Of a DNA stretch of 64,000 nt, positions 1 through 64,000 are shown piece by piece. The DNA lies in IMG/VR virus record IMGVR_UViG_3300021057_000274, positions 248,001 through 312,000 of that record. The stretch is one strand, 5' to 3'. Positions within the stretch are counted from its first letter, which is position 1, and every line of letters begins with the position of its first letter. A model generated the notes under the pieces. The model saw only the letters and a list, made by a program, of their open reading frames with translations, was not told where the DNA came from and did not search any database. The translations under genes and the position numbers were made by a program.

Positions 1-15
1 GGGAGGCAGAACATC

Positions 16-312
16 GTGGTGACGCGTAACGCGAGCTACGAGGCTCCTGGAGCACAGATCGCTTCATCTCTAGATGAAGCGATCAAGCTCTGTAAGGCCG
101 TTGAAGCTCCGATCGCTTGGGTGATCGGTGGACAGCAGCTCTTCAAGGAAGCTCTCGACGTCGCGTCACTGATGAAGATCACCGTGATTCACCAAGACTT
201 TGAGGGTGACGCGTGGTTTCCGGAGTTCAAGCCTTGGATCTGGGAGGAGACGATGCGTGAGTCTTACGGCGGCCCGCTTCAGTTCGACTTCGTGACGTAC
301 GAGCTGCGTTAG
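16..312 (+). CDS. folA: Dihydrofolate reductase, C-terminal part (true start probably upstream of the window)
   Basis: WVIGGQQLFKEAL, ITVIHQDFEGDAWFPEF match the C-terminal half of DHFR. Confidence 0.85.
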   Translation: MVTRNASYEAPGAQIASSLDEAIKLCKAVEAPIAWVIGGQQLFKEALDVASLMKITVIHQDFEGDAWFPEFKPWIWEETMRESYGGPLQFDFVTYELR

Positions 313-635
313 ATCCCGCGGTCAGCTTCTTTCTTGCAGTGGTCAGGCTCAAGGATCACGTTGAGAATCGAGCAAATCACCTTGCAGAAGAGACAATCGC
401 TGCGCCCGCACTCCCACGAGATGGTCTTGTTACCGTTCCAACCGAAGAGAGCGGCGCCGGTGCGATCTAGGGTCTTGGCGATGTTGCTCGCGTAGGTGAA
501 GAGAACATCGGCAGCTGGATTTCCGAGCAAGTAGAGCAACAATCCGAACGCGACGGCTAGCAACGCGATCGGGCCAGAGATCAACGCTAGCACCGAAAAG
601 ATCAGCATCAACGCGATGACCGTCACGTACTTCAC
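309..635 (-). CDS. Small membrane protein with Cys/His motif, paralog of 52029..52391
   Basis: Two N-terminal hydrophobic helices, then D-R-x-G...TISWECG...CxFCxxxC...DHC. Confidence 0.6.
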   Translation of the reverse strand: MKYVTVIALMLIFSVLALISGPIALLAVAFGLLLYLLGNPAADVLFTYASNIAKTLDRTGAALFGWNGNKTISWECGRSDCLFCKVICSILNVILEPDHCKKEADRGI

Positions 636-958
636 GTGTGCACCGGGCCCTTCATGCAGTGCATGAGCTCATGACCGAGCGTCTCGACGCGACGGTGGTC
701 ATCGAAGCCCTTCGGCTCGAGGATGTAGATTCGGCAGACGTTTGAGGCTGGAGTTTGGAGCGCGCCGCCCTTGGAGCAACCGCGAAGCCCTTGCGCCTGG
801 TGGAGAACGTCGGTCGGACAGTGCTTGCGCAGCTCCTCTTCTGTCTTCACCATCGTCGTGATGACGTACATGCCGCCGCTCTCGCCCTGGGGCGGAGCCT
901 GATCACAGCTCATGAGGAGAGCCAGGGTCGGAAGGAGGAGAAGCTTTCTCATAGCCAA
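632..958 (-). CDS. Putative lipoprotein with HExxH zinc-peptidase motif
   Basis: Signal peptide with LLMSC lipobox; TLGHELMHC near C-terminus. Confidence 0.55.
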   Translation of the reverse strand: MAMRKLLLLPTLALLMSCDQAPPQGESGGMYVITTMVKTEEELRKHCPTDVLHQAQGLRGCSKGGALQTPASNVCRIYILEPKGFDDHRRVETLGHELMHCMKGPVHT

Positions 959-2193
959 CCGTACGTCTCGTAGTTGCCCTCGATGCGCTCGGGGACGATT
1001 GCTCCGCCCTTCATGGTAAGGTGGACCACGAGAGCGGTCGGCGGAAAATCGGTAGTCATCTTGGCATGGAGAAACTTGCCCTTCTCGCCCCCGGTGAGAC
1101 CCTTCTTCGTAGCTTCGGCCTCATACTCGTCATACTTGAGAGAAGCCTTCTTTCGCAGCTCCTTATAAGCTGCGGAGGCGCGATCGGCGTTGTACTCGAT
1201 CTTCGGCACTTCCCACGTGCGGTCGTTCTTGCCAGCGACCTTCTTCTTGAGCTCGTCGACGAAGATGCGAGCGTTGCCGATGTTGTAGACCATCTCGCCT
1301 AGACGAATCTTGTCGAGATAACCTTCTGACATGATCAGCTTGAGGAGCTCCTCGGGGCTATCCCCGCCAGGAGCCTTCGAGGACTTGAACTTGTCGAGGC
1401 GGGTCTTGATGTCTTGCGAAAGCTTGTCAGACCACGCTCTCTGGAGAGATTCAAAGTCTTGATACTTGCCTCCACCGACGCTGATCCTGTTACCCTTGAG
1501 GTTAGAGGTCTTCTTGTTCGACATGTCGGCGCCCTTGCGCCCCTCAGCGCGCTCGTCACGCTTTTGAGCGCGCTTTTTGTCAGCCATGACCGTCATGGAG
1601 CGAACATCTGCGTTCTCCTTGCGGGCAACCGTCAAGATCGCCTTGAAGAGCTTGCGGATCATCGCGACCGCGGTGATCGAGCTGACACCGTCTAGGAGGC
1701 GCTTCATCGTGAAGCCCTGATCCTCGTAGTCACGTCCGAGCTGGCCCGTGAGCTCACGGTACTCTTCCTCGGTAAAGACTCCCTTACCCTTCTCGCCCTT
1801 CTTGAAGAGCTCCGGCTCGGCGATCAGAGAGTAGACCTCAGCGTCACGTTGCTTACCGAACCCCCTGCGACCCTCCTTGATGACGGCGAGCACCTGGTCC
1901 TTGTTGTACTTGACAACGAGAGCGACCGCGCTCGGATTTTCCGTCAGGTTACGAAGCATCTCGTTAGGGTTGCCCTCAACGTTGATGACGACCTCTGAGT
2001 CTTGACCTAGCTCGTCACGAACGGAGGCGACTCGCTTTTCGCTCGAGTACGGAGTCCGCTTGCGGAGCATGCGGAGAAACGTTTTGTTCAGGACGTTGAG
2101 CTTGCCGAGCCCCTCGTAGAGCTCATAGTCGAGATCCTCTAGGGCGTCAAGGTTGCCGTTGATTTGGAGAAGCTCTACGAGAAGTTGGGTCAT
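949..2193 (-). CDS. Basic late protein, putative capsid-packaged cargo
   Basis: Long ORF; probable start ATG 2193 with RBS GAGGA; late promoter TAAATA on minus strand at 2220-2225; leader-like MTQLLVELL. Confidence 0.6.
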   Translation of the reverse strand: MTQLLVELLQINGNLDALEDLDYELYEGLGKLNVLNKTFLRMLRKRTPYSSEKRVASVRDELGQDSEVVINVEGNPNEMLRNLTENPSAVALVVKYNKDQVLAVIKEGRRGFGKQRDAEVYSLIAEPELFKKGEKGKGVFTEEEYRELTGQLGRDYEDQGFTMKRLLDGVSSITAVAMIRKLFKAILTVARKENADVRSMTVMADKKRAQKRDERAEGRKGADMSNKKTSNLKGNRISVGGGKYQDFESLQRAWSDKLSQDIKTRLDKFKSSKAPGGDSPEELLKLIMSEGYLDKIRLGEMVYNIGNARIFVDELKKKVAGKNDRTWEVPKIEYNADRASAAYKELRKKASLKYDEYEAEATKKGLTGGEKGKFLHAKMTTDFPPTALVVHLTMKGGAIVPERIEGNYETYGWL

Positions 2194-2219
2194 GAAAATC
2201 CTCTGCTTGTGGATGACCA

Positions 2220-2265
2220 TATTTATGTTTCACTTCAACAAGCTATTGCTAAAGACCGCTAAATA
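2220..2265. promoter_or_regulatory. Divergent pair of T4-type late promoters (TAAATA core)
   Basis: TATTTA at 2220-2225 (minus) and TAAATA at 2260-2265 (plus) between divergent late genes; resembles T4 gp55 consensus TATAAATA. Confidence 0.7.
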
Positions 2266-2285
2266 ATCTACCAGAGGAACTACAT

Positions 2286-3788
2286 GTGACATCTAGCGCC
2301 GACCTGATCAACGCACTACAGACCGAGGGAGCCCAGGTCTCGTTGAGCTTCACGAGATTGACGCCGACCACCGGAAAGCTGACCTGGACGCTTCCAGAGA
2401 CGCTGAAAGCTTATGACGGAATCTTGATCGTCAGCCACGTCGCTGAGATCAACCCCTCAAACTATCCGACCAACGGAGTCAAGTACACCGCGTCAGCCAA
2501 CTTGCTGACGCCAGCCGACTCGATCGGAAACGCACGCGTGGTCGCCGCGATCTACGGTGACAAGTCAACGAGCTCGGTCGACTTGACGGGGCTAGACTCC
2601 GGATCGGTCTATTACTTCGCTGGCTTCGCGGTCTCCAACGTTCGGTCATATCACCTCCCGGGGATCCGGTCTTACGGAGAGTCGCTCTCGGACGAGATCT
2701 ACGCAGGTGACATGCACAAGAGCTACGGCCCGCCTGCTAACCCGGTGGTCGGCGCGGTCTACTTTGATCGCGATCAGAAGCTCGTCTTCGTTTGGGACGG
2801 CTCAGCCTGGTTGCCGACCTCCGCCCACACCGTGATCACCGGGCAGTTTGACCCGGTGAGTCCGTTCACGGGGCTCCCTGAGGACTACCCGGCGCTGGGG
2901 GATTTTTACTTCAACACTACCCAGCAGATGCTCAAGGTTTGGAACGGCTCGGCGTGGCTTTCTGCTGAGTCGACCCAGGGCTCACCGAACTATGAGAAGC
3001 AAGGGGTAGGGACGACTGGCCGCGGATCAGCTCGAGTCAACATGATCGACATCCTCAAGCACCAGCTGGGTTACCCGAAGGTCTGCGTCGAGCTCACCGA
3101 CAGGCACTTCCAGATCGCGATCGACAACGCCCTCCAAGAGATTCGTCGGCGAACCGACTCGGCGTACAACAAGCAGTACTTCTTCATGAAGATGCACAAG
3201 AACCAGGGCATCTATTACTTGAACGACCCCTCGATCGGTACTGACAAGATCGTTGACGTTCTCAGGATTCACCGGCTCAACATGCTAGGCCTGGTCAACT
3301 TCGCGCCAGACAACATCTACGCGCAGCAGTTTCTCAACCAGTTCTTCGCGCCTGGCGTGCAATATGACCTCGTGTCGATTCACCTGATTCACTCGATGTC
3401 GGAGCTGTTCGGCCAGCTCTTCGCGGGTGAGGTCGCGTACAACTGGCGAGAAGCCTCCCGGCAGCTGTTCGTCCATCGCAACTTCGCGACCGACGAGAAG
3501 GTGATCGTTGAGACCTCCTGCGAGAAGCTCGAGGAGGAGATCCTGGTGGATCGCTGGATGCAGCAGTGGGTGCAGCAGTGGGCCGAGGCCGAGCTCATGA
3601 TGATGCTCTCTCACATCCGAGGCAAGTACGCGACGTTGCCAGGACCGGGAGGTGGCTTGTCGCTGAACGCGGCGGATCTTCGCTCCGAGGGACAGCGTTT
3701 GCAAGAGGATTGCGTGCAGCAGATCGCTGACATGCTAGTGGGTCAGCAGGGCCCTGACGGTTGGTACATTCCCATGGCGATCGGATAA
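2286..3788 (+). CDS. gp13: Neck protein gp13 homolog with N-terminal beta-sandwich and fibre-like repeats
   Basis: C-terminal LGYPKVCVELTDRHFQIAIDNAL and WVQQWAEAELMMMLSHIRGKYATLPGPGGGLSLN are typical of gp13. Confidence 0.8.
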   Translation: MTSSADLINALQTEGAQVSLSFTRLTPTTGKLTWTLPETLKAYDGILIVSHVAEINPSNYPTNGVKYTASANLLTPADSIGNARVVAAIYGDKSTSSVDLTGLDSGSVYYFAGFAVSNVRSYHLPGIRSYGESLSDEIYAGDMHKSYGPPANPVVGAVYFDRDQKLVFVWDGSAWLPTSAHTVITGQFDPVSPFTGLPEDYPALGDFYFNTTQQMLKVWNGSAWLSAESTQGSPNYEKQGVGTTGRGSARVNMIDILKHQLGYPKVCVELTDRHFQIAIDNALQEIRRRTDSAYNKQYFFMKMHKNQGIYYLNDPSIGTDKIVDVLRIHRLNMLGLVNFAPDNIYAQQFLNQFFAPGVQYDLVSIHLIHSMSELFGQLFAGEVAYNWREASRQLFVHRNFATDEKVIVETSCEKLEEEILVDRWMQQWVQQWAEAELMMMLSHIRGKYATLPGPGGGLSLNAADLRSEGQRLQEDCVQQIADMLVGQQGPDGWYIPMAIG

Positions 3789-3789
3789 C

Positions 3790-4416
3790 ATGAAGCTACA
3801 AGACATCCTAGAAGCGGCAGATGGCCGCATGCGTTTTAAGTATCGTGGCTTCGAGGTCTCGTTCTCCGAGGACGAGGATAACTTTTGGTGGATCAACTAC
3901 GAGCCGAACCTCCCATCGGAGTTTGACAAAAACAAGGTCTCCCACTGGCAAGACGGTGAGGAGAAGGCCAAGAAGGCGATCGACGCGTTTCTCGACTCGG
4001 GCGGTGACATCTCCAAGCTCAAGAAGACGAAGGTCGTCAAGCTGGGAGAGGGAGAGGACAAGTCAAGACACGAGCTCGAGTTGACCGCTGAAGAAGTGAA
4101 GCGCACGGTTCAGGGAGTCGCCAAGCTAACGATCAACGCGTGCCGGGAGGCTGTCGTCAATGACTACGAGGACGGTGATGAGTACTTCGAGACGGTGCCG
4201 TCGATCAAGCTCTCGTACGACTTTCACTACAAGAAGGGCGGCAAGGAGTATCACGAGGGTGAGATGACGGTCCACGTCTTCAGGCACCCGACCACTGGCT
4301 GGTACATCATCCGCGACGTCTACAGCGGCACGAGAGACATCGAGGTGGAGACCAAGGCCGAAGCTCTCCGAGAGCTCAAGAAGTACGTGTCGTCCTCTAA
4401 GCCGCGAGACCTCTGA
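3790..4416 (+). CDS. Hypothetical, putative capsid-packaged protein
   Basis: N-terminus MKLQDILEA; lies in late operon. Confidence 0.6.
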   Translation: MKLQDILEAADGRMRFKYRGFEVSFSEDEDNFWWINYEPNLPSEFDKNKVSHWQDGEEKAKKAIDAFLDSGGDISKLKKTKVVKLGEGEDKSRHELELTAEEVKRTVQGVAKLTINACREAVVNDYEDGDEYFETVPSIKLSYDFHYKKGGKEYHEGEMTVHVFRHPTTGWYIIRDVYSGTRDIEVETKAEALRELKKYVSSSKPRDL

Positions 4417-5357
4417 TGAAGCTAGACGAGCTATTGCTTGAGGGTGCTGGAGACCAGCCCAAGCTAAACTGGGGGAAGCTCCTTGATCTCATCAAGGACT
4501 GGGTGATCGATTGGATCAAGAAGCACAACGCGAACATTCCGATCACTCTCGGGCCAGACGGTCGGAAGCTCAAGCTCCATGACCTTCTCAAGGACACCGA
4601 TGAAGTTCACCCGTCATTTAGCGATCACGACGTCAATCGCGCTTGGGAGCGAGTCAGTGAGCATGGCCCCGGCCCCTTCTACGACGCGATCGAAAATTGC
4701 GTCGGAGAGCTGGGAGGAAATGTATATGACCACTACGTGAACCTCACGGCTGACGCTGCACGGCGGCTAAGGGTGCCGTATGACGAGATCAGCGAGCACA
4801 CAGTTAAGATCAAGTATCCGAAGCACTACGACATTAAAGAGACAGAGATCAAGCAGATGATCTGGAAGCTCTCGCCAGACATCCACCACTTCTTGAGAAG
4901 GATGGAGGAGGAGATCAAAGTCGAGACCAAGAAGAAGGCGAAGGAGTACGATGCTAAGCTTAAGACCGAGGCCGACGGCGTTTCGGCGGAGGAGCACAAG
5001 CGCTTCGTCGACTTCATCAGAAATAACTTCGACAATGAGATGACAGATTTCATCAAGTGGGTCAATGTGCAGAGGGAAAAGGGCAGGCTCGGTGATCCCA
5101 AGTGGATTAGGTTCTTGGCATGGATGCCGAAGTCCGCGATCGAAAAGCTCTCGAAGCCCGCTGACTTTGCTCCATATTTCAAGAAGGTAGCGGCCAAGAA
5201 GTTGAAGGACGAGCTCCGCAACGCGTTCGTTGAGTCTGCACGCTTTCAAAAGGATGAAAAGCTTCTCGAGTTTATGCTAAACAGGCACCTCTGGAACGCG
5301 GCGTGGCCTGAGATCGAGAGCTTCCTCAAGGGATGGATCGAGAAGAACGGTGGCTGA
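4416..5357 (+). CDS. Hypothetical, putative capsid-packaged protein
   Basis: N-terminus MKLDELLLEG; TGATG coupling to upstream gene. Confidence 0.6.
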   Translation: MKLDELLLEGAGDQPKLNWGKLLDLIKDWVIDWIKKHNANIPITLGPDGRKLKLHDLLKDTDEVHPSFSDHDVNRAWERVSEHGPGPFYDAIENCVGELGGNVYDHYVNLTADAARRLRVPYDEISEHTVKIKYPKHYDIKETEIKQMIWKLSPDIHHFLRRMEEEIKVETKKKAKEYDAKLKTEADGVSAEEHKRFVDFIRNNFDNEMTDFIKWVNVQREKGRLGDPKWIRFLAWMPKSAIEKLSKPADFAPYFKKVAAKKLKDELRNAFVESARFQKDEKLLEFMLNRHLWNAAWPEIESFLKGWIEKNGG

Positions 5358-6921
5358 GAACCCGAAGCTTACCTTCGCCCACGACGGCGCCAGGGGCGGG
5401 AAGTACGTCGTTCCGAAGCAACAGCTCGGAACTCTCGATTACTCGACCTCTGACTGCGCGACCGAGGAGGCGAAGTACCTCGCGGAGCTGATGGCCGAAT
5501 CGCTCAACATTGCGGCTGGACCGGTCAACATCTTTCCGCTCCTCGGCCTCTACAGCCAAGGCTCGACGATCGACCAGGCGGTCAACGGTTTTCCGATCTC
5601 GTCAGGCACTCCGTCAGGGTATGACGCCGCAGCTGCCTTCAACGTCAACGACGACTCGTGGCGGTCGGTTCAGCAAGGCGCCGCGGTCCTGACCGCGCCG
5701 GCCTACATCGGCTACAACTTCGGCACCAAGAAGGTCTGGGACGGCTCTCAGGAGCGCTACGTTCCAGCCGAGCCTGTTCGCAAGAAGATCGGCACGCTCA
5801 AGATTCGCCAGGGCGTCGACTCGCGTAACCGAGCGACCCAGGTGCGCGTCGAGGCGTCGGATAACGGCACGACCTGGCATCGTGTCGACGTCGTCACGCT
5901 CCCCGACTCATCGGCGCTTGAGACCGTTGGCATCCAGGCCGTCGCCGAGTACGCCCAGTGGCGATTCATCCCGACGTTCTTCAACGGCGTCGCCAGCAAC
6001 TTCCAGTGGGAGGTGGTCGAGATGCACCTGCTCGAGGAGACCCAGGTGACGCTCAACGCGATCGAGGACTACATCTTCCTCGAGAACCGCGATCGCTCGT
6101 ACGCCCAGTCATCGACGATGATCAAGTGCTCGTACGACCTGCTTGACGTGCAATCCGAGCTGGCGAAGTTCGGCATCAACCTGCCTCAGACCTACATCTT
6201 CACTTGTGCGTTCTCGACCATGGTCGGCGCGCTCGGCCGGCCGGTCGTCGTCGGTGACATCGTCGAGCTTCCGGGAGAGGTGCAGTACGACGCGAACCTT
6301 CGTCCCGTGCGGAAGTGGCTCGAGGTGACCGACGCAGGCTGGAGCACCGAGGGCTATACCCCTGACTGGAAGCCTCAGCTTTACAGGTTCTACGCGCAGC
6401 CGGTCAACCCGTCAGCCGAGCACCAGGACATCCTCGGCTTGCCGGGCGTCACCAACTCTAACCAGTCTGACGACAGCATCCTCAAGGACGGCTTCCTCTC
6501 TGACGACCTCGGCGTCAAGGTTAGCCAGGCCGTTAGCCAGGCGTCAAAGGAGGCCTCGCCGCAGCTCGGTCAAGACTCCTCAGGGATCGCCAGCGGAAAG
6601 CCCTTGGTCGGCAAGCCAGGTGAGTATGACGGGAATGACCTCTACGCCGAGGACGCGATTCCGCCTGACAACGCGACCTACACGATCGGCGACACCTTGC
6701 CGCTCCCGAGCACGATCTCCGACGGGCACTATCACCGCCAGACCTACGCTCTGGTGCCGCAGCAGATTCGTCCGCCTGACCGACTGCTCCAGTGGAACGC
6801 GACGACTGCTCGCTGGATCGTGAGAGAGACCAACATCAGGTCCGAGCCGACCTCGCACAAGAGGACGATCGCGAAGATGATCGCGTCTGACTCTAAGCAC
6901 TTACCTGACCAGAAGCTGTGA
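5350..6921 (+). CDS. gp14: Neck/head-closure protein gp14 homolog with N-terminal discoidin (F5/8 type C)-like domain
   Basis: IEDYIFLENRDRSY...ELAKFGI...LGRPVVVGDIVELP is gp14-like; YIGYNFG...RVEASDNGTTW...QWRF...WEVVEM is discoidin-like. Confidence 0.7.
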   Translation: MAENPKLTFAHDGARGGKYVVPKQQLGTLDYSTSDCATEEAKYLAELMAESLNIAAGPVNIFPLLGLYSQGSTIDQAVNGFPISSGTPSGYDAAAAFNVNDDSWRSVQQGAAVLTAPAYIGYNFGTKKVWDGSQERYVPAEPVRKKIGTLKIRQGVDSRNRATQVRVEASDNGTTWHRVDVVTLPDSSALETVGIQAVAEYAQWRFIPTFFNGVASNFQWEVVEMHLLEETQVTLNAIEDYIFLENRDRSYAQSSTMIKCSYDLLDVQSELAKFGINLPQTYIFTCAFSTMVGALGRPVVVGDIVELPGEVQYDANLRPVRKWLEVTDAGWSTEGYTPDWKPQLYRFYAQPVNPSAEHQDILGLPGVTNSNQSDDSILKDGFLSDDLGVKVSQAVSQASKEASPQLGQDSSGIASGKPLVGKPGEYDGNDLYAEDAIPPDNATYTIGDTLPLPSTISDGHYHRQTYALVPQQIRPPDRLLQWNATTARWIVRETNIRSEPTSHKRTIAKMIASDSKHLPDQKL

Positions 6922-8183
6922 AGTTAGCCGATCTCCTCCTCGAAAAGAGCAGCTACGTGATCGATAAAAAAGATCTCGTTTTCCTGAGCCACGCTCTCGA
7001 CAAGTACGAGAAGGGAGCGTCTGACGAGTGCTTCTTGAACGCGCTAGTGCAAGCGATCAAAATCGCGACCGACGGACAGGTCAAGCTCTTGATGAGTGAC
7101 CTCGAAGAGATTCTCGCCAATGATCACGGAATAGTTCCGACCTTGCATTACGTAGATGTCAAGAAGAAGCTAAAGAAGAACGTCGTCACGACTCATGACA
7201 TGAACAAGGTTCACCTTGATCTTAAGCTTAAAACTGTCAAGCACCCCTCGGAGGTCATTCCCTTTCTGAAGCAGGGAATTCCGGTGATCATCTCGATCAA
7301 CATTAATGATGCATTTTGGGACAGCTACGGCGCGGTAGTGGGTTGGAGAACTGAATTAATGATCAGGTCAACGCTCTCTAAGTACGGGGACACGCTGCCG
7401 AAGTCATACTACAAGAAGCTCAAGGCTGGCATCATCCCTTACCCGACCGTCGAGATGATGGATAGAGTTACCAAGGCTGGAACAGACATCTTTCACGCGA
7501 TCTTATGCGTCGGGTATGACGCAAAGGACAAAGCGTTCATCTGTCGTGACAATCTCACGAAGGAACATAGGGTCAAGTTCAGCGGGCTCTTTAAGGTCGA
7601 GGAGCAGTTCTTCTGGGACACCGAGCTCAAGAAGCGAAACCTGGCGGTAGTGCGTCACGGGCTGGCGGTCGACGTCGTGGTCAGCCACGCGGAGGGCCCG
7701 TCTGATCGCGTCAAGGAGCGGCTTGAAAATGTTCGCGCGAAATACGATGACGTGTTTCCGCCGTTCTTCATCGAGCTCACTAGACACATGGTGAAACTCT
7801 ATAGGGATGAGGTGAGAGAGAAGCTCGTTAAGGCTGACTGGTCGAACATCAAGGATGAGATTCACAATTATCTGAATGATAACTCCGCTGGAGAGGCCAG
7901 ATACCAGCTCGCCTCAAAGGTCACGAAGCACTTCAACGTCGAAGGCTTTGAAATGGAGGTTCGGAAAAATATCGACCGTCACCTTTACGCGATGCGCGAT
8001 GCTATCGAATTTGCGCGTAAAGAACGGAGCTTTTTCAATCGAATCTTAACAGATATTGACGCGTACTTGGACAAGCTTGACGTTAACGCTCTAGTTCAAC
8101 ACGTACTGGATCGGCCTAAGCCAGAGACTAAGCCAGAATCCAAGCCTAGCAGCGAACCGCAGATCTTTGACAGCTCAACTTAA
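6918..8183 (+). CDS. Papain-like cysteine peptidase domain protein with cargo leader
   Basis: MKLADLLLE leader; candidate catalytic Cys in DECFLNAL, His in FHAILCVGYD, followed by ICRDN. Confidence 0.55.
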   Translation: MKLADLLLEKSSYVIDKKDLVFLSHALDKYEKGASDECFLNALVQAIKIATDGQVKLLMSDLEEILANDHGIVPTLHYVDVKKKLKKNVVTTHDMNKVHLDLKLKTVKHPSEVIPFLKQGIPVIISININDAFWDSYGAVVGWRTELMIRSTLSKYGDTLPKSYYKKLKAGIIPYPTVEMMDRVTKAGTDIFHAILCVGYDAKDKAFICRDNLTKEHRVKFSGLFKVEEQFFWDTELKKRNLAVVRHGLAVDVVVSHAEGPSDRVKERLENVRAKYDDVFPPFFIELTRHMVKLYRDEVREKLVKADWSNIKDEIHNYLNDNSAGEARYQLASKVTKHFNVEGFEMEVRKNIDRHLYAMRDAIEFARKERSFFNRILTDIDAYLDKLDVNALVQHVLDRPKPETKPESKPSSEPQIFDSST

Positions 8184-8203
8184 AGGTTTACTTTTGGCAG
8201 CGG

Positions 8204-9103
8204 ATGGATAAAATCCAATCACGATTCCAGCTCTTCCTGAATGAAGGCGTGATCAAGCTCCCTCAGAAGCTGTTGAAGGACGCGACAGACCACTTCAATT
8301 ACTGGGCGCTGGCTCACGTCTTGCACCACGGGCTCAAGAAAGCTGGGAGAGATCGCGACGAGCAGCAATTTGTCCTCGCAGCGATCAAGAAGGCTGCCTT
8401 CGACGCCGGGGTCAAGATGCCGACCTCGACCGACATCGGGAAGGCAGGTCGGAACTCGACGCTCGTTCGTCGCTTCCAGCTGGGTGATCTGCCGGCGTCT
8501 TACCTCAAGAGCCTCACCCGCGTGAGCGGCGCGGAGGAGAGGGACGTCAAGCGACTCTTCGGCAGCATCGACATCAAGTTTAAGATCTTCTTCGTCCCCC
8601 ACTCTAAGACGAGAATCGGTCCGTACTGGTCGGCTGACGACCAAGAGATCGGAGTCTCGACCGTCCACGCGCACCTCTCCTCCAAGGACTTTAAGAACTT
8701 CTCGGATTACTCGCCTGCGACGATCTCGAAGCGGATGCACGTAGCTCTAGGGGACATCGAGCACGAGCTCACCCACGGAATCCAAGAGCTTGTGCTTCAA
8801 TTTCTGCACAAGGAGCAGAGCGACCCTAAGGGAGACTCCGCGCTTCACGGCAAGGGCGAGACCGAGTACTACTTGCTAGCTACCGAGTTCGACCCGTGGA
8901 TCAAGACCTCGGTGCGCCGCTTTAGAACGGTGGTGCAACACCACAAGGCGGAGCGCAACCTCACCAAGCAGAAGGAGCTCTTTCAGAGCTACTCTCAAGG
9001 TGACGGTAGCGACTTCTTCGCCGTTCTCAAGAAGCACGATCCGGAGCGCTGGAAGAAGGCGGTGCGGATCGCGTGGTCTAGCTACGAGGACAAGTACCTC
9101 TAA
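8204..9103 (+). CDS. Zincin-like metallopeptidase-motif protein with cargo leader
   Basis: IEHELTHGIQ (HExxH) followed by EYYLLATEFDPW; leader FQLFLNE|G. Confidence 0.5.
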   Translation: MDKIQSRFQLFLNEGVIKLPQKLLKDATDHFNYWALAHVLHHGLKKAGRDRDEQQFVLAAIKKAAFDAGVKMPTSTDIGKAGRNSTLVRRFQLGDLPASYLKSLTRVSGAEERDVKRLFGSIDIKFKIFFVPHSKTRIGPYWSADDQEIGVSTVHAHLSSKDFKNFSDYSPATISKRMHVALGDIEHELTHGIQELVLQFLHKEQSDPKGDSALHGKGETEYYLLATEFDPWIKTSVRRFRTVVQHHKAERNLTKQKELFQSYSQGDGSDFFAVLKKHDPERWKKAVRIAWSSYEDKYL

Positions 9104-9110
9104 GCACCAC

Positions 9111-9116
9111 TAAATA
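9111..9116 (+). promoter_or_regulatory. Late promoter, 5 nt before the gp15 start codon
   Basis: TAAATA-ggttc-GTG, no Shine-Dalgarno. Confidence 0.6.
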
Positions 9117-9121
9117 GGTTC

Positions 9122-9883
9122 GTGAGTCTACGAGCCTATTACTACAACAAGCAGCTCAAGAAGTTCATCACGGCGTTCGCCAACGTCTTCACGGGCCTCG
9201 AGGTGAGGACCGGGAAGGGCAAGGACGGCAGCGTCTCAACGATCCAGGTGCCGATCGTCTACGGGTCACGTGACCGCGTCGTTCAAGCGATCGCGTCCTC
9301 ACACACCCAGAACAAGCTCTACACCTTGCCGATGATGGCGTGCTACCTGCAGGCGATCATCATCGATCCGACCAGGCTTCACGGCGTTAACCAGATGGAC
9401 CGACGCCGCTATCTCCCGCAGGGCGGTGTCATCCCTGACGACATCAAAGCGCTCGTTCGGGTGATGCCGATCCCGTACACGATGCAGATGGAGCTGTCGG
9501 TTCACGCGTCGAACACCGATCAGCTCTTCCAGATGATGGAGCAGATCCTGATTCTCTTCGACTATGACATGCAGGTCGAGTTCAATGACGCCGGGCCAGA
9601 CTGGGCTCGCATCACGAAGCTCGTGCTGACGTCGATCAACAACGAGGAGGTCTACCCGGCTGGCACTGAAAAGCGGGCTCTAGTCTGGTCTCTCACCTTC
9701 GACCTTCCCGTCTGGTTGTCGCCGCCGGCCGAGATCCGCACGAACATCATCAACGACATCAAGATCCGGTTCGGCAACATCGACGGCTTCGAGCTCAACG
9801 AGATCGACGCCGACGGAAACCCAGCTCCGTTCAACGAGATCTTCACGTCGATCGACATAGCTTCCGATGACGTGCTACCTTGA
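9122..9883 (+). CDS. gp15: Tail terminator / sheath stabiliser gp15
   Basis: YYYNKQLKKFITAFANVF, IQVPIVYG, LPMM, PIPYTMQMELSVHASNTDQLFQMMEQILILF. Confidence 0.85.
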   Translation: MSLRAYYYNKQLKKFITAFANVFTGLEVRTGKGKDGSVSTIQVPIVYGSRDRVVQAIASSHTQNKLYTLPMMACYLQAIIIDPTRLHGVNQMDRRRYLPQGGVIPDDIKALVRVMPIPYTMQMELSVHASNTDQLFQMMEQILILFDYDMQVEFNDAGPDWARITKLVLTSINNEEVYPAGTEKRALVWSLTFDLPVWLSPPAEIRTNIINDIKIRFGNIDGFELNEIDADGNPAPFNEIFTSIDIASDDVLP

Positions 9884-9903
9884 CCTGAAAATTCACTCCT
9901 AGA

Positions 9904-9909
9904 TAAATA
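9904..9909 (+). promoter_or_regulatory. Late promoter for tail tube gene
   Basis: TAAATA upstream of RBS AGGAG and ATG 9943. Confidence 0.65.
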
Positions 9910-9942
9910 CCCTCGCTACCACTTGGAGCACTAGGAGAACGA

Positions 9943-10539
9943 ATGGGCACTCTCTCACAAATCGGCATTCCGGGCATCGGGAACACGATCCTTCACCCGA
10001 GGCAGAAGAACCGTTGGCGGGTCATCTTCAGCGGACTCGGCGGTCTTCTGGGAGCAAGCTCGACGGCTCCTAACGACCTCTCGCTCCAGCTGACCACCTT
10101 CACGCGTCCGAGCCTCTCGTACGAGGAGGTCCAGCTTGACCGCTACAACTCGCGCGTCTACGTCGCTGGCAAGCACACGTTTGACCCGTGCACCCTGACT
10201 GTTGAGGATGACATCACCAACCGCGCGGTGAGCGCGATCCAGAACCAGCTCGAGGCGCAGCAGCGCTTGATCGGCGCGACGGGCCCGTGGCTCAACACTG
10301 AAGCGACCGCGTTCGGCTACAAGTTCGGCATGATCTTCGAGGGCCTGGACGGCAACGAGACGGTCACCGAGACCTGGAAGTACGAGGGCTGCTTCATCCA
10401 AGCTGCTGACTTTGACCAGGGCGACTACGCGACCGGCGAGAAGTTCCTCATCACCGTCACCGTTCGTTACGACCACGTTCGTCATGACCTCGCCCCATCC
10501 GTCACCGGATCTGCCGTCGGCGGGTTGGTAAACGCGTAA
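9943..10539 (+). CDS. gp19: Tail tube protein gp19
   Basis: KNRWRVIF...RPSLSYEEV...YVAGKHTFDPCTLTVEDD...ETWKYEGCF...ITVTVRYD. Confidence 0.85.
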   Translation: MGTLSQIGIPGIGNTILHPRQKNRWRVIFSGLGGLLGASSTAPNDLSLQLTTFTRPSLSYEEVQLDRYNSRVYVAGKHTFDPCTLTVEDDITNRAVSAIQNQLEAQQRLIGATGPWLNTEATAFGYKFGMIFEGLDGNETVTETWKYEGCFIQAADFDQGDYATGEKFLITVTVRYDHVRHDLAPSVTGSAVGGLVNA

Positions 10540-10555
10540 GTAAGGGAGGTCCCCG

Positions 10556-10936
10556 ATGGACCTCCTTCGGGAGCTTACCCAGATCCTCGAGGGTCTTGAG
10601 GATCATAAAAAGTATCCGCTCGTTGATCGGGTCAACGCCGACCTGGTCAACGAGTTTATGCACAAGAAGCCTGCCCGCTGGGCTGACCTTGACAGCTCTG
10701 CCAAGAAGATTCCGCTTGAGCGAGTCAAGGCGATCTTCGGCGGAGATCTTCGCCGTCGCTCCTTTACGATCAAGAGCCTCTGGGGTGAGCGCCCCGAGAG
10801 CCCCTCCTCAGAATTTGTCGACTCTTTTAGAAATTACAAGGAGCCGATCGTGGTCGTAGATGACAAAAAGCACCCCAAGTACGTGATTCACTCCGGTGGC
10901 TTCAATTATCCGCGCTACATGACGGCCGTCAAGTGA
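10556..10936 (+). CDS. Hypothetical, putative capsid-packaged protein
   Basis: Leader MDLLRELTQILEG; RBS GGAGG. Confidence 0.6.
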   Translation: MDLLRELTQILEGLEDHKKYPLVDRVNADLVNEFMHKKPARWADLDSSAKKIPLERVKAIFGGDLRRRSFTIKSLWGERPESPSSEFVDSFRNYKEPIVVVDDKKHPKYVIHSGGFNYPRYMTAVK

Positions 10937-11886
10937 AACTTCTTGAAGAGCTCGTCCTCCTCCTAGAAGAGATCAGCGATCCCTACGTGGTTACGCTGGG
11001 GCGCCCTAAGAACTGGCGCCCGTTCAAGGATACGCCAGCAGGGGCGAACCTCGATGAAGATCCGCACACTTACTTGATGATCAAGACCAAGCAAACCGCT
11101 GGCATTCCCATGGCGGTGATCCGCGATCTGGGACTTAGTTACACAGACGGTGACGGCAAGATCCGGGGGAAGGCGCGCACTCTAGGGGTCGTGAAGGTGT
11201 CAACTCTAGAGGGCAAGGAAGCTGGCAAAAAGAGCCGGTCTGTCGGGTTCTACAGTTGGAAGCCTACCGGATTAGTTTTCTGGTTCAAGAATAAGTCTGA
11301 GAGCGAAGCTAAGGAAGCCATCGAGCAGCTGTTAGAGCCGGTGCTTAAGCGACAGAATAAGTACGTGGCCGCTCGAGAGAGGGCGAGAGAGACCGCGCCA
11401 CGGCGTCGAAAGGAAGCGGCAAAATATTATTCAGAGCGGCGCAAGAAGGAGCTTGAAGAGCTCAAGCAGAAATACGGAGCCGACATCGTGGAGCGAGTAA
11501 AGGTCAAGTCGATGTCCCACGAGGGTGATGACGGGTACCAATGGGCGATGTTCGTCGACGGCCGTCGAGTTCGATCAGGGATGAAGCAAGCCGAAGCTAG
11601 AGCCGCGCAACGCTCACAGTGGAGCTATCTGAAGCGGCTAAAGGAAATGACCCCCGAGGAGCGACTTAGGGAAATCAACGCCGCCCGCGGCCTGCAAGCT
11701 TACTTCATGCTTCAGGCTATGGAGGACGACGTTGATTTGCATCTCGCCGTGATCAAGCAGCACGCGAAAGAGCTAGTTGACGCGAACGACTTAGCCACTG
11801 ATACGATCGAGAACGCAAAGGTTAATGACGAACAGGCGAGGAAGATCTATAACGACCTCATCGCTAAGCTTAGGAAGAAGACATGA
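10933..11886 (+). CDS. Hypothetical basic protein, putative capsid-packaged
   Basis: Leader MKLLEELVLLLEE. Confidence 0.6.
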   Translation: MKLLEELVLLLEEISDPYVVTLGRPKNWRPFKDTPAGANLDEDPHTYLMIKTKQTAGIPMAVIRDLGLSYTDGDGKIRGKARTLGVVKVSTLEGKEAGKKSRSVGFYSWKPTGLVFWFKNKSESEAKEAIEQLLEPVLKRQNKYVAARERARETAPRRRKEAAKYYSERRKKELEELKQKYGADIVERVKVKSMSHEGDDGYQWAMFVDGRRVRSGMKQAEARAAQRSQWSYLKRLKEMTPEERLREINAARGLQAYFMLQAMEDDVDLHLAVIKQHAKELVDANDLATDTIENAKVNDEQARKIYNDLIAKLRKKT

Positions 11887-12224
11887 TCATCGTAGAACTG
11901 CTCGCCATCCTCGAGGCTAAGATCGATCCGAAGAAGTGGCCTGAGCTCAAGGCCTACTGGGACAAGTACGGCCACGGCACCAAGTTCGAAGACCTCGACG
12001 GTATCAAGGTACGAAGTGACGGCAACTACGTCGTCGTGCGCTGGAAGGAGGAGGGCGGCAAGGTAGGACTCGCCGACCTAGCGAAGTACACCGGAGGTCC
12101 GTGGGAGATGCAGAACGACAGCTTCGACGAGATCACCGAGGGTGACTGGCGGAAGCTGAAGATCGTTCCAGACTGCGACTGGTTCACGATTCCCGGCCAC
12201 CCCGACTACGACGAGGAAGAGTAA
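11883..12224 (+). CDS. Hypothetical, putative capsid-packaged protein
   Basis: Leader MIIVELLAILEA. Confidence 0.6.
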   Translation: MIIVELLAILEAKIDPKKWPELKAYWDKYGHGTKFEDLDGIKVRSDGNYVVVRWKEEGGKVGLADLAKYTGGPWEMQNDSFDEITEGDWRKLKIVPDCDWFTIPGHPDYDEEE

Positions 12225-12253
12225 GAAGCCTTGCACCACCAGGTCAGCTAGGC

Positions 12254-12259
12254 TAAATA
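12254..12259 (+). promoter_or_regulatory. Late promoter
   Basis: TAAATA in intergenic gap before 12306. Confidence 0.6.
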
Positions 12260-12305
12260 GGTAACCACCTCCGCGGTAGACGCGGTTAGCACGGGAAAGC
12301 TCAAG

Positions 12306-13328
12306 ATGGCGTTGGAACTTCTACTAGAATTGCTGGATTCGACCAGCGAGAAGTCTCCTGAGATTCAGGAGATGGCGCCATTCATCCACGCCATCGCGAG
12401 ACTCTTGTTCGGTACTAAGGCTCGCGCCGTCAAGGACTCTAAGCGCGGCAAGGAAGCCAAGTTCTTCGGGGTCGCTCACGAGCGAAGCCGGATCAAGGAC
12501 CCGAAGGGAAAGCCGCTGATGCTCACCTTCGATAACAGCACCGACTCCGGCGAGTTCGAGATCAACTCGCTACTCAAGCTCGATATCGAAAAGGACGGCG
12601 ACATCGACCTGGAGATCAAGAAGCTCTTCAAGGAGTTTCAGGTCAAGTCCAAGAAGAAGATGAACTACGTCATGCAGGGCGACCGCTACGTTCTGCGCGA
12701 GATCCACCTGGGCAAAGAGATCAACGAGCTCACCGTCGCGATGGTCGAGAAGCTCCTCAAGTTGCTCAGCAACAAACCCGAGAAGGTCGAGGAAGCCATG
12801 ACCTCTGGCGAAATTGTTGAGTTTATCAAGAAAGAGACAAGAGAAACTCAAAACTCAGATCATCCGGCTGGCGATCGCGCTTACGCAAGGGCGATCGACG
12901 ATGTCATCAAGAAGGCTAGCAAAGCTGATTTAAAGTTTGCGCAAGAACAGCTAAATGCTGCGATTAAAGAGGGCAGCTTCGGAACCGACACCCTCACCCC
13001 AGCTGCTGCAGGTAAAGTTTGGGGTAAGTTTGCTGGATGGCGCGCTGCCGTAAAGTTTCTCGGAGGTAAGCTTCCCAAGGACGTAGAAAGCGCATCGTAC
13101 CTCGACGATCTTTGGGACATCAAGCCGGGAAGGGTCGAGGAAGCGATGACGAAGAGCTTCATCACAGAGGCTGACTTCAACTTGATTCTTGACTGGTTCT
13201 CGTCGACGTCTGGCGGCCCGCAGATGGCTGACTACGCGGACAAGATCAAAGAGCGGATGCCAGGCGTGCAGCCTTGGACCTGGAAGCAAAATAAGCACTC
13301 TCTCATCAAGAAGCTCTCCAAGAAATAA
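12306..13328 (+). CDS. Modular putative capsid cargo with repeated KPxxVEEAMT linkers
   Basis: Leader MALELLLELL; VEEAMT occurs twice. Confidence 0.6.
   Translation: MALELLLELLDSTSEKSPEIQEMAPFIHAIARLLFGTKARAVKDSKRGKEAKFFGVAHERSRIKDPKGKPLMLTFDNSTDSGEFEINSLLKLDIEKDGDIDLEIKKLFKEFQVKSKKKMNYVMQGDRYVLREIHLGKEINELTVAMVEKLLKLLSNKPEKVEEAMTSGEIVEFIKKETRETQNSDHPAGDRAYARAIDDVIKKASKADLKFAQEQLNAAIKEGSFGTDTLTPAAAGKVWGKFAGWRAAVKFLGGKLPKDVESASYLDDLWDIKPGRVEEAMTKSFITEADFNLILDWFSSTSGGPQMADYADKIKERMPGVQPWTWKQNKHSLIKKLSKK
12785..13150 (+). repeat. 18-bp near-perfect direct repeat flanking a 348-nt in-frame cassette
   Basis: GGTCGAGGAAGCCATGAC at 12785-12802 and GGTCGAGGAAGCGATGAC at 13133-13150. Confidence 0.8.
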
Positions 13329-14551
13329 TGGCGGTCAAGCAATCCGACGTCCCGCAGATCGCTCAGCAGGTCGGCGTCGACCTCTCGAGGTCGAGCGCTG
13401 AGAGCGCGTCTAACCTGACCGCGCAGATCGCCGCCTGGAACGACCAGAACGCCAGCCCGGGTGACATCCTCGCGGCGACCCGCGGGATCCCGGGCACGGT
13501 CGGCGGGATTCCGGGGATCGGTAGCTCGATCCCCCAGATCGGCCGAATTCCGCTCCCGACCGCCGAGATCCCGAACATCTTGGGGCCGCTCAACCAGATC
13601 AACCTCGGCGTCGCTGGAACATGGGAGGCGACCCACTACGCGAACGATCTCAACGCCCACCACCCGAAGTTTAAGTTTCTCTTTAAGGTCGAGTTCCAGG
13701 GCTTCACGGCGAAGAACTTCTACCGGTATGTCCATCGCATCGACAAGCCCAAGGTGCGCTTCAACCACCAGGACATGAACTATTACAACTTTCGGACTCG
13801 CGTCTTGACCCACATGACGTTCGAGCCCCTCGCGATCACGTTTCTCGACGAGATCGGCAACAGCGTCAACAACTTCTTCGCCACCTACATGGCCGAGCGC
13901 TCGGGGCAGGGCGAGGGCCACGCCGACACTGACGCTGGTTTGGGCAAGGCTACCTCGACGAAGTCTTATCCCAACGGATATTCAGCCGGTCGTAAGATCA
14001 TCGTCGAGCAGATCTTTGCGAACGGCACTCACTCGAACTGGTTCACCTTCATCAACCCCCGCATCGAGGCGTTTGACTTCGATGAGCTGAACATGGAGGA
14101 CAGCCTGGGCTCGCTGCTCACGGTGATGTTCTCCTATGACGCGTTGACCTGTGACACCCACGAGCGATCGCGACTTTACGGCTGGGGTGAGACTGACCTG
14201 CTCAAGGGCGGCGACTATCCCGGCAAGAACGCGGGCGACGAGAGCGGCATGTATCGAGCTGGAGCCATCTCCGCGACGGGGAAGCCGACAGGCCGAGAGG
14301 TTAAGCCACCGACGACCTCGTCGAACTACGCGGCGCCTGACCTCGGGGAGTATCCTGACGAGGCCACGCAATCCGCGGCGCTAGAGGGACTAACCGCGCC
14401 GACGTACGAGGGGCCAAATCCAGAGGGGGCGCCAGCCTGGGTTTCAGAGAACTCCACCGATACGATCATCAATCGTAACGTCCAAGAGACCTTTACCTCA
14501 GTTCGCTCCGGGCTTAACCTCAATCCCCTGCTAGGCATCACCGTCAAATAG
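13328..14551 (+). CDS. Baseplate tail-tube-fold protein (gp48/gp54-like)
   Basis: PKFKFLFKVEF...IDKPKVRF...YNFRTRV...FEPLAITFLDE...LTVMFSYD tube fold. Confidence 0.7.
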   Translation: MAVKQSDVPQIAQQVGVDLSRSSAESASNLTAQIAAWNDQNASPGDILAATRGIPGTVGGIPGIGSSIPQIGRIPLPTAEIPNILGPLNQINLGVAGTWEATHYANDLNAHHPKFKFLFKVEFQGFTAKNFYRYVHRIDKPKVRFNHQDMNYYNFRTRVLTHMTFEPLAITFLDEIGNSVNNFFATYMAERSGQGEGHADTDAGLGKATSTKSYPNGYSAGRKIIVEQIFANGTHSNWFTFINPRIEAFDFDELNMEDSLGSLLTVMFSYDALTCDTHERSRLYGWGETDLLKGGDYPGKNAGDESGMYRAGAISATGKPTGREVKPPTTSSNYAAPDLGEYPDEATQSAALEGLTAPTYEGPNPEGAPAWVSENSTDTIINRNVQETFTSVRSGLNLNPLLGITVK

Positions 14552-14583
14552 CCTTCTAGATCTCGAAGCCGTTAAATATTCTA

Positions 14584-15090
14584 ATGGCTAAAGGAATCTA
14601 CACTCCAGAAAATCCAGCGAAGTATCACGGTGACGCACGCGCGTGTAAAGAATGCGGCTTCACCTTCAAGTCAGTAATGAGTCTTGCTCGTCACTTGACT
14701 CAAAAGCATGCAATAACTTGTCAAGCATACTGGGATAAGCACTTTCTGATTACGAATTGTATTGAATGTGGAAAACCAACCAAGTTCAAAGGCATTGGCA
14801 AAGGGTATGCTAAGGTATGCTCACATGTTTGTGGCGGGGTTAACTTTAGAAAGCAATTGAGAGCTGATCCTTACAAACAAGAGCAGTTTGCACGGCGAGT
14901 TTCATCTAATCAAAAAGCAATTTGGAGTCAACGTTCAGACAGCGAGAAGAAAGCTATTTTTGAGAAGATAGCCTATACTTCATTTAGATCTAAAATCGTT
15001 AATCGCCCAACAACGATCGTGTTTGACGACGCATGGTGGAAGTTACAAGCTCGTGTGTCACGAAATCTTGACGAGGTGTTCTTTGACTAA
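14584..15090 (+). CDS. AT-rich zinc-finger protein starting with a copy of the gp4 N-terminal motif; possible homing-endonuclease remnant
   Basis: MAKGIYTPENPAKYHGD, then CxxC-x12-H-x4-H and CIECG...CSHVC; clearly more AT-rich than flanks; TAAATA at 14573-14578. Confidence 0.55.
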   Translation: MAKGIYTPENPAKYHGDARACKECGFTFKSVMSLARHLTQKHAITCQAYWDKHFLITNCIECGKPTKFKGIGKGYAKVCSHVCGGVNFRKQLRADPYKQEQFARRVSSNQKAIWSQRSDSEKKAIFEKIAYTSFRSKIVNRPTTIVFDDAWWKLQARVSRNLDEVFFD

Positions 15091-15547
15091 TTTAGGAAAA
15101 AAGTCCAGGAACAGGGGAACGGCAAAGGGATTATTTAGACCTACCAATCCCCACAAATATCTGGGGGATCCATGCAAAATTCGCTTTCTCTCGAATTGGG
15201 AGCGCTTTTTCATGCAGTGGTGTGACCGAAACCCGAACATTCTCAGGTGGGGATCGGAGGAGTTTCGCATCCCCTACTTTCACCCTGTCAAGCAGAAGAT
15301 CTGCAACTACATTCCGGACTTCATCATCAAGTATCGGGACAAGGATGACCGCATCATCACCGAGATCCTCGAGGTGAAGCCGGCCAAGGAGGCCGTTCTC
15401 AACCTCCCGGGACGCAAGAAGATCTCGACCTACGACCAGGTTCAGCTGGCGATCAACAACGCAAAGTGGAAGGCCGCTAAGGAGTTCTGTGAGTCACACG
15501 GCATCAAGTTTCGTGTTCTCACCGAGCACCAGCTCTTTAGAAAATGA
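15083..15547 (+). CDS. gp4: Head completion nuclease gp4
   Basis: KGLFRPTNPHKYLGDP...SNWERFFMQWCDRNPNILRWGSEE...YIPDF...EVKP; probable TTG start 15083 after GAGGTG. Confidence 0.88.
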   Translation: MTNLGKKSRNRGTAKGLFRPTNPHKYLGDPCKIRFLSNWERFFMQWCDRNPNILRWGSEEFRIPYFHPVKQKICNYIPDFIIKYRDKDDRIITEILEVKPAKEAVLNLPGRKKISTYDQVQLAINNAKWKAAKEFCESHGIKFRVLTEHQLFRK

Positions 15548-16107
15548 CCAACAACTCAGATAACTCGCACGTTCTCAACGATCTCTTCAACGTCGGTGCC
15601 GCTCCGCCTCCTAAGGAGATCCAAGCGATCACCGACCCTGGCATCACGACCGCCCTCGTCCGTCCGTCGACCGGTGAGCGAGTCATCAGGCCTGAGGCTC
15701 CGCCAGCGGAAGAGGTGATCGCGGGTGAGGAGCGACTTGAGGATCTCGCGATCGACTCGAAGCTAGAACGGGTCCACGAGTCCGCGATCGAGGCTTACAA
15801 GTCACAGTTTAAGCTCTCTCAAGAGGTCGAGTCTCGCTTCTCAGCTAGAAACGCTGAGGTAGCCGCCCAGTACTTGAAGATCGCGCTCGACTCGGTCAGC
15901 CTGCGGGTTGACTCGAAGTTCAAGCGAAACAAGATCAAGCTCGCGCAGGAGAAGAAGGAGGAGGGGGCGAAGGGAAGGGGCACGATCCTCGTCGCGGACC
16001 GCAACGAGGTGCTTCGGGTCCTCAGTCAGGCGCTCCAGCAGAGCTCGCCGGCGGAGAAGACCGTCGAGGGTGAGGTGCTACCGGAGATGAAGAGTGAGGC
16101 TGAATGA
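15544..16107 (+). CDS. Probable terminase small subunit
   Basis: Helical protein between gp4 and terL; AEVAAQYLKIALD...ILVADRNEVLRVL pattern of jumbo-phage TerS. Confidence 0.6.
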   Translation: MTNNSDNSHVLNDLFNVGAAPPPKEIQAITDPGITTALVRPSTGERVIRPEAPPAEEVIAGEERLEDLAIDSKLERVHESAIEAYKSQFKLSQEVESRFSARNAEVAAQYLKIALDSVSLRVDSKFKRNKIKLAQEKKEEGAKGRGTILVADRNEVLRVLSQALQQSSPAEKTVEGEVLPEMKSEAE

Positions 16108-16801
16108 GCTCGTCGGAGTCAAGAAGCTCCAAAACTTTCGGACGGATGAGCTCGTCGACTTTCTAGATCTCTACACGCCCTACAAGCAATCTGGACGGGG
16201 TAATTTTTCGAGGGTCTTCGAGAAGGACGGAGAGATCTACAAGTTCTGGGCGCTTGACCCAGCTTATGAGCGCTTTGTCAAATATTGTTTGGCAAACAAG
16301 GGCAATAAGCATCTGCCGAGATTCTTATCTGACGTCAAGACCTTGACGGCGTTTCACACTAGGCACCGTGATCACCCGAGAAAGCTCAAGTACGTCAAGA
16401 TGGAGATCCTCGAGCCGTCTGAGATAAAGGACGCGTTCTTCAAGACCATTAACGATTACCTGTTCGGGCGTCCTCGTCGAGTGAGCGCCGACATCTTGAG
16501 GACTCGTGAAGAGGTATATCAAGAGTACGAGAAGCTTTACGGTAACAAGTATCAGAGCTTTCTTGAGACGGTTCTAGACGTGTGCGACCACGTGCGAAAG
16601 GGAGCTTCGTCGACCTTCTACCCCGACATCAGATCGGTAAACGTGATGGAGCGCGACGGGGTGCTAGTCCTCACGGATCCTGGGTATGACGAGAGGGAGA
16701 CGTACGACTGGGGAGACATCACTAGCCTCGAGGTTAGAAATCCCGACGAGCGAGTGAGCGGTCCGAAGCGTGACAAGAAAACTTTCAAGGGTACTCCATG
16801 A
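16094..16801 (+). CDS. Protein-kinase-like fold protein with cargo leader
   Basis: Gly loop GRGNFSRVF, IYKF, HLPRF, MEIL, catalytic PDIRSVNVM and VLTDP. Confidence 0.65.
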   Translation: MRLNELVGVKKLQNFRTDELVDFLDLYTPYKQSGRGNFSRVFEKDGEIYKFWALDPAYERFVKYCLANKGNKHLPRFLSDVKTLTAFHTRHRDHPRKLKYVKMEILEPSEIKDAFFKTINDYLFGRPRRVSADILRTREEVYQEYEKLYGNKYQSFLETVLDVCDHVRKGASSTFYPDIRSVNVMERDGVLVLTDPGYDERETYDWGDITSLEVRNPDERVSGPKRDKKTFKGTP

Positions 16802-17991
16802 AATTTGCCGCATTCCTGCAGCTGAACGAGGGCCTCTCAGACGACCTGGACAAGGCCGTCAAGCAACTTCTACCTCACTTGAAAGCGCTTGACTACAAGA
16901 GCACCGAGGAGAAGGTGCTCGACGCGGTGCAGCTCTTGCGAGACGGACTCGAGAGCGGAAAGATCTACAACGTCGACTATAACACCGCGAAGCAAGACCT
17001 CTCGCGCGCTCTCTCGCTGATCTGGGACGCGCAGTATAACCACAAGGTTGAGAACCACGACGGTAACACGAATAGGTGGGTATCTGAGAAGATCGGTCAC
17101 GACTTCTACTACACCAACGTCCAGCTCAACACGCTAGCCAAGGCCAAGCGCTACCTGGACAAGGTCGACCGTCAGCAGCTAGTCGCTGACCACGGGGAGA
17201 GCGCGGGGAAGATCATCGACGGCTTCAGGGACATGCTTGAGGCTGGATTAGTGTTCAACGAGGCGGTCAAGCAACTTAAGCCAAAGATCGTGATGGGACG
17301 CAAGCCAGCTCAAAACGCCGATCCGAACGCCTTCGTGTCGAAGCTGGGGAGCGTCGAGTCCCAGCAGCTGATTCACGACTCGTTGCTCAAGAGCGTTGAG
17401 GCTCAGCTAGACTCTTACGAGAAGAACATCAAGGCCTGGCTGCAAGGCCAGCTTGACCAGATCGAGAACGCAGGCGAGTACGAGTATCCGACACACCGGC
17501 AACGCGATCCGCAAACGATCTTTTTGGTCCAGCGTTGCTTCGAGTTCAAGCACGAGTACATCAACGGCAAGGAGCGGGGCGCCAGGTACTCGAACCTCAA
17601 GCTGAACGAGACGGGAAAGCACTTCCCAGCGAAAGAGGCGAAGCAGATGCGTGACTTCATCCAGACGCGCTTCCTCAACAAGGCGATCAAGAAGCTGAGC
17701 GACATCGTCGACAAGAAGGGTAACCTCGAGAAGATCGAGGAGCTCCCGCGTCGACCGGTCCACGTCAGCCGCGGCTCGGCGACGGTCGAGTGCGCCTTCA
17801 AGTTCTCCTTCGCCGACGGCTCTCACTTCTCGGTGATCAACAAGGCCGTCTCGAAGTTCTCCTACACAGGCAAGCCGTTCGACCAGTACCCGACCACCTT
17901 CCACGACGTCGTCTTTCCTGACGGCAGCAAGCTGCGGATTCCGTCAGAGGAAAAGATGGTCAAGGTCTTCACCACCGGGAAGAACGAGTGA
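16798..17991 (+). CDS. Hypothetical, putative capsid-packaged protein
   Basis: Leader MKFAAFLQLNE|G; long ORF. Confidence 0.6.
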   Translation: MKFAAFLQLNEGLSDDLDKAVKQLLPHLKALDYKSTEEKVLDAVQLLRDGLESGKIYNVDYNTAKQDLSRALSLIWDAQYNHKVENHDGNTNRWVSEKIGHDFYYTNVQLNTLAKAKRYLDKVDRQQLVADHGESAGKIIDGFRDMLEAGLVFNEAVKQLKPKIVMGRKPAQNADPNAFVSKLGSVESQQLIHDSLLKSVEAQLDSYEKNIKAWLQGQLDQIENAGEYEYPTHRQRDPQTIFLVQRCFEFKHEYINGKERGARYSNLKLNETGKHFPAKEAKQMRDFIQTRFLNKAIKKLSDIVDKKGNLEKIEELPRRPVHVSRGSATVECAFKFSFADGSHFSVINKAVSKFSYTGKPFDQYPTTFHDVVFPDGSKLRIPSEEKMVKVFTTGKNE

Positions 17992-18575
17992 AGCTCTCAA
18001 GCCTCCTCGAGGCCCCGCTCGTTGACGTCTCTTACCACAAGGGCGAGACGAGTGACCGAGACTATCAAGGCTCTGGCTTCTCAAAGGCGGATCTTCAAGT
18101 GATCTTGAAGAACATTCGTGAGGAGACCTATCTCCGAAAGCTCAAGAAGATCCCGTTCGATCTCTACGTTTACTTCATCGACGACGAGAGGTTGAACGCG
18201 TTAGGTAGCATTTTCCCCGAGCGACCGATCGCTCATGGAGAGCTGCGCAAGCACTTAGATAACGCGAGAGAGCACTCGAAGTCGGGATCGATCGCCACAA
18301 AGATTCACGGAACGATCGCCCTCTTCATCGGAGAAAAGATCCTCGCGAGGCTCGACAAGGAGCCCACCTCGGTTCACTTCGTCATGGGAGACAATTATTC
18401 GGATACCCACCCGATCGCTCCCACCCCGTGGATCGTCGTCCACCGCTTCCTCCACGCGGTAGCTCAAGATACCGAGATGCTCAGCGTGAAGCCGATCGAA
18501 AATCTCAGATCACTCATTAGCAAAAACTACCGCAAGCTCGTGAAGCATCTTTCGGGGAAGATCTACTACATCTGA
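17988..18575 (+). CDS. Cargo-leader protein with HxxxH motif, paralog of 45351..46172
   Basis: MKLSSLLE|APLVDV; WIVVHRFLH. Confidence 0.55.
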   Translation: MKLSSLLEAPLVDVSYHKGETSDRDYQGSGFSKADLQVILKNIREETYLRKLKKIPFDLYVYFIDDERLNALGSIFPERPIAHGELRKHLDNAREHSKSGSIATKIHGTIALFIGEKILARLDKEPTSVHFVMGDNYSDTHPIAPTPWIVVHRFLHAVAQDTEMLSVKPIENLRSLISKNYRKLVKHLSGKIYYI

Positions 18576-19489
18576 TGAACCTTCTCGAGATCCTCAACAA
18601 GCCAGCGGACTACAAGATCGACGTTGCCAAGAACGATCGCTTCGTCGCATCTGCGGTGATCAAGGGTCGAGAGATCGTCTTCGCCGTTGAGCTGATCGGG
18701 CGTGTGGATCCAGACTCAAAGTGGGTAGTGCGTGATGGTGATCGCGGGCAAGATATTTGGGAGATGTCGTTCGCCGAGATGCAACCCACCCACGCCGGGA
18801 TGAAGAAAGGCACCTATCAGCTCACCAAGTCTGGCGGTGAGTTCGAGGTCTTCGCGACCTGGCGAAAGTTCATGGAGGAGTTTCTCCAGCGCTACCATCC
18901 TGGCAAGATCGTCTTCACGGCCGACAAGGATCACAGCCGAGCTGATCTCTACGCCAAGCTGCTCAAGCGCTTTAACATGCCTGGCTACAAGGTTAATCGC
19001 GAGGAGTTCGGCAAGGTTGACAAGTTCGTGATCATCAAGGAGAGCCGCGAGTCTTACCAATATCCACCCTTCAAGAACGGCGAGATAGTTACGAGGGAGA
19101 ACATCAAGGACTGGGCAGACGTAAACGACGATCTCGGCGAGGTCGTTGACGAGCTCGGTTCAGATCTTAAACTTGTTTACGAACTTGCAAGTTATGAGTC
19201 GCTCGGCAAGGTAGCAGCTTGGTGGGATACCTTCGAGAGGGGCGGAATCAAGGCGCTCGCGGAGGATAAGTGGTGGTACGGCCTCGAGGTAGATCGAATC
19301 AACGACGTCGTCGAAGCGGTCAAGAAGGACAAGAAGATCTGGTTAGTCTTCGTCGCTGGCGATGCCGGCGAGACGATGGCAGCGAAGGGAGACGTGATCA
19401 CCGGTTATCACAGGCTAGCAGCATATAAGATCCTCGGTCTCAAGAAGATTCCGGTGATCTACGCTTACAGGGACGAAGATGTCAAGTAA
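18575..19489 (+). CDS. Two-module protein with C-terminal ParB/Srx-like domain
   Basis: Leader MNLLEIL; C-terminal VITGYHRLAAYKILGLKKIPVI. Confidence 0.55.
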   Translation: MNLLEILNKPADYKIDVAKNDRFVASAVIKGREIVFAVELIGRVDPDSKWVVRDGDRGQDIWEMSFAEMQPTHAGMKKGTYQLTKSGGEFEVFATWRKFMEEFLQRYHPGKIVFTADKDHSRADLYAKLLKRFNMPGYKVNREEFGKVDKFVIIKESRESYQYPPFKNGEIVTRENIKDWADVNDDLGEVVDELGSDLKLVYELASYESLGKVAAWWDTFERGGIKALAEDKWWYGLEVDRINDVVEAVKKDKKIWLVFVAGDAGETMAAKGDVITGYHRLAAYKILGLKKIPVIYAYRDEDVK

Positions 19490-21023
19490 AGAGTTTACAA
19501 AGAAGCCAAATCAAGAATACGCGTATTCGGCGCACGAGCTAGATGAGCTCAAGAAGTGCATGGCCGATCCGGTCTACTTCATCAGTAACTACTGCTACAT
19601 CCAGAACCAGGAGCTGGGACGAATCCTCTTCAAGCTCCGCCCCTACCAGGTTCGGATCATCAGAGCGTTTCAAAACAATCAACGAAACATCCTTCTGATC
19701 GGACGCCAGTCAGGGAAGACCGAGACGACCGCCGCATACGCGTACTGGTTCGCGATCTTTCACCCCGACAAGAACGTCCTCGTCGCCTCGAACAAGCAAA
19801 AGGGAGCGACCGACATCATGAACCGAATTCGGTACATGTATGAGAGCACACCTGACTTTCTCCGGCCGGGCTGCCCGTTCTACAACCGCGGCTCGATCGA
19901 GTTTGACAACAAGTCAAAGATCTTCTCCGAGGCGACCACCGAGAACACCGGTCGCGGTAAGTCTAACGCGCTGTTCATCTGCGACGAGCTAGCCCACGTC
20001 AAGAAGCGCATCCAGAAGCCGATGTGGGTGTCGATCTACCCGACGATCTCCTCAGGGAAGCTCAAGTGCATCATCATGTCGACGCCGAACGGAGACACGG
20101 ACCTCTTCTCCGAGCTGTGGCGCCAAGCCCTGTCGGAGACGAACGGATTCCACGCGGAATACGTTGACCTCTCAGAGGTGCCCGGACGCGACGAGAAGTG
20201 GCAGAAGGCGCAGATCGCTGACATCGGAGAGCTCGAGTTCAGGCAAGAGTATAAGTGTGAGTTTCTCTCGTCGGATCCCCTCTTGATCAACTCGCTCGTT
20301 CTCAACAGGCTCAAGCCAGAAGCGCCGATGTACGTTGACCGCGGGTTCGCGTTCTGGAAGGAGCCTGACCCACGAAAGACCTACGTGATCGGGGTTGACG
20401 TCGCGGAGGGCGTCGTCCAAGACTTCTCGACGATCGTGGTCTTCGAGCTAGACACTCTCGACCAGGTCGCCGAGTTTCGCAGCAACAAGGTCAAGGAGAA
20501 TCAGCTCTATGACGCGATTTGTTGGCTAGTAGGCAAGCTGCTCTCGATTCGAGATCCCCAGACTCGCCGTCGCGCCCAGATCTTTTGGTCGTTTGAAAAC
20601 AACTCGGCTGGCGCCGCCCTCGGCGCTCTTCACCTTGACAATGACAAGTTTCCAGAGGAGGCTGAGCTGCTCAACAGCCGCAAGGAGCGCTTCGGCATGC
20701 GGACGGTCAACAAGGCCAAGATCGAGGCTTGCCGCTTGCTCAAGAACCTCATCGAAAAGAAGAAGGGACACTTCAACATCAAGTCTGAAAAGCTGATCCA
20801 CGAGCTCAAGAACTACATCTCGACCGGCGCGTCGTATCAAGCCAAGCACGGGTCGACCGATGACTTGATCGCCGCGATCTTGATCGTCTGCCGAGTCATC
20901 CAGCAGATGTCGACCTTCGAGCCTGAGGTCTTTGATAAGCTCTATCGTGACCAGGGAGAGCAATTCGACGAGGTCGAGGGTAGCAGCGGATACCTCGAAC
21001 CTATGCCGTTCATGGTGGTATAA
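19479..21023 (+). CDS. gp17: Terminase large subunit gp17
   Basis: LRPYQ, Walker A GRQSGKT, Walker B FICDELAH, GVDVAEG RNase H domain, TDDLIAA. Confidence 0.95.
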   Translation: MSSKEFTKKPNQEYAYSAHELDELKKCMADPVYFISNYCYIQNQELGRILFKLRPYQVRIIRAFQNNQRNILLIGRQSGKTETTAAYAYWFAIFHPDKNVLVASNKQKGATDIMNRIRYMYESTPDFLRPGCPFYNRGSIEFDNKSKIFSEATTENTGRGKSNALFICDELAHVKKRIQKPMWVSIYPTISSGKLKCIIMSTPNGDTDLFSELWRQALSETNGFHAEYVDLSEVPGRDEKWQKAQIADIGELEFRQEYKCEFLSSDPLLINSLVLNRLKPEAPMYVDRGFAFWKEPDPRKTYVIGVDVAEGVVQDFSTIVVFELDTLDQVAEFRSNKVKENQLYDAICWLVGKLLSIRDPQTRRRAQIFWSFENNSAGAALGALHLDNDKFPEEAELLNSRKERFGMRTVNKAKIEACRLLKNLIEKKKGHFNIKSEKLIHELKNYISTGASYQAKHGSTDDLIAAILIVCRVIQQMSTFEPEVFDKLYRDQGEQFDEVEGSSGYLEPMPFMVV

Positions 21024-21035
21024 ATATTTGCTCTT

Positions 21036-21356
21036 ATGGCGACCGGCACTGTAGAAGTAAATTTTGGAGCTTTTCCAGGAGACTATGAGAAAACCGTGGA
21101 CGTCACTGGAGTAGCAGGATTCACCAGCACGTCTCTGCTCGAGGTGTGGGTGATGCCCATAGCCACGGCGACGCACACGGTCGACGAACACTTGATGGAG
21201 AGAATTCGAGTCCAAGCGTACTATCTCTCCGCAGGGTCGTTTCGAGTGGTAGCTCAGGATAACTCTGGGGTGATCTCGAAGCATCCGAACGATTCCCTGC
21301 AACCCCGCAAGCGGCGCTTGTATGGGTCTTATACGATAGGGTGGGCAACGACATGA
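21036..21356 (+). CDS. Late beta-rich protein, probable virion component
   Basis: TAAATA at 21021-21026; beta-strand-rich sequence. Confidence 0.5.
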   Translation: MATGTVEVNFGAFPGDYEKTVDVTGVAGFTSTSLLEVWVMPIATATHTVDEHLMERIRVQAYYLSAGSFRVVAQDNSGVISKHPNDSLQPRKRRLYGSYTIGWATT

Positions 21357-21970
21357 GCGCGCAGATCGCGGGAGATACCGGAGTACTGGTCGAGGTCGAT
21401 GAGGCGAAGAACTTGCAGGTGTTCCAGACTCATCCAGGCTATCCCTCCGCGGGGGGTTGGTACAGTGTTGCTGGCCGAAGCGGAACCGCGGCGATCGCCG
21501 CCGCGCTCGCCACCGACACCTCTCTCATGTCGGCTCGTCTATCCGTCTCCTCCACCCGCCGAGCGTATATCATGAGGATGCGAGTCAACATGGGAACGCT
21601 CACCGCAGGCGCAGCCGGTGGAGTTCCATCCATCTTAGGCTTGCAGAGATTCAACGGCGCTACCCCGTCCGGCGGCGTCCAGCGCACCGCGGCCCGTTTC
21701 GCTCTAAGCAAGGGCTCGGCATCGGACATCACCGACATCAGAGACAACAATGCGGCGCTGACGATGACGAGCGTAGCGTTTCTGGATGAGATCGCTTGGA
21801 CGTTGACTCCGACCAACGGCGCAGGTGTTTCAAACTATGACTGGATCATGGAACCGGATGCTCCGATCGAGCTAGCCCCGGGCGAAGGCCTCTGTCTTCG
21901 CACGAGGCAGGTCGGTCCAGCGACAGCGACGTGGTTTTTCACCTACTCAATGTATTGGTACGAAAGGTAA
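21353..21970 (+). CDS. Probable virion structural protein
   Basis: Gly/Ala/Thr-rich, late operon, ATGA overlap. Confidence 0.5.
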   Translation: MSAQIAGDTGVLVEVDEAKNLQVFQTHPGYPSAGGWYSVAGRSGTAAIAAALATDTSLMSARLSVSSTRRAYIMRMRVNMGTLTAGAAGGVPSILGLQRFNGATPSGGVQRTAARFALSKGSASDITDIRDNNAALTMTSVAFLDEIAWTLTPTNGAGVSNYDWIMEPDAPIELAPGEGLCLRTRQVGPATATWFFTYSMYWYER

Positions 21971-21972
21971 AA

Positions 21973-22329
21973 ATGTCCCACAAGGAATACATCTCAGGAT
22001 CGGCTTTCACGACAGACGAGCTTCCGATGGATTGCATCCGTTGGATTCCGCCAGCAGGCGGGACGTATCACGTCACGATCGCAGTGGTCGGACGTCGCAT
22101 CGATGGGCCTGGCGACATCGCTTTTACTCAGTTGGCGCTGTACACCAGCCGTGACGGAGTTCTCTCGCAAGTCGGAAAAGCGCCAGAGTCGAAGGTAACT
22201 TCTCACAACCAATATGCCGTGGACGTGACGATCAACAACCCTGAGATCGTGGTCTCCGTCTCTGGGTTAGCAGGTCACACCATCCAGTGGCAGGGCGAGA
22301 TCAACGGGTTCCAGCTCGGGCCGTTTTAA
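21973..22329 (+). CDS. Probable virion structural protein
   Basis: Beta-rich ORF in late operon. Confidence 0.45.
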   Translation: MSHKEYISGSAFTTDELPMDCIRWIPPAGGTYHVTIAVVGRRIDGPGDIAFTQLALYTSRDGVLSQVGKAPESKVTSHNQYAVDVTINNPEIVVSVSGLAGHTIQWQGEINGFQLGPF

Positions 22330-22348
22330 GATCATTGTAAATAACCTC

Positions 22349-22648
22349 ATGTCAGATCTTCTCTTTCTTCTCGCAATCTGCGTCGTTGTCGGATTCTCTC
22401 TCTATTTTTTCTCGAGACGCGAGGACGAGCAAGATGAGGAGGTAATGAAGAAGACCGACGCGTTTAGGAGTCCTGATCCTGCCAAGGATGAGGTAGCTCC
22501 GAGCGTCGTCAAGGAAGAGGTCTGGCCCTTCCCGACGGTTCGCCCAGAAGATCTAGGCGCAATCATCGGGGATCCAGACGTCCCAGCCCCTAAGAAGAAG
22601 CGCGTCACACGCAAGCGTAAGCCTGTAGCAAAGAAGCCACCTAAGTAA
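22349..22648 (+). CDS. Single-pass membrane protein, late and leaderless
   Basis: N-terminal hydrophobic helix; TAAATA at 22338-22343, 5 nt before ATG. Confidence 0.55.
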   Translation: MSDLLFLLAICVVVGFSLYFFSRREDEQDEEVMKKTDAFRSPDPAKDEVAPSVVKEEVWPFPTVRPEDLGAIIGDPDVPAPKKKRVTRKRKPVAKKPPK

Positions 22649-22694
22649 CTCCAAGCTACTTGATCTAAGTTCTCAACCATGAGGAGATCGAGTA

Positions 22695-22931
22695 GTGTCC
22701 TACGTCATCGAAAGTTCTTGGAAGTGCATGCACTGTGGTCAAGTGACAGAGTTCAAGTATGCTGGTGCCAACCCCGAGTTTTGTAGCAACGTTTGCAAGT
22801 TTAGGTGGCGCGACGAGCGCTGGCAGATCGAGAAGTTAATCGCAGACCTCTCAAGAAAATTTCCCGGTACTAAATTGGCGGATAAGATGCTTTCGCTATG
22901 GGATTCACGACGCAAGAGCGAGAAGCGGTAG
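22695..22931 (+). CDS. Small zinc-finger protein
   Basis: CMHCG...FCSNVC. Confidence 0.5.
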   Translation: MSYVIESSWKCMHCGQVTEFKYAGANPEFCSNVCKFRWRDERWQIEKLIADLSRKFPGTKLADKMLSLWDSRRKSEKR

Positions 22932-23371
22932 TCGCGAGATATCAGCGCAGGATCGAGCTCGGGCGTCTCACGTTTGCACCGATCGGTGTCGGGAATTACT
23001 GCACCGGCACGATCGTGCTAGTGGGAGAGCAAGCTTCAAACCCGACGGAGAAGACCGCCAACCAGCAGCCCTTTTGCTCCGATAAGGGCTGCTCTGGCTG
23101 GTTGAACTTGCTTCTCGAGCAAGAGCAGATTCCAGAGGAGAAGCTCTTCTGGCTTAACGCCAAGAACAACGACGGCACGCTGATTGATCCCAAGGTGATC
23201 GAGAACATCGCACCGAAGGTGGTGATCACCCTGGGAAAGACAGCGTGCGACCTCCTCTCGAGGTCTAACATCTCTTACCTCCACCACTATCATCCGCAGT
23301 ATTGGAAGCGCTTTCGGAACAAGCAGCGTTACCCGCTCTTGGACACTCTCGACGCCTTCGTCAGATACTGA
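22898..23371 (+). CDS. Uracil-DNA glycosylase superfamily protein
   Basis: IVLVGEQAS, F...GCSGWL, WLNA, VVITLGKTA, HHYHPQYWKRF. Confidence 0.6.
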   Translation: MGFTTQEREAVVARYQRRIELGRLTFAPIGVGNYCTGTIVLVGEQASNPTEKTANQQPFCSDKGCSGWLNLLLEQEQIPEEKLFWLNAKNNDGTLIDPKVIENIAPKVVITLGKTACDLLSRSNISYLHHYHPQYWKRFRNKQRYPLLDTLDAFVRY

Positions 23372-23415
23372 GAAAATATCATTAAGCAAGTCAGCGGTTT
23401 AGTATGGCTCATGAA

Positions 23416-23421
23416 TAAATA
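23416..23421 (+). promoter_or_regulatory. TAAATA promoter upstream of gp32
   Basis: Motif in AT-rich intergenic region. Confidence 0.45.
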
Positions 23422-23496
23422 CTTCGTGAACGCATCGAGCGATGCCCACACATTCATAACTGTGTAAGACCGCAATAATCGTAATAAGGGAAAGTC

Positions 23497-24408
23497 ATGG
23501 CTCTTGACCTCGCGCAGCTGAAAGCTGCATTCGCAAAGAAGTCCGAAACTTCCGGTGGTGAAAACACCGGCTTCTGGGATAAGTTCTATCCCTTCTACAA
23601 GATGGGCTTCGACGAGACGGTCGTCTTCCGCTTCCTTCCGGATCTGGATGACGAGAACCCGCTGGCGTTCATCGTCGAAAACATGTATCACAAGTTCAAG
23701 GTGAACGGTCAGGACAAGCGAGTTGCTTGCCTGAAGATGTACGGTGAGAAGTGCCCGGCCTGCGACCTGTCCAAGCAATTCTACGACCAGGGCAACAACG
23801 ACATGGGCCTGATGTTCTGGAGGAAGATCGATTACATCGCCCAGGGCCTGGTGCTGTCGTCTCCGTTCGAGTACCCGATCGCTCCGACCGAAAATCCGGT
23901 TCGCATGGTCTCGCTCATGAAGAAGATCTACAAGAAGATCGAGACCGAGATCGTCAAGGGCGACATGGACCAGATTCCGTGGGACCTGGTCAACGGATAC
24001 AACTTCAACATCAACAAGACCAAGCAAGGCGAATACGCCGACTACTCTGGCTCCGCCTTCGCCCGTCGGTCGTCAGCGATTCCCGAGGACCTGATCGCGC
24101 GCATGGAGCTTCACGACCTCAAGAAGTTCCGCTACGCCAAGGTCGAGCGCGAGCAGATCGAGGCGATGATCGAGGCCGCTCTCACCGGAAAGTCCTACGA
24201 GGCTGAGAAGGGCGCAGCGTCGCCGGCCGTCCAGGCGGCGATCAACGCGCCGAAGGCTGCTCAACCGGCTGAGGCCGTCGTGCAAGCGATGACCCAGGCA
24301 ACTCCGGCGGCGGCACCGACCGCAGCTGAGGCAGGCGGACAGAAGCTCTCCGCCTCCGAGATCCTGAAGAAGCTGAAAGAACGTTCGGCTGCTCAGCAGA
24401 GCAAGTAA
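23497..24408 (+). CDS. gp32: Single-stranded DNA-binding protein gp32
   Basis: VFRFLP, ACLKMYGEKCPAC, GYNFNINKTKQGEYADY, Ala-rich tail ending EILKKLK. Confidence 0.9.
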   Translation: MALDLAQLKAAFAKKSETSGGENTGFWDKFYPFYKMGFDETVVFRFLPDLDDENPLAFIVENMYHKFKVNGQDKRVACLKMYGEKCPACDLSKQFYDQGNNDMGLMFWRKIDYIAQGLVLSSPFEYPIAPTENPVRMVSLMKKIYKKIETEIVKGDMDQIPWDLVNGYNFNINKTKQGEYADYSGSAFARRSSAIPEDLIARMELHDLKKFRYAKVEREQIEAMIEAALTGKSYEAEKGAASPAVQAAINAPKAAQPAEAVVQAMTQATPAAAPTAAEAGGQKLSASEILKKLKERSAAQQSK

Positions 24409-24417
24409 CGAACGCGC

Positions 24418-24447
24418 GAGGCTACCTGTCTCACGACAGGTAGCCTC
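24418..24447 (+). other. Perfect 13-bp hairpin between gp32 and uvsX
   Basis: GAGGCTACCTGTC-TCAC-GACAGGTAGCCTC; no U tract. Confidence 0.7.
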
Positions 24448-24468
24448 TCATCTCTCTAAGGATTCACG

Positions 24469-25557
24469 ATGTCGAAGGTAGTTCTTCCCTTTCTCAAGAA
24501 GTTTAAGAAGCAGATCTCTGACCTCGAGAACGTCTCGCTCGAGTTTCGCCCACCCGCGTATTGGTACTCGACCGGAAACTACGCGGTCAACCGCATCCTC
24601 AGCGGTGACTACTTCAGAGGCATCCCGCAGGGGCGTGCGACGATCCTCGCCGGACCGTCAGATTCGGGCAAGTCCTTCCTCCTGAGCAACATCTATCGCG
24701 AGGCTCAAAAGGCCGGCGCGTTCATCCTCTCGATCGACTCAGAGGGTGCGCTTGACCCGACGTACCTCGGTAAGCTCGGCATCGACGTCAGCGAGGACAG
24801 GTTCCTCCCCGTCCAGGTCGTCACCGTCTCGGACGTCATCAAGGTCATCTCCGACTTCATCAAGCAGTACCAGGACACCTACGGCAAGTGGAACTTCAAC
24901 GCGCCTCAAGTCGTCATCGGCGTCGACTCACTCGACATGCTCCTCACGGACACCGAGGACGAGAACGTCAACAAGGGCGTGCAGAAGGGCGACCAGGGCC
25001 AACGGGCCAAGCAGCTCAAGGCGTTTCTCCGCGGCAACGTCGTCTCGCGGATCAAAGCGTTGCCGATGTCCTTCATCGGCACGCACCAGGTCTATCCGGC
25101 TGACGTGCTGGAGGGTGAGGGCAAGTGGAAGATCAACGGAGCGATCCGCTACTCCGCGTCACAGATCGCCCTCACCACCAAGCTCAAGCTGAAGGCTGAG
25201 GACCAGGTCACCGGCATCAGGATGTACGTCGAGACCTTCAAGTCGCGCTTCGCGAAGCTCGGATCGAAGGTTGAGGTGCTGGTCCCGTACGACAAGGGCA
25301 TGGCTCCGATGTCCGGGCTGACCGAGCTGCTCAAGCTTGACGGCGTCATCACCGAGCCGTCCAAGGGCTGGATGGCGGCTGAGTTTCCAGGCGAACCCGT
25401 CATGAAGTTTCAACGTAGCGACGTCGACGAGAAGCTCGCGATGAAGCTCCTCACTCACCCAGCTCTCAAGCGGATGGCTGCTCAGTTCGACGAGCTAGTC
25501 TCGACGCCAGAGCTAGATGTAACCGAAGAAGATGACGTGAAGGTGGTCACCGCATGA
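24469..25557 (+). CDS. uvsX: RecA-like recombinase UvsX
   Basis: YSTGNYAVNRILSG, Walker A GPSDSGKS, IDSEGA, VDSL, KSRFAK. Confidence 0.92.
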   Translation: MSKVVLPFLKKFKKQISDLENVSLEFRPPAYWYSTGNYAVNRILSGDYFRGIPQGRATILAGPSDSGKSFLLSNIYREAQKAGAFILSIDSEGALDPTYLGKLGIDVSEDRFLPVQVVTVSDVIKVISDFIKQYQDTYGKWNFNAPQVVIGVDSLDMLLTDTEDENVNKGVQKGDQGQRAKQLKAFLRGNVVSRIKALPMSFIGTHQVYPADVLEGEGKWKINGAIRYSASQIALTTKLKLKAEDQVTGIRMYVETFKSRFAKLGSKVEVLVPYDKGMAPMSGLTELLKLDGVITEPSKGWMAAEFPGEPVMKFQRSDVDEKLAMKLLTHPALKRMAAQFDELVSTPELDVTEEDDVKVVTA

Positions 25558-25802
25558 AAGCTACCGAATTTTGCTACTGGCTCCAAGGGTTCTTCGAGCT
25601 CTCTTCTGCCGGGCACCAAGTTGGAGGCCTCACTGCTCACCAGGCGGCGATGATCAAGAAGCATCTTGATCTGGTGTTCAAGCACGAGATCGACCCGTCG
25701 TATCCGACTCACCAGCAGGAGGAGCTGAACGCGATCCATGCCCCCAGCGGAGGCAGCGGAGTGATCAACCCAGGGATGTTCGACGGCCTGATTAGGTGCT
25801 GA
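25554..25802 (+). CDS. Phage hypothetical protein
   Basis: MKATEFCYWLQGFFEL N-terminus; coupled ORF. Confidence 0.6.
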   Translation: MKATEFCYWLQGFFELSSAGHQVGGLTAHQAAMIKKHLDLVFKHEIDPSYPTHQQEELNAIHAPSGGSGVINPGMFDGLIRC

Positions 25803-25803
25803 C

Positions 25804-26088
25804 ATGAAGGGAATGCTACGTGACCTAGTGATGATCCTTCCGATCTCGGAGGGAATGGGACAGACCGAGTCTGGAATCACGGTCGTCACCCATGACAAGG
25901 GGCCTAAGAAGGGCGTCGTCGTCGCGGTCGGACCAGGCAAGATGGTCAAGGGAAAGTTCGTCCCGACCACCGTCAAGCCAGGAGATCAGATCGTCTACGT
26001 TCTCAACAACTTGCAAGAGGTCAAGGTCAAGGGCGACGTCCTCCACGTCGTTCCAGAGACCGAGGTCCTCGCGACGCTTGCGCCGTGA
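25804..26088 (+). CDS. groES: Co-chaperonin GroES
   Basis: TESGI...KGVVVAVGPG...VKPGDQIVY...HVVPETEVLA. Confidence 0.85.
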   Translation: MKGMLRDLVMILPISEGMGQTESGITVVTHDKGPKKGVVVAVGPGKMVKGKFVPTTVKPGDQIVYVLNNLQEVKVKGDVLHVVPETEVLATLAP

Positions 26089-26291
26089 AATCGAAACCGC
26101 GGATAAAGCTGACGACGGTGGCACAAGCCGAGAGATCGGTCATCCACGCAGCCAAGCGATTGGTCAACGAGCGCATCGGGTACGAAGACTACGATAACCT
26201 TCTCCCCGGGGGAGTCGTAGGTGCGCTAGAAAAGCTGGAACGCTCCGTGGCTAAACTCGTCCGAATTCGCCGGGCTCAGGGAGCTAAGTGA
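26085..26291 (+). CDS. Hypothetical protein
   Basis: Coupled ORF in operon. Confidence 0.5.
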   Translation: MKSKPRIKLTTVAQAERSVIHAAKRLVNERIGYEDYDNLLPGGVVGALEKLERSVAKLVRIRRAQGAK

Positions 26292-26761
26292 GCCGCCTCA
26301 TCGCCGACGCGAAGCGTGCGATCAAGCAGAACCAGGTGCCTGCCAAGATCGCCGAATATGAGTTGCTGATCGACGAGTCAGAGAAGCTCTTCGAGCTCAA
26401 CGGCAAGAAGCTCGAGGACTCGGTCAAGAATCACGCCAAGGACCTCATGTTCTACGACATGATGCTCCAGGAGTGCAAGACGATCGAGTACATCGTCAAG
26501 CAAGAGATGGAGGCCGTTGAGTCGAACCTCTTCACCAAGCTGACGAGCATCGGTCACGGTCAGCGAGCGATCGGTACCAGGGAGGCACCCCAATACATCA
26601 AGGGAGATCCGGCGTACGTGAACCTCTACCAGATCTTGATCGAGGTGCAGTACACCCGCACGAGGTTAGAGGCTGTCGTCGAGGCTCTCAAGAGCATGGC
26701 GTACTCGCTCAACAACATCGTCAAGATTCGAGTGTCACAGCTCGAACATACCACACTGTGA
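26288..26761 (+). CDS. uvsY: Recombination mediator UvsY
   Basis: Coiled coil; YIKGDP; downstream of uvsX and upstream of uvsW; SMAYSLNNIVKIR. Confidence 0.75.
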   Translation: MSRLIADAKRAIKQNQVPAKIAEYELLIDESEKLFELNGKKLEDSVKNHAKDLMFYDMMLQECKTIEYIVKQEMEAVESNLFTKLTSIGHGQRAIGTREAPQYIKGDPAYVNLYQILIEVQYTRTRLEAVVEALKSMAYSLNNIVKIRVSQLEHTTL

Positions 26762-26768
26762 GAAAAGC

Positions 26769-27266
26769 ATGAAAGATAATCTAGAAGAGATCGGCGTCAA
26801 GCTAGAAACGCTCGAGAGTTTTCGTGAAACGATCAGGAGATTCTTTTCTGAGGCTGAAGTGATTCCGGTTCGCGGACCCTCTTTCGAGGTGCGTGACGGC
26901 AAGTATACGAAAACTCTCACCACTCGAGCGTTCGGGATCCAGGGAAAAGCTCCCTACAACCACACCATTCGCCCGGTCAGCGGCTACTGGATGGAAGATG
27001 ACTCGGAGAGGTCACGCTCGTTGCTCATCGAGCTCTGGTACTCTCACTTCGCTGAGCAATTCAAGAGCGCGAGGCAGATCTTCGTCAATCAGTTGCCGAA
27101 GGCAACGATCATTCCCTACTACACGATCTCGCCAGAGATCTACGAGAAGGTAGAGATGGAGACGTCGGAGAAGCACGTTCTCATCGACCAGCCGATCTTC
27201 TCCTTCAAGGACGTTCACCCCGTGTACATCGGTACGTGCTACGCGTCGCTCCACGTGATCTCATGA
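26769..27266 (+). CDS. Hypothetical protein
   Basis: ORF in operon. Confidence 0.5.
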   Translation: MKDNLEEIGVKLETLESFRETIRRFFSEAEVIPVRGPSFEVRDGKYTKTLTTRAFGIQGKAPYNHTIRPVSGYWMEDDSERSRSLLIELWYSHFAEQFKSARQIFVNQLPKATIIPYYTISPEIYEKVEMETSEKHVLIDQPIFSFKDVHPVYIGTCYASLHVIS

Positions 27267-27424
27267 GCCCAGACGTCATCGAAGAGCTCCTCGAGAGGAT
27301 CATCGATCGCATCGACAACAGCTCACTCCTCGGAGCGGCGTGGGACTGCCACTACGCGGATGAGCAAGAGAAGTTCAAGAACAGGCTGCGGAAAACTCTA
27401 AGGGAGGTACTAAGTGGAAGGTGA
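27263..27424 (+). CDS. Hypothetical protein
   Basis: ATGA overlap with upstream gene. Confidence 0.45.
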   Translation: MSPDVIEELLERIIDRIDNSSLLGAAWDCHYADEQEKFKNRLRKTLREVLSGR

Positions 27425-27701
27425 ACAATTGACTCTACCCGGGATCGAAGTTCAGAGCTTTTGCCCGGTTGGCTTGACGGGTGAGGACAAGGATAAGACC
27501 ATCGAGGAGCTTCAGCGGATGCTCTCGCTACAGTTCGAGGTCATCGACTCGGTGCTCAAGCTCAACGATCAGCTCTTGAAGATGCTTGAGGCAGAGATTC
27601 TCTCACTGGAGAAGAAGCTTGGAGACCAGAGACCCGAAGAGCGAAAGCAACAGCTCTCTCAGCTCCGCGCCCAGCAGCTCGACCGTCCCTTCTTCCGGTA
27701 G
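27414..27701 (+). CDS. Hypothetical coiled-coil protein
   Basis: RBS GGAGG; ORF in operon. Confidence 0.5.
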   Translation: MEGEQLTLPGIEVQSFCPVGLTGEDKDKTIEELQRMLSLQFEVIDSVLKLNDQLLKMLEAEILSLEKKLGDQRPEERKQQLSQLRAQQLDRPFFR

Positions 27702-27951
27702 AGTCGTCAACCTTCGGGTTGACGACTTCGACGTTTACATCGGTCGCGGCACGAAGTGGGGCAACCCCTTCGTCGTCGGCCGAGACGGAAGTCGGTCCAA
27801 GTGCGTCAAGCTCTACGCGGAGTGGCTGGCGACTCAGCATGAGCTGGTCGCCCAGGTTCGAGAGCTCAGGGGAAAGGTGCTCGGCTGCTATTGCAAGCCG
27901 AAGGCGTGTCACGGAGATCTTCTAGTAGAGCTAGCTAATGCTGACGACTGA
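27619..27951 (+). CDS. DUF4326-family protein
   Basis: DVYIGRGTKWGNPF...LRGKVLGCYCKPKACHGDLL; probable TTG start after GGAG. Confidence 0.8.
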   Translation: METRDPKSESNSSLSSAPSSSTVPSSGRVVNLRVDDFDVYIGRGTKWGNPFVVGRDGSRSKCVKLYAEWLATQHELVAQVRELRGKVLGCYCKPKACHGDLLVELANADD

Positions 27952-28306
27952 GAAGCTGATGAAGATGTTCGAGAGCCAACTCTCCAGGGCCATGGCTTTT
28001 CAAGAGAGTCAAATCCCGACGGTCTCAGACTTGACCGCAGAGCAACTCGAGATCTCAAAGAAGGTATACGGTGACGACTTGAGCGACGAGACGCTACGAG
28101 CTCGCTACGAGTCATGGGTCGGGAAAAAGCAACTCTTTTTCATGGCCGAGACATTCGTTGATGGTTTACTCAAGATTCAGGTCTTGGAAGTGCATGACAC
28201 CGATATTCCTAGCATGGCGGACAAGTGGGTAATCTCTCCATACGCTAACGACGACGGAATGGACAAACACGCTATCACGCTACCGCGGCTGAGAGAGCGT
28301 GTCTAA
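27938..28306 (+). CDS. Hypothetical protein
   Basis: ORF in operon. Confidence 0.5.
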   Translation: MLTTEKLMKMFESQLSRAMAFQESQIPTVSDLTAEQLEISKKVYGDDLSDETLRARYESWVGKKQLFFMAETFVDGLLKIQVLEVHDTDIPSMADKWVISPYANDDGMDKHAITLPRLRERV

Positions 28307-29714
28307 GATCTGCACCATCCACGTCCACGACGAGGTCAACTGCCGCGTCGACGGGCTTCAACCCCAGGACCTCCAGGTCATCTGGGAGAAGTTCGGGATC
28401 TTCGTTGACGGCTACTTTCACATGCCTGCGTACCAGCTCAGGCGGTGGGACGGGAAGATCCGGTTCTTCGACAAGAACGGCAAGACCTACACCAAGCTTC
28501 TTGACGAGATCGTTCCCTACCTTGACACGTGGGGCTACGAGGTCAAGCTAGAGGATCACCGCGTTCAAGCGCCGGTGATCACCGACAGGATCGGAGAGGA
28601 GTTCTTCAATCTCGACGACGGGTGGAAGCTCCGCCCCTACCAGGTCGAGGTCGTCAACGCGCTTCTCTCGGAGGGCTCAGGCTTCGCGGTCTGCGCGACC
28701 GGCGCTGGCAAGACGAGCATGTGCGCGGCGCTCGCGACCGTCCTCTACCTGAACGGTCTCCAGGTCCTCGTCATCGTGCCGTCATCCGACCTGGTCACTC
28801 AGACCGTCGATGACTTTCGTGACAAGCTCAGGATGTATCCGATCACGGTCGGCGAGTACTCCGGAAGCGACAAGGACATCGATCACCCGATCGTCGTCGG
28901 CACCTGGCAAGCGCTTCAAAATGTGCCGCACTACATGCAGTTCTTTCAAGCAGTTCTCGTTGACGAGGCGCACGGCGCGAAGGCGAACGTCATCAAGGAC
29001 TTGCTGAACAACCACGGAAAGCACATCTCTCACAGATATGGCTTCACCGGAACGTTTCCGAAGCCCAAGGCTGACCAGTATAACCTCAAGGCGTCGATCG
29101 GCCAGATCATTCGTGAGGTCACCGCGCGCTGGCTGATCGACCACGGCTACCTAGCGGAAATCGAGATCATCCCTGTCGAGACGGTCGACGAGGATCCTGA
29201 CCTACCCGACTACGCCTCAGAGCAGGCCTACCTCGCGAAGCACGGCGAGCGGACCGCCGCGATCGCGGCGTTCATCGCTGAGAAGCGCGCTGAGCTAGGC
29301 AACACTCTCGTGCTGATCAACCAACAGAAGCTCCAGCAGGGACGCGAGATGGCGGAGATGATCGACGGCGCGGTCTACATGGCGGGCGAGACGAAGAAGG
29401 ACTTTCGGCGCGAGTACTACGACCGCTTTGACACCAACGACCACGAGTGCGGGGTGCTGTCGGCGGGGATCGCGGCGGTTGGGATCGACATCCCACGGAT
29501 CTTCTGCGGTGCTCTGGTCGACGCACCGAAGTCGTTCGTCAAGTGCATCCAGGGCGTCGGGCGGACGCTCCGCAAGGCGGATGACAAGAACAGAGTCGTC
29601 GTCTTCGACGTCTACTCGAAGTTGAAGTACAGCAAGAAGCACTGGAGAGAGCGCAAGAAGTACTACGCTGAGGCGGAGTATCCGGTCAGCGACACCATCA
29701 AGCTGAGGTATTGA
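28299..29714 (+). CDS. uvsW: SF2 DNA helicase UvsW
   Basis: WDGKIRFF, LRPYQ, ATGAGKT, VDEAH, GFTGT, GIDIP, QGVGRTLR. Confidence 0.93.
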   Translation: MSKICTIHVHDEVNCRVDGLQPQDLQVIWEKFGIFVDGYFHMPAYQLRRWDGKIRFFDKNGKTYTKLLDEIVPYLDTWGYEVKLEDHRVQAPVITDRIGEEFFNLDDGWKLRPYQVEVVNALLSEGSGFAVCATGAGKTSMCAALATVLYLNGLQVLVIVPSSDLVTQTVDDFRDKLRMYPITVGEYSGSDKDIDHPIVVGTWQALQNVPHYMQFFQAVLVDEAHGAKANVIKDLLNNHGKHISHRYGFTGTFPKPKADQYNLKASIGQIIREVTARWLIDHGYLAEIEIIPVETVDEDPDLPDYASEQAYLAKHGERTAAIAAFIAEKRAELGNTLVLINQQKLQQGREMAEMIDGAVYMAGETKKDFRREYYDRFDTNDHECGVLSAGIAAVGIDIPRIFCGALVDAPKSFVKCIQGVGRTLRKADDKNRVVVFDVYSKLKYSKKHWRERKKYYAEAEYPVSDTIKLRY

Positions 29715-29715
29715 C

Positions 29716-30021
29716 ATGCAAACTTTAAAGTTGGCGCCTGAGTTGTTTCTGGCGCTAGAGAGAGGCATCAAGAAGGTTACCATCCGCCTGGGTCAACGCG
29801 ATGTCACGCTCGGACGTTTGCTTTTTGAGAGCACGACAAACGTTGACGTCAAGAAGTCGGTTTTCGTGAGAAGTGTCACCCTCACGCGCTTTATCGATCT
29901 CTCCCCTGATGTTGTACAAGCCGAGGGAGCTAAAGATCTAGATGAGCTCTACGAGGCGATGCGGAAGTTCTATCCTAACCTCATGTGGCATGACGTCGTC
30001 ACGGTGATCACATGGCTCTAA
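29716..30021 (+). CDS. ASCH domain protein
   Basis: LERGIKKVTIRLG...QAEGAKDLDELYEAMRKFYP...VTVI. Confidence 0.75.
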   Translation: MQTLKLAPELFLALERGIKKVTIRLGQRDVTLGRLLFESTTNVDVKKSVFVRSVTLTRFIDLSPDVVQAEGAKDLDELYEAMRKFYPNLMWHDVVTVITWL

Positions 30022-30287
30022 GCGTATCGCCGAGTCGCAAGATCTACTACGTATTCTCTGAGGCTGGAGGCGAGGTCGAAGCGATGTTCGACGAGCACGA
30101 TAACATGTTCTCGTACTGGTATTGCAATGACGCTCACTGGCGCAACGAATATTTCGGACACTTCATGAAACAGCTCGGTGTCGAGGTGATCGTGGCTTCC
30201 AGACATCCCGAAATCTATGAGCGACTGTTCCAGATCTTGAAGCGAGAACTCATCAAGGACGGAAACTGGAACGAGGAGGACGAGTGA
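30012..30287 (+). CDS. Hypothetical protein
   Basis: ORF in dense small-gene run. Confidence 0.5.
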   Translation: MALSVSPSRKIYYVFSEAGGEVEAMFDEHDNMFSYWYCNDAHWRNEYFGHFMKQLGVEVIVASRHPEIYERLFQILKRELIKDGNWNEEDE

Positions 30288-30535
30288 GCATCCTCTCCCA
30301 TCACGGACCAAAATCCAAGTGCTTCGCTCCCTGCCAGCCCGGCACCTTCTGCGCGTGCACAGGCAAGATGATTCCCTACGAGCTCGCCGCGCTCCCCTCA
30401 GAGAGCAGCCTCATCGCGACGGCTCTCACGATGTACGCCGAGTGGGTGCACGTGCATGACGGTGATTCTCAGCTAGAGGAGAAGCTCTGGGAGCTAGCCA
30501 CTAAGTATCGAAAGAAGCCCAACGATGAGACGTAA
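30284..30535 (+). CDS. Hypothetical Cys-containing protein
   Basis: Coupled ORF. Confidence 0.45.
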   Translation: MSILSHHGPKSKCFAPCQPGTFCACTGKMIPYELAALPSESSLIATALTMYAEWVHVHDGDSQLEEKLWELATKYRKKPNDET

Positions 30536-30848
30536 GATCTGCGTTCAGATTCAACCGAAGAAGACCGGACCGTACGGAGCCGCGATCGCGATCACGCGCT
30601 TGCTCGAGCTCGGCAAGAACGATGACATTCGTGAGCTCTTCATGTACCGCGGACGAGACCACGTCACCTTTACGTTCGTCGCGCGCAAGACAAGCTTGAT
30701 CATCAGAGAGATTCGCACGATTGAAAAGATCCTCTGGAAACAAGCCGAAAACGGAGGGATGATCGCGGTGCGAGAAGGCTCTCGCGGCTGGGATAATTAC
30801 ACCATGCTCTACGGCAAGGGTGGAGCCTACATCAAGGAGAACACATGA
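30525..30848 (+). CDS. Hypothetical protein
   Basis: Coupled ORF. Confidence 0.5.
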   Translation: MRRKICVQIQPKKTGPYGAAIAITRLLELGKNDDIRELFMYRGRDHVTFTFVARKTSLIIREIRTIEKILWKQAENGGMIAVREGSRGWDNYTMLYGKGGAYIKENT

Positions 30849-31120
30849 AGATCACGATCGCAGATTTTGACTACACCAAGTCCGACGGCGACACGACCCA
30901 CCGTCGCATCCTCGTGCTCGGCCGGCCGTCCGACTCTTACTTCGGCGTCGAGGTTGACTCGGAGAAGGACATTGACCGCTACGCCGCTTACCTTCTCGAG
31001 AAGGAGGAGATGGACGAGAAGCTCAAGAAGAAGCACAAGATCAACGACGCGACCGTGAGGTATCGTCGCTTCAAGGAGGACGGGATCACGGTCCTCGCCG
31101 AGGACAAGCGAGAGGTCTGA
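30845..31120 (+). CDS. Hypothetical protein, WYL/Sm-like beta pattern
   Basis: FDYTKSDGDTTHRRILV; RBS AGGAG. Confidence 0.5.
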   Translation: MKITIADFDYTKSDGDTTHRRILVLGRPSDSYFGVEVDSEKDIDRYAAYLLEKEEMDEKLKKKHKINDATVRYRRFKEDGITVLAEDKREV

Positions 31121-31302
31121 TGGCTAAGAAAAAACGGCCTCCTGAGATGCAGGAGGCCGTTGACCTCTTCATGAAGTTTCTCAACGAGGTCATGGAGGAG
31201 GACTTTCGCCGCATGCGCGCGGGTTACGAGACGATCGCCGAGCGCTCAGAGCGACTCTCTCGACGCGACGCGCGCGGGCGCTGGAAGAAAGCCGAGTCCT
31301 AA
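31120..31302 (+). CDS. Hypothetical protein
   Basis: RBS GAGG; coupled ORF. Confidence 0.45.
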   Translation: MAKKKRPPEMQEAVDLFMKFLNEVMEEDFRRMRAGYETIAERSERLSRRDARGRWKKAES

Positions 31303-31333
31303 ACTAACAATTTTCTTTCACGGAAATTTGAGT

Positions 31334-31339
31334 TACAAT
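31334..31339 (+). promoter_or_regulatory. Sigma70-like -10 element
   Basis: TACAAT in AT-rich intergenic gap. Confidence 0.5.
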
Positions 31340-31361
31340 CTCAAGGTCCAATCCAAAGGGA

Positions 31362-31874
31362 ATGATGCAATTCTTAGCTGACTTCAAATTTCCATACATC
31401 ATCGACAACGTCTCAGGTCCCGTCGTTCCGAAGTATTGCTGGTACTACGACGTTGAGGTCAACGACTTCCTCCTCAGGCCGATCCACCTTCTCGAGGAGA
31501 CCACTGGCCCGACGGTAACGGTGATGATCAACGGACTCACCTTCAAGGTTCCCGCCTCGTGGAACCTTCTCGTGGTCGACGAGGAGACCAAGCTCGTCGA
31601 CACGGTGCAGATCACGCAGTGCACCTCTAGCAACTACCAGGCGTTTCTGATGCACCCTGACGAAAACCGTCCCGCGTTCTCGTCGGTCGTGTTGCTTGAC
31701 CTCTCGATGAGAGAGGCCTGCGTTCACGTCACGATCCCGAAGATGCACATGATCCTCCACCCGGTCGGACCGATCACCAACGGTACCAAGGACCGCAACT
31801 TCTCTTGCTTGCTCTCGCCCCAAGACCTCGGCAAGCACATGATCGGGATGACGGCGATGGAGGTGTTGATCTGA
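31362..31874 (+). CDS. Hypothetical protein
   Basis: ORF after promoter. Confidence 0.55.
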   Translation: MMQFLADFKFPYIIDNVSGPVVPKYCWYYDVEVNDFLLRPIHLLEETTGPTVTVMINGLTFKVPASWNLLVVDEETKLVDTVQITQCTSSNYQAFLMHPDENRPAFSSVVLLDLSMREACVHVTIPKMHMILHPVGPITNGTKDRNFSCLLSPQDLGKHMIGMTAMEVLI

Positions 31875-31995
31875 ACCCGTACCTCTCGCCGAAAGCGATC
31901 AAGTTAGCCTCTACGTCTAGCAAGAGAGCCTCAATCATGAGGCTACAACGTGCTGGAATTCTCACGAAGACCGGCAGATTGGCAAAGCCTTACCG

Positions 31996-32193
31996 ATGAA
32001 AAAATACGAACAGCTCCAAACCCCCCGAGAGAAAGCGGCGCACCTCGAGGATCTCATGACTACTCTCTACAGCGGCCTGCGCGGCTGCTGTGGGCAGCTC
32101 CACGCGTACTCAGATAACCGCGAGCTCATCAAGCGCCTGCTCCAGGGAGAGCTAGAGCGCCAACAAGCCATCGCAAAGTGCAGAAGTACCTAG
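31996..32193 (+). CDS. Hypothetical protein
   Basis: ORF in operon. Confidence 0.45.
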   Translation: MKKYEQLQTPREKAAHLEDLMTTLYSGLRGCCGQLHAYSDNRELIKRLLQGELERQQAIAKCRST

Positions 32194-32717
32194 GACCAGA
32201 ACGCCGTGAAGGCACCTACGTAAGCGCAAAGTATAAGCAGAAGTCAGCGATCGATCTAATGGCCTGGGCAACTCTCTGCGGCATCCCCGAGCCGCTCCCG
32301 TTCGCGAAGTATCACACCACGATCCTCTACAGCCGAGTTCAGCTCCCCGCCGCTCACGGCCTCATCTATGACTCACGGAAGAGCGATGAGGTTTGGGAGT
32401 GTATGCCGATCGAGCTCAAGCTCTTCGAGTCACGCGGCCGTCTCGGCGAGGTCGGAAAAGCAGCGCTCTGCCTCGTTCTCAGCGCTCCTCAGATCGAGAA
32501 CATCCACGTGCAACTCCGCGCTGCAGGCGGCACCCACGACTTCGATGACTATGTTCCTCACCTCACCCTCACCTATAAGTGCCCACCCGACTTCGACCTC
32601 ACGAGCCTGCCACTCCCGACCGAGGCTCTCCTGGTAGATCAAGTCAAGGCTGAGCCGCTTGATCTAGAGTGGGCTGAAAAGAAGAAGGTAAAGACCGATG
32701 AGAAGCAAGCCAACTAA
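32178..32717 (+). CDS. acb1: Anti-CBASS nuclease Acb1 (2H phosphoesterase, T4 57B-like)
   Basis: GTYVSAKY, HTTILYSRV, GGTHDFDDYVPHLTLTY, EPLDLEW closely parallel T4 57B (HSTICYSRV, GATHDFDDYTPHITLSY, EPLKLDW). Confidence 0.85.
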   Translation: MQKYLGPERREGTYVSAKYKQKSAIDLMAWATLCGIPEPLPFAKYHTTILYSRVQLPAAHGLIYDSRKSDEVWECMPIELKLFESRGRLGEVGKAALCLVLSAPQIENIHVQLRAAGGTHDFDDYVPHLTLTYKCPPDFDLTSLPLPTEALLVDQVKAEPLDLEWAEKKKVKTDEKQAN

Positions 32718-32961
32718 CTCAAACTACCGCGACAACTATGACGCGATCTTCGGCAAGAAGAAGCCAGAGGTGACCTATGAGCTCTGGCAAGATCATCCCG
32801 GGAGCAACTCCTTCACGTTCATCAGCGAGACGAACGAGTCGTCTAGACGCTCCCTCGCGCCAGACGCGATCCTCCTAACGAAGATCACGTCGTCGTCGTT
32901 CTACCGCGCGAATCAGCTCAAGAACTCCTTCCTCAAGGAGTACACGAAGGAGCACAAGTGA
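32698..32961 (+). CDS. Hypothetical protein
   Basis: Coupled ORF. Confidence 0.5.
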   Translation: MRSKPTNSNYRDNYDAIFGKKKPEVTYELWQDHPGSNSFTFISETNESSRRSLAPDAILLTKITSSSFYRANQLKNSFLKEYTKEHK

Positions 32962-34103
32962 AGGCCGCGATCGACCTGATCTGCCGCAAGCTCGCGTCGA
33001 GCGAGTACTCTCACCAGGTGAGCTGGGCTCACCTCAGGGCCAACCAGCTCCGCAACATCGCGAGAGAGAACCCCGGCTGCGGGATCCCTGAGACGATCGA
33101 GGTCCAGGACTTTGACGGCCCTCGCCACTCCCGCGACTGGTCAGAGTACGACGTCGTCTACATCTACCACGGGATGGACTACAAGCCAGGCCCGTACATC
33201 AACGTCTTCGACGGTTTGGTCGAGCACGCCGCCAAGTTCTTCGAGCGCCTGATCTGGCCGCAGCATCGCCACATCAAGTTCGTCTCGCTCGACATCGAGA
33301 TGCCACCCTACGGTCGTCTCTGTCGAGACAAGAAGGGTACCCGCTCTGCCTACTGGGCGAACGTCGACTGGAACGCGGTGCAAGCCAAGTGCGAAGCGAT
33401 CACCGAGGTCGTCCGCGACCCATGCAAGCACTTCGCGCCGGGCAAGTACCGACATCTCGTGATCGGCGACTCTCACGCGCACTCGGCCTACAAGGCTACC
33501 TCGATGGTTCTCCGCAAGGACGAGCGTACTCTCGCTGGCGTGCTGCGCAAGGGCATCGAGAACGAGATCAAGGAGTACGGCGGTTGGGACATGAGCGAGA
33601 TCGACTCGCTCACTTGTTACTGGGGAAACATCGACATCCGTCACCACCTCTGCCGCACCGCTGATCCGCTTCAGGCGACTCGCGACCTGCTCAAGACCTA
33701 TGAGGACGCGTTGCTCAAGTTGAATCGTCCGATCGAGCTCGTGACGATGCTACCGATCGAGGATGAGTCGCGCCCCCTCCCAAAGTCGGGCTATTACGGT
33801 GATCGCTCTGACAACAAAACGCCCTTCTTTGGCTCTCGCGCTGAGCGCATCAAGGTCATGACCGCCTTCAATGATCTCCTTCGCGAGATGGCTGCGAGAA
33901 ACTCAGGCTGGACGATCTACGAGTGGCCCAAGCTCTGGTACGAAATGGACGGCGTCGAGTTCATGGACACGATCATGGAGCGCCCACGCTCGGTGCATCT
34001 AGCGAGAAAGTACTATCGTTGGGACCTCCTCAACAACGTACCCAACCCGAACCACGCGCCCGCCGCTGTGCCTGTCCCAAAGAAGAGCCTCCTCGAGTTC
34101 TGA
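32958..34103 (+). CDS. SGNH/GDSL-fold protein, putative DNA-modification enzyme
   Basis: VIGDSHAH block I, GNIDIRHH block III, SVHL block V; ends KKSLLEF. Confidence 0.65.
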   Translation: MKAAIDLICRKLASSEYSHQVSWAHLRANQLRNIARENPGCGIPETIEVQDFDGPRHSRDWSEYDVVYIYHGMDYKPGPYINVFDGLVEHAAKFFERLIWPQHRHIKFVSLDIEMPPYGRLCRDKKGTRSAYWANVDWNAVQAKCEAITEVVRDPCKHFAPGKYRHLVIGDSHAHSAYKATSMVLRKDERTLAGVLRKGIENEIKEYGGWDMSEIDSLTCYWGNIDIRHHLCRTADPLQATRDLLKTYEDALLKLNRPIELVTMLPIEDESRPLPKSGYYGDRSDNKTPFFGSRAERIKVMTAFNDLLREMAARNSGWTIYEWPKLWYEMDGVEFMDTIMERPRSVHLARKYYRWDLLNNVPNPNHAPAAVPVPKKSLLEF

Positions 34104-34104
34104 G

Positions 34105-34503
34105 ATGAGCGCTCGGCTCTACAAGTCGCACACCTACGTCGATGACTACACGGTCGTCGTACATGCCACCGGGTTTGACTTGAACGACCACCCGGACCTG
34201 CAAAATGATCTCCACATCAAGTGCGAAGCTATCTTCACTAAGTCGTTTGCGATATTTGACGGCATCGGGATGCTTGAGAACCTTCACACCGCGGAGACCG
34301 CGAGGGCTCTCCTCGATCGGCTCTCTAGCATCTTGACGGAGCAGATGGGGATTGAGGTTAAGATCATTGACTTTCAAGCCTCTTTAGACTTGCTGCACAT
34401 GAGGAATCTCGCTTACTTCAAGGTCAGCATCGATCCAGAGGTCTATAAGAACGCCGGAGCTAAGAGGTTGCTTGAGCTCCTCTGTCAACCAGCTCAAGAA
34501 TAA
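34105..34503 (+). CDS. Hypothetical protein
   Basis: ORF in operon. Confidence 0.5.
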   Translation: MSARLYKSHTYVDDYTVVVHATGFDLNDHPDLQNDLHIKCEAIFTKSFAIFDGIGMLENLHTAETARALLDRLSSILTEQMGIEVKIIDFQASLDLLHMRNLAYFKVSIDPEVYKNAGAKRLLELLCQPAQE

Positions 34504-34533
34504 ATACCCTCACGATGCGTTGCTTGTTAGAAT
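34501..34533 (+). promoter_or_regulatory. TAAAT-N20-GTTAGAAT promoter before ino1
   Basis: Same motif and spacing at 46459 and 62891. Confidence 0.6.
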
Positions 34534-34716
34534 AGCATCGTCGACCTACTCTCTGCTGAGCACAGTCTCGGACGAGCCAAAAGCCGGCAACACCAGGTGG
34601 TGTTGATCGTCGTAAAACTGATTCCGGTTCATAGCGGTCATCTAGGTTCATCCTCCTTGATCGTCGACGCAACGGCCGTGTAGCCGTTTTGAGCAACAGA
34701 CGTACAGGAAGCCAAA

Positions 34717-35859
34717 ATGTCTAAGAAAATTCGTGTCGCCGTAGCAGGCATCGGAAATTGCTTTTCCTCTCTCTATCAGGGTCTCGAGTTCTACAAGGAC
34801 ACCGACCCGGACAGCGGGATCATTCCGGGCGTGATGCACATGCGCATCGGTGGCTATCATCCGGCCGATATCCAGATCGTTGCGGCATTCGACGTCGATC
34901 GACGCAAGGTCGGTCGCCCCGTCGGCGAGGCGATCTTCGCTGCACCGAACTGCGCTCGCGTGTTCTGTCAGGATGTTCCGGACGGACCGATTGTGCAGAT
35001 GGGTCCGGTCATGGATGGGGTGTCGGATTACATGCAAGAGCAGCCAGAGAAGATCGGCTTTCGCGTCTCGAACGAGGAGCCGGTCAACATCGTTCAGGTT
35101 CTTCAAGATACGAAGGCAGACATTCTGATCAACTACCTCCCGGTCGGCTCCGAGACCGCCTCTAAGCATTACGCTCAGTGCGCGATCGCTGCTGGGGTCG
35201 CTTTCATGAATTGCATCCCGGTCTTCATCGCCTCTGATCCGGAGTGGGAGAAACGGTTCATCGAGGCTGGGCTTCCGATCATCGGCGATGACATGCGCAG
35301 CCAGTTCGGGGCGTCGATCATGTCGCAGATCCTCCAAGAGACCGCCTTCGATCGCGGCTGTGACGTGCTCTACCACCAGCAGATCAACATCGGGGGCAAC
35401 ACGGACTTCAACAACATGATGGTGCAAAGTCGGCTGAAGTCAAAGAAGATCTCGAAGGAGAACGTGATTCGCGCTCAGAACGACCTGCGCGGAATCCCGG
35501 TTGACCCCGACGCGCTCTTCGCCGGGCCCTCGACGTTCATCCCGTACCTCAAGGACAACAAGGTCGCGTACATCAATCACCGTCTGCTCGGGTTCGGCGG
35601 CGCTCCGATCGACATCGACGTCAAGCTCTCGGTGCAAGACTCCGAGAACTCGGCGGGGGTGGTGATCGACGCGGTGCGCTACCTCAAGGTCGCGAGAGAA
35701 GAGGGGATCGTCGGCGCTCTGCGCGGACCGTCGGCCTTCACCCAGAAGACCCCTCCACAGCAGATGCGCCTCAACGACGCGAAGGAGGAGTGTGACGCGT
35801 TCGCGAGGCGCGACCTGGCGGCGCTCAAGGCGGTCAACAAGTTCAAGAGCAAGATCTAA
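34717..35859 (+). CDS. ino1: myo-inositol-1-phosphate (inositol-3-phosphate) synthase, bacterial/archaeal type
   Basis: VAVAGIGNCFSSLYQG, VAAFDVD, NYLPVGSE, GDDMRSQFGA, NIGGNTDF, SKKISK, DSENSAG, KTPP. Confidence 0.93.
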   Translation: MSKKIRVAVAGIGNCFSSLYQGLEFYKDTDPDSGIIPGVMHMRIGGYHPADIQIVAAFDVDRRKVGRPVGEAIFAAPNCARVFCQDVPDGPIVQMGPVMDGVSDYMQEQPEKIGFRVSNEEPVNIVQVLQDTKADILINYLPVGSETASKHYAQCAIAAGVAFMNCIPVFIASDPEWEKRFIEAGLPIIGDDMRSQFGASIMSQILQETAFDRGCDVLYHQQINIGGNTDFNNMMVQSRLKSKKISKENVIRAQNDLRGIPVDPDALFAGPSTFIPYLKDNKVAYINHRLLGFGGAPIDIDVKLSVQDSENSAGVVIDAVRYLKVAREEGIVGALRGPSAFTQKTPPQQMRLNDAKEECDAFARRDLAALKAVNKFKSKI

Positions 35860-35870
35860 CCAAGGAATCA

Positions 35871-37097
35871 ATGAGCACCAACTCGATCTACAACTTCAAC
35901 GTCGGAGTACACAGCGCAGAGGAAGCGGCAGGCATGTCGATCCTGGCGATGCAGGAGCGCTTTCGCAAGCTCGGCGTCTCGTTCTTCAGCTGGGAGAAGG
36001 AGATGGTCGTTAACATGCCGAAGAAGCTCTTTCTCGACGAGGTGCTCAGGATCATCGAGGAGCTAGACGAGAGCATCAGCTACACCAACGTGATGGTGCT
36101 CTCGCCTGGCATCGTCGAGATAACGCTCTCGAAGCAACGGCCAGAGAGCATGCTCGAGACCCAGGACGAGCTTCGAGTCTACATCAAGCTCAACAGCTGG
36201 GAGTACTACGACGAGTACGGTGAGGAGACTCAGTTCCCCTTCGTCACCCAAAAGGACGAGATGGTCTGCGTCGCGAACATCGAGGTGATGGGACAGAGCT
36301 GGCTCGCCGAGATCTTCATCCCGAAGCTGCTCGAGTGCGTCAATCAGCACCGCCAGTCCGACAAGATCTCGCTCATCAAGTGGCTCTACTCGTCTCAGCA
36401 TGGCACCGCGAGCAAGGTCTTTCAGATTCGCAAGGACTGGGAGATCAACCCCGTCTACTACCCGTGGCTCAAGCAGCATCTCAGCGAGCTAAACATCGCT
36501 GGGGAGGAGAGCCTTCGTCCCTACTACCACGCCTTCCTCAAGAGCCAGTCACAGATCCTCGTGCTCTTCGGTGAACCTGGCACCGGCAAGACGTCGTTCA
36601 TCCGTGACATGATCTGCGAGATGGGACTCAACGCGCTCATCTCGTACGACCTCAAGGTGCTGACGTCGGATCACACGTTCATCGAGTACCTGACGAGCGA
36701 CATCTTCGACCTGATCGTGGTCGAGGACGCTGACGACCTGCTCACCTCCTCCCGGAGCGAGAACAACAAGGTCATCTCGAAGATCCTCAACGTCTCGGAC
36801 GGCATCATCAAGCTCCCCAAGAAAAAGATGATCTTCACGACGAACTTGCGCGACGTCAGCGAGATCGACAACGCGGTCTACCGTCTCGGTCGCTGCTTCG
36901 ACGTCGTTAACTTCAGAAAGCTCGACCACGTTGAGGCTCAGAGCGTCGCTGACGCGCTTGACATCAAGCTTCCAGAGAAGAAGGGCGACAGCTACGCATT
37001 GTCAGACCTCTTCTTCTTGAAGAACCTCGGGAACAGCGATGATCCGTTCGTCAAGCGCAACGAGGAGCGTCTCAAGAAGAAGCTAGGCTTCGTTTGA
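35871..37097 (+). CDS. AAA+ ATPase
   Basis: GEPGTGKTS, LIVVEDAD, ILNVSDG, IFTTN, RLGRCFD. Confidence 0.85.
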   Translation: MSTNSIYNFNVGVHSAEEAAGMSILAMQERFRKLGVSFFSWEKEMVVNMPKKLFLDEVLRIIEELDESISYTNVMVLSPGIVEITLSKQRPESMLETQDELRVYIKLNSWEYYDEYGEETQFPFVTQKDEMVCVANIEVMGQSWLAEIFIPKLLECVNQHRQSDKISLIKWLYSSQHGTASKVFQIRKDWEINPVYYPWLKQHLSELNIAGEESLRPYYHAFLKSQSQILVLFGEPGTGKTSFIRDMICEMGLNALISYDLKVLTSDHTFIEYLTSDIFDLIVVEDADDLLTSSRSENNKVISKILNVSDGIIKLPKKKMIFTTNLRDVSEIDNAVYRLGRCFDVVNFRKLDHVEAQSVADALDIKLPEKKGDSYALSDLFFLKNLGNSDDPFVKRNEERLKKKLGFV

Positions 37098-37693
37098 CGA
37101 TTCACAATCTCTTTCCGATCCCAATCGGCTCTTACAAGATCGGAAGAGAGCTGACGCTTGATGAGCTAAAGTATCTCGACGGCTTACTAAGACGACCGAA
37201 CGTCGGAAACGCTACCAGTTGCAGCTCAACGATCCTTGAGAGCCAGGAGCTGAGCGAGCTTACAAGGTTCATCCTCGGATCACTTAAGAGCTACTTCATC
37301 CAGGTCTACGACCCGCTCCACGACGTTAAGCTCAAGATCACCCAGAGCTGGTGCAACTACACGAAGCCCGGTCAGCATCACCACAAGCACAACCACGGCA
37401 ACAGCTTCATCTCAGGCGTGTTCTACGTCAAGGCCGACAAGATGATCGATAAGCTTTACTTTTATCAGGACGCGTATCAGCAACTCCAAATTCAGCCCAA
37501 AGTTTGGAATCTCTGGAACGCGCGCTCGTGGTGGCTAGAGGTAGGAGCTGGTGACTTACTCCTCTTCCCCTCTGCCTTGACCCACGAAGTAGCCGCGGTT
37601 GAGGGCACCGAAGAGCGAATCAGCATCTCCTTCAACACCTTCCCCATCGGAATCCTCGGGGACGAGAGAGATCTAACGCTGGTAAAAGTTTAG
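37094..37693 (+). CDS. 2OG-Fe(II) oxygenase (TIGR02466-like)
   Basis: SWCN...HHKHNHGNSFISGVFYV...GDLLLFPSALTHEV...RISISFN. Confidence 0.85.
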   Translation: MTIHNLFPIPIGSYKIGRELTLDELKYLDGLLRRPNVGNATSCSSTILESQELSELTRFILGSLKSYFIQVYDPLHDVKLKITQSWCNYTKPGQHHHKHNHGNSFISGVFYVKADKMIDKLYFYQDAYQQLQIQPKVWNLWNARSWWLEVGAGDLLLFPSALTHEVAAVEGTEERISISFNTFPIGILGDERDLTLVKV

Positions 37694-38470
37694 CAGAGCT
37701 TGAAAGAGCTTAGGTCTGTCGCACGCGTACATCCCAGCGCAGTTTAGGCAATTGTATTCAATCACCTTGAAGCTGCCGTCGGTCATCCGCACGAAGTCGA
37801 CAACGTAGTTTCGAGCTGGCGCGTAGTGAAGCTTGACGACGTTGAAGAACGACGTGACGTCTCGCACCTCGCTAGGCGTCAAGCGCTCGTAAGTGATCTT
37901 CGCTCCGATCTTGTAGACCGAAGAGGTGATAAGCTTGCCGTCAACGACGAAGTTGCGGTACTCCCTCTCCATCCCGTCGACGAGAGTTGCGCACAGCACT
38001 TGCTCGTCGTTCGGATGGTCGGAGAACGATGAGTCTTGGATCGACTTGCCAAAGATCGCGGCGTAGGGAGTTTGACCCTCCTCAACGATCGTGCCGGCGA
38101 ACGCTTTCAAGTCCCGCGTCGGCTTGATGAAGACGGGAGCAGTGACTGGCACGTCGCGAATCGTGCCGAAGCGCGCGAAGAAGGCGTGCGAGTTGAGGAG
38201 CAACTTTCCGAGGGCCTTGTGGTAGAAGGCCTGATCAAACGCGAGCGGGTCATAGTTCACGACGGCGCTGTGCGGAAGCACGCCGCGCTCCCGCATCTTC
38301 AGCATCTTCGTCGATCCGAGCATGATGACTCGGTCGTACTCGTAAAACTTCTCGAGCTCGACGATCTCGTCACTGAATGGGATTAACCCGAACCAGATCG
38401 GATCATGAACTCCGATCGACTGGAGCGCGAGCTGGTTCTCCATCAGCTCTTGCTCGCGCATGTGACTCAA
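37673..38470 (-). CDS. ATP-grasp protein (DUF4343/R2K-like)
   Basis: FIKPTRDLKAFAG, EYRNFVVDGKLITSSVY, YVVDF, VIEYN...AGMY. Confidence 0.8.
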   Translation of the reverse strand: MSHMREQELMENQLALQSIGVHDPIWFGLIPFSDEIVELEKFYEYDRVIMLGSTKMLKMRERGVLPHSAVVNYDPLAFDQAFYHKALGKLLLNSHAFFARFGTIRDVPVTAPVFIKPTRDLKAFAGTIVEEGQTPYAAIFGKSIQDSSFSDHPNDEQVLCATLVDGMEREYRNFVVDGKLITSSVYKIGAKITYERLTPSEVRDVTSFFNVVKLHYAPARNYVVDFVRMTDGSFKVIEYNCLNCAGMYACDRPKLFQALLNFYQR

Positions 38471-38489
38471 CTGAACTCCGAAGGTGATC

Positions 38490-38582
38490 TTAGGGATGTG
38501 ATTTTCTCCAGGGACACCAAACGGATGGCCATTGCGGATGACTAAAGATCGAGCGCTTGCAGTGCTTGCACACGGGGATCAT
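38490..38582 (-). CDS. Small Cys-rich peptide (30 aa, not in supplied ORF track)
   Basis: MIPVCKHCKRSIFSHPQWPSVWCPWRKSHP; ATG 5 nt after minus-strand TACAAT. Confidence 0.4.
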   Translation of the reverse strand: MIPVCKHCKRSIFSHPQWPSVWCPWRKSHP

Positions 38583-38587
38583 GAGAA

Positions 38588-38640
38588 ATTGTAACATCTC
38601 CGTCAACTATTGTACATCGCGTCAAGATCTATGTTAGAAT
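38588..38640. promoter_or_regulatory. Back-to-back sigma70-like promoters sharing palindromic TGTACA
   Basis: TGTACA at 38611-38616; TAGAAT at 38635-38640 (+) and TACAAT at 38588-38593 (-). Confidence 0.55.
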
Positions 38641-38646
38641 TTGACG

Positions 38647-39090
38647 ATGGTAGAGTTGAGAGATCTCGAGCTGAAAGATACAGCGGAGCTTTACGCGCTG
38701 ATCGAGATCTCGCGCAAGGATCTTCTCAATCTCTGGTGGGCGGAGTCAGCGACGTTCGAGTCGACAGCCCAGTTCATCGAGAACGCTAGACGGAGCTCGA
38801 ATCACGTCAAGGCGATCGTCGTTGACGGTCAGATCGCCGGCTGCATCTCTCTCATCGACATGCCAGACGGGAGCTTTCAGCTCGGGTACTGGTTAGGGAC
38901 TCCGCATCGCGGAAAGAGACACATTCAGCACGCGGTCGAGAAGATCAAGACCTTAGCAGAAGCGTACAGGCGTCAGATCATCGTGCGCATCAAGTCCAAG
39001 AACGTGAAGAGCCTGAGCGTCGTCAAGGGCGCAGGCTTCACGCATGTTGGCAACGACGGAGAGTGGACCTGGCACGTTTGGCGGCCGTAA
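38647..39090 (+). CDS. GNAT acetyltransferase (RimJ/RimL type)
   Basis: IAGCISL...LGYWLGTPHRGK...NVKSLSVVKGAGF. Confidence 0.85.
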   Translation: MVELRDLELKDTAELYALIEISRKDLLNLWWAESATFESTAQFIENARRSSNHVKAIVVDGQIAGCISLIDMPDGSFQLGYWLGTPHRGKRHIQHAVEKIKTLAEAYRRQIIVRIKSKNVKSLSVVKGAGFTHVGNDGEWTWHVWRP

Positions 39091-40232
39091 ACATTCTTCC
39101 CGACTTCAAGCAAGATCTGGATCGTAGCCTCATCCCGCAGATCCAGCGCTTCTGGACCAAGATCAACGAGCGTCAGCTCCACTTCATGGGAGTGCCAGGC
39201 TTTGAGACCTACGACACCGACGGAGATGAAGCTCTCGGGCGAGACGTCGAGTTCTTCCACTTCAGCATCTGCGCTGATGCCCGCATGCGCTACCTCGGAG
39301 AGAACTTCGTTCTCAACGATGATCAGCTCCTTGACCCCGTCAACAAGCTCTCTAACGCGGTCGTCGCGCACCTGTACGGCGGCCGTCGGATTTACTCGCT
39401 CTTCACGGGCGTCACTGACCCTCGCAAGGCGTACCTGGACTTTTCGCGAGTGGGAAGTGACCCTGACTACGTCAGGATGGTGCGTAGCAACGCTGAATAC
39501 GCGAAGCTACACGGTTTCAAGTTCTACGGCACAACGGAGCTACACACGTCTCTCCAGACTGCTGCGCGAAATTTCTGCCGAGACAAGTATGGTGATCCTG
39601 GCCGACCCGCAAGCAATGTCGACATTATCGAGTGGATCGCCTCCTGGCGCGACAAGGGGTTATTTGAAGCGCTTCTCGGGGCGACATCACTGGGAGAGAC
39701 CTTTGAGCACATCAAGTCCCTACCAGGAGTTGGCGCATACTACGGATACCACCTCGCCGTAGATTGCTCGCTCTTCCCGTTCACGAGATACCACCATGAC
39801 GAGCCGTTTTGCGTGCCCGGCGGCGGTTGCCAAACGACGTTGAAGATGCTCTTCCCGAGGCTCACCGCGTCGAAGAAGTTTCCCTTCGGCGAGGCGGTGG
39901 TCTGGATCGAGCAGAACCAGAAGGACCTGTTTCCGACGCTCCAGTTCCATCCGGCCCTTTGGAACATCGAGCGAGACGGGAAGAAGGTCTTTCCCTTCGA
40001 GCAGAACAAGCTGATGGTCTACGGTCTCGAGGTCGGGCTTTGCCAATTCGGAGTTTATTGCCACCTCAAGAAGAATCCTCACCTGATCGAGCGCCGCAAG
40101 GTCGGCGTCGATCCTGACCTGACGCCCCTCATCCTGCGAGAGCAGGGCGCGCCAGTTACCCCCGAGGAGCTGCGTGAGCTTCAGAGCGAAGCCGCGGCCC
40201 CGACGGCCACGAAGGGTCTCCTGGAGTTCTGA
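39063..40232 (+). CDS. aGPT-Pplase / amino-acid:DNA-transferase-like base hypermodification enzyme (HhH helical fold)
   Basis: IKSLPGVGAYYGYHLAVD HhH, VPGGGC loop, LEVGLCQFGVY; ends KGLLEF. Confidence 0.7.
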   Translation: MDLARLAAVNILPDFKQDLDRSLIPQIQRFWTKINERQLHFMGVPGFETYDTDGDEALGRDVEFFHFSICADARMRYLGENFVLNDDQLLDPVNKLSNAVVAHLYGGRRIYSLFTGVTDPRKAYLDFSRVGSDPDYVRMVRSNAEYAKLHGFKFYGTTELHTSLQTAARNFCRDKYGDPGRPASNVDIIEWIASWRDKGLFEALLGATSLGETFEHIKSLPGVGAYYGYHLAVDCSLFPFTRYHHDEPFCVPGGGCQTTLKMLFPRLTASKKFPFGEAVVWIEQNQKDLFPTLQFHPALWNIERDGKKVFPFEQNKLMVYGLEVGLCQFGVYCHLKKNPHLIERRKVGVDPDLTPLILREQGAPVTPEELRELQSEAAAPTATKGLLEF

Positions 40233-40432
40233 TGGGTCACTACTCTGAGCAGTACGAAGCTTCCGCTCGCGAGGAAGCGAAGCGCGAGAAGAAGCGTGCT
40301 CGACAGCAGCTGACGGCGATGGCGGAATTTCGCGACCAGCTGATCGGCAACATCGGTGCCGACGGCATCTCGCCGCGGCACCTGGACGCTTTTCAAGACA
40401 TGATGAACGAGACGAAGCTGCGCGCGAGATGA
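40232..40432 (+). CDS. Hypothetical protein
   Basis: TGATG coupled ORF. Confidence 0.5.
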   Translation: MGHYSEQYEASAREEAKREKKRARQQLTAMAEFRDQLIGNIGADGISPRHLDAFQDMMNETKLRAR

Positions 40433-40665
40433 AGCACAGCGAGCTTTTTTTAGACGTGTACATCAAGCCCGTCCAACCAGTCGAGTACTTTACCGTCTCG
40501 GTAGATGTCGGTGACGGCGAGGTGATCGTGCGAGATCTCACGATCTTGAAGAGCCGTAACGCAGATCTAACGCCAGAGCAGGAGAAGCTCTGGGAGATCT
40601 TCGCCTCCGCTGGATTCGTAGCCAGTCGCAAATTTTCAATTAACAAAGACCTCAAGATAGGATAA
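40429..40665 (+). CDS. Hypothetical protein
   Basis: Coupled ORF. Confidence 0.45.
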   Translation: MKHSELFLDVYIKPVQPVEYFTVSVDVGDGEVIVRDLTILKSRNADLTPEQEKLWEIFASAGFVASRKFSINKDLKIG

Positions 40666-40677
40666 AATCTAACAAAT

Positions 40678-41400
40678 ATGCTCACTGGCTCTTACTATAA
40701 GAAGGGCGAGGGGTTCGTGGATGTACCCCTTAAGCAACACAAGACCGGGCTCTACTTCCGTCCTGGCTCCCACGATCGCGCGGCGATCGTCGACTGTACC
40801 GGCGGGCGCGACTACGTCACCGTCAACTGCGCTGGGCACCGCGTCCTCGACCTGGGCGGCAACATCGGCGCGTTCATCTTCAAGGCCGCTAGGGAGGGAG
40901 CAGAGCGAGTACTCTCGTTCGAGCCCGAGCCCAGCAACTTCAAGGTGCTCCAGGCCAACCTCGAGCACGCGATCAAGCCGCTCAACAGCTCGACGATCGT
41001 CGAGGCTCGCCAGCAGGCGGTCGCCGACAAGCATGACAAGCTCGAGCTGATCGTCGGCGGCAGCTACAGCACGGGCACCCCGTCGCTGACCGCCAAGAAG
41101 GGCAAGGACAAGGTCGGCATCCTCGTTGACGTCGTGCCGTTCAAGGAGGTCTGCGAGGAGTTCAAGCCGACGCTCCTCAAGATGGACATTGAGGGCGCCG
41201 AGTACTCGTTCATCTTCGACGGCCTTCCGGAGTCGATCCGCGAGTTCGTCTTCGAGATCCACGGTCAGAACGCTCGCGAGAACGAGCTGATGCACAAGTG
41301 CTGGGAGATGTACACGAGGGACTGGGACGTCGTCTCACGCTTCGATCGCAAGTTCTTCGGTAAGACCCACCTGATCATCGCTCACCTCAAGCGGAAGTGA
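40678..41400 (+). CDS. FkbM-family SAM-dependent methyltransferase
   Basis: VLDLGGNIGAF, VLSFEPEPSNF, LLKMDIEGAEY. Confidence 0.88.
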   Translation: MLTGSYYKKGEGFVDVPLKQHKTGLYFRPGSHDRAAIVDCTGGRDYVTVNCAGHRVLDLGGNIGAFIFKAAREGAERVLSFEPEPSNFKVLQANLEHAIKPLNSSTIVEARQQAVADKHDKLELIVGGSYSTGTPSLTAKKGKDKVGILVDVVPFKEVCEEFKPTLLKMDIEGAEYSFIFDGLPESIREFVFEIHGQNARENELMHKCWEMYTRDWDVVSRFDRKFFGKTHLIIAHLKRK

Positions 41401-41633
41401 CCACGACGCCGATCCTCCCGACCGCGGGGGAGGAGATGACTGGGAATGAGCTGATCGCTCAGCTGCGTGAGCATCAGCTCACGCACAAGATCTGGGCAGA
41501 GTGGTTCGAAGCGCATCCGGAAGATCCTCGACAACACACCGAGGGAATCGGCGACGCGGTCTTCCATCGGCAGATCGAGGCGAAGTACTCAGAGATGATC
41601 CGCTGTGTGCAACGATTGATGAGTGAAGCCTGA
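41397..41633 (+). CDS. Hypothetical protein
   Basis: Coupled ORF. Confidence 0.5.
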   Translation: MTTTPILPTAGEEMTGNELIAQLREHQLTHKIWAEWFEAHPEDPRQHTEGIGDAVFHRQIEAKYSEMIRCVQRLMSEA

Positions 41634-42925
41634 TGCGCGTCGTGATCATCGGACAGCAGCTGAACCGCAACCACGCGGATCGGTTAAAGGGCGGCATTCA
41701 GACCTGTGAGCGCCTCCACGTCAAGCTGCTCAACGAGCTCGGGCACGAGATCCACTTCATCGCGGCCGCCGACACCGAACCCTTCACTCCCCACGCCAAG
41801 CTTCACCTCCTGGAGCTGCCGTCCGAAGAGACGCTCGGCGAGCTCTCGAGAGCTGACAAGGCTAAGGTCAGCCGCCAGAAGACCGTTGAGATCCGTGACA
41901 CGATCAGCGAGATTCGTCCTGACTTCATCATCAACCACAGCTACTCGAGCTCGCACGTCCGACTGCTCGCTGATCACGTCGAGCAGGGAATTCCGGGAAT
42001 CTTCTTCAACCACCAAAATCCAGTCGTCGCGAGCGACATCAGTCTGATCGCCAAGCTCGAGCAGTACATTCGCATGACTAAGCTTGGAGGAGCGCTTGTC
42101 TGCGTCTCTCCGTTCTCCCGTGACCTCTGGCGGAGGGCGATCCGCAAGCGCCTCAAGTCAGCGTCGTTCGCCTTCGTCGAGGAGGAGATGATCGACCAGG
42201 TTTATAACATGGTCTGCCCGCCAGCGTATATCGACCAGGTTAAGGTGTGGCGCTCTGATCCGAGCAACATCTTCGTGATCATCAGTCGCCCGACCAGGGA
42301 GAAGAACGTCGCTGGCTTTCTTGAGGTCTACGAGAGATCGCGTCTTAAGAATCCGGTGGTCATCTTTCTCGCTGTCGGCGGTGACCTCGAGAGCAACGAG
42401 TACTGGTTAGCCGAGCTGAAACCGATCATCGAGAGGCTCAAGGAGCAAGGTGTTCCGATCAAGGTGCGATCGAACGCTCCGCGCGCTGACGTCCTCTCTG
42501 CGCTTGAGACGGCCGCCTTCAACGTCATCCCGTGGGTCGACGAGTCGGCCTCGATCGTCGCGCTTGAGGGGGCTCAGTACGGCACGATCCCGCTCATGAT
42601 GTCGAAGACGCGTGAGGACGGATCACTGACCGGTCACGCGGCCCAATCACTCATCCAGCTCAACTCCCCCTACCTCGAGATGCTCCCAGCAGGTCGCAAG
42701 CATCAAGAGCGCGCGGCAGCCAGGCTTCGCGACACGGTTCAAAGCTACGAGATGAGTTCGCCCGACGAGCAGTACAAGATCAGAAACTATTTGCGAGATC
42801 GTACTCTACGAAAGCACTCGCTTACGTGCCGAGTTAATGATCTTGCTGACATCATGGCTGAGGTGAGATTTCGCGTGAGCTCGCATGCGACGATTCCAGC
42901 CATCGTACGTTTATTGGAGATGTGA
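41633..42925 (+). CDS. GT-B fold glycosyltransferase (GT4-like)
   Basis: MRVVII...GGIQ...LGHEIHF, VCVSPF, ISRPTREKN, ESASIVALEGAQYGTIP; ends IVRLLEM. Confidence 0.8.
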   Translation: MRVVIIGQQLNRNHADRLKGGIQTCERLHVKLLNELGHEIHFIAAADTEPFTPHAKLHLLELPSEETLGELSRADKAKVSRQKTVEIRDTISEIRPDFIINHSYSSSHVRLLADHVEQGIPGIFFNHQNPVVASDISLIAKLEQYIRMTKLGGALVCVSPFSRDLWRRAIRKRLKSASFAFVEEEMIDQVYNMVCPPAYIDQVKVWRSDPSNIFVIISRPTREKNVAGFLEVYERSRLKNPVVIFLAVGGDLESNEYWLAELKPIIERLKEQGVPIKVRSNAPRADVLSALETAAFNVIPWVDESASIVALEGAQYGTIPLMMSKTREDGSLTGHAAQSLIQLNSPYLEMLPAGRKHQERAAARLRDTVQSYEMSSPDEQYKIRNYLRDRTLRKHSLTCRVNDLADIMAEVRFRVSSHATIPAIVRLLEM

Positions 42926-43095
42926 TGACTTTTGATTACGGCCTCATGGCGCAAACGGTGAAAGCTTTCTCAGACGTGATGGAGCAGATCCAGAAATCTG
43001 AGCAGTGTTCTACCGCGATTCGGGTCGGTGCGCTCCAAGCTCAAGCTGGTCTTACTCCGCTGATGAGGGCGATCCTGGAAGAGTATAAGAAGTGA
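42925..43095 (+). CDS. Small hypothetical protein (56 aa, not in supplied track)
   Basis: MTFDYGLMAQ...ILEEYKK fills the gap with coupled start and stop. Confidence 0.5.
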   Translation: MTFDYGLMAQTVKAFSDVMEQIQKSEQCSTAIRVGALQAQAGLTPLMRAILEEYKK

Positions 43096-43475
43096 ACTCG
43101 TTCGACATCGACGGTGTTATCTACATCAGCGCTGAGTTAGGCGGAATCTTTCCAGGACCGCATGACGTGATCATCACCGGGCGCAGCTTCGAGGAGGCTC
43201 CTGAGACGATCGCGATGCTCACTAAGCGTGGCATCTCGAACTACGTCTACTTCAACCCGCTCCCGTTCGCTCAAAAGACTCGGGTATCGTCTGGAGAGCA
43301 CAAGGCCCGCATCTTAAATAATCTAAGAGAACAAGGCATCAAGGTCGGCATTCACTTCGAGGATGACCCGATCCAGGCTCAAGTGATCGCTGATCAAGCC
43401 CCACACGTCGCGATCGTTCTCCTCCAGCATGACCTGACAGAGAGGGAAAATGTCCGTCACCCGATGCCAGACTGA
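43092..43475 (+). CDS. Capless HAD-superfamily phosphatase
   Basis: SFDIDGVI motif I, ITGRS motif II, HKARIL, HFEDDP motif IV. Confidence 0.8.
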   Translation: MNSFDIDGVIYISAELGGIFPGPHDVIITGRSFEEAPETIAMLTKRGISNYVYFNPLPFAQKTRVSSGEHKARILNNLREQGIKVGIHFEDDPIQAQVIADQAPHVAIVLLQHDLTERENVRHPMPD

Positions 43476-43489
43476 CATTTTCTGGGGAA

Positions 43490-43495
43490 TAAATA
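43490..43495 (+). promoter_or_regulatory. Late promoter
   Basis: TAAATA then RBS AGGAG. Confidence 0.65.
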
Positions 43496-43513
43496 AGCTC
43501 ATAGGAGACTTAT

Positions 43514-44149
43514 ATGATCCCAGATCTTCCCGAAAATGGCATTCTCATGCCTAAGATGGTCAACCGGTTTCGTGTCACTTTTCATCGATGTCACAACCTC
43601 AAGCGCGTCGCTGAGGGGCTCAGCCTTCAGGTTCTCGACGTCTCCCTGCCGTCCGTTGATCGGCTCCTCTCCACCTCGCGGAGTCGAGGTAAGAAGGTCT
43701 ACGGGCTCGAGACCGAGGAGGGGGCTCTAACCCTCACGTTTGAGGATGACCTCCAGTCTCGCGCGATCACGGCGATTTATGACGAGCTGATCGTTGATGA
43801 GGGAAACAGCTTCACCGTTCGCGTCGACTTCTTTAACGGCAACGGAGACGTGACCGAGACGTATGAGTTTAGAGGATCAGTCGGACCGATCACCGGCCCG
43901 ATCTTTGATTATTCTGGCGGTGACTCAGGAAATCGCTCCGCCTCGATCAGGTTTCCGAGCTATGTGAACACGACAACCGACGCGCTCAGCAAAGAAACGC
44001 TCGCTCTCATGAAGTTGATCTCGACCGCTGAGCTTAATTACGGTTGGGGTGAGAAGAGGCCGGGGGTAGTGCGCCGTAGCTTGAGCATCAACGTCGGGAA
44101 CGCCTTCACTCACTCCATCGTCACCAAGCGTCCGACGGAGGCGAAATGA
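43514..44149 (+). CDS. Tail-tube (gp19) paralog with C-terminal extension
   Basis: ILMPKMVNRFRVTF, LSLQV, LTLTFEDD, VTETYEF align with ILHPRQKNRWRVIF, LSLQL, CTLTVEDD, VTETWKY of 9943..10539. Confidence 0.7.
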   Translation: MIPDLPENGILMPKMVNRFRVTFHRCHNLKRVAEGLSLQVLDVSLPSVDRLLSTSRSRGKKVYGLETEEGALTLTFEDDLQSRAITAIYDELIVDEGNSFTVRVDFFNGNGDVTETYEFRGSVGPITGPIFDYSGGDSGNRSASIRFPSYVNTTTDALSKETLALMKLISTAELNYGWGEKRPGVVRRSLSINVGNAFTHSIVTKRPTEAK

Positions 44150-45354
44150 GCTTGAAGTGGGGAACGATCGTTCCGCTCATCGGCGGGCTCACCTTGGCTG
44201 GAAAGCGAGCGACCGGCCAGGACCCAAACTTCCTCCTGACATATACGCCGTTCGGAGAGAACGAGAAGAACGTGCGCGCCTACTTCCCGAACGTTCCCTA
44301 TCACCAGCTCGACACCGAGGACCGCGGCGGCTTCGACGTCGCGGCGAACAGAGACGTTGACTTCGTTCAGGCCCTCTGTCCCTGCGCCGGACTCTCGCTG
44401 CTGAGCTCAGGCTCCCCCGAGCAGCGCGCTAAGCAAAACTACTGGATGCTCGAGACCGCCAAGTTCATGACGGGCGAGCTTCGTCCGCGGGTCTTCTGGG
44501 GCGAGAACGCTCCGGGTCTCTATAGCAACACCGGCGAGCACGTGCGTAACGAGCTCCGCCAGATCGGGGAGAGGAACGGCTACTCGTTCTCCGTCTACGC
44601 GACGTCAACTCACTTCCACGGAATTCCTCAGACCCGCAAGCGCACGTTCTACTTCTTCTGGCGTGACGGTGAGGCGCCGGTGATGGAGTACTACCGAAAG
44701 CCTGTCAAGAACTTCACCGAGTACATGCGTGAGGTGCCGAAGGACTCGATTCACCACACCGCCGACGACATCCAGGCGGCGCGTGACACTCTCAACACCA
44801 ACCCGTTCATCATGTTCCTCCAGGAGAAGCATGACGGCAAGGGCATCGAGAAGATGCGCGAGTGGCTGGTGCGAAAGGACATGAAGAGCTTCACCCTCAA
44901 CACTTACCTGTTGCTCAGCGAGCAGTTCGAGGAGTGCATGGACTGGCTGAAGCAGCGCGGCCACGACAAGCACCTTCGTCTCGCTCAAAAGGTCTGGGAG
45001 AAGGTGACCTCGAAGGGCGGCTTCTGGGACGGCAGCTTCCCGATGTATCGCGGCGACCTGATGTTCGCGACCCTCATCTCTCGGACGCTCTACGCGATTC
45101 ACCCTGAGGAGGAGCGCGTTCTGACGACACGCGAGATGATGCATCTGATGGGGATGCCGCATGACCTGCCGTTGGTGACGGGCGGCTTGAATCACATCTG
45201 CCAGAACGTGCCGGTGTCGACGGGCGCTGACATGACTAACGAGGTGATCGCTTACCTGAGGGGCGAGCGGGAGAGCAGCGGGGCGCGGTTCACGATGCAG
45301 AGCAACATCACCCAGCGCATTGACCACAGCGAGTCGGCGCTGCTAAGCTTTTAG
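44146..45354 (+). CDS. C5 DNA cytosine methyltransferase-like protein
   Basis: CPCAGLS (motif IV), GENAPG (VI), IPQTRKRTF (VIII), LTTREMMHLMGMP (IX), CQNVPV (X); ends ALLSF. Confidence 0.85.
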   Translation: MSLKWGTIVPLIGGLTLAGKRATGQDPNFLLTYTPFGENEKNVRAYFPNVPYHQLDTEDRGGFDVAANRDVDFVQALCPCAGLSLLSSGSPEQRAKQNYWMLETAKFMTGELRPRVFWGENAPGLYSNTGEHVRNELRQIGERNGYSFSVYATSTHFHGIPQTRKRTFYFFWRDGEAPVMEYYRKPVKNFTEYMREVPKDSIHHTADDIQAARDTLNTNPFIMFLQEKHDGKGIEKMREWLVRKDMKSFTLNTYLLLSEQFEECMDWLKQRGHDKHLRLAQKVWEKVTSKGGFWDGSFPMYRGDLMFATLISRTLYAIHPEEERVLTTREMMHLMGMPHDLPLVTGGLNHICQNVPVSTGADMTNEVIAYLRGERESSGARFTMQSNITQRIDHSESALLSF

Positions 45355-46172
45355 ATCCCCTGGTCGAACTTGGTGACGTAGACGCCCCTCGCTTCGGCTA
45401 GGATCTTCTCAAAGATCCTAGCTCCGCTCTCTGCGAGCTTATCTAAGCCTCGTTGAAGGACCTCGTTCTTCGCCTTGGCGAACTCGACCTTGTCCTTGAA
45501 CATGTATTGAGTGAAGAGCTCCGTGGTCAGCTCCTCTTGTTGCACGTCGATCAAGTGCTGCTTCGACTTCGTGATCACGAAGTTCTTGATGAACCAATCC
45601 ATGGGCGTAGAGTCCTCGCTAGGTTCGTCACCCCAGCGGCTTGAAGCCCAATCGTCGATCTCTTGCTCGTACTTCTCTAGCTCCTTGGCCATCTGTGACG
45701 TCGAGAGCGTGATGGTGTGGAGGAAGTCGTGCACGAATCCCCAACCCGAGTAGTGAGTGATGTCCTCGTACCCCCTCTTTGGTCCGTGATCCTCGAAGAC
45801 GTAGACGTTGATCGCGTTAGAGTGATAGGGCAGGAGCGCTTTGACACGCTCTGAAGAAGAGTTGATGAGATGTGCGATCGCAACGGCTAGATACTCGAAG
45901 TCAACCTTAAGGTAGAAGAAGTCGTTAGTCGCGTCGCGAATCCGCTCTGGGTTGTGTTGCTTAGCGTCTTTCCAGATCTCGTTGTAGGTAACGCCGCGCA
46001 CGAGGTTGTAGTAGATCGGCGTCTTGACCTTTCCGAGCACTCGCTTAGCGACCTTTAAGACCGACTCATCTGTCATCTTGCCGATCTTGGATTTCGCGTA
46101 GCGCGGCGCCCTGAGTTGAACGTGGTTGACGTCCTCTAGAGGCGCCTCTGTGAGGAGCTCAGAGATCTTCAC
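45351..46172 (-). CDS. Cargo-leader protein with HxxxH motif, paralog of 17988..18575
   Basis: MKISELLTE|APLEDV; WGFVHDFLH. Confidence 0.6.
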   Translation of the reverse strand: MKISELLTEAPLEDVNHVQLRAPRYAKSKIGKMTDESVLKVAKRVLGKVKTPIYYNLVRGVTYNEIWKDAKQHNPERIRDATNDFFYLKVDFEYLAVAIAHLINSSSERVKALLPYHSNAINVYVFEDHGPKRGYEDITHYSGWGFVHDFLHTITLSTSQMAKELEKYEQEIDDWASSRWGDEPSEDSTPMDWFIKNFVITKSKQHLIDVQQEELTTELFTQYMFKDKVEFAKAKNEVLQRGLDKLAESGARIFEKILAEARGVYVTKFDQGI

Positions 46173-46368
46173 GAGCGGGGTGCTTGGGCTTGCGACGAAA
46201 CTGGGTCTGATCGCGAAAAGATCGGCCGCTAGGGATCGGCGGGCGGCGAGAGCCTGGCGTGCGCTTGCAGTTCGACGAGTGCTTCTCCGTCGTCGTCTTG
46301 CAATCGGGGCAAGGTTGGATTCTCAATTTCCCGCTCATGATCTCGATCAGCTCTCTCAGCAATTCCAT
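46159..46368 (-). CDS. Small basic zinc-binding protein with cargo-like leader
   Basis: MELLRELIE; CPDC...H..NC; RBS AGGAG; late promoter 46386-46391 (-). Confidence 0.55.
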   Translation of the reverse strand: MELLRELIEIMSGKLRIQPCPDCKTTTEKHSSNCKRTPGSRRPPIPSGRSFRDQTQFRRKPKHPAREDL

Positions 46369-46458
46369 GTCTTCTCCTAAGAGCTTATTTACCTCTAGAC
46401 GAGGTGAGAAATCATCTCTGGCTCAGTCCTGTACAGGTCCTCAACTCCAGCTTAGGCA

Positions 46459-46491
46459 TAAATATCCTAGGATCGCAACCAAGGTTAGAAT
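46459..46491 (+). promoter_or_regulatory. TAAAT-N20-GTTAGAAT promoter before nrdA leader
   Basis: Same motif and spacing as 34501 and 62891. Confidence 0.6.
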
Positions 46492-46498
46492 AACTCAA

Positions 46499-46721
46499 GC
46501 TGTAACGTTTGACCGCTTAGCGGCTCAGAACAAGTACAGGTCAAGTAAGAATAATTGCCTTGCCGGCGATCCTAACAATAAAAAGACTGCGGTCGAGCAT
46601 GTGACCAGCGGACCGGCGCAAGCGGCGATTGCCCTTCACAGCGAGAGCTGATTTAGGAGCTGCCGTGTTCATGAAAAGTGATCACGGAGCTCCTTTTCTT
46701 TTTCGCTGTGCGACATAGCGA
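46499..46721 (+). ncRNA. Putative structured leader or small RNA upstream of nrdA
   Basis: ORF-free about 240 nt with several stems (46509-46544; 46553-46630; 46656-46693; 46703-46721). Confidence 0.4.
46656..46703 (+). terminator. Intrinsic-terminator-like hairpin 31 nt before nrdA start
   Basis: GGAGCT-G-CCGTG...CACGG-AGCTCC followed by TTTTCTTTTT. Confidence 0.55.
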
Positions 46722-46734
46722 CAGAGAATGAGAG

Positions 46735-49092
46735 ATGTCGATCCAAGTTACGAAGCGCAACGGAGAGCGCGAACCGCTCGACGTTGAGAAGATGCACCGG
46801 GTGTTGGAGTGGGCCTGCGAGGAGCTAGCAGGTGTTTCGGTCTCCGACATCGAGATGAAGTCCCACATTCAATTTTACGACGGAATCGCTACCTCAGAGA
46901 TTCACGACATCACCACCTCGGCGGCCGAGGACCTGATCTCGGAGGAGCGCCCCAACTACCAGTACGTCGCCGCGCGAATGATGATCTTCGACCTGCGGAA
47001 GAAGGTCTTCGGCTCGTACGAGCCCATCCGCCTTCTCGACATCGTCAAGCGCAACGCTGAGAGGGGCATCTACGACAAGAACATCCTGTCATGGTATACC
47101 GAGGAGGAGTGGCTCAAGCTAGGCTCCTATCTCAAGCATGAGCGTGACTTCAAGCTGACGGCGGCGGCGGTCAAGCAGATCAAGGATAAGTACCTCATCC
47201 AGGACCGGTCGACACGTACCTACTACGAGACCCCGCAGATCGCGTTCATGTTGATCGCGGCGACTGGCTTTCACAAGTACCCGAAGGCGACCAGGCTCCA
47301 GTACGTGCGCGACATGTACGACGCCATCTCGAAGTTTCAGGTCTCCCTCCCCACTCCGATCCTCGGTGGCCTTCGCTCGAGCATCAAGCAGTTCAGCTCG
47401 TGCGTCTTGATCGATGTCGGTGACAGCCTTGAGTCGCTGACCGACGCGACCAAGATGATGACCAAGTACGTCTCGAAGCGAGCCGGACTTGGCATCAACG
47501 GCGGGAGGATTCGTGCGCTCGGGTCGAAGGTCGGCAAGGGTGAGATCGTCCACACCGGCGTCACCCCGTACTATCGGATGTTCGAGTCGGCGATCAAGAG
47601 CTGTTCAGCTGGCGGCATCCGTGACGCCGCGGCGACGCTCTACGCTCCCGTTTGGCATCGCGAGATCGAGGACATCATGGTCCTCAAGAACAACAAGGGC
47701 ACTCACGAGACCCGAGTGCGTCGCCTTGATTACGCGATCCAGTGGGACACCTATCTGCTTCGCCGGGCGGCCAAGAAGCAACCGATCACCCTGTTCTCTC
47801 CCCATGAGGTTCCTGATCTCTATGAGGCGTACTTTGGCAAGGATCGCAAGAAGTTCGAGGAGCTCTACGAGAGCTACGAGAGAGATCCAGCGATCAAGTA
47901 CAAGAAGGTGGTTGACGGGCGTGAGCTACTGACGACGTTTCTCAAGGAGTCACAAGAGACCGGTCGTCTCTATGGGTTCCTCGCGGACAACGTCAACCTC
48001 CACACCCCGTTCAAGGACCCGATCTTCATGTCGAACCTGTGCGTCGAGATCTGTCTCCCGACGACTCCAGTTCTCAACAAGTACTCGAACTTTGAGGAGC
48101 GTGACGACTTCGCCAAGGACGCGACGGTAGACTTCGAGGGACTCATCCAGCTCTGCACGCTCGCGGCGGTTAACCTCGGGAGCCTCAACCTCGACGAGAC
48201 GCACGACATGGAGAAGCGGATGGATCTCCTCGTGCGCTTCCTCAACGAGCTGATCGACTATCAGGACTACCCGGTGCCTCAAGCCTACCGAGCGACGATG
48301 AAGTACCGTCCGCTCGGCATCGGCGCGATCAACTACGCGTACCTCCTGGCGAAGAACGGACTCAAGTACTCCGACCCGGAGAGCCACAACCTGACTCACC
48401 GTGTCGCCGAGCAGATGTACTACTTCGCGCTCAAGGCGTCAAACAACTTGGCCAAGGAGCGAGGCGCTTGCAACGGCTTCGTTGACACGATCTACGCGGA
48501 CGGCAAGCTCTTGATCGACACCTACGCCAGGACGGTCGACGAGGTGCACACCGAAAAGCTCCATCTCGCGTGGGACGAGCTTCGCCGAGAGGTCAAGGAG
48601 CACGGCGTGCGCAACGCGACGCTCCTCGCTTTCATGCCGTCAGAGTCATCTAGCTCTGTTTCAAACGCGACGAGCGGGGTCGATCCGATCCGCTCCGTCG
48701 TCACCCGAAAGGCGAACAAGAAGACGTCGTTCGTTCAGGTCGCGCCCGAGGCGATGCGATTGAAGAACCAATATCACCTGCTCTGGGACATGACCGCGAG
48801 GGACATGGACGGCGTCATCAAGAACATGGCCGTGCTTCAAAAGTTTACGTGCCAGTCGATCTCGACCAACTTCTCCTACAACCCAGAGCACTACCCCGAG
48901 AAGAAGATCCCTCTCGAGGTGCTGATCAACCACTTTCTCCTGGCGACAAAGCTAGGCCTGAAGACCAGGTACTACGTCAACACCAAGGGAGAGCGTGACC
49001 ACACCGAGGAAGCTGAGAAGCAACCCGCCACCGTCGTTGAAGTCACCCCTGAGCTAGCCCCCGAGGGTGACTGCGACTCTTGCAAGATCTGA
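46735..49092 (+). CDS. nrdA: Ribonucleotide reductase class Ia alpha subunit
   Basis: ATP cone VTKRNGERE, QFSSCVLI, SNLCVEICLP, CTLAAVNLG, MPSESSS, C-terminal CDSCKI. Confidence 0.97.
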   Translation: MSIQVTKRNGEREPLDVEKMHRVLEWACEELAGVSVSDIEMKSHIQFYDGIATSEIHDITTSAAEDLISEERPNYQYVAARMMIFDLRKKVFGSYEPIRLLDIVKRNAERGIYDKNILSWYTEEEWLKLGSYLKHERDFKLTAAAVKQIKDKYLIQDRSTRTYYETPQIAFMLIAATGFHKYPKATRLQYVRDMYDAISKFQVSLPTPILGGLRSSIKQFSSCVLIDVGDSLESLTDATKMMTKYVSKRAGLGINGGRIRALGSKVGKGEIVHTGVTPYYRMFESAIKSCSAGGIRDAAATLYAPVWHREIEDIMVLKNNKGTHETRVRRLDYAIQWDTYLLRRAAKKQPITLFSPHEVPDLYEAYFGKDRKKFEELYESYERDPAIKYKKVVDGRELLTTFLKESQETGRLYGFLADNVNLHTPFKDPIFMSNLCVEICLPTTPVLNKYSNFEERDDFAKDATVDFEGLIQLCTLAAVNLGSLNLDETHDMEKRMDLLVRFLNELIDYQDYPVPQAYRATMKYRPLGIGAINYAYLLAKNGLKYSDPESHNLTHRVAEQMYYFALKASNNLAKERGACNGFVDTIYADGKLLIDTYARTVDEVHTEKLHLAWDELRREVKEHGVRNATLLAFMPSESSSSVSNATSGVDPIRSVVTRKANKKTSFVQVAPEAMRLKNQYHLLWDMTARDMDGVIKNMAVLQKFTCQSISTNFSYNPEHYPEKKIPLEVLINHFLLATKLGLKTRYYVNTKGERDHTEEAEKQPATVVEVTPELAPEGDCDSCKI

Positions 49093-49093
49093 G

Positions 49094-50251
49094 ATGACCA
49101 ACACCGTCTTCAACCTCAACAAGGTTGACCTCAACGAGCAACCGATGTTTTTCGGCAAGAAGGCGAACATCGCTCGCTACGACCAGGAGAAGTATCCCGC
49201 CTTTTCAAAGGCTACCAAGACCATGAAGAGCTTCTTCTGGAACCCCGAGGAGATCAACCTCCAGAAGGACGCATCGGACTTCAAGGCGTTATCAGACCAC
49301 GAGAAGCACATCTTCACGAAAAACATCGCGTACCAGGTGCTGCTTGACAGCGTTCAGGAGCGCGGCCCGCTCTATGCCTTTTTGCCGTGGTGCACTCTCC
49401 CGGAGCTCGAAGCCTCACTGATCTGGTGGGCGGCGTTCGAGCAGATCCACAGCCAGTCCTACCAATGGATCTTGCAAAACCTCTTTCCGGACCCCGCGAC
49501 GATCTTCGACACGATCATGGACGACTCGAACATCATGACCCGGGCCGGCGCGATCATCAAGTACTACGATGACTTCGTCCAGTACTCCGAGCAGTACCGT
49601 GTGCTGGGGCCGGGCACTCACCGCCTGATCACGTATCCTGAAGGGCCGCACGCGCCCCAGACCAAGGAGGACTTCGAGCTCTCGGAGTACGAGCTGAAGC
49701 GCAAGCTCTACCTCGCGCTCGTCTCGGTCTACGCTCTCGAGTCGATCCGCTTCTACGTCTCGTTCGCGTGCAGCTTCGCGTTCGGGCAGCAAGGCAAGAT
49801 GAAGGGGAACGCAGACATCATCAAGCTGATCGCGAAGGATGAGGCGCAGCACGTCGGGATCACAGTAAACATCCTCCGCAACTTGATGCGCAAGGAGGGC
49901 GACAAGGACTTCGTCAAGATCGCCAAGGACGAGGAGGAAACGGTCTACCAGATCTTCGACGAGGTGGTCAGCCAAGAGAAGGAGTGGGCGGCATACCTGT
50001 TCAAGGATGGCTCGATCGTCGGCTTGAACGAGACGCTCCTCTGTCAGTATCTCGAGTATCTGGCGAATAAGCGCCTTCGCGGTCTCGGCTTGAAGTCGCG
50101 CTATGACGCGAACGTCAATCCGTTCGGCTGGATCACGACCTGGCTCTCCTCCGAGGACGAGCAGGTGGCCCCGCAGGAGAAGGAGGTTACCTCCTACCTG
50201 GTGAACGTGCTCGACACGAACGTCAACGAAGAAAACCTGATCGAAATTTGA
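49094..50251 (+). CDS. nrdB: Ribonucleotide reductase class Ia beta subunit
   Basis: FFWNPEEI, LLDSVQ, EQIHSQSY, ALESIRFYVSFACSFAF, DEAQH, VAPQE. Confidence 0.96.
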   Translation: MTNTVFNLNKVDLNEQPMFFGKKANIARYDQEKYPAFSKATKTMKSFFWNPEEINLQKDASDFKALSDHEKHIFTKNIAYQVLLDSVQERGPLYAFLPWCTLPELEASLIWWAAFEQIHSQSYQWILQNLFPDPATIFDTIMDDSNIMTRAGAIIKYYDDFVQYSEQYRVLGPGTHRLITYPEGPHAPQTKEDFELSEYELKRKLYLALVSVYALESIRFYVSFACSFAFGQQGKMKGNADIIKLIAKDEAQHVGITVNILRNLMRKEGDKDFVKIAKDEEETVYQIFDEVVSQEKEWAAYLFKDGSIVGLNETLLCQYLEYLANKRLRGLGLKSRYDANVNPFGWITTWLSSEDEQVAPQEKEVTSYLVNVLDTNVNEENLIEI

Positions 50252-50252
50252 C

Positions 50253-50597
50253 ATGAAGTTAAACGAGCTCCAGCGAAAATTCTATCACGTGACGTTCGCC
50301 CAGAACGTGTCAAGCATCTTACGGCATGGGTTGGGTGGCAAGAGAGCTACCCAGCGCTGGAGCTTCTCGAATGGAAGGGTTTGTCTAGCCGATTCGATTG
50401 AGAAGGCTAAGAGATATGCGAACTCGGTCGGACAGCCAGATGAGTGGGATGGAAAGTTCGTTGTTATAGAGGTCGAGATTCCAGATGAGTCGAAACTCAG
50501 CCAAGACTCGAACATCGACGGCAAGACCGCCGATGGATACTTTGAGTATGACGGCGTGATTCCTCCCTCACATCTCAAGGTGCACGACACTTACTAG
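50253..50597 (+). CDS. ADP-ribosyltransferase/KptA-fold protein with cargo leader
   Basis: FYHVT...SILRHGL...VCLADS...VIEVEI...IPPSHL; leader MKLNEL. Confidence 0.65.
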   Translation: MKLNELQRKFYHVTFAQNVSSILRHGLGGKRATQRWSFSNGRVCLADSIEKAKRYANSVGQPDEWDGKFVVIEVEIPDESKLSQDSNIDGKTADGYFEYDGVIPPSHLKVHDTY

Positions 50598-50626
50598 TTT
50601 GAGATGGGTGGAGCTAAATATGCTCC

Positions 50627-51025
50627 ATGAAGATCTCCGAGCTCTACGAGTCAAGGTGGATTGAGAGCCCCAGGCTTGACGTCTCTACTGAGGGTAACTC
50701 CAAGCGAGTCTTCTTCACCGCTAAGCTGAAGAAGGACCACCGTCGTGATTGGGACAAGGACGAGGTAGCTGTCGAGGCGACCGTTGACCTTGACAAGCCA
50801 GTCGCTCGCATCAACCAGATCAACGCGTGGATGTCACACCGTAGCCTCGGGCAAGAGCTTCTCTCGCACATCCTCTTTCACCTCAAGAAGAACGGCTATA
50901 AGAAGGTGACCGCTTACACCGAGCGGTTCAACTTCAATCCGCAATCCATGGTCAAGCGGCTCGGAGCTGTTGAGACAGGGAAGACCGAGCACGGCGTGAC
51001 CTGGGAGTGGGACCTTGAGGCTTGA
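50627..51025 (+). CDS. GNAT-like protein with cargo leader
   Basis: MKISELYE|S; INQINAW...RSLGQELLSHI; TAAATA at 50615-50620. Confidence 0.55.
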   Translation: MKISELYESRWIESPRLDVSTEGNSKRVFFTAKLKKDHRRDWDKDEVAVEATVDLDKPVARINQINAWMSHRSLGQELLSHILFHLKKNGYKKVTAYTERFNFNPQSMVKRLGAVETGKTEHGVTWEWDLEA

Positions 51026-52001
51026 TGAGATCTCGCAGCGCGCCAGCAGCTGGGAGGATCTGCCGTTCAGAGCTGCTACCGGTGAGGGGCCCTCTCTAGA
51101 GGACGTCGTTCCTGAGCGCGCCCCGAACGGCGATTTCATCTTCTACCACGGTACGTCTCTCACAACCGCCGAGAAGATCGTCAAGGACAAGATGATCATG
51201 CGAGACGACCTCGGTTACTCAGGGATAGGTACTACCCGCGGAGCCGTTAGCGTCTACGGCATCATGAAAGCTTCTAAGGAAAATCTCCGTCGCAGACTCA
51301 AGATGGTGCCAGGGATGATGCATGACGACCCAAAGGCTGAAAAGAGCGCGGTTCTTCGAGTGCGCATCTCCCGAGATTGGTTCAAGGCCCATCCAGATTC
51401 GGTCTCTAGAGAGACCGGAGGCTCTGGAAAGAACCAGTTCTTGATTCGCCCGCCGCGCGGAGAAAAGGGTGTGCCGCTAGAGCACGCTGAGATCGTACGG
51501 GCAGCTGGAGAGGAGCTGCGCGAGACGGTCAAGAGCCAGGACGTCGGAGTCTTCGTCACTTCTGCCTTCGAGAACGCGGGGATCAAGAACGTCAAGATCG
51601 TCGGGTCGCTGATGCGAAAGGGCAAGGGAAACGACATCGACGTCAAGGTCGACGCACCAGGGAGATTTGAGGCCGTCGAGTCAAGGGCCTTCAGCGTCGC
51701 TCACAAGCTGTCCAAGATGATCGGCGAGTACTCGAGAGGAAAGCATGATCGCGTCGACGTCTTCTTGAAGATGCAACCAGAGTGGGTCAATGACCGCGCG
51801 ACCGCTAAGCTGATCATCAGGCGGTACCTGGATGACCATGACGAAAACTTCCCGAACTACGGCGGATCTGACGGGATCTATCATGAGCCTGAGGTCGTGG
51901 ACATCAACAAGGTCAAGTACTTGATCATCTCCGTCGGCGGAGGGTGGATGATCCAACGTGGATATTGGCTCCATGAACCTGAAGATACGGTCAAGGGGTA
52001 A
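51015..52001 (+). CDS. ART-like domain fused to Pol-beta-type nucleotidyltransferase domain
   Basis: FYHGTS...AVLRVRI N-terminal module; IVGSLMRKGKGNDIDVKV and RVDVF C-terminal module. Confidence 0.6.
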   Translation: MRLDEISQRASSWEDLPFRAATGEGPSLEDVVPERAPNGDFIFYHGTSLTTAEKIVKDKMIMRDDLGYSGIGTTRGAVSVYGIMKASKENLRRRLKMVPGMMHDDPKAEKSAVLRVRISRDWFKAHPDSVSRETGGSGKNQFLIRPPRGEKGVPLEHAEIVRAAGEELRETVKSQDVGVFVTSAFENAGIKNVKIVGSLMRKGKGNDIDVKVDAPGRFEAVESRAFSVAHKLSKMIGEYSRGKHDRVDVFLKMQPEWVNDRATAKLIIRRYLDDHDENFPNYGGSDGIYHEPEVVDINKVKYLIISVGGGWMIQRGYWLHEPEDTVKG

Positions 52002-52028
52002 ATAGCTAGCAACCGCGGGGAGAGTGTC

Positions 52029-52391
52029 ATGAGCGTGAACTGGAAGCGCTGGAGAGCGAAGGTCAAGCTCTACTTCATTAGGCTCTTCGTGTTGTGGCTT
52101 CCGTTCTCGCTGGGTTGCTTGGTCGCGATCCCGGTCTCCCTCGTCGCCGTTCTCAGCAACAGCACCTACGCGAAAAACATGTTGCTCGGCATGGATCGGC
52201 TCGCGGCGTCGGTCCTCCATTGGACCGGCAAGAACACGATCAGCGCCGAGTGCGGTGCGGTTCTACAACCCCCGCTTACCTTCGCTGAGCTCTCGATGCG
52301 TTGCATCTTCTGCATGCTTCTCTGCAGGATGATCGAGCTGTTTGACGCTGGACACTGTAAAAACAACGCGATCGATGAAAAACTCATCTAG
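52029..52391 (+). CDS. Membrane protein, paralog of 309..635
   Basis: TM helix; MDRLAA...TISAECG...CIFCMLLC...GHC; TAAATA at 51999-52004. Confidence 0.6.
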   Translation: MSVNWKRWRAKVKLYFIRLFVLWLPFSLGCLVAIPVSLVAVLSNSTYAKNMLLGMDRLAASVLHWTGKNTISAECGAVLQPPLTFAELSMRCIFCMLLCRMIELFDAGHCKNNAIDEKLI

Positions 52392-52457
52392 AAGTGATCT
52401 CGTAGATAAATACTGGTCGAATCGGTCGCAGGACCGTAACCTACTCAGGAGATCTAC

Positions 52458-52781
52458 ATGACTGCAGGAAAGCTTTGGACCGTCGAGGTCACCGATACGG
52501 GCGGCGGTGTCCTTCGCCTCGATTCAGCGTTGTACGAGGATGTGAACTACAACGCCGTTGCGCCGCACAACGCGTCACACGTCGTTCAGGTTCGCCAGAA
52601 CCTCATCAAGGACATGAAGCCCTTCACGACTAGCAACACCGCCGTCAAGGCGTCGTACAAGGTCGAGAAGTTTCTCATCGCAGGTGACCTTGCGGCTCAC
52701 GTCGCTAAGTCGCTCACGACGCTCACCTCTGACGCGGGTACCGACATCGGTGCCGCGGGTTACACCGTCAGCGCCGCCTAA
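52458..52781 (+). CDS. Late small protein, probable virion component
   Basis: TAAATA at 52407-52412, RBS AGGAG, followed by terminator. Confidence 0.55.
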   Translation: MTAGKLWTVEVTDTGGGVLRLDSALYEDVNYNAVAPHNASHVVQVRQNLIKDMKPFTTSNTAVKASYKVEKFLIAGDLAAHVAKSLTTLTSDAGTDIGAAGYTVSAA

Positions 52782-52802
52782 TAGCGGTTCAGCAGATGTG
52801 AC

Positions 52803-52830
52803 AAAGGCCACCCTCGGGTGGCCTTTTCAT
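52803..52830. terminator. Bidirectional intrinsic terminator
   Basis: AAAGGCCACC-CTCG-GGTGGCCTTTTCAT between convergent genes. Confidence 0.85.
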
Positions 52831-52843
52831 TTGGCGCGGTAGC

Positions 52844-53191
52844 CTAAGATTTTATCGCGTAGTTGATCTCGTGGTACGCGCGCTCAAGATTTTCAAGCGC
52901 TTCTGCGATCGTGTTATGGGTGTCGATGAGATAGCCCTTATAGTTGGACGGGGCATGATCGCCGTGCGCGATGCCGTTAGGCTTCTTGGGGAAGTCGGCT
53001 TCATGCCTCAGGCGATTCGCGATCTCACGATGCTTAGCAGCCTCCGTGAGAAGAGCCTTTTGATCACAGATCGTGGCGAGGGCTTTCGCGAGCCTGTCGT
53101 ACTCTTTGAAGCCCTCCATGTCACGTCCCTTTTTAGGTTTCGAGGGAATTCCCTTGGGCCAGGCTTCAACGAGAAAAGCTTTAAGTTTCAT
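52844..53191 (-). CDS. Putative capsid-packaged internal protein
   Basis: MKLKAFLVE|A; RBS AAGGA; minus-strand TAAATA at 53209-53214. Confidence 0.65.
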   Translation of the reverse strand: MKLKAFLVEAWPKGIPSKPKKGRDMEGFKEYDRLAKALATICDQKALLTEAAKHREIANRLRHEADFPKKPNGIAHGDHAPSNYKGYLIDTHNTIAEALENLERAYHEINYAIKS

Positions 53192-53404
53192 GGTGATTTC
53201 CTTTCGTCTATTTACCGCAAGTTCTTTCCTATAGCCCAACCATTAGCCAAATAAGCAGCCAATTCAATTATCACCGCCGAGGGCTTTTGGGATAATGTGA
53301 TGGCGCTCTTTGTAACCTTTGATCTTACGGGCTTTGGATCGATGACAGATCTCGAGATACCATTTTGTGTACTTATTATCTAAGAACATGATACTATACC
53401 CGAT

Positions 53405-54712
53405 ATGGCGATCGTAAACAAAAAGCGGCTCAAACAATATCTAGAAGCAGAGCAAAACGTGCTTTTTCGGGGTGCGCACGGCATCGGCAAAACGGCTATC
53501 GTTAAGGAGATATTTGCCGAGGGCGGAGGGAAGTGGAAATATTTTTCAGCGTCCACTATGGATCCTTGGGTTGACTTTGTCGGTGTGCCGAAAGTGATTA
53601 CAGATTTGTCTGGAAATCATTCTCTAGAGCTTGTTCGCCCTACCGAATTTGATGATGTTGAATACTTATTCTTCGACGAGTTCAACCGCGCGCCTGACAA
53701 GGTGCTCAACGCGACGATGGAGCTCATCCAGTTCAAGAGCATCAACGGTCACAAGCTCAAGCGCCTCAAGGTGATCTGGGCGGCGATCAACCCCGAGGAC
53801 GACGCCGACACCTACAAGGTCAACCACCTCGACCCCGCGCACCTCGATCGATTTCAAGTTCACATCGACCTGCCGTACGACGTTGACGTTGACTACTTCA
53901 AGGGAAAGTATCCCACGCTGTGGAAGGCGTTCGTTGACTGGTGGAAGGATCTCCCGGAGGACGTCAAGAAGGAGGTCTCACCTCGGCGCCTCGACTACGC
54001 CGCGACCGCTTACCAGAAGGACTTTCGCCTCGAGGACTTTCTCCCGTTCAAGTCGAACGTCAAGAAGCTTCGAGACATGCTCAAGTCGATCCCGTTCGCC
54101 GAGGAGCTGAGCCAGATCAAGAACGGCACCGAGGCGCACTCGTTCCTCAAGAACCCGAACAACACCCTGCAGCTCCTCAAGATGGTGCGGCAGAACGACT
54201 CGAACGCGACAGACTTCTTCACGAAGTACGCGTACGGCATGCCCCAGGAGCTTGCGGCGCCGTTCACCGAGCTCCTCGAGGCCAGGAACATGGGCTTCAT
54301 GCGGAAAGAGGTCACCACCCTAGCAGCCATCCTGGAGAAGATTCCAGTCACTGGCGCTAGCTCGTCGGGTACCCTCGTCGCCGGAATGATCAACGCCGTC
54401 GATTGGGACGTCATCATGAAGGGGAAGTCACCCGAGAACGAGATGCGCGCCCTGCTGACGACGAAGGGGCATCTGGTCTCCAGGTTCACGAATCGAGCGA
54501 GCGACGCCTTTCAGAACGCGACCAAAGCGCAGCTCGAGCGCATCTTGTGGGGCCCCCTCGGGAGGGTCGGCAACGAGATCTCGAACTTCCAGGTCATGCT
54601 CGCCGCGGCTAGCAAGATCAGAGCGTTTGACAACGCGAACGAGGTGCGGATGATCAACGCCAAGCTCGAGGCGACCGGGCTCTTGGACTGGAAAATCATC
54701 TCTCCGCCGTGA
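53405..54712 (+). CDS. MoxR-like AAA+ ATPase
   Basis: GAHGIGKT, LFFDEFNRA, WAAINP, LDPAHLDRF, VSPRR. Confidence 0.88.
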   Translation: MAIVNKKRLKQYLEAEQNVLFRGAHGIGKTAIVKEIFAEGGGKWKYFSASTMDPWVDFVGVPKVITDLSGNHSLELVRPTEFDDVEYLFFDEFNRAPDKVLNATMELIQFKSINGHKLKRLKVIWAAINPEDDADTYKVNHLDPAHLDRFQVHIDLPYDVDVDYFKGKYPTLWKAFVDWWKDLPEDVKKEVSPRRLDYAATAYQKDFRLEDFLPFKSNVKKLRDMLKSIPFAEELSQIKNGTEAHSFLKNPNNTLQLLKMVRQNDSNATDFFTKYAYGMPQELAAPFTELLEARNMGFMRKEVTTLAAILEKIPVTGASSSGTLVAGMINAVDWDVIMKGKSPENEMRALLTTKGHLVSRFTNRASDAFQNATKAQLERILWGPLGRVGNEISNFQVMLAAASKIRAFDNANEVRMINAKLEATGLLDWKIISPP

Positions 54713-56055
54713 TCAAGCCTGTCCCCGAGAAGGAGCTCCTCAAGATCGCGGCGGCTCTAGAGGACTACCACAAGATCTTCTACACCTTCTGGGAGATGTC
54801 GGACGTCTTGTATGACGACTCTCTCCCGACCGCGGCCGTCGAGTTCTTGAAGGGGGAGCGAAAGCCTCGGCTGTTGATCAACGAGGAGTTCTGGAAGAAG
54901 CTCAACCACCGGGAGCGGCTGTTCGTCGCTTGCCACGAGTGCCTCCACGTCATCCTCGATCACGGACAACGCAACGGGAGGGAGGTCAAGGGATCGACCC
55001 CGCACCTGGTCAACGTCGCCCAGGACATCACGATCAACGAGATGATCGTCGACGTCTTCGGTTACGAGCGCAAGGACTTCAGGAAGTGGAAGGATCTCTG
55101 CTGGATCGACACGTGCTTCGATGACCCGACGATCGTCAAGCGAAACCAGAAGTTCACGTATTACCTCGAGATGCTGATCAAGCACGGGAAGAAAGATCTT
55201 CCGAAGGTCTTCGATCGGCACCAGCCCTCTCAGTCTGACGAGAAGAAGTCGGGATCTCAGCCCAGTGACCCGAAGCCAAGCCCCGGCGACCCGAAGTCTG
55301 CTGATCCTGCGCCGACGGGTGAAGAGGAGTCTCAAGAGCAGCGTGACGCCAGGCAATCGGCGGCTGAGAAGCTCGCGGCTGATCTCTCGCCTGAGGAGAT
55401 CCATGACATCATGGAGGCTGGCGAGCTGGGCGGTGACCTGGCCGCCGCGATAAACGCGGTCCTCGGCGACAAGAAGGAGCGAGCTCGGGTGAGGTTCGCG
55501 AAGATGGTCGCTCGGCTGAAGCGGACACGAATGAAGCTCAAGGAGAGCGAATTCGAGACGTTCTCCCGAGATGATCGGCGCTTCGACGATGTCGTGCGAT
55601 CGTACGGCGCCGTGCTTCCCGGGAAGGGTGAGGCCTTCAGGCCCGCCAAGGATCGCATCCTCGCGTACGTCTACATGGACGTCTCGATGTCGTGCGTCGC
55701 GTATCTGCCGATCTTCGAGAAGATCTGGGCCGCGTTTGACGCCGAAAAGGACATCTTCGAGTGTGAGACGTACATCTTCGACACGAAGGTGACCCCTCAC
55801 AAGCCGGGAGACGACGCGCGCGTCGGCGGAGGGACCTGGTTCAACATCATCGAGGAGAGCGTTCTCGGGCGCAAGGCCGAGACAGGCCGCTACCCCGACG
55901 CGGTCTTCGTCATCACCGACGGCGACTGCGCGCCGAGTACCGCGGTCGACCCGCTGGTGCCTGAGCGATGGGTCTGGCTGCTGATCGATCGCGCCGAGCT
56001 CAAGTACATCCCGAAAGGATCTAGGTGGTACTGGATCAAGGACGTAGTTTTCTAA
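54709..56055 (+). CDS. HExxH metallopeptidase plus VWA domain protein (DUF2201-like), MoxR partner
   Basis: ACHECLHVILDH, VNVAQDITIN, YMDVSMS, GGGTWF, VITDG. Confidence 0.85.
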   Translation: MIKPVPEKELLKIAAALEDYHKIFYTFWEMSDVLYDDSLPTAAVEFLKGERKPRLLINEEFWKKLNHRERLFVACHECLHVILDHGQRNGREVKGSTPHLVNVAQDITINEMIVDVFGYERKDFRKWKDLCWIDTCFDDPTIVKRNQKFTYYLEMLIKHGKKDLPKVFDRHQPSQSDEKKSGSQPSDPKPSPGDPKSADPAPTGEEESQEQRDARQSAAEKLAADLSPEEIHDIMEAGELGGDLAAAINAVLGDKKERARVRFAKMVARLKRTRMKLKESEFETFSRDDRRFDDVVRSYGAVLPGKGEAFRPAKDRILAYVYMDVSMSCVAYLPIFEKIWAAFDAEKDIFECETYIFDTKVTPHKPGDDARVGGGTWFNIIEESVLGRKAETGRYPDAVFVITDGDCAPSTAVDPLVPERWVWLLIDRAELKYIPKGSRWYWIKDVVF

Positions 56056-56083
56056 ATCACCGCCTGATGTTACAATCTATCCG

Positions 56084-56491
56084 ATGGTAGGCACGAAGCT
56101 CTGGTCGCGGTTGAGGAAGCGTCGCGAAGCGGTTAAGGCGCAGACGCCGAAGCTCGAGAAGCCAAACTGGAGAGAGGTTCAAGTTTCAGCGGCGAGGTTT
56201 CAGGCCCAGCAAGCTCGTGAGGTCGCGAAGCGCCGAGAGCTCAATCCTGATCTCAGCCACGTGCCCAGCCTCGGCGAGTACGTGCCGCAGCCGATCGTCG
56301 ATCCGCTCGCGCACGTGCCGCCGGAGGACCGGGAGGAGTATCGCCGCCGCGAGGAGATCGCTCGCCGCGAGACGGCTGAGAAGATGAAGAAAGTGGCGCC
56401 GCTCTACAACAAGGGCGGTCCGCAGTACATCGGTGACGACCCGCAGCTCGTCGGTAGCGTCGCGTCAGGAACAAACAGGAGACGAAGCTGA
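56084..56491 (+). CDS. Hypothetical protein of T4-like phage type
   Basis: APLYNKGGPQYI motif; TACAAT at 56071-56076. Confidence 0.55.
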   Translation: MVGTKLWSRLRKRREAVKAQTPKLEKPNWREVQVSAARFQAQQAREVAKRRELNPDLSHVPSLGEYVPQPIVDPLAHVPPEDREEYRRREEIARRETAEKMKKVAPLYNKGGPQYIGDDPQLVGSVASGTNRRRS

Positions 56492-56658
56492 TGCTCAGCT
56501 GGTCGATCGGATTTTTCATCATCGCTGTCATCTCAGCCGTCTACGGATTTTCGAACATTGACCCGGCTGGCGCGCCTGAGATCGCGAGGATCATCTTCGT
56601 GGTCTCCGTCGTGTTGTTCATGTTCTCGCTGCTCGCAGAGCTGTTTCGTCGGCCATGA
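56491..56658 (+). CDS. DUF1328/YtjA-like small membrane protein (not in supplied track)
   Basis: MLSWSIGFFIIAVISAVYGFSNIDPAGAPEIARIIFVVSVVLFMFSLLAELFRRP. Confidence 0.7.
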   Translation: MLSWSIGFFIIAVISAVYGFSNIDPAGAPEIARIIFVVSVVLFMFSLLAELFRRP

Positions 56659-56822
56659 GACTGAGCTTGCTCTTGCTCGTCCTCCTGGGAGGATGCTCGC
56701 CGATCGTGGTTCATGAGGACGCGATCATCACCTGCTGGGCGAATGATCGTGTCGACGCCGACTGGATGTACTGCAAGCGAAAGCCGCGCTTTGACGGCAC
56801 TACTGGCGATCCTTCGAAGTGA
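56655..56822 (+). CDS. Small lipoprotein (not in supplied track)
   Basis: MRLSLLLLVLLGGC lipobox; two further Cys. Confidence 0.55.
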   Translation: MRLSLLLLVLLGGCSPIVVHEDAIITCWANDRVDADWMYCKRKPRFDGTTGDPSK

Positions 56823-56910
56823 AGCGTTTGATCGGTGACCTCTTATTCATCGTCGGAACGTTTACTCTCTTTCTAGTCTTGATCGCGCCGCCGGGTTCAA
56901 TTCTCTACAG

Positions 56911-57336
56911 GTGGCTTCATTGAAGATCATCGAGACCGGCCATGTCTACGACCTGAAGAACCTGGAGTCGCCTGGGTTCCAGAGGCTCACGTTCATCAAG
57001 CGGTCAGGCGGCGCGATTCAGTACGCTGACGAGCATCCGGGCACGAACACTCAAGAGGTGCTTCGCGCGCTGATCGAGCGCACCGAGTATCTCAACTCGG
57101 TCATTCCCTGCGCCGAGACTCAGGACGCAGTTTACTTTTTGCGAATGGCGCTGTACAGCTACGAGGTGAGAGCCTGGCGAAGGAAGCAAGAAAAGCTGAA
57201 CAAGAAGGCGCCGCAGCACAACGACGCGGCGACGATGAGCGCTCACCGCGACGATTTCAAGGATATTCCCTTTTCATGGCACAACATCGAGGAGTTACCC
57301 GTGGGAGAGGACGGACATGTCATTGTACAGACCTGA
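56911..57336 (+). CDS. Tad1-like cyclic-nucleotide sponge candidate
   Basis: GHVYDL...QRLTFIK...HPGTNTQEVLRALIER...ETQDAVYFLRMAL...R..RR parallels the Tad1 layout H-x-Y...IKFQKG...HGV...LL..V.DR...REN..A......AL.W...R..DR. Confidence 0.55.
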   Translation: MASLKIIETGHVYDLKNLESPGFQRLTFIKRSGGAIQYADEHPGTNTQEVLRALIERTEYLNSVIPCAETQDAVYFLRMALYSYEVRAWRRKQEKLNKKAPQHNDAATMSAHRDDFKDIPFSWHNIEELPVGEDGHVIVQT

Positions 57337-57835
57337 AGAGTTTGCTCTGGCGTTAGCTAGAGAGGTCATCGACGCCGAGGCGAAGGGTCACACTCACACC
57401 ATCTCGACTCTCGCGCTCGCGAGAGTGCTCACGGAGCAAGTGAGCACTCACACCGCGCTGACGCTCGCCCGCGCCGTTCTCAAGCTGAAAAATCCTTTGG
57501 CTCCCACGCGAGAGGATATAGAATATTTCGACCGGCGCCGCGATGAGGCGTTCGAGAACTTGAAGCTCCCTCAATTCAGGAGGAAGGATGCTGATCTCAA
57601 GAGAGGCGATCGAGGCCTTCCTAGCAAGGCCAAAGCCCAGGATGCCAGCGCACATGCTAGAGACCTATCTCCTGGAGCTGGAGGCGCGAATGCGCCTCAA
57701 CCCGTCGAGCTACACGAGGGAGACGGAGGACGGTCCAGCGCTCTTCAACGGGAACCCGGACCTGTCGTATCCGGTGATCTCGGACACTCTCCTGATCATC
57801 GAAATCCTGAAGAAAAGGTACCCGGACCTGACTGA
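57317..57835 (+). CDS. Hypothetical protein (3' part overlaps next gene)
   Basis: RBS GAGGA; internal repeat TLALAR/TLARAV. Confidence 0.4.
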   Translation: MSLYRPEEFALALAREVIDAEAKGHTHTISTLALARVLTEQVSTHTALTLARAVLKLKNPLAPTREDIEYFDRRRDEAFENLKLPQFRRKDADLKRGDRGLPSKAKAQDASAHARDLSPGAGGANAPQPVELHEGDGGRSSALQREPGPVVSGDLGHSPDHRNPEEKVPGPD

Positions 57836-57884
57836 CGAGGAGAAGCAAAAGGGTTGCTTGCGTCCAGTCTGGAGGGACATGTGA
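57588..57884 (+). CDS. Hypothetical protein
   Basis: Strong RBS AGGAGG. Confidence 0.55.
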   Translation: MLISREAIEAFLARPKPRMPAHMLETYLLELEARMRLNPSSYTRETEDGPALFNGNPDLSYPVISDTLLIIEILKKRYPDLTDEEKQKGCLRPVWRDM

Positions 57885-58087
57885 AGATCACGGTAACCGC
57901 GCGCACGGTTAAGCCCGAGATAGAGTCTGGTGACTGGACTCCTGAGGGGCAAAAACGCAGGGAGGGTCGATGGAACCAAGTCGGAGAGATCACCAATCGG
58001 TCAGACTCGCACGGCACCGTCTACGAGCTGACGTTCAAGGACAAGCATAAGGCTTGGTACGAGCCCCGGGAGCTGATCCTGGAGTGA
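57881..58087 (+). CDS. Small SH3-like hypothetical protein
   Basis: GEIT...VYELTF...AWYEPRELILE. Confidence 0.5.
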   Translation: MKITVTARTVKPEIESGDWTPEGQKRREGRWNQVGEITNRSDSHGTVYELTFKDKHKAWYEPRELILE

Positions 58088-58106
58088 ACATTCTAAGGTA
58101 AAGGGC

Positions 58107-58868
58107 ATGAGCAGAGACGACATCGGTGACAGGTTCAAGGACTACGAGGCGAGCTTCGACTATACGCTCCCTCGGCGAGTGCCCATGATCATCAGGGTAG
58201 ACGGACGAGCGTTTCACGGCATCAACCTCGAGAAGCCCTTCGACGAGCAGTTTTGGGAGTACATGGCCGCGACCGCGGTGGCCCTCTGCAAGGAGATCCA
58301 GGGCGCAGTCATGGCCTACTTCCAGTCAGACGAGATCTCGATCGTCGTGCGAGACGACTTTGACGATCGCACCGAAGCGTGGATGAAGAAGCGCTTGTCC
58401 AAGATCTTAAGCCTCTCGGCGGCGACCGCGTCGGTCTCGTTCAACGCCGCGGTGCGCGGCGCGCTGATTCAGCGTAACATCGGTGATCGCCAGTTTGACA
58501 GCCGGGTGCTCCTGGTGCCGAGCGTGTCCGAGGTGGTCAATTACATGATCTGGCGTCAACAAGACGCGATGCGCAACTCGATCAGCATGGTCGCCCAATC
58601 GATCTTTACCCAGGGGCAGCTCAACGGAGTGCCGACGATCGATCTGCTCGAGATGATTCGTGACGCCGGCCACCCTTGGGAGGATTACGCTCTCAAGTTT
58701 CAACGCGGGTGTGTCGTGCACAAGATCGCGACGATCTCTCCCTTCGTCGATCCCCGCAACGGGAGCGTCGTGACACCGACCCGAAGACACTGGAACGTGG
58801 ACATCGGGACTCCGATCTTCACGGAGCATCGTGACTACCTCAAGAGCATCTACGAAAATCACCCGTGA
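58107..58868 (+). CDS. tRNA-His guanylyltransferase Thg1-like protein
   Basis: IIRVDGRAFH, KPFD, YFQSDEISIV, FDSRV, NYMIWRQQDAMRNSI. Confidence 0.93.
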   Translation: MSRDDIGDRFKDYEASFDYTLPRRVPMIIRVDGRAFHGINLEKPFDEQFWEYMAATAVALCKEIQGAVMAYFQSDEISIVVRDDFDDRTEAWMKKRLSKILSLSAATASVSFNAAVRGALIQRNIGDRQFDSRVLLVPSVSEVVNYMIWRQQDAMRNSISMVAQSIFTQGQLNGVPTIDLLEMIRDAGHPWEDYALKFQRGCVVHKIATISPFVDPRNGSVVTPTRRHWNVDIGTPIFTEHRDYLKSIYENHP

Positions 58869-59068
58869 CGTTTTACGTCCTGCTCGCGGTGATCCAGATT
58901 CTCCCTTCTCACCCTGACTTCGGCACCCTCAAGCTCCCGGCGGTCTCTCTCACGGAGATCGTAGCTAGCTCAACCGAGTGCTACGCTAAGCTGAGGACGA
59001 TCGCCGCTAACGTTGAAGCCGAGGGCAATCTCAAGATTCGCGAAGCGAGGTGCAGCCGCTTTGAGTAG
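58865..59068 (+). CDS. Hypothetical protein
   Basis: Coupled ORF. Confidence 0.4.
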   Translation: MTFYVLLAVIQILPSHPDFGTLKLPAVSLTEIVASSTECYAKLRTIAANVEAEGNLKIREARCSRFE

Positions 59069-59072
59069 GATG

Positions 59073-59101
59073 TTTACTTTCTCGGCAGCTTGATGTACAA
59101 T
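59073..59101 (+). promoter_or_regulatory. Sigma70-like promoter
   Basis: TTTACT-17nt-TACAAT. Confidence 0.65.
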
Positions 59102-59137
59102 AATCGGGCATGAATAACATTCCAAAAAGAAAAAAGA

Positions 59138-59728
59138 TTGATCCAAAAAGAAGAACAAGCTAACGATTGGTTTAGCTCCGACCCGCACTACCACCACTCT
59201 AAGATCATCCAGTATTGCAACAGACCGTACGCCTCCAAGCAGGAGATGAACGAAGCGCTGATCGCCAACTGGAACGCGGTTGTCAAGCCTCAGGATAACG
59301 CTTATTGCCTGGGCGACTTTGTCTTCGGTGACGAGCGAGACGCGATCAAGATCGTCAATCGGCTTAACGGTAACAAGCGTTGGATCCGAGGGAATCATGA
59401 CAGCAAGCTGTGGCGAAGCAAGGAGCTGCGCTCGCTCTTCTCGTGGACCGGTGACTACCTCGAGCTGAAGATCGCTGACCCCGACGCCGATCGCGGAATC
59501 CAGATGATCTGCTTGTTCCACTACCCGATGATCGTGTGGAACAAGTCACACCGCGGCTCGTGGCACCTGCATGGCCACTGCCACAACAAGCTCAAGTACC
59601 CGTTCGAGGCTCGCATCCTCGACGTCGGTGTCGACGGTCACGGATATCGCCCGATCTCATATCAGGAGGTCAAGGCGATCATGAGAAAGAAGAAGTTCAC
59701 CGCGGTAGACCATCACGTAGAGCTCTGA
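59138..59728 (+). CDS. Calcineurin-like metallophosphoesterase
   Basis: FSSDPHYHH, CLGDF, IRGNHD, LFHYP, HLHGHCH, DVGVD. Confidence 0.9.
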   Translation: MIQKEEQANDWFSSDPHYHHSKIIQYCNRPYASKQEMNEALIANWNAVVKPQDNAYCLGDFVFGDERDAIKIVNRLNGNKRWIRGNHDSKLWRSKELRSLFSWTGDYLELKIADPDADRGIQMICLFHYPMIVWNKSHRGSWHLHGHCHNKLKYPFEARILDVGVDGHGYRPISYQEVKAIMRKKKFTAVDHHVEL

Positions 59729-59743
59729 GATGTAAATAGGCTC

Positions 59744-60310
59744 ATGGATCTCCTCCGTGAACTTATCAACGTTTCAGAAGCTACAGAGAAAGAGCTGATC
59801 GACCAGTTTGAGGACTGGGACGACAAGCAGCTCAAGCAAGCCGCTGAGATGGGCAACGAGGAGGCCGGGCGTGAGCTGTCTCGACGCGCAAAGTTCGGCA
59901 CTAGAAACTACGACAAGCCGGGTCAAAAGCCCTTCATGGAGGCGACGATCGACGCCTTCAAGCAGATGACCGAGATTAAGTTTGATCCAGATCGCACCGA
60001 TCCGGCCGACATCTTCATCGAGATGCGCAAGATCATCGCTCAGGTGGCATATACCTTCCTGGTACACGAGAAACAGCAACACGACAAGCGCCAAGCGCAT
60101 GATGAGGACGAGGACAAGACCGAGTTCAACTTCTCGTTCGACGCGCTCGCCGACGAATGCCAAGACGTGTGGCGTCAAGTCAAGACCTTCGCGGATGACA
60201 GAATGAACAGCCACAGTGACTGGCTCGAGTACATCCATGACGGCACCTTCCTAGATCTTCCGAAGGATCCTCCGCTGTCAGGTTTTGCTGGAAAAAAGAA
60301 GTCCAAGTGA
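59744..60310 (+). CDS. Putative capsid-packaged protein, leaderless late gene
   Basis: MDLLRELINVSE|A; TAAATA at 59733-59738. Confidence 0.6.
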   Translation: MDLLRELINVSEATEKELIDQFEDWDDKQLKQAAEMGNEEAGRELSRRAKFGTRNYDKPGQKPFMEATIDAFKQMTEIKFDPDRTDPADIFIEMRKIIAQVAYTFLVHEKQQHDKRQAHDEDEDKTEFNFSFDALADECQDVWRQVKTFADDRMNSHSDWLEYIHDGTFLDLPKDPPLSGFAGKKKSK

Positions 60311-60645
60311 AGCTCAAGACGTTTCTAGCTGAGGGGAAGGGCAAGCTCACCGAGAGGGACGTCGGCCGAGACGCTGAGGTGATCTTCCGCATCACCACGA
60401 ACGCCGTGAAGTTCGACGACGACATCTATGGCTTCGGCTACTTTGGTAAGATCATCGAGGTCACTGACAAGCACGTAGTGTTCGAGGCGGAGCGCGCTGG
60501 TCAGTATACGGCTTACACCGCTCCTGGAAACGGCGTCGAGCTCAAGGGCAGTCACAAGATCAAGATCACGATGGATCTAGATAAGGCGAGTCGCGTTGAC
60601 GCGCATCCAGACGATGACTTCATCGCAATTCACTTTGCTGCTTAA
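60307..60645 (+). CDS. Putative capsid-packaged protein
   Basis: MKLKTFLAE|G, very like the T4 internal-protein leader MKTYQEFIAE. Confidence 0.6.
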   Translation: MKLKTFLAEGKGKLTERDVGRDAEVIFRITTNAVKFDDDIYGFGYFGKIIEVTDKHVVFEAERAGQYTAYTAPGNGVELKGSHKIKITMDLDKASRVDAHPDDDFIAIHFAA

Positions 60646-60716
60646 TTTCACTAAAATCCGTATCACTCTTCTCAAAATGTGATACAATCGCTCTGATATT
60701 CAGAACGGAGGCGTTC

Positions 60717-61757
60717 TTGAAGGCAGAGATCAAGTGGAACGGCACCAGAGGGAAGTACGAGCTGGTCGCCAAGGGCAAGGTCCTCTCCCGCTCAAAGCGG
60801 TTTGAACACTTAGAGTACCTGGTCCGCACCCAAAAGTACGACAAGATCGTCAAGGCGGGAGTCACCGACTGCGAGGTCGTGTCACATCCTGGAGACGGCG
60901 TGACCGTCTCGACCCCAGACGCGACGGAGGTTTACGCGGGCTTCTCGATCGATGAGCGCTTCGCTCACACCGAGCAGCTCGTTTACATGGTCATCAACGG
61001 CACGGCGAAGTCTTGCCTGATCACCGGTGAGGGCGGCGTCGGAAAGACGTACCTCGTCGTCAAGTGCCTCGAGACCGCCGGCAAGGTCAACGTCAACAAG
61101 TGCGCGCCGACGATCGAAGAGCTCGAGGAGGTCAAGGTCTCCGTCGAGGACGACGAGATCGTCATCGAGCAGAAGGTCGCCAAAGCGATGAACCGTCCGA
61201 CAGGTGACTTCGTCGTCGTCAAGGGCTACGCCTCGGCCGCGGCGCTCTACCGCATTCTCTGGGAGAACCGCAACCGCATCATCATCTTCGATGACTGCGA
61301 CTCGGTGTTCAAGCACACTGACGCGCTGATGCTGCTCAAGTCAGCGCTCGACTCCTACGAGGAGCGTTGGGTAGCATGGAACGTCGAGCGCCAGCGAGAG
61401 ACCGACCTTCCGGACTCGTTTCAGTTCAAGGGAGCGATCATCTTCATCTCTAACCTCCCCCTCGAGAAGATCGATGAGGCGGTGCGCACACGCTGCTTCA
61501 AGGTCGACATCTCGATGACCAAGCAGCAGCGGATCGCTCGGATTCGCTCACAGCTTCCGAACGTCATGATCGAGAATCCAAAGGTCACGCCGCAGGTTCG
61601 CGAGGAGGCTCTCGCCCTGATGGAGAAGCACCTCAAGGTGATCAAGGATGTCAACTTCCGGTCGCTGATGAACGTCATCTCGGTGAGAATCGACCCGAAC
61701 GTCGGACAGAAGCCCGACTGGGAGAAGCTCGGTCTCTTTGTTCTCTTGGAGCGCTGA
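60717..61757 (+). CDS. AAA+ ATPase
   Basis: GEGGVGKT, IIFDDCD, IIFISN, AVRTR; TACAAT at 60683-60688; RBS GGAGG. Confidence 0.85.
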   Translation: MKAEIKWNGTRGKYELVAKGKVLSRSKRFEHLEYLVRTQKYDKIVKAGVTDCEVVSHPGDGVTVSTPDATEVYAGFSIDERFAHTEQLVYMVINGTAKSCLITGEGGVGKTYLVVKCLETAGKVNVNKCAPTIEELEEVKVSVEDDEIVIEQKVAKAMNRPTGDFVVVKGYASAAALYRILWENRNRIIIFDDCDSVFKHTDALMLLKSALDSYEERWVAWNVERQRETDLPDSFQFKGAIIFISNLPLEKIDEAVRTRCFKVDISMTKQQRIARIRSQLPNVMIENPKVTPQVREEALALMEKHLKVIKDVNFRSLMNVISVRIDPNVGQKPDWEKLGLFVLLER

Positions 61758-61758
61758 C

Positions 61759-62106
61759 ATGAAGGCGACGATGGAGCAGTACTTGGTATGGTGGGTCAAT
61801 CAGGTGGATTGCGAGGCGATCGGTGAGAAGCTCAACCAGGCTCTCCCGACGGCGCCGGTCTACTTGCAGACCCAGTACATCTCCAGATATGGCCGCGGCG
61901 GCAGAGGGAGACTCTGGATCTCTCCGCTGTTGAACTTGCCCAGCGACGTCGCGATCGACCCGTGGCCATCCACTCCGCTCGGAGAGGTTCTCGCCGGCGA
62001 TTACGGCGGCATCGTCATCAAGGCCGAGGACGCGCCGTGGGCGCTGCCAGGCGTCATCACCGATCTCAAGCTGCGCCGAGTCTACCCGATTACCGTGGAG
62101 CGCTAA
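61759..62106 (+). CDS. Hypothetical protein
   Basis: ORF in operon. Confidence 0.5.
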   Translation: MKATMEQYLVWWVNQVDCEAIGEKLNQALPTAPVYLQTQYISRYGRGGRGRLWISPLLNLPSDVAIDPWPSTPLGEVLAGDYGGIVIKAEDAPWALPGVITDLKLRRVYPITVER

Positions 62107-62109
62107 ATC

Positions 62110-62673
62110 ATGTCCTCTCTCCGTGAGCAACTCCTCCAGCTTCTGGCCAACAAGGGGCACTCGCCCGTCGTCGAGGTCATCGGCATCATCTTCGATGACC
62201 AGTATCTCGAGAAGGGCATGCAAGCTCGCGTAGTCGAGATTCATGAGGGGGTCGAGGGCGATCCCCAGATGGACGAGATCATCCTCGACTTCAGCGACTT
62301 TGTCAGATCGAACCGGGCTCTCGAGCGACCCTCCTACTACGATCGAGCTGGCGTGCCGCGCTTGACCGCGACGGAGTCAGGGCACGTCCCGAAGAACAAT
62401 CGGGAAGAGATCTACATCATGCACGACCAGTACGACAAGTGCTTGAAGCTCAACGACCGCCCGCTCTTCTTCGAATATCTTCGTCTGGTCGAGAGCGGAG
62501 ACATCGGTAGATCGACTCCGATGGTCACCTACGTTGAGTGGCTTGAGCGCGGCGACGCGGCGTTTCGCAAGGCGGCCGAGATCGTGCGCGAGCAGGGTAA
62601 GCTCCACAGGTGCAGCGCGCTCTCGATCGAGAGCACTTGCGCGGCGCTCTACGCGGCGAAGCTCGATGGCTAA
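62110..62673 (+). CDS. Hypothetical protein
   Basis: ORF in operon. Confidence 0.5.
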   Translation: MSSLREQLLQLLANKGHSPVVEVIGIIFDDQYLEKGMQARVVEIHEGVEGDPQMDEIILDFSDFVRSNRALERPSYYDRAGVPRLTATESGHVPKNNREEIYIMHDQYDKCLKLNDRPLFFEYLRLVESGDIGRSTPMVTYVEWLERGDAAFRKAAEIVREQGKLHRCSALSIESTCAALYAAKLDG

Positions 62674-62893
62674 GGAGCACTTGAAGCTTCCCGAGTTCGA
62701 CAGGGTCGAGAAAGAGCTCGAGCTCATCTCGAGCGACTCCAACGTTCGCCTCGTGGTTGACTTCGACGACGTTAACCATGACGTCGTGGAGGAGCTGACG
62801 AAGCTGATCGTCAAGGCGGTCAATAACATTCCCGTCGAGGAGTGGAGAGGGGCTGTCAAGGCGGGTAGAGATCGTCATCGGGAAGATCACTAA
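62666..62893 (+). CDS. Hypothetical protein
   Basis: Overlapping start; ORF in operon. Confidence 0.45.
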   Translation: MAKEHLKLPEFDRVEKELELISSDSNVRLVVDFDDVNHDVVEELTKLIVKAVNNIPVEEWRGAVKAGRDRHREDH

Positions 62894-62923
62894 ATTCCTA
62901 GCTCTTCCAGAGTGTGTTAGAAT
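62891..62923 (+). promoter_or_regulatory. TAAAT-N20-GTTAGAAT promoter before dCMP deaminase
   Basis: Same spacing as 34501 and 46459. Confidence 0.6.
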
Positions 62924-62931
62924 TTCACTCT

Positions 62932-63486
62932 GTGAGACAACGAAAATCTCTCGATGAAACTTATCTCAGAATGGCTGAGGAGCTGGCGGACGGTAGAGTC
63001 TACGCCACCCGAGCTCAGGTCGGCGCCCTCCTGGTCAAGAACAAGACCATCATCGCCGAGGGATACAACGGCATGCCCGAGGGGTTTCCGAACGAGGACG
63101 TCGAGTACGTTGACGCGGAGGGGAACCTCCGTACGAGTCCCCTCGTTATTCACGCCGAGGCCAACATCTTCGACAAGCTCTCGAAGAACGGCTCGAACGC
63201 TGGTGCTCGTGACGCTACTCTCTATTGTAGCTTTTCTCCTTGCGTTCCCTGCGCTCTCCGCATCATCAATAACAGGGTCAAGAGGGTCGTCTTTCGAAAC
63301 CTATATCGGGACGTCACTTGCTTCGAGTATCTCAAGAAGGCCAACATCGAGATCGTTCACCTGCCATCCAGGGAGACCGTAGATGTCGAATCAGTGCGCG
63401 CTTCTCCACCCTATTTCTCGCGGAGTTGGAAGTTTCTCGCCGAGATTATCGCTCGTGTCAGTCGTCGTGGATCGCGAGCGTCGTAA
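62932..63486 (+). CDS. dCMP deaminase
   Basis: YLRMA, QVGALLVK, GYNGMP, IHAEANI, SPCVPCA, RVVF...YRD. Confidence 0.93.
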   Translation: MRQRKSLDETYLRMAEELADGRVYATRAQVGALLVKNKTIIAEGYNGMPEGFPNEDVEYVDAEGNLRTSPLVIHAEANIFDKLSKNGSNAGARDATLYCSFSPCVPCALRIINNRVKRVVFRNLYRDVTCFEYLKKANIEIVHLPSRETVDVESVRASPPYFSRSWKFLAEIIARVSRRGSRAS

Positions 63487-63673
63487 CAAGATCTACGCGA
63501 TCATTCGCGAGAGCCGAAAGGTCTTTCCCAAGGCCGAAGAGCAAGCGCGGCGAAAGAAGTGGGTGAGAGCTCGCCTCTTCATGACGTTCAGGGGCATCAA
63601 GGAGGTCAAGGTCCGCATGGACGGCGCGAGGAACGTCACGACCGCGCGCAGCTTGCCAGGGCTTGAGCTCTAA
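63383..63673 (+). CDS. Hypothetical basic protein (start uncertain)
   Basis: ORF overlapping the deaminase tail. Confidence 0.35.
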   Translation: MSNQCALLHPISRGVGSFSPRLSLVSVVVDRERRNKIYAIIRESRKVFPKAEEQARRKKWVRARLFMTFRGIKEVKVRMDGARNVTTARSLPGLEL

Positions 63674-64000
63674 GCCTCTCGACCTCGGAGACCGGCTCCT
63701 CTGGCCTGACGGCGTCAGCACGGTAACGCCAGAGAAGCTTTCCGACTACATCGTCAAGGTCGGAGCTAGTAAGCTGGCGGTGACGGAGCTCACGCCAGAG
63801 ATCGAGCAGTTCAACCAGACCTCCGACGCTCAGATCGGCGTCAAGACCGACGTTGACCCGACTCTCTTTCCTCCAGCATGGACGCTTCCAGAGCGGTATA
63901 AATATCTGGATCTTGAGTCGTACCTTGTCGGGCTAGCTGATAAGATCGAGCGAGACGAGCTCTACGAGAAGCGATTGCAACGCCTCTCGGAGGAGATCGA
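63663..64000 (+). CDS. 5' part of a small DnaE (Pol III alpha)-fragment-like protein, truncated by window end
   Basis: Open frame LSSKPLDLGDRLLWPDG...WTLPERYKYLDLESYL...KRLQRLSEEI resembles the N-terminus of the split DnaE-like gene of jumbo phages. Confidence 0.5.
   Translation, partial: MSSKPLDLGDRLLWPDGVSTVTPEKLSDYIVKVGASKLAVTELTPEIEQFNQTSDAQIGVKTDVDPTLFPPAWTLPERYKYLDLESYLVGLADKIERDELYEKRLQRLSEEI

Follow-up and report, generated by a model that had tools for sequence, protein, structure and literature searches.

The gene at positions 39063-40232 (+) of the window, a 64,000-nucleotide stretch (positions 248,001 to 312,000) of the IMG/VR virus record IMGVR_UViG_3300021057_000274, encodes a real, distant relative of the phage enzymes that decorate hydroxymethyl-uracil in DNA. 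Intriguingly, this gene, which we call PPL (Pplase-like), sits in a widely conserved cassette with an inositol-phosphate synthase, in phages inferred from a residue signature to make hydroxymethyl-cytosine, so it probably builds a DNA base modification not yet described. Most likely PPL is a clamp-tethered, kinase-independent 5hmC-DNA group transferase with a cyclitol donor, although acceptor, donor and product are all inferred from gene context, without biochemical support, and we put the probability of this reading at about 0.5.

In order to establish whether the gene is genuine, we first examined the ORF and its relatives. The frame is open and 389 aa long, although the start may be TTG 39078 rather than GTG 39063, because homologues begin MAxxNxIP at that point. 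It contains the HhH hairpin LPGVGAYYGYHLAVD (residues 220-234; 39720-39764, +), the loop VPGGGC (residues 251-256) and the motif LEVGLCQFGVY (residues 322-332). A word search found 264 protein clusters at E<=0.001, and a further 147 IMG/VR contigs encode a relative. In a 32-sequence alignment 53 columns are invariant, including H230, D246, E247, E323, V324, C327 and Q328. Within the hairpin, G222, G224 and Y226-H230 are invariant; in the following segment (39798-39830, +), D246, E247, C250, P252, G253 and G255 are invariant and H245 nearly so. In contrast, a megablast search of window positions 37000-43000 against 50,697 phage records gave no match, no NCBIfam family matched PPL, and a PDB sequence search with the family profile gave only chance hits. 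The relatives and the invariant columns show that PPL is not a chance ORF.

We next asked to which family PPL belongs. Its only Pfam match is PF18723 (HMUDK_hel), the former aGPT-Pplase clade 1, at 48.2 bits against a cut-off of 25 (E 1.3e-12), and 119 homologues with a precomputed Pfam domain all carry PF18723. However, the match covers only the C-terminal half, with residues 184-335 aligned to profile positions 140-274 of 281, while Pseudomonas phage M6 gp55, a clade-1 member, matches the model over its full length (positions 3-280). A pairwise BLASTP comparison with M6 gp55 was not significant, and profile-profile comparison with M6 gp55 homologues aligned the same half only and was weak (E 0.011). 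The AlphaFold model of PPL (pLDDT 89.7) is closest to the solved clade-2 transferase PaMx11 gp46 (PDB 8z2n; Z 11.1, rmsd 3.8, 231 aligned residues, model 24-357 against chain 7-277), followed by a queuine-salvage hydrolase; PaMx11 gp46 was also the top Foldseek hit with probability 0.95. Ordinary HhH glycosylases scored lower, at Z 6-7. This shared fold, together with the acidic pair D246-E247 after the hairpin, could suggest a DNA glycosylase or lyase used for repair or for attacking host DNA, but such a role appears very unlikely given the best fold match, the invariant Cys motif of the Pplase clades and the embedding of the gene in a base-modification cassette.

The predicted catalytic motif E323-V-G-L-C327-Q-F-G-V-Y (40029-40058, +) aligns with EHTLCEFDKY of M6 gp55, and its Glu-x3-Cys spacing is that of ETVLC (E243 and C247) in M6 gp51, a clade-2 (PF18724) protein that reads ETVLCKWKSH. 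The equivalent Cys and Glu are essential in M6 gp51, ViI gp247 and 15599 Pplase2 (PMC8989533, PMC13458397). The sequence-only reading had compared the motif with a signature E-x-x-LCE-x-x-KY and inferred an altered active site. The signature exists, and the E-to-Q and K-to-V differences from clade 1 are real; the changes, however, affect residues flanking the catalytic pair and not the pair itself, and the L, F and Y are also kept. We note that V324 replaces the Thr that helps bind the metal in clade 2 (PMC13458397), so the chemistry may differ, and that the clade-1 paralogue M6 gp55 was dispensable in vitro (PMC8989533), so members of this family may not be transferases at all.

In known thymidine pathways such an enzyme works with a 5-hmdU DNA kinase (PF18748). 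No such kinase was found in the window, in the whole 389,331-bp genome at E<=1, or in five other genomes that carry the family. To investigate the likely acceptor, we then examined the thymidylate-synthase homologues. Those of the six genomes and 37 distinct ones beside the cassette all read E60/D145/C148/RSND171/D179 like T4 gp42 (dCMP hydroxymethylase), with Asp, not Asn, at the base-specifying position, apart from three truncated sequences. The retained D171 excludes a 5-hydroxy-dCMP synthase by the criterion of PMC13326640, and we rejected this identity because the linked homologue keeps Asp at the D169 position. It remains possible in principle that PPL is an ordinary thymidine-hypermodification enzyme acting on 5-phosphomethyl-dU, whose kinase and dUMP hydroxymethylase are too divergent to recognize; PPL belongs to PF18723, a dCMP deaminase gene often lies beside the cassette, and unassigned P-loop and other ORFs exist in the genome. 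Given the above findings and the additional presence of a canonical ThyA, we consider this highly unlikely.

In 28 fully flanked metagenomic loci it is accompanied by an inositol-phosphate synthase (MIPS) in 28, a small HAD phosphatase in 28, a two-domain SGNH-like protein in 26, a dCMP hydroxymethylase in 19 and a C5-methyltransferase-like (C5MT-like) protein in 14. In the window, MIPS (34717-35859, +; 380 aa) matches PF01658 and M. tuberculosis Ino1 (1gr0) over its full length (E 4.5e-100). The HAD-type phosphatase (43092-43475, +; 127 aa) was identified by phrog_415 and a weak PF00702 hit, and its DxDGV, TGR and EDD motifs are conserved in 66 sequences. In 58 loci it lies immediately upstream of the PPL gene, in most of them overlapping or within a few bases of its first possible start. 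The gene order is PolB...gene42-dCMP deaminase-MIPS-HAD-PPL-SGNH-C5MT-uvsX-gp41, and the cassette often lies between gene 42 and uvsX, where T4 has beta-glucosyltransferase (beta-gt).

Two inserts are specific to the window. Between MIPS and PPL (35871-39090) lie an AAA ATPase (35871-37097, +), a 2OG-Fe(II) oxygenase (37094-37693, +), an R2K ATP-grasp protein (37673-38470, -) and a GNAT protein (38641-39090, +), identified by Pfam and PHROG hits; these are absent from the 82 related loci, except that AAA occurs in one. Between PPL and HAD (40678-42925, +) lie an FkbM-type methyltransferase (40678-41400) and a GT4 glycosyltransferase (41633-42925), identified by Pfam and NCBIfam hits, which occur in 7 of 82 and 2 of 82 loci, respectively. 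The genes between MIPS and PPL are possible extra tailoring genes, not core.

The constant presence of MIPS agrees with the suggestion of the sequence-only reading that inositol may serve as nucleophile; its other suggestions, an aGPT-Pplase-like protein, no kinase partner and a cytosine derivative as acceptor, also held up as far as computation can go. However, the link between the MIPS-HAD pair and PPL is not exclusive. The pair also occurs without PPL in Stenotrophomonas phage Moby, inside a 7-deazaguanine cluster between FolE and QueC/DpdA/QueE, and in Caulobacter phage Cr30, and may be a portable donor-synthesis unit used by more than one kind of DNA modification. Moreover, Aeromonas phages carry a fusion of the SGNH-like protein and PPL without MIPS or HAD nearby, next to a sodium:solute symporter. 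Hence PPL might modify 5hmC with a group other than a cyclitol, drawn from another host metabolite or a product of the SGNH-like protein, with MIPS and HAD serving a general metabolic or separate modification role. We regard this as the less likely alternative, since MIPS and HAD are next to PPL in 28 of 28 fully flanked loci and the symporter fits import of the same kind of solute equally well.

The SGNH-like protein (32958-34103, +; AF2 pLDDT 90.8) combines an unknown N-domain (about 1-155) with a predicted SGNH/GDSL-fold domain (about 160-365), for which GDSL esterases score Z 11-12; G170-D-S-H173, D226, H230 and H347 are invariant. It is 34% identical (E 9e-54) to residues 1-334 of Aeromonas phage 31 ORF233c, whose C-terminal half is PPL-like (24% identical, E 3e-16). 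The complex prediction for PPL with the SGNH-like protein gave no answer (score 0.00), which counts neither for nor against binding. The C5-cytosine DNA methyltransferase-like protein (44146-45354, +; 402 aa) matches PF00145 and has conserved PC, ENA and QxRxR motifs. We considered CmoX-type carboxymethylation (PMC12783734) for this gene, but its motif is LCPCAG, not SPPC, and none of the genes annotated near the cassette is CmoA-like, although CmoA was not specifically searched for. The C5MT-like protein keeps all the covalent-catalysis motifs, and a C5-methyltransferase fold could itself be the enzyme that activates 5hmC. We considered that PPL may be only a DNA-binding, base-flipping accessory module that presents the hydroxymethyl base to the SGNH-like or C5MT-like enzyme, as implied by the current Pfam name of PF18723, "5-hmdU DNA kinase, helical domain"; the dispensability of M6 gp55 in vitro and the Aeromonas fusion also speak for it. 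This seems doubtful, because the invariance of E323 and C327 together with H230, D246, E247 and C250 looks like an active site, and because the nearest solved fold is a proven transferase that uses the same Glu-x3-Cys.

Intriguingly, three cassette proteins end in the same tail motif as the phage DNA polymerase. PPL ends in KGLLEF (40212-40229, +), the SGNH-like protein in SLLEF and the C5MT-like protein in ALLSF. In this genome the same tail type occurs only on PolB, a FEN-like exonuclease, three cassette proteins and one small ORF. Across loci it was present in 66%, 70% and 94% of the three cassette families (94% for the C5MT-like family) and in 60% of PolB, against 0-5% in 13 other families, and it resembles the T4 gp43 tail SLDFLFG. 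The tail is a probable sliding-clamp-binding peptide, and PPL, the SGNH-like protein and the C5MT-like protein probably ride on the sliding clamp behind the replication fork, which suggests that phage base-modifying enzymes are recruited by the clamp.

Taken together, these findings led us to propose that PPL is a divergent member of the Pplase (HhH, Cys-dependent) superfamily of DNA-base group transferases, outside any thymidine pathway, in a cassette that hypermodifies 5hmC in newly replicated phage DNA. In this proposal, the gp42-type dCMP hydroxymethylase and a nucleotide kinase would supply 5hm-dCTP, so that the DNA carries 5hmC; MIPS would convert glucose-6-phosphate to inositol phosphate, on which the HAD phosphatase would act. 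By analogy with clade-2 enzymes, PPL would flip out 5hmC through its HhH hairpin and Cys327 would attack C6 with the assistance of Glu323; the 5-CH2OH oxygen would leave to give an exocyclic methylene, to which a cyclitol oxygen would add, yielding a 5-(cyclitol-oxymethyl)cytosine. A kinase may not be needed, since the 5hmC hydroxyl can probably be displaced without phosphorylation, as appears to occur with bisulfite and in C5-methyltransferase-catalysed thiol substitution. Alternatively, the SGNH-like partner activates the hydroxyl in place of a kinase; on this view it works with PPL, the two being fused in Aeromonas phages. More tentatively, a previously undescribed natural base, 5-(cyclitol/inosityl-oxymethyl)cytosine, may be made after replication by PPL and its SGNH-like partner with neither a nucleotide-sugar donor nor a DNA kinase, the donor being made by the phage itself or, in Aeromonas phages 31 and 44RR, imported through the symporter, in a system widespread in uncultured T4-like phages that replaces glucosylation. 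The known Pplase enzymes act only on phosphorylated 5hmU; a kinase-free branch acting on 5hmC with a cyclitol donor would extend this chemistry to cytosine, adding a new class of DNA hypermodification and a possible tool for labelling 5hmC.

Among known systems, M6 gp55 of clade 1, whose own function is unknown, shares with PPL the hairpin, which aligns with VGWGPFMAYEVVTD of M6 gp55, the loop, which aligns with the clade-1 GPGA loop, and the E-x-x-L-C-x-F-x-x-Y motif. In contrast, the N-terminal 180 residues of PPL are unrelated at sequence level, its partners are MIPS, HAD, SGNH-like and C5MT-like proteins rather than a P-loop 5-hmdU DNA kinase, and the linked hydroxymethylase is cytosine-specific by signature rather than uracil-specific. 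Pplase2, the amino-acid:DNA transferase (PF18724) of PaMx11 gp46, M6 gp51, YuA and SH-Ab 15599, shares the fold and the Glu four residues before the catalytic Cys, yet PPL has no match to its HMM at E<=10, and hhalign against M6 gp51 found nothing meaningful. PPL is also about 100 residues longer, with a clamp-type tail, and the residue after the Cys, a donor-specificity position in Pplase2 (K248 in YuA, G227 in 15599; PMC13458397), is an invariant Gln.

The cassette shares with T4 beta-gt its genomic slot and, by inference, its job of masking the 5hmC hydroxyl after replication, but the fold and chemistry are unrelated to those of T4 beta-gt and alpha-gt, namely GT-B with UDP-glucose against HhH/Cys with, as proposed, a phage-made cyclitol. 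Only a weak 48-column hhalign match links the N-domain of the SGNH-like protein with the beta-gt N-domain (E 2e-4), and no beta-gt appeared in the Foldseek PDB or BFVD lists or the VIA wide list, so we keep this as a weak lead only. Finally, the uncharacterized ORF233c of Aeromonas phage 31 and its 44RR2.8t homologues (phrog_17781) contain both the SGNH-like two-domain unit and the PPL-like half, in a single 795-aa fusion, with a symporter as neighbour instead of MIPS and HAD. These phages are gp42-positive and lack glucosyltransferases, and Petrov et al. 2010 (PMC2993671) asked how such gene-42-positive T4 relatives protect their 5hmC; for Aeromonas phages 31, 44RR and 25 our proposal offers a concrete answer that can be tested in cultured phages.

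In order to establish whether the open reading frame at window positions 39063-40232 (+) represents a real gene, we first examined its translation and searched for relatives. The ORF is open and encodes 389 aa, and it contains LPGVGAYYGYHLAVD (residues 220-234), VPGGGC (251-256) and LEVGLCQFGVY (322-332). A word-based search of 5.8 billion proteins found 264 clusters at E<=0.001, and a scan of IMG/VR found 147 contigs encoding a relative. We then aligned 32 sequences and found 53 invariant columns, including G222, G224, Y226-H230, D246, E247, C250, P252, G253, G255, E323, V324, C327 and Q328. It is a real gene, hereafter called PPL (Pplase-like HhH protein). Its ORF overlaps, at 39063-39090, the end of a GNAT gene, whose stop lies at 39088-39090, and the start may be TTG 39078 rather than GTG 39063, because homologues start MAxxNxIP there.

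To assign the protein to a family, profile searches were employed. The only Pfam match was PF18723 'HMUDK_hel' (48.2 bits, cut-off 25), with residues 184-335 aligning to profile positions 140-274 of 281. Pseudomonas phage M6 was used to anchor the names. Its gp55, the clade-1 aGPT-Pplase paralogue, matches PF18723 over its full length; gp51, of clade 2, matches PF18724 'ADDT'; and gp54 matches PF18748, the P-loop 5-hmdU DNA kinase. So PF18723 is the old clade 1. M6 gp55 reads EHTLCEFDKY, which is exactly the signature cited in the sequence-only reading, and M6 gp51 reads ETVLCKWKSH, while the window protein reads EVGLCQFGVY. The Glu, Leu, Cys, Phe and Tyr are kept, and Gln328 (invariant) and Val331 replace the Glu and Lys. 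In clade 2 the Cys and the nearby Glu are essential (PMC8989533). In phage SH-Ab 15599 Pplase2 the Glu (E222), the next Thr (T223) and an N-terminal Asp (D25) bind the metal, C226 is the catalytic residue, and the residue after the Cys helps select the donor (PMC13458397). In PPL, the Thr position is an invariant Val and the donor position an invariant Gln. The relationship to clade 1 is remote, however. BLASTP with M6 gp55 was not significant, and profile-profile comparison aligned only the HhH-GPG-ExxLC half (E 0.011-0.017). M6 gp55, the closest named relative, has no demonstrated activity (PMC8989533). Clade 2 was not detected by sequence.

We further predicted the fold with AlphaFold2, using the 32-sequence alignment as input, and obtained a confident model (mean pLDDT 89.7, pTM 0.86). 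The top PDB hit in a Foldseek search was 8z2n, PaMx11 gp46, the 5-PmdU glycinyltransferase (probability 0.95). In VIA-align comparisons PaMx11 gp46 scored Z 11.1, with 231 residues aligned at rmsd 3.8 and spanning model residues 24-357, followed by the queuine-salvage enzyme DUF2419 at Z 8.9, whereas ordinary HhH glycosylases (EndoIII, AlkA, Mag1, OGG1) reached only Z 6-7. An ordinary glycosylase, the alternative raised in the sequence-only reading, is thus not the best match.

We next asked whether a kinase partner is encoded in the genome. The window lies in a 389,331-bp virus record that CheckV rates 98% complete, and PF18748 found nothing in it at E<=1, nor in five other viral genomes of 98-360 kb that carry the family. 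All six genomes have a divergent thymidylate-synthase homologue. The copy of the window genome (225 aa) is 56% identical to T4 gp42 and lies, outside the window, near a thymidylate-kinase-like P-loop gene (phrog_761; both within genome C1:8902-10843, also L004:1339-3280), which is probably the dNMP kinase for the modified nucleotide. The window genome, at about C1:50155-51039, and the two complete genomes among the five also carry a canonical ThyA. We then checked the diagnostic residues in T4 numbering, namely E60, D145, C148, R168-S-N-D171 and D179. D179 corresponds to E. coli N177 and specifies cytosine, and D171 corresponds to E. coli D169, which is Asn in the recently described 5-hydroxy-dCMP synthases (PMC13326640). 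All 43 full-length sequences tested read EDCRSNDD, a set comprising T4 gp42 itself, the window genome's copy, the five other genomes' copies and the full-length copies among the 39 distinct ones found beside the cassette described below. The window genome's ThyA and the M6 dUMP hydroxymethylase have Asn at position 179. These phages are therefore predicted to make 5hm-dCMP.

To investigate the genomic context of PPL, we compared the window's genes with 82 related loci (80 from IMG/VR and 2 from ENA and JGI) by tblastn and by de novo clustering, with Pfam and PHROG labels. Among the 28 loci with a distinct PPL sequence and at least 4 kb on both sides of the gene, an inositol-phosphate synthase (MIPS) was present in 28/28, a small HAD phosphatase in 28/28, a two-domain SGNH-like protein in 26/28, a gp42-type hydroxymethylase in 19/28 and a C5-cytosine-methyltransferase-like (C5MT-like) gene in 14/28. 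In 58 loci the HAD gene lies immediately upstream of PPL, and in most of them its stop overlaps or lies within a few bases of PPL's first possible start. The commonest gene order is PolB - MazG - primase-like - Nmad1 - gene 42 - dCMP deaminase - MIPS - HAD - PPL - SGNH - (epimerase) - C5MT - uvsX - x - gp41, while in T4 the order is 43 - imm - 42 - beta-gt - ... - uvsX - 40. The cassette thus sits where T4 keeps its beta-glucosyltransferase. In the window the same core is present, with the SGNH-like protein at 32958-34103, MIPS at 34717-35859, PPL at 39063-40232, HAD at 43092-43475 and the C5MT-like protein at 44146-45354. The window MIPS is a full-length homologue of M. tuberculosis Ino1 (1gr0, E 4.5e-100), and the next hit is a five-membered-cyclitol-phosphate synthase (6k96). 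The C5MT-like protein keeps the PC, ENA and QxRxR motifs, but its Pfam alignment starts only at profile position 46, so the SAM-binding N-terminus is divergent. The core is interrupted by genes not found in most relatives: an AAA ATPase, a 2OG-Fe(II) oxygenase, an R2K ATP-grasp enzyme and a GNAT (35871-39090), then an FkbM methyltransferase and a GT4 glycosyltransferase (40678-42925). Together with MIPS and the phosphatase, these appear to be the enzyme classes of mycothiol biosynthesis (Ino1, MshA GT4, phosphatase, ligase, MshD GNAT), and they may elaborate the donor further. Just upstream of the cassette lies an Acb1 anti-CBASS homologue (32178-32717; PF23474, E 2e-25), and a UvsW-like helicase is located at 28299-29714.

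The SGNH-like partner, a 381-aa protein, has no Pfam hit, but its model is confident (pLDDT 90.8). Residues about 160-365 are an SGNH/GDSL fold (Z 11-12 with many esterases, and Z about 10 with OatA-type O-acetyltransferases), and G-D-S-H170-173, D226, H230 and H347 are invariant. The N-domain (residues 1-155; window 32958-33425) is unassigned. It gave a weak local profile match to the N-terminal domain of T4 beta-glucosyltransferase (residues 59-116 against 54-104, including LNxFGG against INFFGG; hhalign E 2e-4), which the Foldseek and VIA lists did not confirm. Intriguingly, the SGNH-like protein is 34% identical (E 9e-54) to residues 1-334 of Aeromonas phage 31 ORF233c, which is 795 aa long, and the C-terminal half of ORF233c is the only cultured-phage relative of PPL (24% identity, E 3e-16). 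The two proteins are therefore fused in Biquartavirus phages, which argues that they act together. Phage 31 has a gp42-type gene with D171 and D179, and phages 44RR, 31 and 25 were reported to have genes 42 and 56 but no glucosyltransferases (Petrov et al. 2010, PMC2993671). The gene just upstream of the fusion, ORF234c, encodes a sodium:solute symporter (PF00474; ORF234c and ORF233c together at L001:3100-7080 of the phage 31 locus). This could mean that the donor is imported rather than made, but that is speculation.

We then found a shared feature at the C-termini. PPL ends KGLLEF (40212-40229), the SGNH-like protein KKSLLEF (34083-34100) and the C5MT-like protein SALLSF (45334-45351). In the whole genome only six of 1,265 stop-to-stop ORFs of at least 100 aa end this way, namely the family-B DNA polymerase, ending RLLSFD, a FEN/RNase H-like 5'-3' exonuclease, ending GLLEF (polymerase and exonuclease at genome C1:135515-138271 and C1:141581-142633), the three cassette proteins and one small ORF. 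Across the related loci, the share of distinct complete C-termini carrying an L-x(1,2)-F tail (TLEEFFx) was 66% for PPL, 70% for the SGNH-like protein, 94% for the C5MT-like protein and 60% for PolB, in contrast to 0-5% in 13 other neighbour families, including MIPS and HAD, and 3.3% in background ORFs. T4 gp43 ends SLDFLFG, which is probably its gp45-clamp-binding tail (Berdis et al. 1996; Shamoo and Steitz 1999). The shared tail is probably a sliding-clamp-binding peptide on DNA-modifying enzymes, and we infer that the three proteins act on DNA at the clamp, while MIPS and HAD act on small molecules.

Taken together, these findings suggested a mechanism, which is inferred from sequence, predicted structure and gene context rather than from biochemical data. 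Hydroxymethylcytosine would enter DNA through the gp42 route, and MIPS and HAD would supply a cyclitol or its phosphate. PPL would then flip out the base, Cys327 would add to C6, and the 5-CH2-OH oxygen would leave with help from Glu323, after which the cyclitol oxygen would add to the exocyclic methylene. A kinase may be unnecessary because the 5hmC hydroxyl can probably be displaced directly, as appears to happen with bisulfite and in C5-methyltransferase-catalysed thiol substitution. Alternatively, the SGNH-like partner would supply the activation. However, the link between the MIPS-HAD pair and PPL is not exclusive, since the pair also occurs in cultured T4-like phages without PPL, SGNH-like or C5MT-like genes. 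In Stenotrophomonas phage Moby (L099:6201-11615) it sits inside a 7-deazaguanine DNA-modification cluster (FolE - MIPS - HAD - QueC - TGT/DpdA-like - QueE, between uvsX and gp41), which hints that a cyclitol may also decorate a deazaguanine base, and it is likewise found in Caulobacter phage Cr30 (L100:7001-9260). In the literature searched, we found no description of this cassette or of a cyclitol-modified DNA base, and the one paper that mentions a phage MIPS treats it as a bacterial-like gene of unknown role (PMC9025141).

In summary, our results confirm the gene and its motifs, and support, as far as sequence, structure and context can go, the proposal of the sequence-only reading that it encodes an aGPT-Pplase-like transferase without a 5hmU-DNA kinase partner and with a different donor or acceptor, for example a cytosine derivative or an inositol nucleophile. 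We assign the gene to the Pplase kind as a variant, not as a standard clade-1 member, as it differs from that clade in lacking a full-length match to PF18723, the clade-1 signature and the kinase partner.

Follow-up and report, generated by a model that had tools for sequence, protein, structure and literature searches.

Three leader-bearing genes behind nrdB in a soil jumbo phage encode ART-fold, GNAT-fold and probable ART-nucleotidyltransferase proteins that might be packaged in the phage head

The genome examined here is that of a 389 kb jumbo phage with 553 ORFs, which includes the window, a stretch of 64,000 nucleotides. It derives from a soil metagenome, could be read with no alternative genetic code, and was found in two soil-metagenome DNA data sets and in no RNA run. 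Three ORFs that begin with a short N-terminal leader lie directly 3' of nrdB and on the same strand, as an earlier sequence-only reading had described. Their positions in the window, together with the associated signals, are as follows.

49067..50251, + strand: nrdB, ribonucleotide reductase small subunit (phage nrdB matches), upstream neighbour of ORF1
50253..50597, + strand: ORF1, 114 aa, ATG start; leader, then a predicted minimal ADP-ribosyltransferase (ART)-fold domain
50614..50620, + strand: CTAAATA late-promoter-like motif, 6 nt upstream of the ORF2 ATG
50627..51025, + strand: ORF2, 132 aa, ATG start; leader, then a predicted small RimI-like GNAT fold
51003..51007, + strand: GGGAG, Shine-Dalgarno sequence of ORF3 (read directly), 7 nt upstream of its TTG and within the 3' end of ORF2
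51015..52001, + strand: ORF3, 328 aa, TTG start; leader, ART N-domain, linker and probable nucleotidyltransferase (NTase) C-domain

A single base separates the nrdB stop codon from the ORF1 ATG, which is preceded by neither a promoter-like motif nor a clear Shine-Dalgarno sequence, and ORF2 and ORF3 overlap by 11 nt. Nucleotide metabolism is the theme of the genes around the cassette, which lies outside the morphogenesis block. ORF1 adjoins nrdB, which in T4 is an early/middle-type gene, and lacks the late motif. A frameshift joining ORF2 to ORF3, as might be imagined from the fusion protein P0002 described below, is unnecessary because ORF3 has its own Shine-Dalgarno sequence, TTG codon and family-type leader. 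No Pfam family was matched above its cut-off by any of the three proteins; their assignment draws on profiles, relatives and structural models.

Three small proteins and their predicted folds

ORF1 opens with a leader of nine residues (MKLNE..., with an LNE-5 site) that leads straight into the first ART strand of a 104-residue core. The YHVT motif and the ART/KptA-like fold that had been proposed for it both hold: the motif occupies residues 11-14, and the AF2 model (pLDDT 74.6) retrieves KptA with Foldseek (E 2e-4, prob 1.0) and with VIA (Z 9.5, rmsd 2.9 over 86 residues), where ARTs account for all 50 of the top 50 matches. Using phmmer against PDB sequences gave nothing useful, and ARTs were reached only by profiles (KptA 0.016, DarT 0.022); the match to Pfam PARP, at E 0.004, falls below the cut-off. 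On these models ORF1 is predicted to have an ART fold nearest to the NAD lobe of KptA/Tpt1, with H12 (within YHVT), Y55 and E98 as candidate triad residues and a conserved R35-W36-x-F38-S39 segment. Relatives are few, as a word search found two (P0004 and P0005), a profile scan of IMG/VR none, and tblastn against isolated phages only weak matches in the KVP40 group. H12 is invariant across five relatives. E98 is shared with P0004, is replaced by I in P0005 and by G in KVP40.0290, and is not kept in XaC1_497. Because E98 is not conserved in these last three proteins, ORF1 may be a binding protein or may use another mechanism. Mono-ART and KptA variants that lack the Glu offer a comparable case.

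ORF2 begins with a leader (MKISE...) that offers the sites ISE-5 and LYE-8. All ten of its Atlas structural neighbours are GNATs, mostly RimI-like (TM 0.74-0.78 over 107-127 residues), a fold call for which the model came from the Atlas itself (pLDDT 0.71) and which agrees with the GNAT identity suggested earlier. We therefore describe the fold predicted by this model as that of a RimI-like GNAT acetyltransferase. Against Pfam Acetyltransf_1, whose gathering score is 20.7 bits, ORF2 reaches 13 bits (E 0.13) and residues 1-130 of its relative P0002 reach 18 bits (E 0.0037). The acetyl-CoA motif region reads H-R-S-L-G-Q-E, in which the R and G of the consensus R/Q-x-x-G-x-G/A are present and the final G/A is absent. 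ORF2 is 53% identical to the N-half of P0002, a natural fusion of an ORF2-like GNAT to an ORF3-type ART; neither a word search with ORF2 nor a profile scan of IMG/VR produced relatives. The P0002 fusion prompted a complex prediction for ORF2 with ORF3 residues 8-172, whose score of 0.01 is evidence neither way.

ORF3 is the largest of the three proteins and can be divided as follows.

51015..51044, + strand: leader, residues 1-10 (MRLDE...), from the TTG start, with an LDE-5 site
51045..51524, + strand: N-domain, residues 11-170, ART fold (relatives, profile, AF2, Foldseek, VIA)
51510..51527, + strand: EELRET linker, residues 166-171, holding LRE-170, an L-x-E candidate prohead-protease site
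51528..52001, + strand: C-domain, residues 172-328, probable minimal Pol-beta NTase (motif, Pfam, structural neighbours)
51603-51641, + strand: NTase motif G197-S198-x8-D207-x-D209, conserved in P0063
51756-51758, + strand: third carboxylate, D248, conserved in P0063

A word search with ORF3 found one distant relative, tblastn against isolated phages found no match, and phmmer against PDB sequences gave nothing useful, such that a profile was needed to reach ARTs. A large-scale search with ORF3 uncovered 62 relatives of its N-domain among 1.8 billion representatives, and these occur on their own, as MuF fusions, and as parts of giant polyvalent phage proteins. Near-invariant positions in the family are D30, P33, Y44-H45-G46-T47 (the YHGT noted earlier), G70, T73, Y/F81 and E133-x-G-G; the triad residues are retained in 60/61 (H45), 60/61 (Y/F81) and 58/59 (E133) members of alignment A2. 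The profile matches cholix (0.004) and Tpt1 (0.005) in the PDB, and its His and Tyr regions align with those of cholix. The AF2 model has a pLDDT >90 in this domain and recovers KptA, pertussis S1 and cholix with Foldseek, and the top VIA matches are all ARTs (Z of 7.4 for KptA, 6.7 for RhsP2, 6.5 for TreTu, 6.5 for DT and 6.3 for ExoA). Weak matches to Pfam PTS_2-RNA occur in 13/61 members of the family (best E 0.015), as well as in P0005 and L018, and weak matches to ART-PolyVal (Tox-ART-HYD2, H-Y-D) in 2/61. We are confident that residues 11-170 form an ART domain, as the proposal of an ART-like module had implied, with an H-Y/F-E triad conserved in sequence; NAD+ binding and ADP-ribose transfer are its predicted activities.

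Three independent observations place the boundary between the two ORF3 modules at the EELRET linker that had been pointed out earlier: the N-domain relatives P0002, P0007 and P0008 end there, P0063, which is the sole relative of the C-domain, begins there, and the AF2 pLDDT falls there. The assignment of the C-domain begins with its motif. The sequence-only reading was right about the GS and DID elements (G197-S198...D207-I208-D209) and wrong about the spacer, which has eight residues rather than nine. With V196 and V210 on either side and D248 further on, these residues satisfy the Pol-beta pattern h-G-[GS]-x(7-13)-[DE]-h-[DE]-h plus a later-strand carboxylate. P0063 is 27% identical to the C-domain and keeps the GS..DxD motif and the third Asp; in Pfam it matches NTP_transf_2 at E 0.011, below the cut-off, and Polbeta at 0.028, and ORF3 itself has no match. 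Eight of the ten Atlas neighbours are Pol-beta NTases (TM 0.42-0.47). The proposed structure prediction and Foldseek check recovered the ART folds of the cassette and gave a low-confidence model for the NTase (pLDDT 50-65), in which the order of secondary structures fits the Pol-beta core. Generic alpha/beta sandwiches predominate among the PDB neighbours of this model, where an NTase comes no higher than Z 4.8, a C-domain profile found no NTase match in the PDB, and hhalign detected no similarity to CCA-enzyme heads. Given the motif kept in the sole relative, and weak backing from Pfam and structural neighbours, residues 172-328 are probably a minimal Pol-beta nucleotidyltransferase, with moderate support overall.

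The earlier reading called the combination unusual, and this judgement needs to be divided. The domain types themselves have already been described in polyvalent virion proteins, and in two giant proteins the ORF3-type ART adjoins NTases of the CCA type. However, no second protein with the exact fusion of an ART to a minimal NTase turned up among 1.8 billion representatives, and the fusion is, as judged from these sequences, so far unique to ORF3. P0009 was considered as a second example and set aside, as its C-part is not significantly similar and the GS/DxD motif is absent. The original interpretation is, as a whole, partly supported.

Leaders, possible late expression and the case for packaging

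The leader is one reason to consider these proteins as candidate head cargo. The pattern M-[KRDNT]-[LIF]-x(1-2)-[ED]-[LIF] begins 23 of the 553 ORFs, compared with 1.7 expected from the frequency of the same pattern inside proteins, which is a 13-fold enrichment at N-termini. An [LI]-x-E sequence lies within 14 residues in 23/23 of these ORFs, and at residue 5 in 15 of them. The leader common to the cassette ORFs is real and far beyond chance. Among leader genes the peptide is kept and the codons vary, which argues for selection on the peptide. The leader resembles the capsid targeting sequence (CTS) of T4, and similar tags are found elsewhere, as standalone relatives of the ORF3 ART in other phages carry CTS-like tags just upstream of a conserved Trp, and KVP40.0290, an ORF1-like protein of a true T4-like phage, has a CTS-like N-terminus. 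Two other leader proteins had no tblastn match in isolated phages. The CTS is the sole feature common to the internal proteins of T4 (PMC3012670), and the trimming sites of T4 Alt are ITE-6 and LTE-619 (PMC5694885).

The phage also encodes a gp21-type prohead protease of the Peptidase_S77 family (G000 236766-237176; PF03420, 101 bits, E 1e-29). Genome-wide, the pattern nTAAATA-(4-6 nt)-start that precedes ORF2 is also found before baseplate wedge, sheath-stabilizer and virion structural genes, and it occurs in 5/23 leader genes versus 15/530 others (Fisher p 8e-4). Many leader genes are interleaved with genes for the head-tail adaptor, tail tube and terminase. A leader resembling the T4 CTS, a gp21-type protease and a late-promoter-like motif before ORF2 therefore make it plausible, by analogy with T4, that ORF1-ORF3 are packaged in the head. 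Against this weigh the shortness of the leaders of ORF1 and ORF3 and the position of ORF1, which follows nrdB and has no late motif.

We slightly favour an explanation in which the three proteins are covalent modifiers of host molecules that are leader-tagged, packaged and injected. In such a scheme, at least ORF2 and ORF3 would be made late, from the late-type promoter, and the leader would dock them on the prohead scaffolding core. The gp21-type protease would then clip the leader at [LI]-x-E, and it might also cut ORF3 at LRE-170, which would part its two modules. The mature enzymes would be injected with the DNA and would draw on NAD+, acetyl-CoA and NTPs as substrates, such that host proteins or RNA ends become modified early in infection for the purpose of takeover or counter-defence.

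A somewhat unlikely alternative is that proteins with these same folds are not packaged: as with T4 ModA/ModB, the infected cell would be the place of both their synthesis and their action, and their transcription would be shared in part with nrdAB. In that case the leader, a short amphipathic helix, would have been retained for some other reason, such as translation-initiation context, folding, or its being the hallmark of a recombining cassette family. This would sit well with an ORF1 start codon one base past the nrdB stop that lacks a promoter-like motif or clear Shine-Dalgarno sequence, and with a nucleotide-metabolism neighbourhood away from the morphogenesis block. Against it stand a leader that fits the features of the T4 CTS and always includes [LI]-x-E, the scattering of leader genes among late structural genes and the over-representation of the late-type motif in front of them, and the presence of the gp21-type protease. 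The synonymous codon variation speaks for selection on the peptide, and relatives of the ORF3 ART are fused to MuF or reside inside polyvalent virion proteins.

Possible targets and the meaning of the cassette

Polyvalent proteins have been described (Iyer et al. 2017, PMC5512222) as having ART, minimal Pol-beta NTase and, usually beside ART, GNAT for protein-modifying domains, and homologs of the cassette domains were found in such settings. P0014 is a MuF/minor capsid protein 2 with an ORF3-type ART at its C-end, and in P0024 (2564 aa) an ORF3-type ART is accompanied by a KptA domain, a GNAT and a domain like ORF1. Further ARTs lie beside the ORF3-type ART in P0030 and P0038, and a NUDIX domain in P0020. 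The immediate neighbours of the ORF3-type ART in P0021 and P0036 are CCA-adding/poly(A)-polymerase heads that come with HD domains. The polyvalent proteins that contain homologous domains range from 1616 to 3053 aa, whereas the cassette ORFs lack this architecture, with ORF1 and ORF2 being single-domain proteins and ORF3 holding two domains in 328 aa. In the same genome, L001 666-1259 had been suspected by eye to be an R-S-E ART, and Pfam gave no support.

The KptA-like character of both ARTs raises the question of whether the cassette, packaged or not, serves to repair RNA ends instead of modifying proteins. The ARTs would remove a 2'-phosphate or ADP-ribose-cap the 5'-phosphate of RNA/DNA ends, with the NTase rebuilding or tagging the 3' ends, and together with phage RNA ligases they would counter host defences that cleave tRNA and other RNAs. 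Tpt1/KptA structures, including nucleic-acid complexes, are the best structural neighbours of both ARTs, and the weak PTS_2-RNA matches in 13/61 family members, P0005 and L018 point in the same direction, as do the CCA/poly(A)-polymerase heads beside the ORF3-type ART in P0021 and P0036 and the genuine KptA domain of P0024. Three genes of the RNA-ligase family and one for a CCA enzyme were identified in the genome, but no canonical KptA; KptA in jumbo-phage RNA repair has been described (PMC9503650).

We nonetheless regard the repair reading as unlikely. Tpt1 is a two-lobed enzyme whose N-terminal RNA lobe carries the Arg-His-Arg of the catalytic tetrad, and the ORF1 and ORF3 ARTs align to the KptA C-lobe only (chain residues about 86-180), so that both are without the RNA-binding lobe and hence three of the four Tpt1 catalytic residues. 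Neither ORF1 nor ORF3 matched Pfam PTS_2-RNA (PF01885, gathering 26 bits), for which the best score in the genome was 12.9 bits, in L018. The H-Y/F-E triad of ORF3 is toxin-like, typical of transfer to proteins or bases, and its C-domain is minimal, lacks body and tail domains for tRNA binding, and did not resemble CCA heads in a profile comparison. Furthermore, where a GNAT accompanies an ART in polyvalent proteins, it is a protein acetylase of the RimI-like type (PMC5512222).

A bolder version, which we consider quite improbable, views the phage as delivering a polyvalent protein in disassembled form: orphan enzymes, about two dozen in number, would each be addressed to the prohead by a tag of 5-10 residues, ORF3 would be cut at LRE-170 into a free ART and a free NTase, and the substrates of the ARTs would be nucleic-acid phosphate ends instead of proteins. 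ARTs and NTase would jointly make up a head-delivered RNA/DNA-end repair or capping kit, which, if true, would already be in place when host nucleases attack. Finally, it is very improbable that one or more of the modules lack catalytic activity and work as decoys or binders, such as an NAD+/ADP-ribose binder or an inhibitor of host NAD-dependent defence. The variable E98 and very small 104-residue core of ORF1, and the P0009 C-part that lacks GS/DxD at the position of the NTase, must be set against a triad that is almost invariant across 61 members of the ORF3 ART family and three NTase carboxylates retained at 27% overall identity.

The opening minutes of an infection are decided by the enzymes that a phage injects, few of which have been studied; T4 Alt, IPI and the N4 virion RNA polymerase are among them. 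The natural fusions of an ART to a probable minimal NTase and of a GNAT to an ART argue that these activities have a common target or pathway. The search also reveals an ART family that has no Pfam model, with 62 representatives that recur in MuF fusions and polyvalent proteins. In addition, the leader is compact and easy to recognise; it could allow the entire cargo set of a jumbo phage to be inventoried by sequence alone, and could serve for loading foreign proteins into capsids.

Comparison with known systems

Tpt1/KptA is the best structural neighbour of both ARTs (Z 9.5 and 7.4) and has the [YF]-H-x-T first strand in common with them, but the RNA-binding N-lobe with the catalytic Arg-His-Arg is absent from ORF1 and ORF3. 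DT-like H-Y-E ARTs (cholix, exotoxin A and DT) and Rhs/Tre toxins resemble the ORF3 N-domain in fold (Z 6-6.7) and in having a conserved Glu at the expected place, and the His strand and Tyr region align with cholix (E 0.004). With identity of about 15%, this is fold-only similarity. Unlike the DT-like enzymes, the ORF3 N-domain has Gly70 in place of the first Tyr, a Gly-rich loop after the Glu and its own N-terminal extension (W..P..G..P...D-x-P-P), and ORF3 has no receptor-binding or translocation part.

Minimal NTases, meaning the MNT antitoxins of HEPN-MNT pairs and the NTox45-like domains of polyvalent proteins, are of similar size to the ORF3 C-domain, and G-S-x8-D-x-D is present in both, as is a third Asp that follows a long helix; the Atlas clusters nearest to the C-domain contain HEPN/NTase and HepT/Polbeta proteins. 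The C-domain differs in that it is fused to an ART, has no HEPN partner, bears a C-terminal extension (VKYLI..GGG..GYW) and stays below the Pfam cut-off.

The cassette resembles T4 Alt and the T4 internal proteins in its short, acidic and amphipathic N-terminal tag with [LI]-x-E, in the encoded gp21-type protease, in the presence of an ADP-ribosyltransferase among the (here putative) cargo, and in fast-evolving orphan genes that have the tag alone in common. T4 Alt, however, is an R-S-E (Alt/VIP2) ART of ~70 kDa, whereas the cassette ARTs are small H-Y-E/KptA-like domains, and the soil phage has about two dozen tagged genes for putative cargo.

With polyvalent proteins the cassette has in common an ART, a RimI-like GNAT next to an ART, and a minimal Pol-beta NTase. 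Homologs of the ORF3 N-domain reside inside giant proteins and at the C-end of MuF, and the ORF1-like domain likewise is found inside giants, although the ORF3 ART family is distinct from Pfam ART-PolyVal (Tox-ART-HYD2, H-Y-D). Polyvalent proteins are single chains of 2-15 domains, whereas the cassette consists of separate genes for proteins of 114-328 aa with their own leaders. ART, GNAT and Pol-beta NTase were already known as polyvalent virion effector domains, and what is new is their appearance as separate leader-tagged modules and the ART-NTase fusion. In this way the cassette links T4 delivery, by tag and protease, with polyvalent delivery, by one giant chain, and it extends the general picture without changing it.

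Genome setting and cassette layout

The window spans positions 248001-312000 of one 389,331-bp contig (GC 0.58) of soil-metagenome origin, whose IMG/VR virus record is rated 98% complete by CheckV. The NrdA protein of this phage shares 60% identity with that of the Ralstonia jumbo phage RsoM2USA and ~48% with those of the Rak2/CBB/GAP32 group. The window opens with a 21-kb morphogenesis block, which encodes the head-tail adaptor, sheath stabilizer, tail tube and large terminase, and the cassette lies beyond it, immediately 3' of nrdA/nrdB. The three genes that a sequence-only reading had placed directly after nrdB are indeed found there:

50253-50597, + strand, ORF1, 114 aa
50627-51025, + strand, ORF2, 132 aa
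51015-52001, + strand, ORF3, 328 aa

One base separates the nrdB stop from the ORF1 start, ORF2 and ORF3 overlap by 11 nt, and ORF3 begins with TTG 7 nt downstream of GGGAG. The ORF2 ATG (50627) lies 13 nt from a GGAG (50610-50613), a spacing that fits initiation without a classical Shine-Dalgarno; an out-of-frame ATG (50620-50622), 6 nt past the same GGAG, opens only a short ORF. All of the previously quoted motifs are present, except that the GS-to-DID spacer is 8 residues rather than 9.

Farther downstream, a 57-aa minus-strand ORF (53264-53437), whose GC3 is low (0.48) and which contains an HNH-like motif, is possibly a homing endonuclease remnant. It overlaps the start of an AAA (MoxR-like) ATPase gene, which is followed by a gene for a DUF2201_N metallopeptidase/VWA-like protein (53405-56055 for the pair); this gene pair is conserved in phages.

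Predicted folds of the three proteins

Relatives of the ORF3 N-domain (residues 11-170) number one by word search and 62 by exhaustive search. The family includes standalone proteins of ~150 aa, a C-terminal copy in a MuF/minor-capsid-protein-2 protein (P0014), and domains adjoining NUDIX (P0020), ADPrib_exo_Tox (P0030), ART-PolyVal (P0038) or type IB topoisomerase (P0027) modules. Two members (P0021 and P0036) immediately adjoin CCA-adding/poly(A)-polymerase heads accompanied by HD domains, and in the 2564-aa P0024 the domain shares one chain with an ORF1-like domain, a true KptA domain and a GNAT. In P0002, an ORF2-like GNAT is naturally fused to an ORF3-type ADP-ribosyltransferase (ART), and the protein terminates at the linker.

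Conserved positions are Y44-H45-G46-T47, G70, T73, Y/F81 and E133-x-G-G, and an N-terminal extension (D30-x-x-P33) is also kept. Against the PDB, the family profile matches cholix toxin (0.004) and Tpt1 (0.005) with the His strand and Tyr region aligned. The AF2 model (pLDDT > 90) has KptA (Z 7.4), RhsP2, TreTu, diphtheria toxin, exotoxin A, cholix and Arr as structural neighbours, and its BFVD neighbours are small phage ART-like proteins. No Pfam model reaches the cut-off for this family; weak PTS_2-RNA matches occur in 13 of 61 members, and Tox-ART-HYD1, PARP, ART-PolyVal or DarT matches in a few. From these residues, profile matches, model neighbours and the lack of a Pfam model at cut-off, we therefore conclude that the N-domain, earlier described as a YHGT ART-like module, represents an H-Y-E-division ART family that has no Pfam model of its own and is probably catalytically active.

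A nucleotidyltransferase (NTase) module had been proposed for the ORF3 C-domain (residues 172-328). Among 1.8 billion representatives this domain has one relative, the standalone P0063 (27% identity), in which G-S-x8-D-x-D and D248, the third Asp, are retained along with a C-terminal VKYLI..GGG..GYW block. P0063 weakly matches NTP_transf_2 (0.011) and Polbeta (0.028) in Pfam. The order of secondary structure in the model follows the Pol-beta core, and Pol-beta-type NTases make up 8 of the 10 nearest Atlas clusters (TM 0.42-0.47); however, pLDDT is only 50-65 and the PDB neighbours are non-specific. A minimal Pol-beta NTase is the fairly likely identity, with the predicted fold uncertain.

P0002 itself is a 280-aa protein without the NTase (1256-2098 of a 2.5-kb ENA contig, L001), and the gene downstream of it is syntenic with window 52458-52781. 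Because of this arrangement, this phage appears to have gained both the NTase domain and the gene at 52029-52391 for a membrane protein.

The ART/KptA fold claimed for ORF1 is borne out by its AF2 model (pLDDT 74.6). KptA/Tpt1 is the top Foldseek match (E 2e-4, prob 1.0), KptA ranks first in VIA-align (Z 9.5, rmsd 2.9, 86 residues), and all of the top 50 VIA-align chains are ARTs. By sequence, ORF1 gives a sub-threshold PARP match in Pfam (E 0.004), and its five-sequence profile finds KptA (0.016) and DarT (0.022). The modelled protein is thus KptA-like in fold and not a Tpt1, because the match spans the NAD lobe only and the RNA lobe is missing. H12 is invariant among relatives and E98 is variable. 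Outside the window, a paralogue-like 304-aa protein (L018, whole-genome positions 375356-376270) resembles ORF1 over one segment (pairwise E 1e-6) and matches PTS_2-RNA weakly. It also has a late-type motif and an N-terminus similar to the leader, and is another candidate ART-like cargo.

For ORF2, the GNAT-like assignment agrees with the Atlas's own model, whose ten nearest clusters are all GNATs, mostly RimI-like (TM 0.74-0.78). Acetyltransf_1 falls below the Pfam threshold for both ORF2 (E 0.13) and a 53%-identical relative (E 0.0037).

Leader peptides and a late-type motif

All three proteins begin M-[KR]-[LI]-x-E. Such N-termini occur in 23 of 553 genome ORFs, against 1.7 expected from the pattern's internal frequency. 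The peptide is kept while codons vary between genes, and ATG, GTG and TTG starts are all represented. Every one of the 23 has [LI]-x-E within its first 14 residues, ending at residue 5 in 15 of them. In T4, a short N-terminal capsid targeting sequence directs internal proteins and Alt to the prohead core and is removed after Glu by gp21 (PMC3012670; PMC5694885); Alt is cleaved at ITE-6 and also at LTE-619 (PMC5694885). The present phage has its own gp21-family protease gene (PF03420, E 1e-29), and many leader genes are orphans interspersed among late structural genes. Similar tags are found on relatives (P0002, P0005, P0008, P0009), on neighbours in L001 and on many standalone proteins from the family of the ORF3 N-domain, and KVP40.0290, from a true T4-like phage, joins a targeting-like N-terminus to an ORF1-like domain.

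About 12 more orphan genes in the window carry this leader or a second type, MK-[LF]-K-x-F-L-x-E, which is nearer still to the T4 sequence:

3790-8183, 10556-13328, 16094-19489 and 59744-60645, leader-bearing orphans
45351-46172, - strand, leader-bearing orphans

These had no Pfam matches and no relatives in isolated phages, and are likely additional head cargo. Just downstream of the cassette, the longest ORF at 52844-53239 (- strand) begins 16 codons ahead of an internal Met that opens MKLKAFLVE; translation probably begins at 53191 instead, which would make the product a leader-bearing protein of 115 aa.

The motif nTAAATA, followed after 4-6 nt by a start codon, occurs 20 times genome-wide, against ~0.2 expected by our own arithmetic from 99 TAAATA sites. 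The genes behind it are mostly structural, and include those for a baseplate wedge, a 2855-aa virion structural protein, a lysozyme-domain giant, a head-decoration-like protein and the sheath stabilizer. Occurrences in the window include:

50614-50620, + strand, upstream of ORF2
9110-9116 region, before 9122
before 59744, before 21036 and before 22349

The motif is enriched among leader genes (5/23 versus 15/530, p 8e-4) and absent at ORF1. Its placement before ORF2 and structural genes and its enrichment agree with ORF2 and ORF3 being made late, alongside proheads. If nTAAATA works in the way of TATAAATA, the late promoter of T4, the late mRNAs would be leaderless or almost leaderless.

Proposed delivery, alternatives and known systems

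Given polyvalent-type modules encoded as leader-tagged genes in a phage with putative T4-type cargo loading, we propose that the leader would target the cassette proteins to the prohead, the prohead protease would trim it, and the enzymes would then be injected and covalently modify host targets early. This is the most likely course, somewhat better than an even bet as a whole; our confidence is high for the folds and about even for packaging. Action in the cytoplasm, as for ModA/B, is an unlikely though credible alternative. Less probable again is a role in RNA/DNA-end repair or capping, which is favoured by the KptA likeness of the ART domains, by the CCA-enzyme neighbours of the ART family, and by three RNA ligases in a 389,331-bp genome where no canonical KptA was found:

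335420-335875, 246778-247404, 329055-329573 and 118941-119300 (whole genome), genes for three RNA-ligase-family proteins and one CCA-adding enzyme

That the modules are inactive binders is very improbable.

What is new is an ART family without a Pfam model, an ART-minimal NTase fusion that is so far unique, and the GNAT-ART Rosetta-stone link in P0002. Single delivery of polyvalent-type modules by a T4-like tag would also be new, and we put its chances near even. Head-packaged ARTs have been argued to be widespread (PMC9503650), and the protein-modifying domains of polyvalent virion proteins include ARTs, kinases, RimI-like GNATs (typically adjoining an ART) and minimal Pol-beta NTases (Iyer et al., PMC5512222). 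Our cassette has the same modules, with direct homologues inside such giant proteins, but encodes them as separate leader-tagged genes.
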